DNA of 61,853 bases, counting the filler, from Hausera hauseri (lineage: Eukaryota), in the NCBI GenBank assembly GCA_046269625.1. It is 11 parts of 11 records of this genome, joined end to end, with 100 filler letters (N's around TTAATTAATTAA, not from the genome) between each part and the next. Parts side by side here need not be neighbours in the genome. Positions count along the whole stretch, not along the records: positions 14,947 to 19,108 come from JBJURY010727990.1; 10 more parts are not named here. One strand, given 5' to 3'. The position numbers and the translations under genes are program-made. Shown in pieces: positions 1 through 61,853 of the stretch (position 1 is its first letter; each line of letters opens with the position of its first letter). The notes beneath the pieces were generated by a model. That model saw only the letters and a list, made by a program, of their open reading frames with translations. It searched no databases and was not told the DNA's origin.

Positions 1-45
1 ATCGGAATTAGTTACATTGCAAACAAATCCGATCTTCTGACCGCC

Positions 46-387
46 TCATTGGAATGTTGGAATCACCTTTGACAAAATCTTCCACAAACCGTATTTGACA
101 TGGATTGCCATCAACCCATAGTTATCCGCCAATTTACGATGGGTGCGAAATAACTGAACAAATATCATATCCATGTTACCAACAACCTGCTTCATGTCGT
201 AGGTAAGGTTCTCGTATCCTCCAATTCTCATCAGCACGCCGGAGTATCTGTTCGGGCGAACAGTATTGTGCATCATGTAAAGGTCGATCAAGTTTGTAAA
301 GGTGACTCCGGAGACCGTCGAACTAGTGATATAAACGAGAGTTCTGTTAAATGGGACATGTCTTAATGTCATACCGTAAAGAAGCAC
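46..387 (-). CDS. Hypothetical protein divergent from the pPolB gene (likely ATG at 372)
   Basis: Open 113-codon frame; TATAAA on the minus strand about 20 nt upstream of the ATG; no recognisable motif. Confidence 0.35.
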   Translation of the reverse strand: MLLYGMTLRHVPFNRTLVYITSSTVSGVTFTNLIDLYMMHNTVRPNRYSGVLMRIGGYENLTYDMKQVVGNMDMIFVQLFRTHRKLADNYGLMAIHVKYGLWKILSKVIPTFQ

Positions 388-929
388 AAGTATTTATACT
401 GAAATGTAACAACAACGTAGACACGTGAAATAAATTATATTGACTCATGAAACAAACATTGCAAAATAATACGTGATTAAATACGGTCAATCAATTTTTT
501 CATTACAATACAAAGCGAAGCAGTACAATACAAATTACAATACAAATCCAATGAGGAAAATAATACGTCGTTGTCGTTTTCGTTTCCAATCATCCTCGAT
601 ACGTTTTACGGAGAGATCTGACTAGTAATTCAATATACTCTCACCTGCACATTATTCTCGTTTCTGTGATGTGACAAAAACTGTACAACAAACACATGTC
701 CGGTCAAAATGTCATCGGTCAATCTCTAAATTCCACTTTCAATATACTCTTCCATTTGATTTAGAGTAGTACTAGTAATGTTGATGCACGTTTATAGCCG
801 ATTTAGGCGACGTCTGAGACTGCAGTAAGAGGAATAAGTTATGGTGTATTGTAATCAAATTTATTTATTTATAATTAATACATTTTTATTTGTTTTTAGT
901 TTAACATTTACTTTAATTTATTTATCATT

Positions 930-3900
930 CTCCCGCACACATGGGGGTGGACAATGTCACAAGGAAATGGCCAAATATTATTCAGTGGCCAAGGACACGT
1001 ACCTGTGTCCCGCATGTTTTATTCAAAACACATGCATGTACGCCGACTTTTATGAGATGCACAACCACCATCTCGGTCCGTTCATGCAGTCCTTTGATAA
1101 TGGATGTACATTGCCCCACATATCCGCGATACTGTAGTATTAGTAGAGTGCATGACGTTGATGGTTGCCAGTGTAATGAAACAGTACTATGGTGCCACAA
1201 CGGTGCACGGTAAATGGGCTTACATTTGTCCCGGTTGTTCTATAGTCGATGAAATCAACTATGAACAATTCTACAACATTCACGATGACCACTTTAACCA
1301 GTTTCAGATGTCCAAAAAAAAATTAATGAACGCAGCAAGAAGCAGCAGCAGCAGCAGCAGGAAATGTCAAGCATCAGCAAGCCTTGAAGTATACTTTCAA
1401 AACAACAGAAGTCATCAGCAGTAGCGGGAACGTGAACCGCTCATTACTGTCAAGTACGACCTAAACAGATCGTACGTGGACATGAAGGTGGATATGTCGG
1501 CGAAAACAGCAACGCAATTGAAGGGTGTACCCGCTAATGTGCGTAACCGGTTAGAATCAAAGGTGGCCAAATTCCAACATCACTGCCAAGTGCAATATTA
1601 TGCACTTGCATAATTTGAAAATCTGCAGGGTAACAGGAAACAATGGTACTTGTCACATCGAGCCGTACCATACTCTGAGGATTTTATCGCCGATGTAGGC
1701 GAAAAGCTTGACGAAAAAATCGCCAACTACACCGAAAAGGGCAGTGGTTGGCGATTTGTAAAGATTGTCACTTTCTGCTTTATTCTGACCAAGACGAGTG
1801 ACATGATTTACCTGTCTGGACGTTCATTCATGCCGACACTTGCATCCTTGAAGCAGTCTCTGGCGGTAGTGAATGTACAAAATACTAACGACGAATACTG
1901 CTTTATTTACAGAATTCTAGCCATATTAAAATATGATCAAGTGTCCAGACATCATGCACGTTGTCTAAAGCAATACAGTAAGTATTTCTCAGAATTAGAC
2001 TACAACGAGTGTTGGATGCCGATGAAACTCAAAACCATTCCGACATGGAAAATCAACGTGTTCCGGTACAATACAATCGTAGAAATACCACCAGACGAAG
2101 AGATACACAAAAATCCATACGTGGATATAATTTATCGCAGTCGGAACCCGAATTCACGCTCGGTAAATTTGTTGCTGTTGCAGCAAGCAAATAAATTTCA
2201 CTACGCGGCAGTAACCAATTTGGACAGACTACTGAACATAAATTACCACCAATTCATCAAAAAATGTATAAATTGTAAATGGTACCCTACATTTCTGCAT
2301 GATTCTAGGTCAAAAGCGACACGGGGAAAACATGGCGCTGTGCAGACAAAATTCACCAGGGACAACAATGTACGTCATGCCAGTCAACAAGTAGCTGAGA
2401 TTCAGTGACTGGTCAAAAACGGACCGTCCTGCATATGTGGTATATGCCGATATCGAGGCAATCCTACCGCGGCATGACGTAGACGACCAAAAGCACGTTG
2501 CAATCGCAGTCAGTATGTTTGTTGTTACAATAAAAGCCGCCGGACAACCACAATATTACGTTTTTCATGGCTGGAACTGTACAGCGATTTCCTGCAACAG
2601 TTGGTACAGTGGTACAGTAACAACAGCATTAAGCCCTTGATATGGACAGACGAATATGAACCGTTGCTTTTCACTCCCATCGATGAATGTTACCTCTGCC
2701 ACAAAATAATGCCTTTTCATGCACAGGAACGGCTCGTACCGGACCATGATCATTTCACCGGTCGATACTTGGGAGGAGCACGCAACGCATGCAATTTAAC
2801 AAGGCGTGCGCGGTCATTCCTATCGGTGATCTTTCATAATTTCCGAGGTTATGATTGTCACCATATACTGAAATGGGCCGTCAACGAATTTCCGTACTGA
2901 AAACTGTCAGTAATCCAAACAACAATGGAGATTTACCTGTCCCTGTCAGCACGCATAAACCGGTTCCCGGTACGCTTCCCTGATTCATTTGAATTTCTCA
3001 ATGAATCATTGGAAAATCTGGTAAATGCCTTACCGGATGTGCAGCCAACCTGAACGCAGTTCCCCACACATTGCACGTAGCAAAGGCATAATTCCATATG
3101 ACTTTGCAACATCATATGAGCGACTCCGGAAAGCAGAGGAATTACCGCCGCGATGGACATGCATCACAGAAGATGAATATCGGAGAGCACAAGAATCTTA
3201 GACAGAACTGAGCTGTAGAAACATGTTGAATTACATACTCCAGTATCTCAAACTGGTCATATACTTATTAGCCGACGTGTTCCAGGCGTTTCGAGCAAAA
3301 GCGTTGGCGGAAGATAGGCTGGAGCCACTCAACTTTTACTCAATACCCGGAATGAGTTGGATATCAGCTCTGATGTCACTGGATCGGGATATAGAGCTAT
3401 TGCAAGACCTGGAAATGTACAGAATGTTTGGTGTTGGTATTCGTGGCGGTATGACATTTGTCAAAATGCATCACGTAACCAGTGATGATACCACATCCTG
3501 TTGTATATCGACATTAATAACCTGTACGGCTGGGCATTTTCACAACCCTTGCCGTACAGTTCATTCGAATGGGTAGTCGACAAACAGAACCTGGACACAA
3601 TACTGGAAAATCTGTCAAGCAAAAAACAGCTCAATCGAATACTTGATGGAGGTCGATCTCGTGGTACCAGATGAGCTGCATGACTTTCTGGATGAACTGC
3701 CGGTTGCAATTAGCAAATGTACACCGGAATCGAAGGTGAAGAAGCTGCTTATGACGCATGAACCCAAGAAAAATTACATAGTTCATTGGCGTCTGTTGCA
3801 ATTTTACATGCAGTTGTGTGTACACGTAGTACGGCTACATAACGCAATACGATTTGCCCAGGCTGCCATATTCAAGGCGTACATAGATGGGAATTGCGGA

Positions 3901-4754
3901 AAACGAGCCGCAGCTTGAATAAAGTTCGAAAAGGACTACTACAAGCTGAAAAACAATTCCCTGTACGGAAAAACAGTGAAGAATCTGAAAAAGTGGCTCA
4001 ATGTACGCCCATGCAATAGCGAAAAGCGGTTGGTTACGTACGCGAGTAAGGCACAGTTTTGGCGGTCAATGCACATTGCCGATGGATTGGTTACGGTGCT
4101 GTTAAACCGGGAAGAAGTCATTCTGGACCGGCCAAGTTTTATAGGACAAGTGGTATTTGATCTGAGCAAGTTTCGAATGTATGAGCTGCAGTATCGCGAT
4201 TTGACACGTTACCGGTAAATGTTCAGCGGCGGCGGCGGCGGCGGCGGCGGCGGCAGGATCAATATAATTCCCGTGACACAGACAGTTTTTTCTTGGAACT
4301 GGAGAACTTCAATCGCGAAAAACTTCTGCAGAAAATGATGGCAGATGGATTACTGGACACGTCCAACTAACCACTGGATCATTCTTTGTACAGCAGCGCT
4401 ATCACTAACAAAATCGGCTGCTTCAAGGATGAAAGTGAAGGTCGTGTCCGGTATCGGGAATGGATATTTCTACGGCCAAAATGTTATAGCTTTTTAACTG
4501 ACTGTGGACCGAAAATGCGCACCAAAGGAGTTCAGTTGACCCAGACGGAAATCGACCACGATGATTGTCGCAGTGTCTATGAAGAAGGAGGAGACGTAGG
4601 ACAATCAAAGACTGTTGTGTCACAAACAATCATCCGATCTATTGAGCAGCATCTGTATACAGTGACTAATTCAAAAGTCGCTTTAGCATGTAATGATGAT
4701 AAGCTTAATTGGGTGGGCGGAATAAGAGTTGGGCGTACGGCCATTGGCGTTTGA
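930..4754 (+). pseudogene. Protein-primed family-B DNA polymerase (Polinton/Maverick/adintovirus/bidnavirus type), frameshifted, copy 1
   Basis: Ordered motifs across fragments: KGSGW, VNVQNTNDEYCF, YADIEA (Exo I), CYLC..DHDHFTGRYLG..NACN (endonuclease VII-like), FHNFRGYD (Exo II), YLLADVF (Exo III), GIRGG, YIDINNLYGW (motif A), KLKNNSLYGK (motif B), DTDS (motif C, near 4276), GCFKDE, LRPKCYS. AATAAA follows the stop. Confidence 0.93.
4228..4254 (+). repeat. (GGC)9 microsatellite inside pPolB copy 1
   Basis: Perfect repeat; absent from the aligned position in copy 2 (about 9010). Confidence 0.95.
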
Positions 4755-5058
4755 AATAAAACACGCACGCACACAGGTGAAATCGGTGCAGAGAGATAAA
4801 TTAACTATGACATTTTGTTGTGATCTGTGTTTTATAAATAATGTATGTTGTTCATTTTTTTGCCTTTTGTTGTATTATTTTATTATCATTTAATGTACCT
4901 TTATATTTAACTTAATGTGACGAGAAACAGTATGAAAACAAACAAAACCAATAAAATTTATTAATCATTATAAGCTAAAATCAAAACAAAGTAAGTCAAA
5001 TCAGCGTAAACTTTTCCAGCTTCCATATTGGTGATTTAACGCCGTGTAGATCTTTATA

Positions 5059-5158
5059 NNNNNNNNNNNNNNNNNNNNNNNNNNNNNNNNNNNNNNNNNN
5101 NNTTAATTAATTAANNNNNNNNNNNNNNNNNNNNNNNNNNNNNNNNNNNNNNNNNNNN
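5059..5158. other. Artificial contig linker N44-TTAATTAATTAA-N44. The same linker is at 9693-9792, 14847-14946, 19109-19208, 23758-23857, 29130-29229, 35783-35882, 40061-40160, 45946-46045 and 52230-52329.
   Basis: Ten identical 100-nt spacers; the 12-mer puts stops in all six frames; ORFs are cut off at the spacers. Confidence 0.98.
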
Positions 5159-5942
5159 TCCCGGCAGATATTTTATTCATATCATTAATCAACATTATAT
5201 TTTCCGCCTTTCTGAATATTTGTTATAAAAACCCCCATTTAAAGTAAAATTCGTTTCCTTGAAATTCCTAGAGGATACGACATCATTTTAAAATATCGTA
5301 ATGCAAAATTATAAACTATATGCCAAAAAATTTAGATTTATGCGATTATTAATTAATTCCAGGAAATTAGTTTTAGAGACTAATAATACAATATTTGTAT
5401 TCGTCAACATGAATTAACAAATTCTGAAAGAAAATCCAATTTTTATTTATCGATCTCGTGTTACAATACATGCTCTATTTACCCTTCTAAAAATATATTG
5501 ATTGACTAGTAGTAGAGAAATACCAGTTCTGTCTCAGCTCCCCCCATGGGGGGGGCTAAGAAAAAACCGGCATTTCGTTTAAGGTGCTTGAAAAGACACA
5601 ATGTGGTTCTTCTCATATATCCTTCCCTTCGAACATGTACAACACTTTAGTACGCTATATCATGGTCTAGTTGGCTTCATGTTGCCGACTTATCCATATC
5701 ATATAGCACGCCTGCTTGTGTGTATCACTTATGTATCGTTTTAGCTTACCAACAACCCGTCTATGAACCACATTGATTTTAGTCATTAGGGGAAATGTAA
5801 GGAATCAATATTCCCACGATATGGTTTTTCTCATATACTCTTCCTTCTGACATGTCCAACACTTTAATCAACTATTTCGTGGTCTCCTTAACTTCATGTT
5901 ATCAGCTTCATGTTATCCGCAATTTTATAATAAGCGCAAGGG

Positions 5943-8900
5943 ACACCTGAACCAATTTCAGCGATCCTAAAAGCAAATCATAATGGACGAAACAAAGAGG
6001 AGCAGCAGCAGCAGCATTCCCGTAACCAGTAGGAAACATCAAGCATCCTCGAGTCTTGACGAATACATACAAAAAAGCAAACAGCAGCAGAATCAGCAGC
6101 AGCAGCAGGAACAACAACAACAACCTGACCTTCCTTTCATTACTGTCAAGTACAATCTAAACAGATCGTATGTGAACATAAAAGTTGACATGACACAGCA
6201 AATGTCAGTACAATTAAAGCATGTACCGTCCGGTGACCGCAACCGGTTAGAATCAGAAGTGAAGAAATACCAACACAACCACCACTGAAAGGTGCAGTAT
6301 TATGCACTGGCAGAATTTAAAAATTTGGAAGGTGACAGGAAACAGTGGTACTTGTAACATCGAGCCGAACCGTATTCCCACGATTTTATTGCCGATGTAA
6401 GCGAAAAGCTGGACGAAAAAATTGCCAACTATACGGAACAGGGTAGTGGCTGGCGAATTGTAAAGATTGTCACTCTCGGCTTTATCATAACAAAGTCGAG
6501 TGATATAATTCACCTGTCTGGGCGATCATTCATATCGACCCCTGCAACTCTGAAGCAGTCTCTGGCGGCAGTGAATGTAAAAAATACCGACGACGACTAC
6601 TGTTTTATTCACAGTATTCTGGCCATATTAAAATATGACCAAGTGGATAGACATAGTGCATATCATCTAAATCAGTATCAGCAGTATTTTTCCGAATCGG
6701 ACTTTGATGAAAGCTAAAAGCCGATGAAACTAAAAACCATTCCGACTTTTGAGCGGCGTAACCGGACACTGTCATTTAACGTGTTATGGTACAACACAAT
6801 CGTAGAAATACCGGCAGACGAAGAGATTTACAAAAATCCCAATATGGACATAATCTATAGAAGTCGGAACCAGAATGGACGCCAGATAAATTTGTTGCTA
6901 TTGGAGCAAAAGAAAAAATTTCATTACGTGGCCGTGACAAATTTGGACAGATTGCTGAACATGGAACATGACGAGTTCATTAAAAAGCGTATACGGTGTA
7001 AATGGTATCTTCTATGTCTGCACGGATTCGGATCGGAAACAATATGGGAGAAACTTGTGGCACTATGAAGACAAAATTCATCGAGAACAACAATGTACGT
7101 CATGCTATTCAAAAAGGCGATTCACTGAGATTCAGTGACTGGTTAAAATCCTACAATCCGGCATACGTGTTATATGCAGATGTTGAAGCAATTCTACCAC
7201 GGCACAATGTATACGATCAAAAGCACGTGCCAATCGCTGTCCGTATGTTGGTAGTCACAATAAAAGCCATTGGTCAACCACAGTATTATGTTTTCCACGG
7301 CTGAAACTGCATCCGTGATTTCCTGCATCAATTGGAAACAATAGTAGAAATGGAAGTTGCACCCTGATACAGTAATAATAGCAATAAACCCTTGATGTGG
7401 ACAGATGAATATGAACCGTTGATGTTTGCAGCCACCGATAAATGTTACCTGTGGCACATAATATTACCGTTCGATGCAGAGGAACGGCTCGTACGGATAA
7501 CGATCATTTTACCGGTCGATATCTCGGAGCCGCATGCAATTCATGCAATTTGGCAAGGCGTGTGCGACTATTCCTACCTGTGATCTTTCATAACTTCAGG
7601 GGTTATGATTGTCGCCATATTTTGAAATAAACAATAAGCGGATTTCCGCACTGAAAACTATCCGTAATTCCGACTACGATGGAAATATACCTGTCACTGT
7701 CTGCTCGTATAAACCGATTACAGATACGCTTCCCCGATTCATTGCAATTTTTCAATGAATCTCTGGCAAAGCTGGTAAATTCCTTGCCAGAGGTTTAGTT
7801 AACATTGACTCAGTTCCCTGTACACTTTGCGCGTAGCAAAGGCATATTTCCGTATAACTTTGTGATATCGTACGAGCGGCTCCATACGACAGACAAATTA
7901 CCACCGCAATGGTCCGATGTCACAAAAGAAGAATATCATAAAGCAGAGTTGTTTTGGACAAAGCTGGACTGCAGAAACCATTTGGATTACATGCTTCACT
8001 ATCTGAAAATGAATGTGTACTTATTAGCCAATGTGTTCCAGACATTTCGAGCTAAAGTGTTGGCAGAAGATAGGCTGGAGCCACTCAACATTTACTTAAT
8101 ACCCGAAATGGGTTGGGCATCAGTTCTGATGTCAGTGGATCGGGATATCGAGTTATTGCAAAACCCGGAAATGTACCGAATGTTTGATGTTGGTATTCGT
8201 GGCGGCATGACATTTGTCAACAATCACCATGTTAGTGCTGCTGCTGATGCTGCTACCATTGATGATACCACATCACTGTTGTATATCGCCATTAATAATC
8301 TGTACGGCTGGGCGCTTTCACAACCCTTGCCGTACGGTTCATTTGAATGGATAGTCGACAAACAGGACCTGGACGACATAATGGAAAATCTGCCGAGAGC
8401 CGACGCAACAGAAAACAGCTCAATCTGATACCTGGTGGAAATTGATCTCTTGGTACCAGATGAGCTGCATGACTTTCTGGATGAACTGCCATTCGCACCA
8501 ATTAGCCAATGTCCGCCGGGCTCGAAGGTGAAGAAGCTGCTTATGACGCATGAATCTAAGCAAAATTACATAGTTCATTGGCGTCTGTTGCAATTTTACA
8601 TGCTGCACGGTGTACGCGTCACACAGCTGATCGCGTAATCCGATTTGCACAGGGTCCGATATTCAAGGCGTATATCACTCGGAATTCAGAAAAACAAGCT
8701 GCAGCTTATACGAAGTTTGAAAAAGACTATTACATACTGAAAAACAATTTGCTCTGAGGAAAACAGTAGAATCTGAAAAAGTGGATCAATATACGCGTAT
8801 GAAATAGCGAAAAGAGGTTAGTCACCTACACGAGCAAGGTGCAGTTTAGGCGGTCAATCACATTGCCGATGGATTAGTTGCTATGCTTTTAAACAGGGAA

Positions 8901-9512
8901 GAATGCGTATTGGATCGGTCAAGCTATATAGGACAAGTGATATTGGACCTGAGCAAGTTGTAGATGTATGAGTTGCAGTATCGCGATTTGCCACGTTACC
9001 GGAAAATGTTTGGTGAATGCAGGATCAATATAATTGTCTGTGACGGAGGAAATTTTTTCTTGGAACTGAGAAACGCCAATCGAGAACAACTACTGCAGCA
9101 AATGATGGCAGACAGATTACTGGACACGTTCAATTACCCATAAAATCATCCATTGTACAGCAACACCATCACAAACAAAATCAGCTGCTTCAAGGATGAA
9201 AGTGAAGGTCGGATTCAGTATCAGGAATGGATATTTTTACGACCAAAATGTTATAGCCTTTTAACCGACTGTGGACCGAAAATGCGCGCCATAGGAATTC
9301 AGTTGGCCCAGACGGAAATAAACCATGGTGATTACCGCCGTGTCTATAAAGAAGAAGGACAAGGACGATCAAAGGCTGTTGTGTCTCAAACGATCATCCG
9401 ATCGATTGAGCACCAGCTACATATAATAACTAGTGCAAAAGTTGCTTTGTCATGCAACGATGATAAGCGAAAGTGGGTGGGACGAAATAAGAGTTGGGCG
9501 TATGGACATTGA
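5943..9512 (+). pseudogene. Protein-primed family-B DNA polymerase, copy 2 (close paralogue of copy 1; extreme N-terminus missing)
   Basis: Collinear with 1290-4754: QGSGW, DHFTGRYLGAACNSCN, FHNFRGYD, KGIFPY, GIRGG, INNLYGWALS, FKDE, LRPKCYS. Many stops and frameshifts; motif C is mutated. Confidence 0.93.
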
Positions 9513-11149
9513 GGGTTGAAATAAAACATGTTCGGTGGTGTCAGATCAGATCAGATCAGATACAGGCAATTCCATCTGGTCTGGATATTGTGACAATTGT
9601 TGACAATGATTATCTTTTGTACATTGTTTTATTTCAATGTTAATAATGTACTTTGCTCAGTGTCTTTTGTGTTTTGTTTTTCGATTATTTACNNNNNNNN
9701 NNNNNNNNNNNNNNNNNNNNNNNNNNNNNNNNNNNNTTAATTAATTAANNNNNNNNNNNNNNNNNNNNNNNNNNNNNNNNNNNNNNNNNNNNTTGGTCAT
9801 TTGGCTTCAAGTAAGATTTTAGATTCGTATAGTTCATCACTTTCCATTACGCTAATTATTTGTGCAAGAAGATTGGCAATATGGGCATCCTTTTTGAATT
9901 TACTTTTAACATTTGCATTTTGACAGAAGGTTGATATTTTATCCACAAATTTATTGTAAAGTTTAATACATTCATCATAACTTTCACAATTCTAAAAAGA
10001 TAATTAGAGATCATATAGAAAATTAAATTATAGGCTTATCAGAGCGGCTCTTCTTCATCCATTACAATTTTATCAAATTTTTCTTCAACTGAATCAGCTA
10101 TTTTACCACTGTTTCTATCCATAACAGTCGCATCGTTTTCTTCAGTTGGATCAGTTGAGTCGAGAATTGCGACTTTACCATTGTCGTCATGATATAATCG
10201 AATGAATTAGGATTTTGTTTCCATTTTAAAATGATTTCTGTGCAACTGCCAAGTGTATTTTACTAAATTGTACTCATATACTTCATTTTGATTGGTGGAA
10301 AAGATATACAGGTGTACGTTTATATATAAGTTGTATATAGGTGAAAAAATTTCCTATACTATATTTAAGGAATGGAAACCGAGACAATATATTGTTAATT
10401 ATGCTGATTACAAAACCATGTTTCTACACGGTAAATGCCGTATGATGGATTGTAAAAAACCTATTGTGGAAATAGATTTGCTATTAAATATTAAAGTAGA
10501 AAATATTCCCATATGTATGAATTTTAATGAAAATAAATTTAAATGACTTAGCACAAAATGTACTATGTTCATACGAACCAGAATTATTTTCAGCATTATG
10601 TGTAACTGATTTTAATTCATTTTGTAAATGTTTTTCATATTGGCAAGTTTATTCTCGGAATAAAGTCATTAGACTACGAACATAGAATTAATACAACTTG
10701 ATTTTATATATTCTACATTCAATGACTCAATGCATTCTGATTGGTTTATATTGAATGCTGGTGTAATAAAAAGTATACATTTTGATACTTCCACAGTAAA
10801 TTTCATTTCAAAATGTTTTATAGCTGTTCTCAGTTTTCAAGTTATCAATCCAATTTGTTATGTCAGTACGGGTTTTAACAGCCACAGGAATAAGGATTTT
10901 AACAACAACCACCACTATCATCACCACCACCACCAGAATATGGTTTCGAATATCCAGCCTGCTATCCACAGCCACCAACAACAACAAATTTATTTAATGT
11001 CCATTTTTAATATGATTACACATTTTAGTAAAATCATCAACTGCAAAGAAAACAATCAAACTTGAAGATACGTTGCCATTATTATTGTCCGATGATGAAG
11101 TTGATGAACTGTTCAATGCGTCATAAACATTTCACGGTTATGAAATCCA

Positions 11150-12410
11150 TACGTTGACAAAGTGACCAGCGTATGTACGAGAACATTCTCCGTATATGCA
11201 AAAAACCGCTGTGCTGCAAACATTTGTCCACTTTTGCGCAAGCATCATAAGAAAGGAAATGCGAGAGTTCTACCATTCGATAGAAGTGTTTTGCCCTATT
11301 GTAGCACTGTGGTTCAAACTTGATTGAAAGCCATATAGGAGCATAAACTTACAAGATGTGTTCATTTAGTATATGTTTAGTGGACGGCATGATAGTCAAG
11401 ATATACAGCCGTAAAATTCTGTTGACCGTCGTCAACCAACACGAATGTATCAACGGTCTAGGCTGTCTCCTGGCTATACTATCAGGCACATAACCAGCTT
11501 CGATACCTTTGCACATCATACAGATATATTTGTTCTTTGCTTAAATCCTTTTTAGTAATATCCTATATGATGAGTGGCAACTTGTTTTGCCATGACTCAA
11601 AGTTGATAACAGGCAACTCATGACACGTCTGCAGCGATTTTCCCAATTTACCAGTAAATGCTGTTGGTCCTGACGTCCTCCCGTCTAAATACGTCACCAA
11701 ATGCGACAGTTGCAGCTTGTTGCAATGAAGCACGCAAATGAATCATTGCAATGTGCGATTAATGCGTAGCTCCATAGCCGTATGACATCACCATTAATGC
11801 CACTGTTAACGTTTGCCCCATCGCATCCTACTGCAACTAACGTGCGATGACGATGATGATTTTTTTTGTGTCAAATGAGATTTCAGCTGCTCGCTTTGCT
11901 GCATTAACTTAGCAAAGTCAATTACAACGCTTTCACCAATCTCGTTTGTAGCTCCAAAATCACCAAGATATGCAATGACGATTGCCATTCCTGATGCATT
12001 AGAAATACACTATCTCTCGCACTCTAGCAACAAGTAAGAAACTTCATCAAATTGCTATTACAGCGAGGTTTCAATGATTCAGAATCTGGAGGCGTAACAT
12101 ACCTTTCACATTTCATATTGTCTTCACTGTTAGAGTCTAAAGTGTTATCTACAGCAACGCACTTCCTAGTACTGCATTCACTCACTGGTTTTGTCTCCTT
12201 TTTTGCATAACAAGTGTCGCTTCAATGCTCTTTCAGTCTTTTCACCACTTTGGCCATTGTTTCTTTGTATACACTGCTAATTATCATTTTTCTTAATCTT
12301 CTGATCAATCAGAAACTCCCTTTCTAGAATCGTTACTCTAGAATTTTTGAAGAACACTTGGCAAAATAACTGCAGTGGCATGCAGCAATGTCAAACAGTG
12401 CTAGGCCATC
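11150..12410 (-). pseudogene. DDE cut-and-paste transposase remnant (CxxH-containing; Sola2/hAT-like, superfamily uncertain)
   Basis: Minus-strand translation: LFDIAACHC, EREFLIDQ..RKMII, ELRINRTLQ*FICVLHCNKL.L.HL..LDGRTSGP..FTGKLGK, DLSKEQIYLY, RWLTTVNRILRLY, VYAPIWLSIK. This motif series is typical of a widespread invertebrate transposase family. Confidence 0.75.
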
Positions 12411-12529
12411 AACTAAGATTGCTGCCACTTTTGCATTTACTTTCTTATTTAAGGTGTCTCTTAGATGTTGATTCGGAAATTGAACTTTGTTTTCAATCCT
12501 ACGAAGAGAAACATTTTCCTATAATCCAC

Positions 12530-13310
12530 CCTAATGTGCAGCCAAGAAATCGAAGCCAATTATTGGTGAATTGATGTGGGCGATGCAAAACTTCGTGACA
12601 AACGTGTCTGGTAAGTTGAAAAATATAAAAGCCTATGTCGTTGAATAAAAAAATAATCAGTGGAAGTAGGCGTGAAAGATATTGGAAGAAGGGAAAAAGT
12701 GGCCCATGAGTCGACAAGGAAGTCAATGCAAGATGACTTGTTTGACGAAAGAGCAGCTTTCAACGAAAAGACGGCGGAAACGGTATTGAGACGGCCAATA
12801 GATTGCAGTGTCGCCTATACCAGAATGTGTCGTAATATCTGATGGAATTGTCAGTTTTTTGAAGGCTGAAAAGAAGTAGAGGGCGAAAAGTGATAAGGTG
12901 AAAATGAGGAATTGTTTTTGAAGAATTTACAGCCTGGAATGCAAGAACGAGCTTGAGCTTGGAATTTATTATGGTAAATGCAAATAGGGCTGTCCATTGC
13001 ATAATGATCGGTATGGAAGCAACAGCCCGAGAAGCGGTTTTTGCATCATCTCTGAATTTTGTATGATAGAAGCAGGTCATCTGGCAACCTGATGTTTTTG
13101 ATCTATATTGGTGCTGAGACGAACCACGATTCCGCGAAGCAACTTATTCATGACTTTGCACAACAATGTCCAAATGAAGAACGGGTCAAAACATATATTG
13201 AATTAGAAAGGAATAACAGTATATTGTTTGGCGATATTAGTTGTCCCCTCAAAGTCTGATAAACATTTAAGAATATTACGTAGGAGTTCGTTGGGCGGTC
13301 TGGCAATAAA
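12530..13310 (-). mobile_element. Fragment of a CsRn1-like Ty3/Gypsy element (gag C-terminus and protease)
   Basis: Degenerate first finger CFYHTKF..AK.(R)..GC and second finger CIYHNKF..QARSCIPGCKF; TCA AAA AAC TGA slippery site (12854-12860); FLVDS(W)A and IIGFDFL protease motifs. Same family as 46850-52229. Confidence 0.8.
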
Positions 13311-13459
13311 ACATTGCCTGCACCCTAACAAGAATCACCGGTCGTCAAGTAATAAGAGAGGTTGTGCTCAATTTATAAGTTCAGATGTCACAACCAAGAT
13401 TGTATTCATTCTGATATTTCATTTCCCAACTATTATCAACATCTTACTTTATAATAGTC

Positions 13460-14725
13460 CTCTACAATTTTAAATTTATAACGTTAATTTAAATCAACGA
13501 CGAGTAAAAATCTGGAATTGCATGAAATCTCGGTGTAAATCTGCTGTGACCAAACTCTGGTCATGTAGGCAAATGGGTTGTCTTCATTCACAACGTACTC
13601 GGTATCACATTTTGCATGAATTGGATTGTGTATATGGTGGGAATATTGTGATAGCTGTCTAGAATGATTATCATTTACTATTGTTTAGTTCTTTCGAATT
13701 GTATGTAAATGCATAATCCATTGATTTTGTTCGAAAGCAATAGTCGTAGTAAATACGAGGTCGATTCAATTTGATACCATCAATCCAACCTTTAAAAGTT
13801 TTTAATGATGATGATGACGATGTTGATGATGATGATGATGGTGGTGGTGGAAAAAATGAGTCGCTAATTGATTGATATTTTAGGTCATGTTTAAATTTAT
13901 CCAGAGCCGATTGGTCAGTTTTGTTTGTACACTAATAAAACAATAATTAAAGTGCAGTATACTCCAATTATTATTCATGATAATAAATTTTTATGATCAA
14001 GTAACTTTACACATGTACTAGGATTATGGCGTTTTGTAAAATGACTGAATTTCCCATACCAGAATTTGATGAACTTTTACTCAAACCAGTGAAAAGGATG
14101 TAGTTTTGTTTAGTTTTTTTTTCAAAACGTCACTCCCTCTAGGAAAATTTATAAGAATCGTTTATAAAGTAGTAAAATAATTAACTGATATAGTATATGC
14201 GAATTACTTTATTGCGGGTGACTTCTTGAAAAAAGACTAAATTGAAACAAAGTCATTTTCATTACTCTTTTGAACTAAAGTTTATCGAATAATTACATAT
14301 TGTACAAGAGGTCATAACCTCAATATATGTAATACATTTTATGGTAACTACATGATAATTTCACGAAACGTATCATTATGAATGAATGATGAGGATATAC
14401 TAAGCACCTTATATTCCCACTGTGAGTGTATAAAACTATGTAAAACACTGTGCGTATATTCAAGGAGAGTGAGTGAATTTTAAATTTTTCTGAACATTTG
14501 ACGAAATCAAATAACTATAGTTATATACATATATACATAATAGAGCTCAGTATATGATAGGAATATGATGAAAGTCCACGTTGCCGTCTATTAATATTAT
14601 ATAGTTCTTTATTATTATTGTTGTATGTCAATGCACAATCAGGTGATTCGACACAGAAACAATGGTCATAATAAAGCTCTGGTTGATTCAATTTGACATT
14701 TTCCATCCAGTTTGCAAAATTCGTT
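13460..14725 (-). pseudogene. Two related copies of an uncharacterised domain (about 13460-13930 and 14521-14725)
   Basis: FKGWIDGIKLNRPRIYYDYCFRTKSMDYAFTYNSKELNN versus FANWMENVKLNQPELYYDHCFCVESPDCALTYNNNNKELYN; each is preceded by a Ser/Thr-rich tract. Confidence 0.5.
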
Positions 14726-14776
14726 GTTGTCGTTGTTGTTGTTGTTTTTGATGCTGTTGTTGATAATATTGATGTA

Positions 14777-14846
<70 letters not shown>
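14777..14846 (+). repeat. (GAT)n microsatellite at the contig end
   Basis: About 23 perfect GAT units running into the linker. Confidence 0.97.
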
Positions 14847-15111
14847 NNNNNNNNNNNNNNNNNNNNNNNNNNNNNNNNNNNNNNNNNNNNTTAATTAATT
14901 AANNNNNNNNNNNNNNNNNNNNNNNNNNNNNNNNNNNNNNNNNNNNATTTACGAAAATGCGATTATTTTATTAAAACAAAAATTCATTTAGAACAGAAAA
15001 TAAAAATTATTGGACATAAGTAGGTCGCAAATGCTATTTTATCTATTTCACATTTTATTAGGGATTGCAAATATATAAGATTTATTTATGTGATAATATA
15101 ATATAATCTAT

Positions 15112-16218
15112 GTGGATAAAACGACTACCACGATACTAAAGATAGTTACCAATAAAGTAACGGTAGAAAGGATGAACAAAATCCTACCTCATTTGGTACT
15201 ATTAGCTCAAGATATGAGTCCTGTAACAGAAATAGCTAGGACAGTATTGGCCAAAGCTGCTGAAGACGAGAAAGGAAGAAATGAAGTTATACGGATAATG
15301 GTAAGGGAAGGAAACCTAGGTATGATGATCATTAGGATGAACGAAATAGACGACATACGAACTTTAAGAGAAAAGATTAAGGAGTTGGAACCTTTTTACC
15401 AAGGAAGTCCTTACGGATTAAATTATTATGGAAGGATACTATATAACTATTATAAATTTTTGAGAATTAGATGTAGAAGTGTGAACTACAATCCGATAAC
15501 TATAACCGAAATATATCCAGAGGCAAGAGCACAGGCAACAGTGGAGAATATCTTAAGAGAAATAGAATCACATGGAGTAGAAGAAATCCCTACAGATGAT
15601 ACGCAAGACATCATAGTTCAGACGGAAGCCAATAGAAGAGGTAGGCCAAAAGGAACAAAAATAAGTGACATTCGCAATATGAAAGATAGAAATGAAGAAA
15701 GAGTAAAACGGTTATTATTAGCAGGAACAAATGGTACTCCCGAATCGGTGGATATAGATCCATTACTAAAAATGTTATTGGCTAAGCTACATACGTCATT
15801 TGCCTCATTTGACATGCAGGCAATAATCCCAGACAAATTATTCACAACATTATTTTTTTTATTATTTAATTTTATTAGAACCTAGACGAAGAACGGATAA
15901 ATGAACTACATGAGTTGGATATTTTGGAAAAAAATGTTCGCAACTGAAATCACGCGAGAGAAATCTCAAACGGCTGTATCCCATCTGCTATATAAATTAA
16001 TAGTAATTAATCACCAGGTTCAAAATATAGAAGAGATTGAGCTTAATATAAAAACAGCTGTCAAGATTTTGAAAGATACGCTAGGAAATTGGGTTCAGTG
16101 TAGAGGTGTATGGCTGACCAGCTTGATGACCAATATAGTAAGGTCAGGCGAACGAGAAAGAGTAATAGATACACCAACGGCGACCCAACCACACATCTCT
16201 AGACCAGGCATAACAAGT
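15112..16218 (+). pseudogene. Pre-Env part of the retroelement polyprotein: ubiquitin-like domain (about 15286-15510) and AT-hook (15634-15651)
   Basis: IRIMVREG..IIRMNEIDDIRTLREKIKE..YGLNYYGRIL follows the ubiquitin pattern; RRGRPKG. Same frame as the Env signal peptide; homologous to 41630-42800. Confidence 0.65.
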
Positions 16219-18355
16219 ATGTCAATAATGGAAATTCTTCATATTCTTATAATAACGTCGTTAATAATGCCAAAAGCCTTGGGTGTAGTGGCTTACGATT
16301 GTTCTAAACCTAGCGAAGGACAAAAGTACTCTCTAGTGGATCTAAAGAAATGTCCAAAAGCCGATCCAGAACAGCTAACAACTACAAGTGGGCTTACCTA
16401 TTGGGTGTATCAAGAATCGGAATTCATAAAAGCAAAAATTAGGGAATGTTATGTAAAAGATCGTTTTTCCTGTTTAATTGTGCCTACTATTCTGGAAATT
16501 CAGCCATAATTGAGCCCACGACACCTTTCGAACCAATAATAATATCACGAGCAGAATGCCAGGATGCCTTTAAGATTAGCATCATAACTATAAAAAACGC
16601 TCATATACCGGCAGTTAGAAACAGAATAAAATATACAAGAATTTTCAGGGCAGGAAGAATAGATAAAACAATAGAAGGCACCTGTAAGGGAGTAGATTAT
16701 GATGTTGGAGGTACCATTGCACCCATAATGGTAGCCATAGAAGATTATCAGATTCAGTTGAAAGAATGTGAAGGATTGTTCGATTCACAAACAAAATTGA
16801 TGACGATTATGAGTGAGTGTGAATATGATAATGGCGAATGTGATATGGGAGAGTCAAAAATGACATGGAAAACCTCTAAAAATAAATGCCAGTTGACATT
16901 GTTAAAGGAAGGAAAGTTTAACAAGACAGTAGGAAAAACGGCCGAAAAAGAAACAGCGACATATAAAGAAGGAACAAAGGAAGTTAAGATGGCGTAGGTA
17001 GCTACATTTGTATACTCGGAAAATACAGAAGAAATGATGCTATTTAAAATCACAGGAGTAGCAACTAAATGCAGTAAAGAAATATCAAAATCCAACTATA
17101 AGGGTATTTTCTTATCGAGAAAAAAAATACCCGGGGCAAAAACCAAGACAGACAAGAAGGATATAAAATAAACACAATATTTCAATAATAAGATCGATTT
17201 TCTAATTAACTATGTAAGAAAGGAAATTAGAGGTCTATATCGAGAGATAATAATGAATGAATGCAAGTTGAACTACGAAATAATGTGTGATAAAATGGCA
17301 CTGGTAATAACAAATCCAGACATGGTAGCGCCAGTAATGCCCTTCGGCGATGGAATTATCGGAAGAGTCATGGGCGAGGTATTGATAACAATAGAATTCA
17401 TAAAGGTGGAAGTATCAGTCAGACCAACGGATGAATGTACAATGGAATTACCTGTAGTTTACCATACCGAAGCGAGATATGTGATGCCAGTGACCAGAAT
17501 ACTATTAGCATTACTGTGAGACCTACCCCACTATATAATTGCACCTTCAGTATGTTGCCTATGTTTCGAACTGATAACGGCAAATGGACTAGAATGCCAA
17601 AAAGAGAGCCAGTAACCAAACCGGAAATATTAAGTTTGATTAATCCACAAAGGAATCAAAAATTCGAACCATTAACAGGAATATCACAGGGAGAAATTTA
17701 CACACAACAAAATCTAGAAGATTACCGACGAATGTTATTATTCTCCCAAAAGAGACAGAGAGTTATAACAGAATTAACCAGGAGAGTAATGTGGGATGGC
17801 GAAGGATCACCACAATTGGAAAATCTAATGGGTAAAGACTATTAAAAGAAGGTAACCAAGAACGTAATAAAAAAATGTGGAGAAAGTTCTTATATTTCGG
17901 TCAAGCAGCTTCCAGTTTTCTGGTTATTTATTTTATTATTATTTATTTTATTATTATTTATTTTATTATACGGACAGTATTTACGGCATTAGATGAGGCA
18001 TATGGAATACATGCAGCAGTGGGATGTTCATGGAAAATCCTAATAGCTGTAATACCGGCAGTAGCAAGTTGTTTTCTAGCAAATCACGATGCACGTTGGA
18101 AAAGAAAAATATTACAAAGGAAAGATATAAAAGAATCTCCGTATAGTGTACCTGATAATGATGATACCAAATATGATCGAGTAAAGGCAAAGACAAAATA
18201 CAAACGAGCAGCTGTTATTAGGCAACTAGTGCTAGAGACACGAAAGCCGAAATATAGACAGAAGTTAATAACTGACCTACCCCATCTATATCCCGTAGAC
18301 GAATATCATGGACAGTTATATAACGAGCAACCATTAGTGAATCCTTCTGCTCCCC
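16219..18355 (+). pseudogene. Class III fusion glycoprotein (chuvirus G/herpes gB-like Env), copy A
   Basis: Signal peptide then AYDC..YSLVDLKKC; FNCAYYS; ISRAECQ; CEYDNGEC; GRVMGEV; CTMELPV; PVTRIL; membrane region WRKFLYFGQAASSFLVIYFII..AYGIHAAVGCSWKIL; tail with LYP and PSAP. Confidence 0.88.
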
Positions 18356-19221
18356 GATGCGTAGTGCATACGGGATTATACCTGTTTCGTATCCCAACTA
18401 CCTTCTGGATTGTTCAAACCGTATTTTCAAGTTTTCGCGGGTCCGAGGATGGTCAGACATCCAAGGAGGCCTGCATCCCATGCACCAAATGGATTTATAA
18501 AAAATATATTTTTTAAGTACAAACACACACTCAAATTTCAGCGGCTTTTATTTAATTATTTTATAAACACATCATTTAATAAACAATAATAACCAACAAT
18601 ACTAAAAAGCTAACCCATTTGATCCTCGATATGGAACACTCCTCCCGCAGTAATTTCATCATCATTATTCATTTGGATCAGTTGTAATAAATCCTTGCAT
18701 TAAACAATCTCTGGATCAGATTTTTCTAATAAATATTAATCTCGCTTAAAGAAGATCTAATTTACTTTGAAAACCTTGGTGATGTTTCTGGTTGAATGGA
18801 TTATATCCCTTTGTGCTGGTCAACAAAACTTCAGGCTACTTTGCCTATATCCCGTTGAATAGAGGGTCCTTAAAAGTTAAAATTATTATTGTCAAATGAA
18901 TTTCAAAATATTTATCTTCAAGGTCTAGAATGGGTCGAAGTCGCGGAAAACAGTGGTAATCGTAAAACTGCGTCGTCAAAGAAAAATCTGTGCTGTCCAA
19001 GAACAGTGGCCGTCGCGGAAAAATTAGTGTTAGAGTGGTCGTTTGGACGCAGTTTATATAGTATTTTGGACGACCATTATCGTTAATCAAATCTGGAACG
19101 ATAAACAANNNNNNNNNNNNNNNNNNNNNNNNNNNNNNNNNNNNNNNNNNNNTTAATTAATTAANNNNNNNNNNNNNNNNNNNNNNNNNNNNNNNNNNNN
19201 NNNNNNNNCTCAGTCCCCAGG

Positions 19222-20208
19222 ATGTCCGTTCCCGAGAAGGACGCTCCAGATTTCCAAACTTCAACAGTGGAATCCTCTAAACACCACATGGATCAGTCAG
19301 ACTGTGAGGACACAACTGTTGCCAAAAAGCGCGTAAAGACTGCTGTACTGGATTCCTCGATAGAATCCGTCCCTCCCAGAAGTCACTCACCTGACAGAAT
19401 TATTCAGGACGATCAATATTCAACGGACTCGATTGATTCTCTCCAATTCACTCTGGAGTCTTCGGGCGTGCCTATTTCTTCACGGTTCGCAGGTCTGGAG
19501 GACCAGATGGAAGTAACATCCCCCACAGATGGGTTGCCAGATCCTTCGCCAGAAGTTGCTGATCCACCGTCGACTTCATCAAAACTACGTCGGAAAGCAA
19601 AAAGGGTTAACAGAACTAAACCATACGATCTGTCTCTTGCGTCCACTGAGATTCACCATCATTCTTCGGAAGGATTATCTATTGCTGATCATTTATCAGT
19701 CGAGGACCCAATGCCCACACAGTCCAGTCGATCGGAGAGTAGTGGGAGTCGTCAGAGACGCCATTCTCTCTCTTCAATCCCACAATTACCTCTTGAGACT
19801 GCGCACTCCGAGTTGGTTGAGCCTGTATCAGCCCCACTCAAGGAATTACCTGCTTCGTCGGCAGACCTCTCGTTGTCCGACACGAACAAGTCTCTTCCTC
19901 CCCGGGGTGGGGAGATACTGATTGCAGCACCTACTCCTAAAGGAGGTAAACGTTTGCCTTCGGACGACCCGGTAAACAACCGGTTGCATGACTTATTCAT
20001 TGGATCTTCAGAGTGCGCTGATTCTTATGGCGCTCTCAGTGCTTCCCGTCGTTCTCTTCTGCGTGACTACCCATTACCCCCAGGTTATACTGTTCGACCG
20101 GTGGATATTCCTCTCCCAGGGGAATCAAAGTCTCGGGGTAGTGATTCCCCAACCTCGAATAGTCAACAGATTCCGACGATCGTCTCCTCGCGAACTTTGA
20201 GGATTTAG
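19222..20208 (+). CDS. LINE ORF1, low-complexity Ser/Pro-rich C-terminal part
   Basis: 328 open codons directly upstream of ORF2; assigned by position only. Confidence 0.6.
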   Translation: MSVPEKDAPDFQTSTVESSKHHMDQSDCEDTTVAKKRVKTAVLDSSIESVPPRSHSPDRIIQDDQYSTDSIDSLQFTLESSGVPISSRFAGLEDQMEVTSPTDGLPDPSPEVADPPSTSSKLRRKAKRVNRTKPYDLSLASTEIHHHSSEGLSIADHLSVEDPMPTQSSRSESSGSRQRRHSLSSIPQLPLETAHSELVEPVSAPLKELPASSADLSLSDTNKSLPPRGGEILIAAPTPKGGKRLPSDDPVNNRLHDLFIGSSECADSYGALSASRRSLLRDYPLPPGYTVRPVDIPLPGESKSRGSDSPTSNSQQIPTIVSSRTLRI

Positions 20209-20276
20209 CATATGTTATCCAACACTATCATGTAAAAATACTTTGTCTACAAGAAATACAATTACGGGGCCGCATT

Positions 20277-23200
20277 ATGCGTCCCCCTTCTCACTTTCGT
20301 GCCCCTATTATATCTGAAAATAGAGGTCCCTCCGATAGAGGCGGGACTGCAATTTTAATACATCACACGATTCCCTTTACTGAATTGAGGCTTCAAAGTC
20401 CTCTACCAGCTGTGGCAGTTAGACTTCACGGTCACCAGCCTATTTCTATTATATCGATATATCTAGCGCCTAGTTGTGTTTATTCCAAAGCCGACCTTAT
20501 TTCTCTTATGGAACAGGTTCCTTCCCCAGTTTTATTTCTGGGAGACTTCAATCAGCGTCATCCGCTTTGGGGAGATGTTATTTCTTCTCCCGGGGCGGAC
20601 TGGATTGTTGAACTAATGTCCCTGAGGGAACTGGGGTGTTTAAACTCTGGTATTCCCACGTTTGAGAGATTTGACACGTCATCTTCGACGTGTGTGGACG
20701 TCTCCTTGTGCTCACTGTCAGTGCTGGAGAAATTTGACTGGTTGCGATTACCTTATCTATATGGCAGTTATCATTACCCCATCCTTATTCGTTCTTGCGA
20801 GACTGTTTCTTGTGCTATTTCGCCACTTAAGTGGAATTACGGAAGAGCGAAATGGGTCGACTTTTATGAGGAAACATACTGCCCTACACTACCTCACCCT
20901 AAGGAATTTCCCTCGGTGGACTTAGCCTACGATCATTTCCGATCGTTAGTTCTGGGTGCTGCAGAAAGACACATCCCCCGCACGGAGGGATGTTATCGTC
21001 GCTCCAACCCTTGGTGGTCGGCTGAGTGTGATAGGGCCCACAAGGCAAAGAATAAGGCCTATAACACGTATAAGAAGAATAGAACACCTGTTACTCTTAT
21101 CTTATTCAAGGTGGCGGCTGCGCGCTCACGAAGGATCAATCGACAGGCAAGGAGAACTTATTTTCGTTCCTTTGCTTCCACCCTTACTGCTGCTTCAACG
21201 TCGACGAAAATTTATAAGACCATTCGGAAGATCTCTGGGCGCCAGGCCCGTTTCCATACCTATTTATTGTCATACGGTCCGGCGACAGACGATGTGCTTT
21301 CGGAGCCGGGACCGGTGGCCGACTATTTTGGATATCATTTTGCAGCGGGGTCGAGCACGGACGCTTATGGACCCGCCTTCGCCGAACGAAGTCGCCAGGT
21401 GCCAGTTCTCAATTCTCAGGATCAGACCATCGATTCGTTATATAACCGACTTTTTACCGCCAAGGAATATACGGTGGCGCTGAAGGCATGTCGGGATTGT
21501 TCCCCGGGACCTGACGGCATCTCTTTTCAGATGCTTCGCCATCTTCACCCTTCGGCAACGGCATTCTTGCAGTGCCTAATCAATAGAATTTGGATTGAGA
21601 GCTCAATTCCTCAACTGTGGAAGATTACATATGTTGTCCCTATCCCAAAACCCGACAGGGATTCTTCCAGGGTTGCTAACTATCGACCCATTTCGCTTAT
21701 AGGGCACCCAAGTAAGCTTATGGAAAAAATGGTGGCTGTACGCCTTGCCTCCTTTATGGATTTTCACCGCGATTCGTTTGGCAATCAGTTCGGGTTCCAG
21801 AGGTTTTATTCGACCTTGGATCCCTTATTGCGCCTGGATCGCGATGTTCACAGATCACTCCACGAGAAACTTTCCACGGTGGCGATTTTCTTCGACATCG
21901 AGAAGGCATACGATACTGCGTGGAGAACGGGTATCCTTCTACGGCTCTATGTGGTGGGTTTGCGTGGTTTATTGCCACGTTATATTACAGATCTACTTTC
22001 GAGCCGCTACTTTAGGGTAAAGTGTGGGGGTGTCCTCTCCCGGTACTTCTTCCAGGAGGTGGGCATTCTTCAGGGTAGTGGACTCAGCGTCCTATTGTTT
22101 ACGATGAGCTTACTCTCTCTGCCAACACATATCCCTCCAGGGATTCAACACCTACTCTATGTGGATGATCTGGTGATTTACTTGAGTGGCTCCCGGCTAT
22201 CGCATTTACTTCGAGTGCTGCAGTTGGCGATCAATAGCATTGTGTCGTGGGCGAACGAATTGGGTATTACTTTTTCTTGTCTAAAAACAAAGGCCATGCT
22301 CTTCACCAGATCCCGTAAGTGTAAAAGGACCCTATCTGACTCCGATCCGTTACTCCTGAAGGGAGTTCCTATTGCCTTTGTCGACAGAGTTCGGTTCTTG
22401 GGGGTGATCTTCGATCCACGCTTGACGTATCGTTTTCATATCTTGCAGATTCGTCATACTTGTCACAAGGTGTTAGATATGTTGACACTAATTTCCTCAA
22501 AGAATTGGGGAGCGGATAGGCGACTGTTGCTGCGTCTCCTTAATATTTTGGTGTTGTCTAGGGTGGATTATGGAGATCTTTTATATGGACAAGCGGCAGT
22601 CTCAACATTAAATTTACTTAATCCTCTGCTGAATCGTGGGATTAGAATAGCGACAGGTGCATTCCGCTCCTCCCCGGGGGCCAGCCTGGAGGTGGAGGCG
22701 GATGCCCTCCCTCTTCCCCTCCGCCGTAAGCAACATCTTCTCTCCTTTTATTTTCGTCTTTGTGCTACTGACAGGATTAATTCACGAGCGTTGGCCCAGA
22801 GCATGCGCGGTGATTATGAATCCTGGCCTCTTTCGGATACGGTCTCTGCTTTCTTATCACATCCATCCTATGCATCTGTTCACATTCGAAGATTTTCTCT
22901 TCCAAAGACGTTCGGTTGGTGGAACTTTACTCCTCCAAGAGTATGCCCATTTCATTTGACAGCTGGTTCTTTGGCATCTACTCTTGAGAGCAAACATCGC
23001 TTTCTTGCCCATTGTTCTACCCATCAGCAAAGTATTCCCATTTACACCGATGGCTCCAAGACCAACACGGGTACGGGGGCTTCCATCATATTACCACATT
23101 CTTCGGTGGTGCTTCGCCTCCCACCTATGACATCGTCCTACACAGCTGAGCTGATGGCGATACAGAACGCATTGCGTATCGTGTTACGTTCTAATGACCT

Positions 23201-23757
23201 ACACAACTGTGTCCTATTTACAGACTCACACAGCTTTGTACAGGCGATCGCTGATCCTCTGACCAAACATCCAATAGTCAATGAGATTCGTGATCTAGTT
23301 TTTCAGTTGGAGAAACGGCTTAAGCTAGTTACATTTTGCTGGGTGCCTGCTCATGCTGGAATACAGGGCAACGAAACAGCGGACCGCGCAGCAAGAAAAG
23401 GGTCTGAGGCCCTTTCTTGTGATCGGGGGGAGGTCCTATGGGACCTCCGAAGAGTGGCCGTTCCCGCTTCGGATCTATGTGCCGTGGTTCGTGCGGATTG
23501 CCGACGACTGTGGCAGGTAGCTTGGTCCGACACTGATACTTCGAACAAATTAAGGTCGGTCAAGCCCAAGATTGGACCATGGACTTCTTCATCTCATTTC
23601 GATCGTAGAGCGGAGGTGGTCTTGGCTCGTCTTAGGATAGGCCACTGCTTCTTCTCCCATGGGCATCTCATGTCCCAATCAGCTCCGGCGACTTGCACAT
23701 TCTGCGGGCTAGACGTTCTTCTCTCGGTATCACATATCTTGTTACATTGTCCGGGAA
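20277..23757 (+). CDS. LINE ORF2: AP endonuclease, reverse transcriptase, RNase H, C-terminal Zn knuckle
   Basis: GDFN..HPLWG; SPGPDGI; NYRPISL; QFGF; FFDIEKAYD; QGS; YVDD; YTDGSK, AELMAI, FTDS, WVPAHAGIQGNETAD; RLRIGH..CTFC..HILLHC. An in-frame LCLQE lies upstream of the annotated ATG. Confidence 0.96.
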
Positions 23758-23857
23758 NNNNNNNNNNNNNNNNNNNNNNNNNNNNNNNNNNNNNNNNNNN
23801 NTTAATTAATTAANNNNNNNNNNNNNNNNNNNNNNNNNNNNNNNNNNNNNNNNNNNN

Positions 23858-35882: not shown

Positions 35883-38800
35883 ACAATAATATCCATATTC
35901 GAGACTTTTATTCTTTGTTATCCACTGCCGTTTGTCCTCAAATGGATCCAGTGCTTTCGTTTTGCTACTGATTGTCATTAGTTGATGGTTTTTGGCCCAA
36001 ATTCGTTTTTGTTCCACCATGGTGCTGCAACCCATTTCACATGCTTGTAAGTAGTTAGCGAACTGCAAATCGGTTTGTTTCAGATTGATGCCGTTGCATT
36101 TGCGTACTGGTTTCGTTTTAGTTTTGAGGGCATACGATTTCGGTCGTAGGAAAATTGTCTCTTGATATTCAACACTACCCTTACTTTCGCCTTTAAATTT
36201 GCCAATAACAGAAGCGAAACGAGTCGAGTACAGCGGATCACTCTTGTCATAGTTTGAAGTGTCCAACTGTTCATTAGCTATCATTCCAGGTAAGAGCTGT
36301 GTTTGCAAATCAACTCCACGACAACAATATTAAGGTCACAATTAAACTGTTGCTTATATGACTCCAACTCGATATAATTCAGTTCATACATTCTCAACTT
36401 AGAAAGATCAAGTACGGCCTAACCAATGTATGGGGGTCTATCTAATGTCACAATGTCTTTATCGAGAATAACAGCAACCAGGTCATCAGCTATTATAATG
36501 CTCTCTTTAAACTTGTGCCTTACTAGCATATATACCTAACTTTTTAGCATTATTACACAGTCTCAAATTTGACCTTTTCAACAGGTTTTCAACTGTTCTC
36601 CCATACAAACTGTTGTTCTTCAACTTGAAGAAATCCTTCTCAAAAGGATTATTTGCTGCAGCCCTCTTTGCTGTATTAAAGTCAATGTAATCCTAAAATA
36701 CATAACCCTGGTCAAACTAAACAGCCCGATGCACCTTCTCAACTACAGCGCCTAATTCGATGTACAACTGTAAGAGCCAATAGTGAACAACGTAGTTGGA
36801 CTTACTCTCGTGTCAGCAACAATTTCTTTACTTTAGAACCAGGAAGTCATTGGTTGATTGGAGAAAAAGGCAGTTGATCCAACTTATCATGTTTATCAGC
36901 CGGAATTCTTAAGTACTCTTCAAAAACTAAGCCTCGTTTTTCCTTAACACAGTCAATGTAAGGTAATTGTTGAATCAGACTGGTCAAGACGTCCTCATCG
37001 TAAATCCAAGTCAGATTCGCAAATGGCAGAGGTTATGATAAAGCCCAGCCTTACAAATTATTTACATCTATATATAAGAGATTGGTGCTTTCATCAGAGA
37101 CAATCCTATGCTTATTTACAAAAGTCATGCAACCGCGAATACCCGACTGAAAGAATTGATACATTTCAGGATCTTGAATGAGTGCAATCTTACATGGACT
37201 TGATTTCAGTGCTGTTGCCCAACTTAAACCTGGAATTGAAACAAAGTTAACGGCTTCTAAACCATTTTGAAACTTAACCTCCTTTCTAAACTGCTCAAAG
37301 ACATCTCCTAACAAGTATACATCGAGTTTCATGTACACCAACATATAATATAATAGACAGTTGCAAGTATATTTTGACCAAACCAGTTGTTCTTCCTTAT
37401 AATCGGTATCAGTCACACCATCCCATTTCGGTGGCAAGTCCTTAATAGACTGCAAGTCATTGAAAGATTTTGCAGTAGTATATGGAAAAATTTCTTTTCC
37501 CTTAATTATGCCAGAAGGAAAAGCCGTTTCAGTCAATGGGTAGTTATCTAAGTTGGACGCCAAAGTCTTAAGTGAAGCCGGCAGAAATTGCAAGGAGTCT
37601 AGAAATCTATAGAAACAGACTTTTTGCATAAACATTGTATATTTGCCCGCATCGTTAAAAATTTCTCTGTCGTCTGTGGAATCACACTCAAGTCCCAACT
37701 GTTGAATTTACTTACTGCATGTTTCAAGATACGATGGAAATCATATCCACGCAAATTATGGAAAATTACAGGCAAATTATATCTAATGTTACGAGCCAAG
37801 TTACATTTATTGCAAGCAAGGCCTAAGAATTTACCTGTAATATGGCAATGGTCTCTAACAAATTGAGAATTGGTTTCGTGACAGAAGTAACAGGTTGTTG
37901 CATTTGTAAACCTAACCATTCAGCAGAAGTTAACGGGATCGTTGGTTTTTTGGCATTCTGGTAGAAAGAAAAAACTAAGGGTTTCATTATGTTTTCCAGC
38001 AAGCTAAAAATTCGACTATACAATTTCACCAACAAATTGCTTATATTCAATATCTGTTGATGAAACTATCAAAAGACCGACTGCAGCAGGCAAATGAATG
38101 TGTTTAAACTTATCGTCAGGGCAAAGAACAGATTCAAAGTCAGCATATGCATCAAAAGGAGGATTTATACATTTTGACCAGTCCTTAAACTCAGAACTTA
38201 TTTTCGGACATTTTGTATAAAGTTATGCACTTGGCTGAAGAATTGCACATTGGCAAATGCTTAGTGTAAGCTGTATCAAGTCTAAATCTATGTAAGCATT
38301 TCTCACACCAATGTTTACATTGAATACGGATTTCTTACTGTTCATATTCAACAAGCGCTTTAGAATGGGTACAGCAACATAGTGAAAGTGATTCTCATTC
38401 TCCAAAATCAGCAACTTCACTACAGAACCATTCGGATTTTTGCTGCGATATAAAATATCAACGAATGGATTTTTCATTATGTCCTCATCAAAATCCACAT
38501 CATCCTCATCATGATACAAAAAGACATTAATTGAAAGCTGTGGATTCTGTCTCTCAAATTTGCTTATATATATCATCCAATGAATATTTCAGTTCATTTA
38601 AGTAAGGAGCATAATTACAGACTTGATACCTATGACTGTCAATAGAAGAAAACTTGGTTACAGCAAGTATGGAGGACAGAAAACACAAATTGTCATCGTT
38701 CCGAACATTAATAACGGTCTTTGCAAAATTTAAAGCGTCGGATGTTGGAATGTAGGACTTACCATACAAGTATGGTAGCGAGCTTGTTTTTACTATATGG

Positions 38801-39540
38801 AAGCAGTATTTCGAAATCTTAACTATCATCCATCCACTGCCCATTTCCGCAAAATTTTCAACCTGTTTACTTAAACTATCAGCAACAGACTGTGGGTAAG
38901 ATTGCTCATCAGGGACAGCGCTATCACCTCCTTTCTATCACCTTAAGAATTCTCAAAAAAAATCTCAAGACCATACTGAACCTTAAAAGATAGAAAACGA
39001 GAAGTGTACATATGCAAAGTAGTTAGAATCTCTTCAGGCGGTCGAGTAGAAATAAGATGGTCGGGCGCAACATCAAAACACAAACTCAAATAATTATTAT
39101 CAAGGACAGATTATACATTAAGTCTCGTATTTCTTACTGATTAATGTCTTAGTTTTTTCATGGGAATGGATTGTTTAGTCTGGTTGATTACACGTTTGAT
39201 TGTCCGTTTGACTGGTTGATGCGTTGTTTGGGTTGATATTGTTGGTATTTGTTGGTCTGTTGTTGGAATTTGTTGGGATGGCAATTGTTGGTCCAGTACA
39301 AATTGTTTGGCCATGTTTGTTATCTCCTTGTATTCTCGTACGATAGTTTTTTAGGTTTTGTAAAGTATGTGAGATGATGTTGATGTTGCTGTCGAAACGC
39401 TGGAAATGTTAGGCAGGAAATGACCTCACAGGTTGGACAAATATAAAATTCACGTCCGTCTATTTTTGCACCATAGTATTTCGACATTGTTTCTTCACAT
39501 GTCTCAGGTGAATGTATCTCACCAGTGCAGTAATTGAAAT
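35883..39540 (-). pseudogene. Protein-primed family-B DNA polymerase, copy 3 (divergent subfamily)
   Basis: MGSGW, INVRNDDNLCFL, YADFES, CYFC..VRDHCHITGKFLGLACNKCN, FHNLRGYD, FLDSLQFL, KLDVYLLGDVFE, YIDVNNL, KLKNNSLYG, GKFKGE, LRPKSYA; motif C appears deleted near 36325. Confidence 0.93.
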
Positions 39541-39776
39541 TACAGTTCTACATAATAATAAATAAGAAGTACTGAAAATTAATCATACCATTTTGAAATT
39601 GAAGTTTGAAAGTCATTTAAAATGAGTATCAATACTTTATTTATACGAATTTTCATCCAATGAAGTTGCAGCCAATCAAATTGTACCCAATCAATATACG
39701 CACACATAAAGGAATGAAACTAATTTCATAAGACATTAATCAGAAACATTTATTTATTAAGATCAAATTATATTTC

Positions 39777-40060
39777 TAAAAGTTTTCCTCAGTGTCGGAA
39801 TCTAACCAATTGTTATCACCAACTTTACAGAGGTTAGTAATGAAGGTGATTGTTAGTGGTCTACAGACAGTATTATAAATGACCACTTTGTCATTTTGCA
39901 TTTTGCAATTAGGACATTGAGTCTTTCCAAATTGATAAAGCAATTGATACAATGCAGATTGTTAGGATTGTAACAGCCACATACCTGTACATAATATCCT
40001 GCCGAATTTTGATAACAAATATGGCATTCATCATCTTTCAGTTTCTTCAATTTTTAAATT
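39777..40060 (-). pseudogene. Small RING-finger protein upstream of pPolB copy 3
   Basis: CHIC-x11-CGC-x6-HC-x2-C, then after a 1-nt frameshift GKTQCPNC, completing the RING ligand pairs; 5' end cut by the contig edge. Confidence 0.65.
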
Positions 40061-40160
40061 NNNNNNNNNNNNNNNNNNNNNNNNNNNNNNNNNNNNNNNN
40101 NNNNTTAATTAATTAANNNNNNNNNNNNNNNNNNNNNNNNNNNNNNNNNNNNNNNNNNNN

Positions 40161-40659
40161 TTCGTATATTGGTGTTTGCGCTTCGATTCTCTCGAGAACT
40201 TGTATTTAGCCTTTCTTAGCAATGACAGGATATTTGTTGCCTTTGAGGAAAGCTTTCAATTTGACCAATCGCATTTTATTCGTGGTAATACAACGGCCAA
40301 CAAACTTGTGAGGTACCGGTTGTAATAATGGCATATCTGATAATGATGAGGGGAAAATTTTGACATTGATTGATTGTTGTTGTTTTTGTGACTGTTGTAT
40401 TCATTCCTGTTCGATGATTTGTTTGAATCTTGTAACGAAAATTTTTTTGGGAATATTCACATCGGACGCGATCTGGGCACTGCTCATATTCACTAATTGC
40501 TGTCTGGTCTGTTCTCTGATTTGTTTCTCCTGAACTTAATTTTGAATCTTTTTCGAGGTGGAAAATCGGGCTCGACTATGAGTCCGACTGGGCAGCAACG
40601 GACGCCCGGCCGTGTCGAACCAAATGGGCCAGAGGGTGCCGGCCGCTGTGGGCACCACA
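40161..40659 (-). mobile_element. LTR (5' part) of the CsRn1-like family inserted into Env copy C
   Basis: Begins TGTGGTGCCC on the minus strand; first ~110 nt match 43930 and 51721; Env homology stops at 40660. Confidence 0.82.
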
Positions 40660-41630
40660 CTTGTCGAAATATTGCGTTAGTTTTATATCGTTTTTATCTC
40701 TCTTTATCTTTGCTCCAGGTATCTCCTTCGGTGATAGAAAGATACCCGTATAATTAGTTCTAGATATTTCTTGGTTACATCTACTTATCGTTCCCGTGAT
40801 TTTAAATCGCATCAATTCTTCTGGATTCTCCGAATGCAGGATTGCGACCACTTCTGTCATCTTAATTTCTTTCGTTCCTTTTTTATACGTTGCTGTTTCC
40901 TTCTCAGCCGTTTTACCCACTGTCTTATTAAATTTTCCTTTCAACAACGTCAAAAGACACCGATTTGTCGATGCTTCCCATGTCATTTTTCATTCTCCAG
41001 TATCGCATTCACCGTTATTGTATTCGCATTCATTTCTTGTTGTCATTACCTTTGTTTGCAAATCAAACAGTGCTTCGTATTCCTTCAGTTTGACTTGATA
41101 ATCTTCGATTGCTACTGTTCTTGGAGCAATAACACCTCCAACATCGTAATTTACTCCAACACAAGTACCTTCTATGGTTTTATCAATTCTTCCTGCCCTA
41201 AAAATTTGTGTGTATTTTATTCTGTTCCGGACTGCGGATATGTGTGCATTTTGAATCGTTATTATTCCGGTCTTAAAAGCGTCTTGACATTCCGCTCGCG
41301 ATATTATTATTGGCTCAAAGGGTGTTGTTGGCTCTATAATGGCCGAATTTCCGGAATAGTAAGCACAATTGAAGAGAAAAAATGACTTCTTTACGTAGCA
41401 TTTTCTAATTTTCACTTTTATAAACTCAGATTCTTGATAAACCCAGTATATATGACCACTTGTCGTTGTTAGCTGTTCTAGATCGGCTTCCGGGCACTTC
41501 TCTCTGTCAACTAAGGAGTATTTCTGTCCTTCACCAAGTTTTGAGCAGTCGTAGGCCACAATATCCATGGTCTTTGGCATCAACAATCATGTTATTAAGA
41601 GTATCTGGAGAATTTCCATAACTGACATAC
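40660..41630 (-). pseudogene. Class III fusion glycoprotein, copy C (N-terminal half)
   Basis: VAYDCSK..KYSLVDREKC..FNCAYYSGNSAIIEPTTPFEPIIISRAECQDAFK; long identical stretches with copy A. Confidence 0.88.
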
Positions 41631-43320
41631 CCCTTATGCCTTGTCTTGGGGCATGTATATTTGGTTGAGCGGTGGTTGTTGTATCCATTGGTCTTCCATA
41701 TCCTTCTAGCCTTGTTGTACTAGTCTTTAAACTTGTCTACCAACCGCCTCTGCATTGAACCCAATTTTCTAAGGTTTCCTTCAGAATTTTGACTGCTACT
41801 TTAATGTTCCGGTCATTTTTTTATAAATTTTGAGTCTAATGATTGATTACAATTACTTTGTGCAGGAGGTAGGCTACAGCTGTTTGTGCTTTTCTTGCAT
41901 AATGCCTGTCGCAAACATCTTTTCCAAGATGTTTTGTTCGTGTAATTCGTTGATTCGCTCTTCGTTAATGTTTTCGTAAAACTGTATGCTAATTCTTAAC
42001 ATGCTATTTACGCGGTGTTTGAAATAAATCGACCGGAATCGCTACCTTCATATCAAAAGACGCGAATGAGATATGCAACTTTGCTAACAAAGTTCTTAAT
42101 AAGGACTTTACATCTATTGATTCTGGCGTAGCTTCCGTTCCTGCAATAATAAACTTCTTACTATTTCGTCATTTCTATCTTTCTTATTGTGGATGTCGCT
42201 TATCTTTGTTCCTTTGAATCTTCCTCGTCTTTTGGCCTCTGTTTGAACTGTAACATCTTGAGTATCGCCTATAAGGTGCTCTTCGTGCTGCTCCATCTCC
42301 ATAATTATGTTGCCTATCGTTCCTTCAACACTTACATCGGCATGTATTTCCGTTATCATAATCGGATTATATGTTTCGCCTTTACATCCGATTCTAAATA
42401 ACTTATCGTTACTATACAATGTTCTTGCGTAGAAATTTAATCCGTAGGTTTTCTTCTTATAGAAGGGTTCCAATTCTTCTATCTTTACGCGTAGGGCTTG
42501 TATATTGTCTGTTTATTTCATTCTGATAACTCTCATGTCTTGATTTCCTTCCCTTATTGTCACACGTACTGATTCGTTTCTTCCTCTTTCATCTCCAGCT
42601 GCTTTGGCTAGCACCGTATGTGCTATTTCTCTTACAGGGCTCTCATCGTGAGCAAATAATAGCAGATGGAACAGAATTTCGTTTATTTTCTCTGTCGATA
42701 CTTTGCTGTCAATTAGTTTAAGTATTGTAGTGGTTGCTCTATCTACGTTGACTATGTTTTCGAGACCAATACTCAGTATTAGTTGAATGATATCATCTTT
42801 GTCTAAATCTACATTCATGTCTTGTAGTTCTTGATCAAATACTGTTTTGTCAAATGTTTTTGTGGGTTGATTTTCATCTTGATTTGATGAAAGGGTACTA
42901 AGGCTACTTTTGGGCGTGCTGAGATTACTTTCCTTTCGTCCCCTTTTCTTCTTTCCCTTTTCTATCTCTCTTCTTTCCGTTGATTTCTCTCTTAATTCGA
43001 CATCGATTATCTTCTTATTACTTTTCTTTTTTCCTTGACGAGATACTTTTTCTTTTGTTTTGTCCTCTACCATATAAATATCATTTTCCCGTAGTCGTCT
43101 TTGCTGTGTTTTGTAATCCTTTAATTCCACTGCTAATTGAGTTTTCATACGTTGGGAGACTATGTGGTTAACATAATTTACACTTTCTTTCTCCTTCGTT
43201 TCGTGTTCACTGACACTATCCTCCGTTTCGTATTCTTTATCATATGATTCATCTGACGTGGCTGATGTATAATCCTTCTTTTCCTGTTTATTCCTATAAG
43301 CTTTTGAAGGTTCCCTTCTG
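41630..43320 (-). pseudogene. Post-Gag spacer, ubiquitin-like domain (about 42348-42572) and AT-hook-like motif
   Basis: ORFs 43347-43799, 42513-43148 and 42114-42473 share one frame and are separated only by point stops; VRVTIREG..YGLNFYARTL; KRRGRFKG. Confidence 0.7.
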
Positions 43321-45290
43321 TGGTATCTGCATGTTTTTGCTATATGCTAATATTTGTTACAATTAAAACATTTCAATCTCCTTTCGGAGTCTATATTGGG
43401 CAATGCTCTTCCATCTTTAATTGCGGGTTTCTTTTTATACTTTGACTTATCCCCATCGTTCTTTAACTTAAATGTCACTTTCTTCTCTATGTGTGATTCA
43501 GATTCTGTAGCTGACGTTTGTGATGGAGTTCGGTTTCTAACATATCGACCGTATCGTTTTATCTCATTATTTTGTCGTCTGTCCGTATTATTACTGTCAC
43601 TTCTAGACTTGTTCCACCGATATAATTCGGCATCTAGTTCGGCTTTACGTGCTTTTCTTATGGCCTCTTGAAACGTAGGTGAGTCGGCCTTCAGGATTAT
43701 CGTCCTTAACTTTCCTTCTAGTCCATATTGAAATTCGGCCAATAATGCATTGTTTCTTATGGTAACGTTAGGGTATGCTCTGGCTGCAAACTTTTTCAAT
43801 GCGCAGACAAAATCTTGGACTGTTTCGTCTTTACGTTGACTTCTTATTAATTCTTATATTCTCCCCTTTCCAGAGAGATCTATTAAAAACTTTTAAGCCA
43901 ATTTTTCTCTAATTCCTTTCCAATCCTTCTGTGGTGTCCACAGCAGCCGGCGCCCTCTGGCCCATTTGTTTGGGCACGGACGGGTGTCCGCCGCCGCCGC
44001 GTCAGGCCATAGGCGGGCCCCGATCTCTCGCCTTAGAGATAAAATCACTTACCTAATATTTATGTCATTCTGATTTTTCTGCCTTGAACCTTATAATTAT
44101 TTCTCACCAATCACTGGATACACTTTGGACTTTAACCACAACAAATCAAATCAAGAAGAGTAAGTTGAGTTACATTTAATTTTCGAAGAAAATTGTAACA
44201 AAACAAAATTATGTTCCACTATGTGCTGCACTAATGAATGTTTCCAAAGTGTCATTCGTTCCAACCCCACAAACGATTTTTGTTATAATGGTCAAAGAAG
44301 ACAATTGAAAATATTTGGAAAAGTTTAGTCGATGTTACTGAGAATATTCGACAAAATAACAATGAAGAAGAATTAATCAATTTGGAAAAAGAATTACCGC
44401 TGTCTGCAGAGTCAAATTGGTTGTTTGACTGCAATTGTAAGAATTCCGATTTCGTTACGTCATTCAATGAATTGAAATCCTCCAATCCGTTAATCAGAAA
44501 TATCATCAAGGACATTTATCAGAATGGAAAATCCAAACAAATTCTTCACAATTTACTCTATTGGAATGATAAAATGGCGAATAGCTGTGATAATTTCGGA
44601 TCTATGCTTCAAAGAAGTCCCGTTTCAAATCGCCCATTATCAACTTCTCGGCATCAACACTCGTTGATTATTGCGTCATGATTATATAAGAGCAATTTAC
44701 GCGATAGTGAAAGTTCAACAGATTCATTGAATAGTTCAACTGGCAATATGAATCAAAATGACAAAAAAGTTGTTTTAATCTTGTAAATAAATGAATTAGT
44801 GGCCATTTCGAATATTTTGTTGTCAACATCGCCATTGTGGAAATTGTCGTGCAGTTGTTGTTCTGGATTTATTGACTAGTTTTGTTGATTTACTATTTAC
44901 TGTTTACTATTTGCTGTTCCAATTTGCTCCTGCAGTTTTTCGTATTGTTATTATTTAATCGTTGGATTTTTTAAGTTCACAAGTGGTGTCAGAATTCTTT
45001 TTGGAATTAATATTGCTTTGTATCGACGGATATTTAGCTTCAATGAAAACCCTCACCTTCTTATTGTCATCTGGCATTTGGAAGTATATCGTTAGAGCTG
45101 TCCCTTTTAGATGGAGAGGTAATCTCTGCACTCTACTTATCGTTTCATCCAAAACTTTTGGAATATACTTAATATTCCATTATGAAATCGTGTACATCTT
45201 TTTCTGAAAACTTTTTCACGGGAAGCGTGTAGTCAGCCTTTCACTGGATATATTGTTCCATCATGTTTGCATTGTGATTCGCCGTCATTT
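43321..45290 (-). pseudogene. gag: Gag (capsid plus CCHC knuckle) of the Env-bearing element, split by a solo LTR
   Basis: RLPLHLKGTAL..Y (45060-45140) joins KDWKGIREKL..QRKDETVQDF..AARAYP..EFQYGL..TFQEAIRKA; CFNCNKY*HIAKTC at 43329-43370. Confidence 0.85.
43930..45055 (+). mobile_element. Solo LTR (1126 bp) with 5-bp target-site duplication CCTTC
   Basis: TG...CA ends; CCTTC at 43925-43929 and 45056-45060; removing it restores gag in frame (MPDDNKKDWKG). Confidence 0.9.
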
Positions 45291-45440
45291 CGTTTTCTTC
45301 AAATAAATTATGTAGGTACTCTAAACCGAAATGTGGTTCGTTATCTTCTGAAACGCTATTCTCCTGATATTTAACACCACTTCACGTCGAAATCTTGCTT
45401 ATTTTCTTTCAAATAGTTTTTATAATAATTTTCTCATACG

Positions 45441-45459
45441 ATCCCGGGTCACGGCACCA
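45441..45459 (-). promoter_or_regulatory. Primer-binding site complementary to tRNA-His
   Basis: TGGTGCCGTGACCCGGGAT, 2 nt after an LTR-like ...GAACA end and about 150 nt upstream of gag. Confidence 0.85.
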
Positions 45460-45461
45460 GT

Positions 45462-45945
45462 TGTTCAGTCCATGCAAATTTACGTTAGGAGAGGCTTGGT
45501 TGAAACAAATTTAAATTCACATGCGAACAAAGTTTACCTTTATTAGGCCGATAAATAGATTAGGGTATGTTCCTTACCTACTTATAGACTAGTTAATGTG
45601 TTGAAAGGAGTCGTAGTATGTAACCTTTACTTTCTACTGGTTAATATCCTATCGGTTAATTAATTATTTGGGACGTCGTCAGATCGTTTACCTGTACGAC
45701 TACAATTATTTTCCACGCTTATTAAGTTAATAAAAATTACTTTATGAGAAAACTCACTCAAGGATATAATATATGATATTTCCAAAATACTACGGCAAAA
45801 AATGATAAAAGCTAAGACTACAAACAAATGTTAACACAAAACGGTACAAATGAAAGGTACTCACTTGAAGTCATCGAACATAACATTCTTTTTTTGTGTC
45901 TACTAAACAAAAGTCATGTCTTTAAATAGTCTAATTGAGAATGCT
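45462..45945 (-). repeat. 5' LTR (3' portion) of the Env-bearing element
   Basis: Ends in CA just before the PBS; AATAAA about 80 nt upstream of that end; no partner LTR in the window. Confidence 0.65.
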
Positions 45946-46949
45946 NNNNNNNNNNNNNNNNNNNNNNNNNNNNNNNNNNNNNNNNNNNNTTAATTAATTA
46001 ANNNNNNNNNNNNNNNNNNNNNNNNNNNNNNNNNNNNNNNNNNNNCTACCAAACTTACTGATTTTAAAAATCTTTATATGCTGTTTAAAGCTGATCAATA
46101 TACTTCCGCCGTTGTACTCGAAGGTCATTCGTATGATCGTAAAAGCGGTTTTGGATCTAATCTGTTTGCATAATCGTCTAGCCCATAAAGTCGCCGTTCA
46201 ATGTCATTGGAAATTCCACAGTAATAGAAACTGCATTGGGTCTGTCAACAGCAGCATCTCAATCATTTACGTCTCTAAACTCTCAAGAAACATCTCTCAC
46301 TCCACCATCAGGTCCACCTTCATCGCCATCTACAGTTGCAGTCTCTCGAAAAAAAAATATATTGATATTATAGACTCAAAAGCTCGAAAAGTTGAGATTA
46401 CTGCCACCAATTCTCTTAGTAAGTCCTTTGACATTGTATTTTCTAAAAGATGTTTTGCCCACTGACAAGTTGGAGGACGACTTTTGAGATGAAATTCGGC
46501 CATCCCGCATTTTTCTGCCCGCACCGTCGAGGCGGAAGTTCCGATTGCCACCCCTGCGCCGGTTGGTTGGACGGCGCCTTTGGCGTCGGCTCCATATCAA
46601 ACCCCAGGCGCATCACTGCTCCCACTTTCATTTTCTTTTAACAATATACATATCTATACCTTCAATACATCATACCCACACATTCTAACCATTCATACCT
46701 CTATTTCTCTTTTACTCAATTCTTCCGACTTATTTAACCCATAACGGTGCTATCATACATCTCAACGAAACTTTACCCCCTTTTTAAAATTACACTTATT
46801 TCAACATACATCTCCGTATCCGTGGTGGCATGAACCCTTCGCCAACCATTGATACCACAGTTACAGCCACCACAGAAAGGCACTACCCATTCTCTACTAC
46901 CACAAACCAAACCATCCACCTACTTTAATCGATGCAAATTCTCACAAAA

Positions 46950-47881
46950 ATCCTATTAATACTTCTCCACATTGCATTGAATATTTTATAGATAATGAAA
47001 AATCCAGCAAAACGTGGCTCCACTTCCATCAACTCTGGTTACAGTCCCACGGTATCACAGATTTGTTATCCAAAGCACATAGCCTACTTTATCTTCTACC
47101 AAACTCTATAAAGGCCACATCTTTCAACATTCTGACCCATATACCCAATTGTTCGATGTTGTATTAAAATAGACAGAACCATCAATTGACTCTATAATGT
47201 AACACTTCTGTAATGAAAATGCAATGGGGACACAAAAACAGTGATTTCCTATGCACCTCGTTGGCGCACTTGCGTACTCTCGGCGTCACTCAGGAACACA
47301 ACCCAGATCTACTGCGCTACTAATTTCTCAACGCGTTACCTATCCAAATCCGGTCCCTACTTACCGTGGTGGGAGACTCCACGCCGCTTGAAAAATTGGC
47401 CGATAGGACATATTGTGTCCTACATGTAAATTCTCCACCAGTCGTTTCAGCAGCGGTTGCCGCTAACGATAATACATTTATAGAACAACAACTTAATCAG
47501 CTACGTGCTGAAAACATTGCACTACATCCAACAATCAACAACATCAATAATAAATTGAACGAATTGCCTCTGTCCCGCCGAGGGGGGGTTGGCGCTGACA
47601 GTACCCTTTCTGCGTCTAGATACCGCTCACCGTCTCCTGCACGTTCGTCGATCTGCTATTATCACAGCAGATTTAACATTAATGCTCAGAAGTGCTGCCT
47701 AGGCTGCAAGTTTTATAATAAGAATTTTTCCTCGGACACCGTTGTTTGCATCTACCATGCAAAGTTGAAACATCAAGCACGTAAATGTCTTCCAGGCTGC
47801 ACTTTCAAATCCAATACGAACGACAAACATGCTGTCTTTCCTTCTAATAGTAGTCCTAATTCACCCTTCCGAAAAAACTAA
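46950..47881 (+). pseudogene. gag: Gag with two tandem CHCC zinc fingers
   Basis: LEKLADR; CYYHSRFNINAQKCCLGC and CIYHAKLKHQARKCLPGC; ends CGA AAA AAC TAA. Confidence 0.85.
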
Positions 47882-50800
47882 ATTCGCCGCCAGTAGTCAC
47901 GGTAAACCTTGGCAATGGCAATACTTCACATTCTGAACGCCGACACGTCTCTTTTGCTGACTTTACTCTAAAGGCTGCAATCATTGCTCCTACAACGCAA
48001 TTTGTTGACTTCCTCATTGATACGGGTCCAGCGATTTCTCTATTATCACAAACCTTTCCTACACAAAATACTCCATTTAAGATCAATTTCTTATACACTG
48101 CTTTAGTCCAACCGCTGTACATTTTTGGCACAGCTAAATTATCTTTCACTTTACCAAGTTTCTCCTTACCCTTCCACTGGACGTTCACAGTCGCTAACGT
48201 CCAGTCGGCAATTCTAGGATCTGACTTTTTCTTACATTATAATCTACTGGTTGACTGCAGTCAGCGATGTTTGAGGAATGGCACCACGGCGACATTTCTG
48301 GACGTATCAATATCATTTCGACTACCGCGCAGTCGACCGGGATGCGAAAACCAATCCTAAAAAATCAACGATTAATTCAAATTTTTATAATAATAATAAT
48401 TCAATTCGGAAATTTTTAAATAATAACACTGAATTTCGATGAGGTTTGATGTCGATAAGTGTGGTACTGCCACCAACATTGGTTCATTTAGCGAAGTAAC
48501 TTCATCCAACATTATTTTCAATTCGACTATCTTACATTAAATACCAATTGACTGCACATCACCTAACAACTCACAAATTGCTTCCGCTACGACTCAAGCC
48601 GCTCCACTACTTCCGCCAAATCTCCCACAGTTACATACAACTTTACAGCAATTCGTTAACACCTCATGTCCACGCGTACTTAAAGAAGACCGTACGTTTA
48701 TTCCCGCAAACAGTACTTTACACAATATAGTCACAGCATCAACGACCAATATGCCAAAAGGTAAGGCCTCTGTCACCTCGTCGTATACAGGCGGTAGAAG
48801 CCGAATTTCTTGAGCTAGAACGTTCCGGCATAGTACGTCGTTCCAAATCTCCTTGGTCATCACCGTTACATGTAGTACAAAAAAGGACGGTACTTTTAGA
48901 CCATGCGGTGACTACCGACAGTTTAACAACTTGACTATCATGGATGCATATTCTTTACAACTCATCAAGGATATCCTTCATCGTCTTAATTAAACCACCA
49001 TCTATTCAACCATTGATTTAGGTAAAGGATACCACCAAATACCGGTGGCACCGAAGACAAAAAAAACTGCAGTAACTACTCCTTTTGGTCTCTATGAATA
49101 CCTATTCATGCCATTTGGTTTGCGGAATGCCGCACAAACTTTCCAGCGACACACTGATTTCATTCTTTCCCATTTCCCGTTTGCACACCCTTATATCGAC
49201 GATATTCTAGTCGTTTCATCTTTGGCCAAACAACACGAAGAACACTTTTGTGCAATATTCCAACGTCTTAACTCCATAATCTCCAAGTCAATTTCGACAA
49301 ATGCCAATTTTTCAAAAAACGCATTAACTTTTTAGGCCACGTTATCACACCGGCCGACTATTTTCCACAATCAGACCGAGTCGAAGGTCTTAAAAACATC
49401 CAGTTGCCACGTACGACCACCGAAATGCGTAGCTTCCTTAGCACACTACACTTTGTACATAAATACGTACCATATTGCTTGGAATTGACAGCGCCATTCG
49501 CACACATAAGCGGCGGCAAAAAACATCAGCAAATCCAGTGGACACCTGAATTGGTTGACAAATTTGACAAGCTACGCGAATGCATCAAAACCGTAGATAT
49601 TATAGCTTTCCCCAAGCCTGATGCAGAACTCATCCTTACTACGGACGCTTCAACCACTGTAGTAGATGCTGTACTCCACCACATCTACAAGGGAGAAAAC
49701 CAACCATTAGAATTTTTCTCCCGCAAGCTAACAGCACCTAAAACTAGATATTCCACGTTTGATCGAGAACTGTTCGCAATTGTTCTCGCTTTAAAGCACT
49801 TCTCACACCTACTTATCGCTCGTCATTTTACTCTACAAACTGATCGCAAGCCCTTACTTAACATCATGGCTATAAAACACCCTTCCACACGCCAAGAACG
49901 ACAAATATCATATTGACATTTAACTTCAATATTAAACATATGAACGGAGTTAGCAATTTAGTTTCCGATTTTTTATCTAAGTCGGTTCATTCGATTAATT
50001 TTTCTCCGATTTTTACGCAAGAACAACTTCAACAGAAACAGTCATCTTAAGACATGATTAATTCCTTTAAATCTTGCACAATCGTTGACAACGTGGCTAT
50101 AGACACTTCCAAGTCAGGCCATTCCGTAATAATTCTAGCACCATCATTGCAAAGGCAAGCATTTCCCAACGTGTATTCGTTACACCATCCTGGTTCTAAA
50201 TCCACTTTTCGTCTACTCCATCGACAAGTAATATGGCCGTCAATGCGTTCTGATGTGCAGGCATGGGTTAAGGAGTGTGTGGCATGCCAAAAATACAAAA
50301 CAACCAAGCATTTAAAGCCACCACTATTCCACTTTCCCTGCACATCGCGTTTCGAGTCCGTGCATATCGACATCGTTAGCCCTTTTCCTCCAGACAACGG
50401 TCATCAATTCATCCTCACCATGAAGGACCGTTCCTCGCGATGGCCAGAAGCCATCCATCTGATAAGCACAAACACCGACACCATAGCTGATGTTTTCATT
50501 CGCACATGGATTAGCAGGTTTGGATTACCTCGCTTCATCATCACGGACCAAAGTCCACAGTTTGAATCCAACCTGTTCAAATCCCTTGTTAATTGATTGG
50601 GGATCCACCACATTCATACTACTCCTTATCACTCCAATCGAATGGCCTTCTAGAACGTTTCTAACGCACATTGAAAAAGTCACTAAGAATTCTCGCAGAG
50701 TCCAACAGTAATTGGACGAATTTTCTTCCATTTGGTCTGCTCGGCTGGCGGAACACTCCGTCCACTTCGAAAGGATGTTCACCTACTGAAGTCTTATTTG

Positions 50801-51130
50801 AAGTTCCTGTTTGATCATTATTCGACCTGACCGCCCTAGACGACACTCCCATAGATGAGACGATACGGGCGGCGCAAAATTACTTCGTCGAGGTCAGCAA
50901 ATATTCGTTTTGAAGGATACTTCACAAAGATAAAACATACTTACCCGAAGATTTGTACACGTCTAAATTCGTATGGCTGAAGAATCAAGCTCCTTGCGGT
51001 TTCCAGCCACGGTACTTGGGCACCTACAAACTGCTACAGCTACACTATCACAACGCCATCATCTCCAAAGACGGCAAAGACTTCACAGTACACTTTATCA
51101 ACTTAAAGCCCGCTTTTTTTGTCGACGACA
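47872..51130 (+). pseudogene. pol: Pol: protease, RT, RNase H, integrase
   Basis: FLIDTG, ILGSDF; SPWSSPLHVV, RPCGDYR, KTAVTTPFGLYEY, YIDD; LTTDAS, PLEFFSRKL, YSTFDRELFA; LHHPG..WPSMRSDV..CVACQ, VHIDIV, IITDQ. Confidence 0.94.
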
Positions 51131-51705
51131 CCTTACCAACCGACACGCTAACTTATTTTCTCATGCCTCCACTCCCTGCTATCCCTGCATGTATTGCTAT
51201 ATCATTTCCACCTTCCTCTTCTGCGCCTAGTCTTGCTCCGTCATTTTCTACACTTTCCACTTCTATTCCTACCAGTCCCTCTGTTTCATCTTCCTCTTCA
51301 ACTCTCACTCAACAAAATTCCAATCTCTTCTCCAACCTTTTCTTCTCTTCCTTTATCCACTACATTTTCCATCACTCCTTCGTCTTATAACACTCTTCTC
51401 AACACCTTTAACCATCCGTCTTCAATAATTACTCTTTCTTCTTCACCTTCTTCTCTTTATTCTGATTCATCTTCGCACGACACAAAGCCTACACCAGATT
51501 CTACCAATTTTTTTCCCCAACCTCAATCTCTGCAAACAAACACATTGCATAAACACACAACACGCAGAGTCACATTCAGCCAGTATAGTAGGGAAAAATC
51601 AGTCGAAGGTATTCAACGTCTTATTCACACTAAGTTCAGCTAACACGCACTTTTCGTTTTGCGCTTTTTTCTCTTTTATTTTTTATAGTTCTAACTTCGC
51701 CACGC

Positions 51706-51720
51706 AGGGGGGGGGAGTGA
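51706..51720 (+). promoter_or_regulatory. Polypurine tract
   Basis: AGGGGGGGGGAGTGA immediately before the TGTGG LTR start. Confidence 0.88.
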
Positions 51721-52229
51721 TGTGGTGCCCGCATCGATTATCGTCCTCCAGCCCATTCGGTTGGGCACGGCCGGGTTTTCCGCTGCGTCGCGTCGGGCGC
51801 ATAAGCAGGCCCCGGTTTTTCGCCTCGAGGCAGCAATGACTTATTAACAGCAGAAATGTTTTAAAACATTTTAATCGATTCGTTTTTCAGAAAGAGATTT
51901 ACATTTTCTCTAAAAGAATCAGAATGACGTAACCGTAATGCGGACCCTCTTAGTTATGTTACTAATTCTATCAAACTACATTATGGTTAAATAAGAATGT
52001 GAAAACAAAATGCCAAAATCAGTAACGACCATCAAACAACCGAAAGATTTTTCCCGAAATCTAGAAGTCTTCAGTTGTCGTGCGAAGCAATCAGTAATCC
52101 GGTTCCTCGAATTAACAAATGGTCAACGAGTACAATTTCCCGTCAAAATGTCAATTCCACGAATACTCACTAACCATATCTTTAAAACTCAGAATCCAGC
52201 ATTTACCGAATTACTTCTTTATCCTCTCA
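51721..52229 (+). repeat. 3' LTR (truncated by the contig end)
   Basis: Starts with TG after the PPT; head homologous to the LTRs at 43930 and 40659. Confidence 0.85.
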
Positions 52230-53390
52230 NNNNNNNNNNNNNNNNNNNNNNNNNNNNNNNNNNNNNNNNNNNNTTAATTAATTAANNNNNNNNNNNNNNN
52301 NNNNNNNNNNNNNNNNNNNNNNNNNNNNNATTCCAGTTTCTGAACGATACCAAACCGAACAGGAATTCGAGAGTCCGAATAAGCAAAGAAAATTCGTCGA
52401 AACTCTATATCGAATTGCTACCATTTTCGGATTTACAGAAATCATTTTTGTTTCCATTATTAAGCCTTGTCAAGAAAAATTAAGTGGTGGATGAATTGGA
52501 AAATGATTTCTCTATCACTTTGTTTTATTTTTTACTCGTTGTCCTACCAAAATTAGTCAATTTCACTCAACAAATGAATTATTTTCTGTCTTTAAACTAT
52601 TTGCTGAATTACAAAATTTGTGGCAAATTTAATCCGTTTATCATTTAATTGTGCCTGGATGACTTTGTCTTTTAAATTCGCACTTAGCAAAAGAATAAAA
52701 ACGTTTTCCGTAATTTCAGGCTCATTATGTACATAGTAGACGAGTGCAGGAATGCATTGTACAGCCGATTTACCCGACCCGTGTTTTATTTTTAAAAAAA
52801 CTATATGTTGTGCATGGTGAACAACTATAATGTTTCTTGTTTTAACGTATAAAAATGTTACTTTTAATTTTTTCATTGCCACATTTTCACAATGTTCAAT
52901 AAAAGTTTTAGTCTATTTTCTATAATCAATTTCTTTTTTGTTGTTGGCTTTTGTACAGTCGATCTTACTAGAATGTTGTAAACATCAGATTTCAAATCCC
53001 TCAATAATCTTTGGTGGCAGTATTGGGATGAATGTGGTTTCTTTTGGGGGTGGGTTGACTCTACCAATAAATCTTGGTACCGCGATTTTATTTTTCATAA
53101 TTGAATCAGTTAAGGAACAACACAAAAGTAACAATCAGCAACATAATTGGTGTCAGAATCTCATTTCACAGGACAGGCCAGTCTTAACCGTTTTGAAACC
53201 GGATCATGACTGTTGAGTTTTTGGAAACGATCTAAGGTGGGTGAATTTGCTGAATTGTGCATTTTTCGGCTCGTCGAAATTTTACGTGTTTGAGCTTATG
53301 TATAATTTCTTTTTTAGTAAAAAATTTAGTCAACTTGCCAGATATAATGTTTTTCATTTATGGCCGTTTATCACTAGAATTTCTAACGAA

Positions 53391-54265
53391 ATCGATACGA
53401 TATGGTTAGAAAATATTAATGCACTTTTTGACGACAATAACAAACTATTTTTAATGAGTGGCTATACTATTCAAACGACTGGTCTGCGGGGCGTCATATA
53501 TGAACCGGAGGATTTGGAACAAACTGCTCCTGCTATTATGAGTCGATATGGAATGTTTTACTTGAAACCATCGAAATTGGACATAGAACCATTGACTAAA
53601 TCATTGCGTGACCATAATATTCCAAATTGCCTATATAGCGAACAAAAATAAACCATCCAATTTTTGACTGATTGGCTTTAATCACCATACTGTAATCTTA
53701 TCGTGCGCAAATGTGTTCTATACATAAAAAGCGCTCCCGTTCAGTTAACATGCGACATGCTACAGCTTTATACTTCTCCCTTAAAGCATATGAAAAAGGT
53801 CGAATAAGACCAAATGATGTTGAAAATGAAGAATTCAAAGAATTTGCTTCAGCAAGCAAAAATTCAATATTAGTAGAAATTACGGAAGGTCAACAAAAAT
53901 TAATTAACCAAAAGGCAATATTTTGGTTGCATATTTCTTTCTCAGTCTAACATGGACTGTCGCACCTCATCTTGACGCTGATTTAAAGATTAAATTTGAC
54001 GGTCTTTTCTGGACTTTGTGTAAAATGACCGATGTGCCCAATCAAAAATGTTCTCAACTCAAAAATATGAAATCTCTCAAAAATTTAAAGAAACCAAAGA
54101 AAGATACGATGTCTGATGGTTTACATGTTCGCAAGAGGTTTCGATCGCAAGTACTGCGGCAATCGTTAACTAAAGTCTGATTTAGAAAAAATTACTAAAG
54201 CCACCGTGATAAGTAACGTACTTATTCCCACTGTAGCAACAGTTTCTCATAGACTTTTACTAAAA
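53391..54265 (+). pseudogene. Captured fragment of an axonemal dynein heavy chain (end of AAA2, lid, linker to AAA3; DNAH3/7/12-like), copy 1
   Basis: IDTIWLENINALFDDNNKLFLMSGYTIQ..IYEPEDLEQTAPAIMSRYGMFYLKP parallels the dynein signature [27 protein letters not shown]..IFEPxDLxxASPATVSRCGMIYMEP; later FFLSLTWTVA..DAD..KFD and VLIPTVAT also fit. Confidence 0.85.
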
Positions 54266-55649
54266 CGATCATCAAATGTCCATAAAAAGGTTTTTGATTC
54301 AGATGTAAACAAAGATAGATGTAATGAAGTAGTTTTAAAGACACCTATCCGATGTAACAGTGGTCATAAAACAAACTGTCTAAACGACCTAGTATGCTTG
54401 GATTTTGAAGATGAATTTTTAAATCAATTTAAGTGAAATGTTTTCATGCTCAGACAGTCACTTGTTCATAGCTAATTGCGATGCTTTATGTTCCTGCTAC
54501 CCCATAGCTCAGCGTTTTCTTCACAAAATTATATCAATTTTTACCTTATTTCATCACAAAAATACACCAAATAATATACAAATATTTTGTGAGTCATCTT
54601 CACACCTGATGTTTTTTCTTATTAAACCGGTTACGCAAAATGACGAGATTTCTTTTGTTTGTTGTATGATACAATGGCTTTGGAAAGTCCAATTGATCTT
54701 TACGTTGTAACAAAAAATATTGAAAAGATTCTGCGTCCATTGGGTGATATGATTCCTTAAACCTTTGTTCAACGATTCGACGATTATGATTTCACAAAAC
54801 TATCGGGCGCACGAATTTTGCGAATAACAGCTCATCGAAATTGCAAAAACAGACACATAGGCAAATAACTTTAATGTTAATAGTCGAATATTCCAAAAAC
54901 AGTAAATCAGAATCAAAGATTGTTACCAATATTGAAAGTAAAACACTTGATAAAACAGTTAAAGAAGATGAATCTTCGAATGATCTAGCTAATAGTCAAA
55001 GTTTTACCGCCCTTATATTACTATGGTCTTCAAAGTCCAAACCCCCCCGAATATCTTCAATACTTTATTTTTGAGTATTCATCTAACTACATATTATTCT
55101 TTGAGTCATTTTCCAGATAATATTCATTTATACAAGAATTCAGTCAAGTATAATAGAAAATCCAAGTTAAACATATTACTGAGAAAATACATTGGCGACA
55201 AAATTTATATGAACTTGAGTTCCGACCGAGCGGGAGTTGTCGTGTGGCGGTCTGAACTCGTGGCATACCAGTTCTGCGACTCGAGTGTCGCCTCGTCGGG
55301 GGTCTTGACGCGCCCGCGCCCGTTGAGGCGCATTGTGCCGCCAGCATATTGGGTAATTCTTTTACCATTTCATCTTCTTTTTAAATAAATACATTCATAC
55401 ACACACCGGAAATCACAAAACATTAGGGTAACATATATACACCTCAATATGCAACGACGTCCATCTTTCTGGCTTCTTTCTATTTCTGAATGGACTCTTT
55501 ATTTGCCCCGACGATCTGATATGCTCTTTTCAATCACATTCTTCATTTCTCTCTCTCTCCATCTAATTCCTAAATTTCGTGGTGGCGCTGACCCCAATTT
55601 TGAGGAGATATAAAAATCCCCAAACATAACCTTTGTTTCTCCAACTCCA

Positions 55650-56640
55650 TCTTCTTTCTCACATTTTCAGTATGTAGACTTTTTCTTCGATAATAAAAAC
55701 TTTTGCGGAACATGGCTGGACTTCCACGCAAAGTGGCTAGCCTCACATAAAATCACTGATTCGTTTCAAGAGGCCAACAGTCTACTTCTCCATCTGCCAC
55801 CCAATATAAATTCCGGCATAACTAATCTTTCTGACACCTTTAATCATTCTGACTCATATAAATTACCACCGGACGCCGTAACTACATCAACCGAGCCTTC
55901 ATTAGACTGAATAATACAAAAATACTTCAACGAAAACGCTCTTGGTCAACAAAATCCCTCAGAATTTCTTTGAATATCACTTTCACAACTAAACTTACTA
56001 GGAGTAAATCAACAAAATAACGCGGATTTTCTTTGACGTTATTTCTTTTTATCCTTGCCAATCAAAATTCGCGCACTTCTTACTGTTGTGGAGGATTCTA
56101 CGTCGCTCGACAAACTGGCGCAATGTGCGGACAAAAGTTACCAAATTTTTTATAACAATAATGCACATAAACCGATTTGAGCTCTGCAAGTGGCGCAATC
56201 AGCAACAATAGTTACACATCTACAATAAGCTAACTCATCAAATAACGAGAACAGTGTAGTTTATCAAATTCAAAATCTGCAGGCCAAAAATGCGGCCCTA
56301 CATCAAGCCATATCGGCCATCTTTAGCAAAATTGCCGCTTTGACTCTACCGCGTCGTGGTCGGTTTATAACGGATCGAAGCAGACAGTCGTCTGCAAACT
56401 CTAGGCACGCCCAGTCAACTTAGCGACAAATGATGTACTATTATCACACAAAATTCGATCAAAATGCCAAAAAATGCTGTATAGGCCGTAAGTTCTAAAC
56501 GCAGCATTTCCAGTCACATGATACGGTCTGCATCTATCACAGTAAGTTTAAAGACAATGCAGAACGCTGCTCATCTGGGTGTTAGTTTTACACCCAGAAA
56601 ACTTCAACATCTTCATCTATTCAAAAATACGTCTAAAGCC
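55650..56640 (+). pseudogene. gag: Gag with doubled CHCC finger
   Basis: YYHTKFDQNAKKCCIG and CIYHSKFKDNAERCSSGC; collinear with 46950-47881. Confidence 0.8.
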
Positions 56641-58160
56641 GCCAGAAACTACGGCAAATTCTGGCAAAGGCCATCTTTTCCGTTTTCACTTCCGTACTTC
56701 TACCAATAGCGTTTTCTTATTGGATGTTGCACTCACATCTTTTCATCACCACACTAAATTTATGATCGATTCAGGTGCAGCTGTTTCATTACTACCTTCA
56801 TCTTTCACATCACTAAAAATGTTCCCTACGTCTACTAAACTCTTCACGGGAAATAGGCAAGCATTACTTATTTTTGGTGCCGAAGAAATGTTTTTCACCA
56901 TGCCATATTTTTCTGGTGTCTTTCAAAAGAAGCTCATTGTTCAAGATATTAAAACATCAATTTTAGGGTCTGATTTTTTATCGCACTACAACTTACTACT
57001 TGATTGCGGGCAGCAACGTGTGATTAAAAGTACAATCAATTATACGAAATCAAAAAATATTGCACCATTTGTCGCGCAGTTGGCTGTAGCTCTGAAATCT
57101 ATATTAAAGAAATATTTTATTAAATTAGATAAATTGAATTATGGTAACTCCGATTGTGACGTTTCCATTCATAGAGTAACAACAAAAACAATTGTCAACA
57201 CCGACACAACCTCTCACCTCACCTCCCCATTAATGCAACTGGATACAGCTCTTCGTGACTACATTACAATATCTTGTCCTAGAGCATTGAAGCATGACCC
57301 CAATTTTAAGCCTGCTTCTACAACGTATCATCGCATCGTCACTGAACACCAAAGACCAATTAAACAGAAGATTAGGCCGCTTTCTCCACGCAGACGCAAA
57401 ACTGTGGAATCAGAGTTCAATGAATTAGAAAAGGCAGGAATTATAAGAAGATCAAAGTCATCTTGGGCTTCACCTCTGCACGTAGTGCCGAAGAAGGACG
57501 GTACTTTCAGACCCTGTGGCGATTATCGCCAATTAAACAATATTACGGTAATGGATGCATATCCATTACCGCTTATCAACGATATCCTACACAGACTCAA
57601 TGGAAACACCATATTTTCATCCGTCGATTTTCATAAAGCCTACCATTAGATTCCTGTCTCACCTGCTGACATACGAAAAGCAGCTGTGACAACACCTTTC
57701 GGCCTTCTTGAGTATGTCTTTATGTTCTTTTGTCTGCGTAGTGCCTCCCAAACATTTCAAAGGCACATAAACACAATTCTTGCTAGTCTAAACTTTGCAT
57801 TTCCTTTAATAGATGACATTGTCATAGCTTCGTCATTACCTAAACAATATTCTGAGCACTTGCGCATAGCTTTTCAACGCCTTCACCAAAATAATTTAGA
57901 ATTAAATGTCGCCAAATGTTCTTTTTTCCAACACAAGATCAATTTCCTTGGTCATGTCATCACTAAGTTTGGCTACTCTCCTCAGCAAGACCGCATAACT
58001 CAGCTTAAAAACATCCAGTTGCCACGAACAACAACTGAAATGCACTTTTTTCTTGGAACACTCCACTTTGTTCACAAATATGTGCCACATTGCTCTAAAT
58101 TGACCACACCGTTTGCCATTTTATCGTCTGGAAAGAAGAAACAACTAATTCACTGGACTT
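56640..58160 (+). pseudogene. pol: Pol: protease and reverse transcriptase (RNase H and integrase absent)
   Basis: ORFs 56579-57649 and 57686-58327; homology to 47900-49550 ends at IHWT. Confidence 0.93.
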
Positions 58161-59396
58161 CATTATATTGCCATTTTAGTGACGGTAATGGTGTGATGCC
58201 GCGGTTGCAGGCATCATTACCACTTATGACAAGCGTTTGGCGGCTGGCTGCCTTTTGGACCGGTGTTCCACTCGACCCGACTTTAGCTTGCCGACTCTCG
58301 TCCGGACGGCAGTCGTCCAAGAATTGAACCGAACACAGAAAGATTTCACGAAGTCATTGGAGATCGGTTTCTCAGGATGACTAAAAGAGCGAAATATTCT
58401 TGAGTCAGTGAGAAACACATAAATGATGATTAGAAAAGTTGATGCGCTACAATTTTCACGTCCAGAAACTAGTTTTTGTGCAGTAAAGAAATAGCCATAA
58501 AAAGGAAGAAAGAACTGACCATTAAAACAGTAAAAGTTCAATTAAAACTGTAAAAAATCAAGGACATGTCAGTCATGATTCCAGTTTCTGAACGATACCA
58601 AACCGAACAGGAATTTCAGAGTCCGAATAAGCAAAAAAAATGCGTCGAAACTATATATCGAATTGCTACCCTTTTCGGATTTACAGAAATCATTCTTGTT
58701 TTCATTATTAAGCTTTGTCAAAAATTTAAGTGGTGGATGAATTGGAAAATGTTCTTTCTATCACTTTGCCGTATTTTTTACTCGTTGTCATACCAAAATT
58801 AGTCAATTTCACTCAACAAATGAATTATTTTTTGTCTTTGAACTATTTGCTGAATTACAAAATTTGTGGCAAATTTAACCCGTTTATCGTTTAATTGTGC
58901 CTGGATGACCTTGTCTCTTAAATTTGCACTTAGCAAAAGAATAGAAAACATTTTCCGTAATTTCAGGCTCATTGTGTACATAGTAGATGAGTGTAGAAAC
59001 GTATTGTACAGCCGATTTACCCGACCTGTGCTTTATTTTAAAAAGATCTATGTTGTGCATGGTGAACAACTATAATGTTTTTTGTTTTAACGTATAAAAA
59101 AATGTTACTTTCAATTTTTTCATCGCCATATTTTCACAGTGCTAAATAAAAGTTTTAGTCTGTTTTCTATAATCAATTTCTTTTTTTGCTGTTGGCTTTT
59201 GTACAGTCGATCTCACTAGAATTTTGTAAACATCAGACGTCAAATCCCCTCAATAATCTTTGATGGCGGTATTGGGAGGAATGCGGCGTCTTCTGCGGGT
59301 GGGTTAGCTTTCCCAATAAATCTTGGTACCGCGATTTTATTTTTCAAAATTGAATCAGTTAAGGAACAACACGAAAGTAACAATCAGCAACATAAT

Positions 59397-59406
59397 TGGT
59401 GTCAGA
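59397..59406 (+). promoter_or_regulatory. Candidate PBS (tRNA-Leu type); also at 53148-53158
   Basis: CAACA-TAAT-TGGTGTCAGA(A), preceded by TATAAA and AATAAA in both copies. It would define a ~1.2-kb LTR (58192-59392), similar in size to the 1126-bp solo LTR. The match is only 10-11 nt. Confidence 0.45.
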
Positions 59407-59638
59407 TTCTCATTCACGGGGCAGGCCAATCCCAACCGTTTTGAAACTGGATCATGACTGTTGCGTTTTTGGAAACGATCTAAGGTGGGTGAATTTGCTG
59501 TATTGTGTATTTTTGCGCTCGTCGACATTTTACGTGTTTGAGCCAATGTATAATTTCTTTGTTAGTAAAAATTTTAGTCAACTTTCGAGATATAATGTTT
59601 TTCATTTATGGTCGTTTATCACTAGCAATTCTAATGAA

Positions 59639-60499
59639 ATCGATACGATATGGATAGAAAACATTAATGCAGTTTTTGACGACAATAACAAACTATTTTT
59701 AATGAGTGCCGATACTATTCAAATGACTGGCTTGCGGGGCGTGATATATGAACCGGAGGATTTGGAACAAACTACTGCTATTGCGAGTCGACAAGGAATG
59801 TTTTACTTGAAACCATCGAAAGTGGACATAGAACCATTAACTGAATCATGGCGTGACCATAATATACCAAATTGCCTACATACCGAACAAAAAGAAACCA
59901 TCCAATTTTTGATTGATTGGCTTTTACCGCCATGTTGTGATCTTATCGCGCGCAAATGTGTTCTATACAAAATGTGCTCCCGTTCAGTTAACATGCGACA
60001 TGCTACAGCTTTATACTTCTCCTTTGGAGCACATGAAAAAGGTCGAATTAAGGTCAAATGAAGAATTCGAAGAACTTGCATCAGCAAGCGAAAATAAAAT
60101 TTTGGTAGAAATTACGGAAGGTCAACAAAAATTAATTAACGAAAAAGACAATATTTTGGTTGCATATTTCTTCACAGTCGAACATGGACTGTCGCACCTC
60201 AGCTTGACGCTGATTTAAAGATTAAATTTGACGATCTTTTCTGGTCTCGGTATGAAATAACCGATGCGCCCAATCAAAAACATTCTCGACTCAAAAATAT
60301 GAAATTTTCCAAAAATTTAAAGACACCGACGAAAGATACTATGTCTAATAATGTACATATTCGCAAACAATTTGGATCACGGGTGTTGCAGAAATCGTTA
60401 TTTAAAAAGCCTAATTTAGAGAAAATTACTAAAGCCACCAAGATAAGGGACGTAATTATTCCCACTGTAGCAACAGTTTCACAAAGACTTTTACTAAAG
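59639..60499 (+). pseudogene. Captured dynein heavy chain fragment, copy 2
   Basis: IDTIWIENINAVFDDNNKLFLMSADTIQM..EPEDLEQ..SRQGMFYLKP..QKETIQFLIDWLLPPCCD..EKITKATKIRDVIIPTVAT. Confidence 0.85.
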
Positions 60500-61853
60500 T
60501 GATCATCAGAAGTCAATAGAAAGGTTTTCGATTCAGACGTCAGCAAAGATAGATGTTATAAAATAGTTTTAGAACACCCATCCGATGTAACAGTGGTCAC
60601 AAAATAAATTGTCTAAACGACCTGGTATGCTTGGATGTTGAAGATGAACTTTTAAATAGCAGTAATTTAAGTTAAATGTTTTCACGCTCAGACAGTCAGC
60701 TGTTTATAGTTAATTGACATGCTTTATTTTCCTGCTACCCCATAGCTCAGAGTCCTTTTCACAAAATTATATCAAGGTATACCTTCTGACATTACAAAAA
60801 TACACCAAATAATCTACATATGTTTCATTAGTCATTTTCATATTTGCTTTTTTGTCTTATTAAACCGGCTACGCAAATGGACGAGATTCCTTTTGTTAGC
60901 TGTATGATACAATTGGCCTCGGAAAGTCCTTTTGATCTTCATGTTGCTACAAACAATATTGAAAAGATGCTGCATCCATCGGGTGATATGATTCCTTGGA
61001 TTTTTATTCAACGATTCGACGATTATGATTTTACTAAACTATTGGATGCACGAAGTTTACGAATAACAGCTCATCAAAAATTTCAAAAACAGGCATATAG
61101 GCAAATAACTTTAATATTAATAGTCGAATTTTCCGAAAACAGTAAATCAGAATTAAAAATAGTTACCAAAAATGAAGGCAAACCACCTGACAAACAGTTA
61201 AAGAAGATGAATCTTTGAATGATCTATCTGATGGCATAAATATGTTTAAAGTTCCAATTTTACCTCCGTTATACAGCTATAGTCTCCAAAGTCAAAACTC
61301 CCAGAATATCTTCAATACGTTATTTTTGAGCATTCATTTAACCACATGTTATTTTTTGAGTTGTTTTCCAGACAAAATTCATTTATACAAGAGTTCATTT
61401 AAGTATAATAGGAAGTCCAAGTTAAAGATGTCACTAAAAATCCATTGGCGAAAAAATTTATGTAAACATGAGTTCCGTCCGATACGGAGTTGTTGGGTGG
61501 CGGTCTGGACTCGTGGCGTACCGGTTGTGGGGCCCGAGTGTCGCCTCGTTGGAAGTCTTGGTGCGCCCGCGTTCGTTATAGCGCTCTATACCCCAAGCCT
61601 ACTGACCAATTCCTTTACTATTTTCATCTTTTTAAATAGACATTCATACACCGGAAATCACAAAACATTAGGGCAACATATATACACTTCCATTCGCAAT
61701 GACGTCCATTTTTTTGGCTTTTCTCTATTTCTAAATGGACTCATTATTTGCCCCGACGATCTGCTATGTTCTTTTTAACCACATTCTTCATCTCTCTCGC
61801 TCCATCTAATTCCTAAACTTCGTGGTGGCTCTGACCCCAACTCTGAGGAGATA

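Follow-up and report, generated by a model that had tools for sequence, protein, structure and literature searches.

Among the systems described so far, the closest to the elements reported here is the planarian Burro/GYPSM1. In the available text of PMC6431247, a Ubi2/SUMO-like domain of Burro lies between a MATH and a BCL-2 domain and is followed by an Env in frame between Gag and Pol, which matches the fusion proteins of mononegaviruses. Burro also carries BIR and other domains connected with apoptosis and ubiquitination, and an interference with both processes has already been suggested (Arkhipova and Yushenova 2019, PMC6431247, as excerpted). Chary and Hayashi, in the accessible portions of PMC13524379, describe GAG-ENV-POL errantiviruses with an Env of the HSV/gB type in Platyhelminthes, Bryozoa and Nematoda; neither ubiquitin nor AT-hook occurs in the main text of that paper. 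Two viral systems provide further points of comparison. Ubl1 of coronavirus nsp3, a beta-grasp domain that is not conjugated, forms part of a viral polyprotein bound to membranes (PMC8769549, PMC9938351, both in excerpt), and cytopathic pestiviruses carry a ubiquitin fold within theirs (PMC8310069, in excerpt). The former belongs to an unrelated virus and is a functional analogy only. In the latter, according to the same excerpt, a near-complete host ubiquitin is cut by host hydrolases, whereas the domain considered here is highly diverged and lacks the Gly-Gly end.

Here we analyse a stretch of 61,853 nucleotides of Hausera hauseri DNA (GCA_046269625.1), hereafter the window. It is made of short contigs, 12 by our count, joined by fixed N spacers, most of them with a linker that has stops in all frames, and the order across these spacers carries no information on genomic neighbourhood. 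A ubiquitin-like domain (UBL) lies on three separate contigs, namely copy 1 (14947-19108, plus strand), copy 2 (29230-35782, minus strand) and copy 3 (40161-45945, minus strand). All three copies are decayed elements of the GAG-ENV-POL Ty3/gypsy type, each on a small contig of its own (Table 1).

Architecture of the elements and their relatives

In copies 1, 2 and 3 the UBL stands upstream of a PF24664 (Monjiviricetes_fusion) glycoprotein, which is split into frame pieces, and the Pfam scan thus finds an Env of the gB/chuvirus type in every copy. Self-BLAST gives an identity of 70.8% over 2.1 kb between copies 1 and 3; copy 2 is distant from both. At this identity copies 1 and 3 form one subfamily, so that the window holds two lineages rather than the three strongly divergent subfamilies proposed in the sequence-only reading. 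That reading had also given every copy a Gag on one side of the domain and an Env on the other. The Env side of this statement stands throughout, while Gag is visible in copy 3 only: in copy 1 only 150 bases of the contig, which begins at 14947, precede the ORF, and in copy 2 the contig ends beyond an upstream ORF of 256 aa whose Pfam matches are weak and of coiled-coil type. The order Gag-Env can be followed in copy 3 and in the relative P0002 (see below) and the order Env-PR-RT in copy 2, where the last Env piece shares one open frame with the retropepsin and the RT comes next; no single copy has all of it. Self-BLAST revealed no paired LTRs for copies 1-3, the contigs of 4-7 kb stopping short of LTRs, primer site, RNase H and integrase. 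The assignment to GAG-ENV-POL gB-type Ty3/gypsy elements, drawn from gene order and Env type, is a probable one. In one sequencing run, which may share the source of the window, 12,969 contigs match the copy 1 contig at 80% or more, which would be consistent with a large repeat family.

Table 1. Features of the three element copies in the window
Copy	Feature	Position	Strand	Evidence
1	Helical domain before the UBL, N-terminal part missing	15100..15285	+	ORF 15097-15885; 40/62 identical to copy 3, 14/62 to P0002; helical by residue pattern only
1	Ubiquitin-like (beta-grasp) domain, no Gly-Gly	15286..15510	+	Aligned to the Pfam ubiquitin region of P0002; profile matches RAD23A and other UBLs; own model unusable
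1	AT-hook-like RRGRPKG	15634..15654	+	P0002 has this core at 585-590
1	Likely Bcl-2-like helical domain, interrupted around 15850-15930	15730..16115	+	Covered by tblastn of P0002 412-865; WVQCRGVW at 16090
1	Hydrophobic signal segment followed by gB/chuvirus-type Env in five frame pieces, starting with AYDC at 16291	16222..18200	+	Five successive pieces match PF24664, E 3e-6 to 8e-20
2	Upstream ORF, 256 aa, coiled-coil-like, not recognisable as Gag	34966..35781	-	Weak coiled-coil-type Pfam matches only; contig end at 35782
2	Helical domain before the UBL	34490..34724	-	P0002 380-456 scores best here, without gaps, shuffle z 4.2
2	Ubiquitin-like domain, no Gly-Gly	34254..34481	-	Pfam, PDB, model, Foldseek, VIA; best ORF window for copy 1/3 segments
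2	Basic motif RPVGRQRK, non-canonical hook	34050..34073	-	Sequence
2	Helical region colinear with the Bcl-2-like domain of P0002	33600..34004	-	Best window for P0002 618-752, shuffle z 3.1; no Pfam match of its own
2	gB/chuvirus-type Env, several frame pieces	31700..33540	-	PF24664 on 3 of 4 pieces scanned; tblastn with P0002
2	Retropepsin, sharing the open frame 30616-32007 with the C-terminal portion of Env	30724..31020	-	Single ORF matching RVP (E=4.8e-5) and PF24664 (E=1.5e-11)
2	Reverse transcriptase	29299..30030	-	RVT_1 E=7.3e-32
3	Gag: capsid in two pieces (45225-45054; 43925-43485) parted by other sequence of ~1.1 kb; CCHC knuckle ~43373-43329	43329..45225	-	tblastn with P0002 Gag; zf-CCHC E=0.072
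3	Ubiquitin-like domain, in-frame stop at 42515-42513	42348..42572	-	40/74 identical to copy 1, 23/72 to P0002
3	KRRGRFKG, hook core P replaced by F	42210..42233	-	Sequence
3	Likely Bcl-2-like domain, stops and frameshifts	41740..42150	-	tblastn with P0002 609-1105; WVQCRGGW at 41763
3	Signal segment and Env ectodomain, truncated	40663..41620	-	PF24664 E=1.5e-19; tblastn with P0002

An Env query retrieved one uninterrupted relative of 1130 aa, P0002, among 147 candidates. Its alignment with copy 1 extends over the entire region (BLASTP E=3e-21), and it holds in one frame the Gag, the helical domain, the UBL, RGRPKG, the likely Bcl-2-like domain, a putative signal peptide and the Env. Pfam matches zf-CCHC at 197-212, ubiquitin at 473-522 (E=0.031, under the curated cut-off), Bcl-2 at 651-748 (E=0.055) and PF24664 from 793, and the capsid matches dArc2 (E=0.0068). 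Its hydropathy profile exceeds 1.5 in a single window, which begins at 784, after the Bcl-2-like domain and just ahead of the AYDC with which Env starts. Gag to Env start takes about 800 aa in P0002, and likewise in copy 3. Queries with the UBL region in word-based protein searches gave no related sequence among 129 and 1098 candidates, and the 286, 1 and 43 pattern matches from scans of viral and metagenome contigs did not include a relative.

How do these elements compare with Burro? By the domain order published for Burro/GYPSM1 (PMC6431247, available text), they share with it a Gag with a CCHC knuckle, a UBL, a Bcl-2-like domain (a weak call) and an Env in frame before PR and RT. The differences concern size and cargo: Burro has a giant ORF of ~4,900 aa with MATH, BIR and ankyrin domains, as given in that text, whereas copies 1 and 3 and P0002 are compact, with one knuckle and, by Pfam, none of these domains, a comparison that covers copy 3 and P0002, copy 2 being truncated upstream. 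Lacking Burro's size and other cargo, copies 1 and 3 and P0002 cannot be counted as Burro in the strict sense. The available part of the Burro description (PMC6431247) names neither a helical domain ahead of the UBL nor the RGRPKG hook. Between PR and RT, where the same source gives Burro a dUTPase-like region, copy 2 has a 95-aa beta-rich ORF (30371-30658, minus strand) without a Pfam match. The coiled-coil-like ORF of copy 2 recalls the Smc-like region of Burro, and the copy 2 element may exceed copies 1 and 3 in size.

With the errantiviruses of PMC13524379, as far as its accessible portions show, the elements share the order Gag-Env-PR-RT and the gB-type Env. Furthermore, the Env of copies 1 and 3 resembles, by eye only, six Schmidtea Env rows given there, in YQES-F, E-C, C-G and a final C-TGES. 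The elements reported in those portions are intact, whereas the window copies are decayed. Our search found no published description of the hook, the helical domain, the shared anchor or the polar residue at the Ile44 position; it did not extend to Repbase reports, Grohme et al. 2018 or figures, where the hook or the helical domain may be described. As the pairing of a UBL and a chuvirus-like Env in the interval from Gag to Pol has been published for Burro, the present finding adds members and no new kind. The UBL-Bcl-2-Env block is kept in compact elements of two distant lineages and is, for this reason, likely to be the core of the accessory region.

The window holds several other mobile elements. 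Three decayed loci of a protein-primed DNA polymerase B, Polinton-like, lie at 1290-4763, 5944-9528 and 35883-38934 (PF03175 on two ORFs), the first two being 77% identical. A non-LTR retrotransposon at 19209-23757 (plus strand) has an open endonuclease-RT-RNase H frame of 1216 aa and an ORF1. Decayed env-less gypsy elements, with pieces of PR, RT, RNase H and integrase, are found at 47324-51640 and 56552-58327 (plus strand), and the latter is flanked by 3.3-kb repeats (52330-55610 and 58578-61853, 86% identical) which hold a fragment of another coding sequence. A long pyrimidine-rich simple-repeat tract occupies 23858-29129; its part 23858-25720 is identical to 27267-29129, possibly through an assembly duplication.

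The ubiquitin-like domain

The three segments of about 75 aa pointed out in the sequence-only reading are confirmed, the last two on the minus strand, which it had left unstated. They are, very probably, a ubiquitin-like domain without a Gly-Gly end inside a Gag-to-Env polyprotein. The most direct evidence comes from copy 2. Pfam gives a UBX match (E=0.013), and against the PDB the top two of four matches are ISG15 (E=1.3-1.4). The single-sequence AlphaFold model (pLDDT 57.7) has the succession strand-strand-helix-strand-strand with the last strand unformed. Its Foldseek list is made mostly of SUMO, ubiquitin, UBX and NEDD8, none of them at E<=0.001, and the best VIA match is the Get5 UBL (Z 5.9, rmsd 2.7 over 65 residues), nearly all of the 50 rows being beta-grasp. 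Copy 2 is thus modelled as a beta-grasp of low confidence. For copies 1 and 3 the direct tests (Pfam, sequence search) were blank and the model reached a pLDDT of 46.5 without a meaningful Foldseek match; their fold is supported via P0002, which aligns with both and has the Pfam ubiquitin match. The proposed ubiquitin-like fold holds up, at low confidence, for copy 2 by structure comparison and is supported for copies 1 and 3 through P0002 and the profiles described next.

A profile of copies 1 and 3 with P0002 matches the RAD23A UBL over its full length (four of six matches, best E=0.05). When copy 2 is included, 15 of the 19 matches of the resulting four-sequence profile belong to the ubiquitin family, each of them weak (E 0.22-2.1). 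The Atlas places ubiquitin and Rad60-SLD clusters at 0.79-0.81, below its trust level of 0.9. Within its ORF, the copy 2 UBL is moreover where the copy 1 and 3 segments score best, with 36 against 4 or less in 314 distant windows, and the P0002 UBL has its best window there also. HHalign of copies 1 and 3 against copy 2 picked the right place at a probability of 0.3 and E=0.23, which is not significant. Pairwise shuffles of the copy 1 and copy 3 UBL segments against copy 2 gave z values of 2.7 and 3.7 in global and 1.5 and 2.6 in local alignment; the shuffle z values listed in Table 1 for P0002 windows in copy 2 are best-of-scan, hence optimistic. These statistics are each weak and none passes a curated threshold, yet they agree with one another.

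Two properties of the domain restrict what it could do. No Gly-Gly follows the UBL in any of the four sequences (copies 1-3, as proposed at the outset, and P0002), the only GG of P0002 being at residue 746, and the UBL would on this account be neither conjugated nor a cut site for a hydrolase of the pestivirus type. In addition, the position aligned to the Ile of the RAD23A motif QKLIYAGK, which we take to be equivalent to Ile44 of ubiquitin, is N, N, H and Y in the four sequences, an observation which rests on weak alignments. Such residues make a canonical binding to proteasome or ESCRT receptors through the Ile44 patch unlikely, and this part of the earlier proposal is weakened accordingly.

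A comparison of copies 1 and 3 shows purifying selection on the UBL: dN is 0.28 with dS near saturation, so that the ratio of about 0.09 is a rough one. The length and register of the UBL are kept across two distant lineages and P0002, and the helical, UBL and Bcl-2-like blocks are colinear in the divergent copy 2 and in P0002, which supports an integral UBL retained under selection, as the sequence-only reading had it. That reading further expected the domain to be more conserved than the flanking spacer, and was ready to be refuted on this point; this excess is absent. The UBL is identical at 40/74 positions and the linker at 16/36 between copies 1 and 3 (p=0.42), and at 20/73 and 10/33, respectively, between copy 1 and P0002 (p=0.82). 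Between copies 1 and 3 its identity is also below that of the helical flank (40/62), and it reaches 54% against 76-84% for Env. A UBL less conserved than Env fits a fast-evolving or loosely constrained domain.

Domains around the ubiquitin-like domain

A domain of helical pattern and of roughly 75 aa, which had been overlooked, precedes the UBL. Behind the UBL come the basic motifs RRGRPKG, RPVGRQRK and KRRGRFKG, just as they had been quoted. The AT-hook consensus is a core [RKP]-G-R-P with basic flanks, and the core is canonical in copy 1 and in P0002 but not in copies 2 and 3. The pattern occurs 3 times in the six frames of the window, and Pfam gives no AT-hook match in the window ORFs or P0002. 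The 12 residues of the hook are nevertheless the best-kept stretch against P0002, with 8/12 identical positions versus 64/228 (p=0.008, for a stretch chosen post hoc). A candidate AT-hook, locally conserved, is left for one of the three window copies and P0002. Another basic GR motif is seen upstream of the helical domain, as KKKRGRKE at 42947 (minus strand) in copy 3 and as VGRPKK at residues 305-310 of P0002.

The domain after the hook, likewise absent from the sequence-only reading, is likely Bcl-2-like, as judged from sequence comparison. The P0002 match to Pfam Bcl-2 extends over positions 6-100 of the 100 in the family, at the weak E value given above. The window pieces of this domain have no Pfam or PDB match, and the Atlas gave none either. 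Copies 1 and 3 share within it the motif WVQCRG[GV]W, which resembles a BH2 motif.

A possible host-control arm and its alternatives

What could a UBL do in this place? We propose, with a probability of roughly 0.45, that it serves for docking, without being conjugated, in a predicted host-control arm anchored in the membrane. This arm would consist of the helical domain, the UBL, the basic hook and the likely Bcl-2-like domain. The hydrophobic segment before AYDC is a putative internal signal peptide of Env and would direct Env into the lumen. A cut on the lumenal side would then leave the N-terminal part, UBL included, in the cytosol, held by the hydrophobic helix as a tail anchor. Cellular Bcl-2 proteins carry their tail anchor at the corresponding place, and the predicted anchor helix would likewise lie directly behind the Bcl-2-like domain. 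The protease of the element would release the capsid and the knuckle, and the UBL would recruit or decoy a factor of the host ubiquitin system via a surface other than the Ile44 patch. The outcome would be a producing cell kept alive and element proteins kept stable. This model leaves the conserved basic hook unexplained.

The main rival starts from the hook. The UBL and the hook could attach to the nucleocapsid or RNA of the element itself and link the core with the Env-bearing membrane. The UBL does stand between the zinc knuckle and the Env anchor in one chain, the hook is the best-conserved stretch against P0002, the loss of an Ile44-type patch suits a non-host partner, and Ubl1 of coronavirus nsp3 binds the N protein (PMC8769549 and PMC9938351, in excerpt). 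We nevertheless hold such an adaptor to be rather unlikely: most enveloped gypsy elements assemble without this domain, as far as the main text of PMC13524379 reports, where the word ubiquitin is absent, and the UBL travels with a Bcl-2-like domain. An appreciably less probable role is that of a degradation tag, in which the UBL would pass the N-terminal part to the proteasome or p97, in the style of RAD23, ubiquilin or UBX proteins, and so tune the equimolar products of a single frame. The closest sequence neighbours, the UBLs of RAD23A and ubiquilin, and the UBX match of copy 2 point that way; however, the residues N, N, H and Y at the Ile44-equivalent position do not suit it, and the RAD23A and ubiquilin matches, being weak (E 0.05-2), mirror fold more than function.

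Ubiquitin fusions can stand in for retroviral late domains, and ubiquitin is bound by ESCRT through its Ile44 patch. A mimic of ubiquitin for ESCRT budding, one of the options of the sequence-only reading, would agree with the former and with the cytosolic position in a Gag-linked chain. It has only a small chance of being correct, as the Ile44 patch is absent here and late-domain-like motifs are found instead behind the transmembrane segment of Env. These are PSAP at 18343 (plus strand, copy 1) and ELYPIGELRQL, of the type LYPxxxL, at 31155 (minus strand, copy 2), which we class as late-domain-like by consensus; each is one of two matches in six frames, and they may be real ESCRT contacts. 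The captured fold could also be nothing but a folded spacer today. This very improbable reading would account for a conservation no higher than that of the linker, but it is opposed by the purifying selection and by the length and register preserved across two distant lineages and P0002. Finally, a processing signal cut by host deubiquitinases has its precedent in cytopathic BVDV (PMC8310069, in excerpt). The pestivirus analogy is largely refuted, and the probability left to it is minimal: host hydrolases act there on a near-complete ubiquitin, whereas the UBL is far from ubiquitin in sequence, all four sequences are without Gly-Gly, and the element encodes its own protease.

We thus retain the host-control arm as the preferred reading, and it allows a wider and rather doubtful proposal. 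The cassette formed by the helical domain, the UBL, the AT-hook and the Bcl-2-like domain might be conserved as a core component of even compact enveloped gypsy elements, and the Env signal peptide might at the same time provide a virus-encoded Bcl-2 protein with its tail anchor. The small size of these elements makes isolated domains testable, unlike the 4,900-aa protein of Burro. If the arm is a membrane-anchored regulator of cell death, it would reveal a route by which host cells are manipulated by enveloped retrotransposons. If the wider proposal is true as well, one hydrophobic helix would both start the fusogen and make a membrane-bound, UBL-tagged regulator of cell death, and a retrotransposon would possess a host-control protein in the style of poxviruses and herpesviruses.

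What the first reader, a model, noticed from the sequence alone, without database searches (positions are those of the whole stretch)
53391..54265. LTR retrotransposon carrying a processed axonemal dynein heavy-chain fragment upstream of gag
Seen: ~290 codons collinear with dynein heavy chain from the AAA2 [15 protein letters not shown] region through the lid to the IIPT motif just before AAA3. There are no evident introns and neither Walker A. It lies ~1.4 kb 5' of a Gypsy gag and recurs in a diverged second copy (59639-60499). Both copies share substitutions away from the dynein consensus as I recall it. Known: LTR elements transduce host mRNA fragments by template switching. Inference: an old capture amplified with the element. 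It may be an accessory protein (motor-domain mimic or decoy) or a source of small RNAs against a ciliary/sperm dynein gene.
Basis: partly seen in the sequence, partly recalled or inferred. Interest (0 to 1): 0.82.

Follow-up and report, generated by a model that had tools for sequence, protein, structure and literature searches.

The report
Retroelement-borne dynein–NAT10 chimeric reading frame
A decayed piece of an axonemal dynein gene is really there, but it is only one module of a long chimeric reading frame (dynein piece fused to a piece of the RNA acetyltransferase NAT10) carried next to the gag-pol genes of a truncated, multi-copy Gypsy-type retroelement: a new animal example of a known kind of host-gene capture, with the twist that the frame stayed open long after the host functions were lost.

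Summary
53391-54265 and 59639-60499 are collinear with dynein heavy chain DNAH3 residues about 1794-2061 (E 5e-22), with no intron-sized gap and no Walker A. Both copies are broken.

Three things change the picture:
- **The second copy is not independent.** The piece is about 1.5 units of a 6.25-kb head-to-tail repeat, 88% identical.
- **A second host fragment follows the dynein piece.** It comes from NAT10/Kre33 (PF13718, E 1e-18) and lies on the same strand.
- **The breaks are not shared.** Every stop and frameshift from 52926 to about 55566 is private to one copy. There are 0 shared stops, against 24 ± 3.4 in shuffles and 21 on the opposite strand. The common ancestor therefore had one open frame of at least 755 codons. 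By then that frame had already lost 11-15 of 41 near-invariant dynein residues and both motif glycines of NAT10.

Contigs of a public run show the unit is multi-copy.

The best reading is capture of two host mRNA pieces by reverse-transcriptase template switching, carried in a 3'-truncated Ty3/Gypsy element. The frame was long kept open by selection and is now decaying neutrally.

The LTR limits, tandem versus dispersed amplification, and intron loss relative to the host genes remain untested. A decoy or small-RNA role is not supported.

The parts
52330..53143 (+). 3' part of a candidate LTR, cut by the edge of the piece. It is the same sequence as 58578-59392. It holds TATAAAA at 52848 and AATAAA at 52898, and ends in CA at 53142-53143.
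   Evidence: It aligns with 58578-59392 at 90-95% identity. Summed contig depth is about 370, roughly twice that of the following ORF region.
53148..53163 (+). First primer-binding-site-like sequence, TGGTGTCAGAATCTCA, 4 nt after the CA. The copy-2 equivalent is 59397-59412.
   Evidence: Read from the sequence. The resemblance of its first 11 nt to the 3' end of a tRNA-Leu rests on my memory only and was not tested.
53298..55566 (+). Chimeric frame 'ORF-A', copy 1: ATG at 53298 to TAA at 55564. In this copy it is broken by private stops and frameshifts. The stretch free of shared stops already begins at 52926.
   Evidence: The alignment path has 0 stops shared by both copies, against 24.0 ± 3.4 in 200 column shuffles and 21 on the reverse strand. 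For the pre-ATG stretch 52926-53297 the count is 0 against 3.3, reached in 2 of 200 shuffles.
53391..54265 (+). Dynein heavy-chain fragment, copy 1. It covers the distal AAA2 region plus the lid and ends at the IIPT motif, and corresponds to DNAH3 residues about 1794-2061.
54450..54920 (+). NAT10/Kre33 (RNA cytidine acetyltransferase) fragment, copy 1, corresponding to Kre33 residues about 510-669. The 184 nt between the dynein end and 54450 are not assigned by any tool.
   Evidence: Pfam PF13718 with E 8.6e-8. PDB Kre33 chains with E 1.3e-11, residues 510-586. The end is inferred from copy 2.
55546..55560 (+). CT-rich run that differs by 2 nt between the copies. As a result, the frame relation between ORF-A and gag differs between copies.
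   Evidence: In run X1 the shorter form carries 32.6 of 230 depth (table 4).
55580..55595 (+). Second primer-binding-site-like sequence, TGGTGGCGCTGACCCC. It lies 14 nt after the ORF-A stop and just before gag. The copy-2 equivalent is 61823-61838.
   Evidence: Read from the sequence. Summed contig depth rises from 186 to 524 to 1680 across 55300-55900.
55611..56590 (+). Degenerate gag. It has one frame and no frameshift, with nine in-frame stops from 55611 to 56585. It has no Met codon for most of its length and holds two CxYHxKFxxxAxxC knuckle-like motifs.
   Evidence: There is a weak tblastn match to P0034. At two of the stops the X1 contigs read sense codons.
56579..58160 (+). Protease (DSGA) and reverse transcriptase of Ty3/Gypsy type. 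There is one internal stop and no frameshift. Homology ends at the RT/RNase H linker. No RNase H or integrase follows.
   Evidence: Pfam RVT_1. 449 relatives, the best at 39% identity over 94% of the query, many also carrying the RNase H domains PF17917/PF17919. P0001 residues 21-501 of 566 align to 56639-58159.
58161..58498 (+). Tail of unknown origin after the truncated pol. It is richer in G+C (0.45).
58499..58514 (+). Polypurine tract AAAAAGGAAGAAAGAA, followed by C and then TG.
   Evidence: It is the longest purine run on the + strand of the whole piece.
58516..59392 (+). Candidate LTR, short version: 877 bp, TG...CA. If the second PBS-like site is the one used instead, the LTR would run to about 61822 (about 3.3 kb) and would contain ORF-A.
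   Evidence: There is no other internal repeat in the unit. This part is inference, not shown.
59546..61812 (+). ORF-A, copy 2. It is broken by its own private stops and frameshifts, and its end is approximate.
59639..60499 (+). Dynein heavy-chain fragment, copy 2.
60688..61158 (+). NAT10/Kre33 fragment, copy 2. Its start is approximate and is placed by alignment to copy 1.
   Evidence: Pfam PF13718 with E 1e-18, profile positions 29-139 of 229. PDB Kre33/NAT10 with E 1.8e-11, residues 563-668.

Best explanation
The dynein-like stretch is one module of a chimeric reading frame, ORF-A. Its parts, in order, are a short leader, a DNAH3-type dynein AAA2-to-lid segment, a NAT10 segment and a tail.

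ORF-A lies between an LTR-like stretch and the PBS-like site and gag of a Ty3/Gypsy element that has lost RNase H and integrase. The whole 6.25-kb unit is repeated head to tail in the piece and occurs many times in the genome.

**Proposed history (inferred).**
1. During reverse transcription in a virus-like particle, the RT switched from element RNA to two co-packaged host mRNAs and back. This is LTR-mediated retroposition.
2. The result was an intronless two-gene chimera inside the element.
3. The chimeric element then multiplied as a non-autonomous element and/or by unequal crossing-over.

**Later evolution.** For a long time after the original dynein and NAT10 functions were gone, the frame was kept free of stops and frameshifts. 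It was therefore translated or otherwise needed as an open frame. Perhaps it served as an upstream or N-terminal coding extension for a gag that has no start codon of its own. Since the two copies here separated (about 12% divergence), the frame has been decaying neutrally.

**What is shown:** the two homologies, their collinearity, the tandem unit, the multi-copy status, the ancestral open frame, and the neutral decay since the split.

**What is inferred:** mRNA origin, template switching, the LTR limits, and the reason the frame was kept open.
For: - **Dynein homology.** E 5e-22, collinear over about 268 dynein residues.
- **NAT10 homology.** Pfam E 1e-18, PDB E 1e-11, on the same strand directly downstream.
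- **No other protein-family match above noise in the rest of the repeat**.
- **Head-to-tail repeat.** It is 88% identical and runs to both edges of the piece, including the PBS-like site.
- **Retroelement genes.** PR-RT of Ty3/Gypsy type ends at the RT/RNase H linker. Gag lies in a single frame.
- **LTR signals.** The longest purine run of the piece, followed by TG, lies 340 nt after pol. CA plus a 4-nt spacer plus TGG follows 877 nt later.
- **Ancestral open frame.** 0 shared stops over 755 codons against 24 ± 3.4 in shuffles and 21 on the reverse strand. All 17 indels differ between the two copies, and the alignment path keeps one frame open across all of them.
- **Loss of host constraint before the split.**
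  - 11 of 41 near-invariant dynein positions are changed to the same residue in both copies, and 4 more to different residues. Every real dynein keeps at least 91% of these positions.
  - The stem branch is 2.08 substitutions per site, against 0.11-0.20 for the two tips.
  - Both glycines of NAT10's MGYG stretch are replaced in both copies (alignment, copy 1).
- **Neutral decay since the split.** dN/dS is 0.55, the same as in a control frame.
- **Multi-copy status.**
  - 2424 contigs at least 80% alike lie on 6 kb in run X1.
  - Dynein bins have summed depth 160-190, while single contigs there have depth 3-6 and are 84-89% identical.
  - Both indel states of several sites are carried by several contigs.
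- **Known mechanism and precedents.** Animal two-gene retrocopies within LTR elements, and maize Bs1 (PMC5131818).
Against: - No host DNAH3 or NAT10 gene was available, so intron loss and microsimilarity at the junctions are untested.
- No copy with two flanking LTRs and a target-site duplication was seen. The only arrangement seen is tandem, which unequal crossing-over alone could produce.
- There are two PBS-like sites, so the LTR could be 877 bp or about 3.3 kb. Neither site was checked against host tRNAs.
- The stop-free stretch also covers the candidate U5 and first PBS (2 of 200 shuffles), which fits poorly with the short-LTR model.
- Summed depth of the ORF-A region (145-230) is lower than that of the flanking backbone (370-520). 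Many relatives may therefore lack ORF-A.
- In most contigs the CT run has the length at which ORF-A stops before gag and is out of frame with it. This weakens the Gag-extension idea.
- Part of the long stem branch could belong to a fast-evolving source gene rather than to post-capture evolution.
Confidence: 0.6

Rival explanations
1. Macrosatellite or segmental amplification. A chimeric retro-pseudogene (dynein plus NAT10) happened to lie next to a dead Gypsy fragment. The 6.25-kb block was then amplified by unequal crossing-over, without retrotransposition of the block.
For: The only arrangement seen is head-to-tail, with one LTR-like stretch per unit and no second repeat inside the unit. Depth of the candidate LTR is not higher than that of other backbone parts. 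Pol is truncated.
Against: A canonical order of signals surrounds the block: pol remnant, polypurine tract, TG...CA, TGG. Contigs range from under 90% to over 99% identity, and the stretch is present in a second organism, as expected of an old dispersed family. A frame kept open while host constraint was lost needs selection on a transcribed and translated unit. That is not expected of a satellite.
Confidence: 0.22
2. The host fragments were gathered by another kind of mobile element (Helitron or Pack-type DNA transposon), or by ectopic recombination at the DNA level. The Gypsy sequence is an unrelated nested neighbour.
For: Multi-gene fragment mosaics are typical of such elements. About 1.3 kb of the repeat (58161-59545) has no recognisable origin.
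Against: Both fragments are long, collinear and free of intron-sized gaps. They are fused on one strand in one frame that stayed open. No inverted repeats were found in the piece. Both units in the piece have the same junction to gag and RT.
Confidence: 0.07
3. The tandem arrangement is an assembly artefact. The contig would join different genomic copies of a repeat, so the 'two linked copies' say nothing about local structure.
For: The piece begins and ends inside the repeat. The family is multi-copy with sub-lineages.
Against: The two copies differ by 12%, so they are not a collapsed duplicate. This rival affects only the arrangement. It does not affect the homologies or the ancestral open frame.
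Confidence: 0.1

Closest known systems
LTR-mediated retroposition chimeras in animals (Tan et al. 2016, PMC5131818)
   Same: Partial, intronless copies of host mRNAs sit inside LTR-retrotransposon sequence. Two parental genes can be combined in one retrocopy. The chimeras behave as non-autonomous elements and are copied again. There is no poly(A) tail.
   Different: Those cases are young, mostly single or few-copy, and replace part of the element's ORFs. Here the capture is old and multi-copy, and lies upstream of gag, either in the 5' leader or in a very long LTR. It was kept as an open frame through long divergence. Junction microsimilarity could not be checked.
Maize Bs1 (Elrouby and Bureau 2010, PMC2899935, as summarised in PMC5131818 and PMC7264820)
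   Same: An LTR retrotransposon carries partial exonic sequences of several unlinked host genes. [quoted passage not shown]
   Different: Bs1 is a plant element with other genes. I did not read the Bs1 paper itself, so its ORF details are not compared here.
Additional ORFs of LTR retrotransposons (plants: PMC7264820; bdelloid rotifers: PMC5408684)
   Same: An extra reading frame besides gag and pol is carried and propagated by the element.
   Different: Most described extra ORFs have no recognisable host parent or are env-like. Here two host parents are recognisable, and their catalytic or nucleotide-binding motifs are missing.
Axonemal inner-arm dynein heavy chains (DNAH3/7/12) and NAT10/Kre33
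   Same: Significant, collinear sequence homology to defined segments of each.
   Different: Only about 270 of about 4100 dynein residues and about 160 of about 1050 NAT10 residues are confirmed. The sequences are 26-46% identical to real ones, lack the defining motifs, and are now interrupted.

Membership tests
Ty3/Gypsy (Metaviridae) LTR retrotransposon | Reverse transcriptase of the Ty3/Gypsy type, preceded by a retropepsin | tested here: met
   Pfam RVT_1 matches, and DSGA is in the ORF. There are 449 relatives, many carrying RVT_1 plus RT_RNaseH/RT_RNaseH_2. A 518-aa tblastn match has 44% identity to P0001.
Ty3/Gypsy (Metaviridae) LTR retrotransposon | RNase H and integrase downstream of RT | tested here: not met
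   Pol homology stops at about 58160, which is residue 501 of 566 in P0001. No pol-like match lies anywhere beyond it, and Pfam finds no RNase H or integrase in the rest of the repeat. This copy is a truncated, non-autonomous derivative.
Ty3/Gypsy (Metaviridae) LTR retrotransposon | Two LTRs flanking the internal region, with a target-site duplication | tested here: inconclusive
   There is one LTR-like stretch per 6.25-kb period. The piece is cut inside the repeat at both ends, and no flanks are visible.
Ty3/Gypsy (Metaviridae) LTR retrotransposon | Polypurine tract before the 3' LTR and a tRNA primer-binding site after the 5' LTR | tested here: inconclusive
   A 16-nt purine run followed by TG is present. 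There are two TGG-initiated candidates, at 53148 and 55580. Complementarity to host tRNAs was not testable.
LTR-mediated retrocopy / captured host gene fragment | Sequence derived from host protein-coding genes | tested here: met
   Dynein E 5e-22. NAT10 Pfam E 1e-18 and PDB E 1e-11.
LTR-mediated retrocopy / captured host gene fragment | Introns of the parent gene absent | not testable with these tools
   No host genome was at hand. What is shown is only collinearity without intron-sized gaps: about 268 dynein and about 160 NAT10 residues.
LTR-mediated retrocopy / captured host gene fragment | Retrotransposon sequence on both sides, with the same junctions in all copies | tested here: met
   Truncated RT plus an LTR-like stretch lies upstream, and the PBS-like site plus gag lies downstream. 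The junctions are identical in both units. Other genomic copies were seen only as short contigs.
LTR-mediated retrocopy / captured host gene fragment | Microsimilarity between element and mRNA at the switch points | not testable with these tools
Functional dynein heavy chain | Ring of six AAA modules with P-loops | tested here: not met
   Homology is confined to DNAH3 residues about 1794-2061. Of 41 near-invariant positions, 15 are lost. Stops and frameshifts are present.
Functional NAT10/Kre33 acetyltransferase | Helicase-type domain plus a GNAT domain with the glycine-containing acetyl-CoA-binding motif | tested here: not met
   Only Kre33 residues about 510-669 are present. The positions aligned to the MGYG stretch read QAYR in copy 2 and QTHR in copy 1. 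That this motif binds acetyl-CoA is from general knowledge of GNAT enzymes.

The most novel reading that the evidence does not exclude
The dynein-NAT10 frame is, or recently was, a genuine element-encoded protein rather than inert cargo. On this reading, intact copies still exist in this genome and are translated. They might act as an N-terminal extension of Gag or as a separate upstream protein. Selection among element lineages keeps the frame open while the sequence evolves freely. This would be an animal counterpart of a retrotransposon-made chimeric gene built from a motor-protein lid and an RNA-modifying enzyme fold.
Probability: 0.2. Interest if true: 0.7.

Novelty: new member of a known kind. 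Interest (0 to 1): 0.45.

Why it matters
Capture of host mRNA pieces by LTR retroelements is known, in animals mostly from young, single-copy cases. This example is old and multi-copy, and fuses two unrelated genes in one frame.

It also allows a clean inference: the frame was kept open long after the host functions were lost. That points to selection at the level of the element (translation of, or through, captured sequence) rather than at the level of the host.

Such elements also inflate apparent gene families. Lineage-specific 'DNAH3' copies in genome annotations may be of this kind. A clam genome paper reports 13 such copies (PMC11592408), but that is a lead only and is not linked to this window.

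Tried and rejected
- **Extension of the dynein homology upstream to the AAA2 Walker A.** It looked plausible by eye, but tblastn and phmmer against 150 dyneins gave only noise. Rejected.
- **A decayed AAA3 Walker A/B after IIPT.** Also by eye. No tool supports dynein homology there, and the stretch from 54450 on is confirmed NAT10. By eye the supposed Walker B region at about 54395-54420 resembles NAT10, but that rests on my memory and is untested.
- **Upstream extension of the NAT10 fragment into 54266-54449.** This rests on my memory of NAT10 only. The PDB search and the protein atlas gave nothing. Left unassigned.
- **A helicase fragment on the minus strand (52595-52912, GSGKS motif).** Pfam DEAD E 0.05, no PDB hit. 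Treated as chance.
- **Tail of ORF-A and the pre-ATG stretch.** No relatives found.
- **LTR-internal-LTR with the repeat as simple LTRs.** Rejected in simple form, because the similarity runs on through the PBS-like site to the edge of the piece.
- **Purifying selection between the two copies.** The apparent dN/dS of 0.55 is matched by a control frame, so there is no evidence for it.
- **Word search for ORF-sized relatives of the dynein ORF.** None found.
- **Metagenome scan with a conserved 22-mer.** No match.
- **tRNA and Rfam scans.** Nothing found.

Full report
**Scope.** Only places 52330-61853 were studied. This stretch is 9524 bases with no N. G+C is about 0.33, rising to 0.38-0.43 between about 55330 and 58330.

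**1.
- The ORF 59396-60061 matches solved axonemal inner-arm dynein heavy chains. DNAH3 gives E 4.7e-22 to 6.4e-22, DNAH12 gives 8e-20 and DNAH7 gives 7e-17, at residues about 1748-1857 or 1794-1903.
- The segment 60140-60499 continues to DNAH3 1953-2061 and ends at the IIPT motif.
- tblastn with ten long dyneins begins sharply at 53391 and 59639. It is collinear for 249-274 dynein residues over 279-296 codons, so no intron-sized insertion is present.
- Nothing dynein-like lies upstream or downstream. Neither Walker A is included.
- In both copies the frame is interrupted by stops and frameshifts.
- A scan of 1.84 billion representative proteins found no dynein more than 46% identical. The best matches are scattered over flatworm, alga and protists, so there is no taxonomic signal.

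**2. The second copy is the next unit of a tandem repeat**
- 52330-55610 aligns with 58578-61853 at 88% identity, from the first to the last base of the piece.
- The similarity continues through a PBS-like sequence to the edge.
- The piece is therefore about 1.5 units of a 6.25-kb head-to-tail repeat.
- No other repeat lies inside the unit.

**3. A second host gene fragment follows**
- Pfam finds GNAT_acetyltr_2 (PF13718) in 60844-61218 with E 1e-18, and in 54438-54710 with E 8.6e-8.
- Solved Kre33/NAT10 chains match at residues 563-668 and 510-586, with E about 1e-11.
- The fragment is on the same strand and begins at most 184 nt after the dynein end.
- A Pfam scan of all 73 stop-to-stop segments of the repeat, on both strands, found no other credible family. 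The two further hits were near the E 0.01 cut-off.

**4. The retroelement**
- 56579-58160 encodes a retropepsin (DSGA) and a Ty3/Gypsy-type reverse transcriptase, with one internal stop and no frameshift. The best relative is 39-44% identical.
- Homology ends at the RT/RNase H linker. RNase H and integrase are absent.
- Upstream, 55611-56590 is a gag-like frame with two CxYHxKFxxxAxxC motifs and nine stops, but no frameshift and no Met codon for most of its length.
- At two of these stops the contigs of run X1 read sense codons, so those breaks are private to this copy.
- After pol come, in order:
  - a 338-nt tail;
  - the longest purine run of the piece (58499-58514);
  - TG at 58516;
  - 877 nt later, CA followed by TAAT and TGGTGTCAGAATCTCA.
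- A second TGG-initiated, G+C-rich sequence (55580-55595) lies 14 nt after the end of the chimeric frame and just before gag.
- Which of the two sites primes reverse transcription decides the LTR length. It would be either 877 bp or about 3.3 kb with the chimeric frame inside it. This could not be settled.

**5. The ancestral frame was open**
- I aligned the two copies and looked for the path that minimises stops shared by both. At each of the 17 indels, either state was allowed to be ancestral.
- On the forward strand no stop is shared from 52926 to the end of the alignment. On the reverse strand 21-27 are shared, and upstream of 52926 seven are shared.
- For the stretch from the first shared ATG (53298) to the TAA at 55564, the count is 0 against 24.0 ± 3.4 in 200 column shuffles, with a minimum of 13.
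- The common ancestor of the two copies therefore had one open frame of at least 755 codons: leader, dynein piece, NAT10 piece, tail.
- The stop-free stretch also covers 52926-53297 (2 of 200 shuffles). This is unexplained if that stretch is U5 plus PBS.

**6. The frame had already lost the host functions**
- Of 44 alignment columns at least 90% conserved in 27 real dyneins, three have a gap or break in one copy. Each real dynein keeps at least 91% of these columns.
- Of the remaining 41 columns:
  - both copies keep 23;
  - one copy keeps 3;
  - 11 carry the same different residue in both copies;
  - 4 carry different residues in the two copies.
- In a FastTree tree the stem leading to the two copies is 2.08 substitutions per site. 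The two tips are 0.11 and 0.20, and the median for real dynein tips is 0.75.
- In the NAT10 piece, both glycines of the MGYG stretch are replaced in both copies.
- Since the split each copy gained 5-6 stops, and about 17 indels accumulated between the two copies, at about 6% divergence per lineage.
- The pre-split loss of constrained residues implies, by my estimate, two to three times as much unconstrained change. That should have left about 14 shared stops and many shared frameshifts. None is seen.
- This is inference, but a strong one: the frame was kept open by selection while its sequence was free to change.
- Between the two copies there is no sign of such selection. dN/dS is 0.55, and the control frames give 0.54 and 0.95. 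Differences by codon position are 110, 81 and 111.

**7. The unit is multi-copy**
- One public run (X1) holds 47% of the sampled words. It is probably the same species.
- On 52900-58899, 2424 of its contigs match at 80% or more. By identity class they number 192, 385, 894 and 953, for at least 99%, 95-99%, 90-95% and under 90%.
- In the dynein bins the summed depth is 160-190. Individual contigs listed there have depth 3.4 and 5.8 and are 84-89% identical to the window.
- For several indels that distinguish the two copies, each state is carried by several contigs. The two copies therefore stand for sub-lineages, and the indels are not read errors.
- Depth is about 370-520 on the backbone (candidate LTR, tail, PBS2 and leader) and 145-230 on ORF-A. 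Many relatives may lack ORF-A.
- A second organism (X2) has 160 matching contigs. One is 99.6% identical over 55504-55746, and others match at 53086-53295 and at 54214/54530.
- No RNA run was on offer.

**8. Interpretation**
- The anatomy fits LTR-mediated retroposition. In that process RT switches between element RNA and co-packaged host mRNAs. The products are partial, intronless, sometimes two-gene chimeras that are then copied as non-autonomous elements (PMC5131818). Maize Bs1 is the classic multi-gene case (PMC2899935, cited in PMC7264820).
- What is unusual here is the position upstream of gag and the long maintenance of the open frame.
- One possible reason is that gag, which has no start codon of its own here, depended on translation from upstream. 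The two copies differ by 2 nt in a CT run just before gag, so the frame relation differs between copies. Most X1 contigs have the length at which ORF-A ends before gag. This idea is therefore weak.

**9. Limits**
- No host parent genes, no flanks, no RNA data and no further full-length copies were available.
Copies were compared as they are, and read through with X at breaks inside scripts only.

Noticed in passing
window 54450-54920 and 60688-61158: A NAT10/Kre33 (RNA cytidine acetyltransferase) fragment lies directly downstream of the dynein piece, on the same strand and in the same ancestral frame.
   Followed up: yes
window 55546-55560 (copy 2 about 61793-61805): A CT-rich run differs by 2 nt between the copies. 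This changes the frame relation between the chimeric ORF and gag. In run X1 the shorter form is the minority.
   Followed up: partly
window 55195-55345 and 58180-58330: Two G+C-rich patches sit in otherwise A+T-rich sequence, one in the tail of ORF-A and one after the truncated pol. They are not similar to each other. One X1 contig lacks about 55213-55505.
   Followed up: partly
window 55611-56590: The gag frame has nine stops but no frameshift, and PR-RT has one stop and none. ORF-A of the same unit carries about eight frameshifting indels. Indels are concentrated in the A+T-rich captured part.
   Followed up: partly
window 55504-55746: A contig from a second, differently labelled organism (run X2) is 99.6% identical here, while most of its other matches are under 90%. 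This could be a very recent shared copy, contamination, or horizontal transfer.
   Followed up: no
window 52926-53297 (copy 2 59175-59545): This stretch, which would be U5 plus the first PBS-like site in the short-LTR model, is free of shared stops in the ORF-A frame (2 of 200 shuffles). It has no recognisable relatives.
   Followed up: partly
window 52595-52912, minus strand (copy 2 58887-59069): A minus-strand ORF has a GSGKS P-loop-like motif and a weak Pfam DEAD hit (E 0.05). There was no PDB match, so it is probably chance.
   Followed up: yes
literature, not the window: A Manila clam genome paper (PMC11592408) reports 13 lineage-specific 'dynein heavy chain 3' copies that are absent from five other molluscs. 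Such families might be element-borne fragments like this one. No link to this window was established.
   Followed up: no
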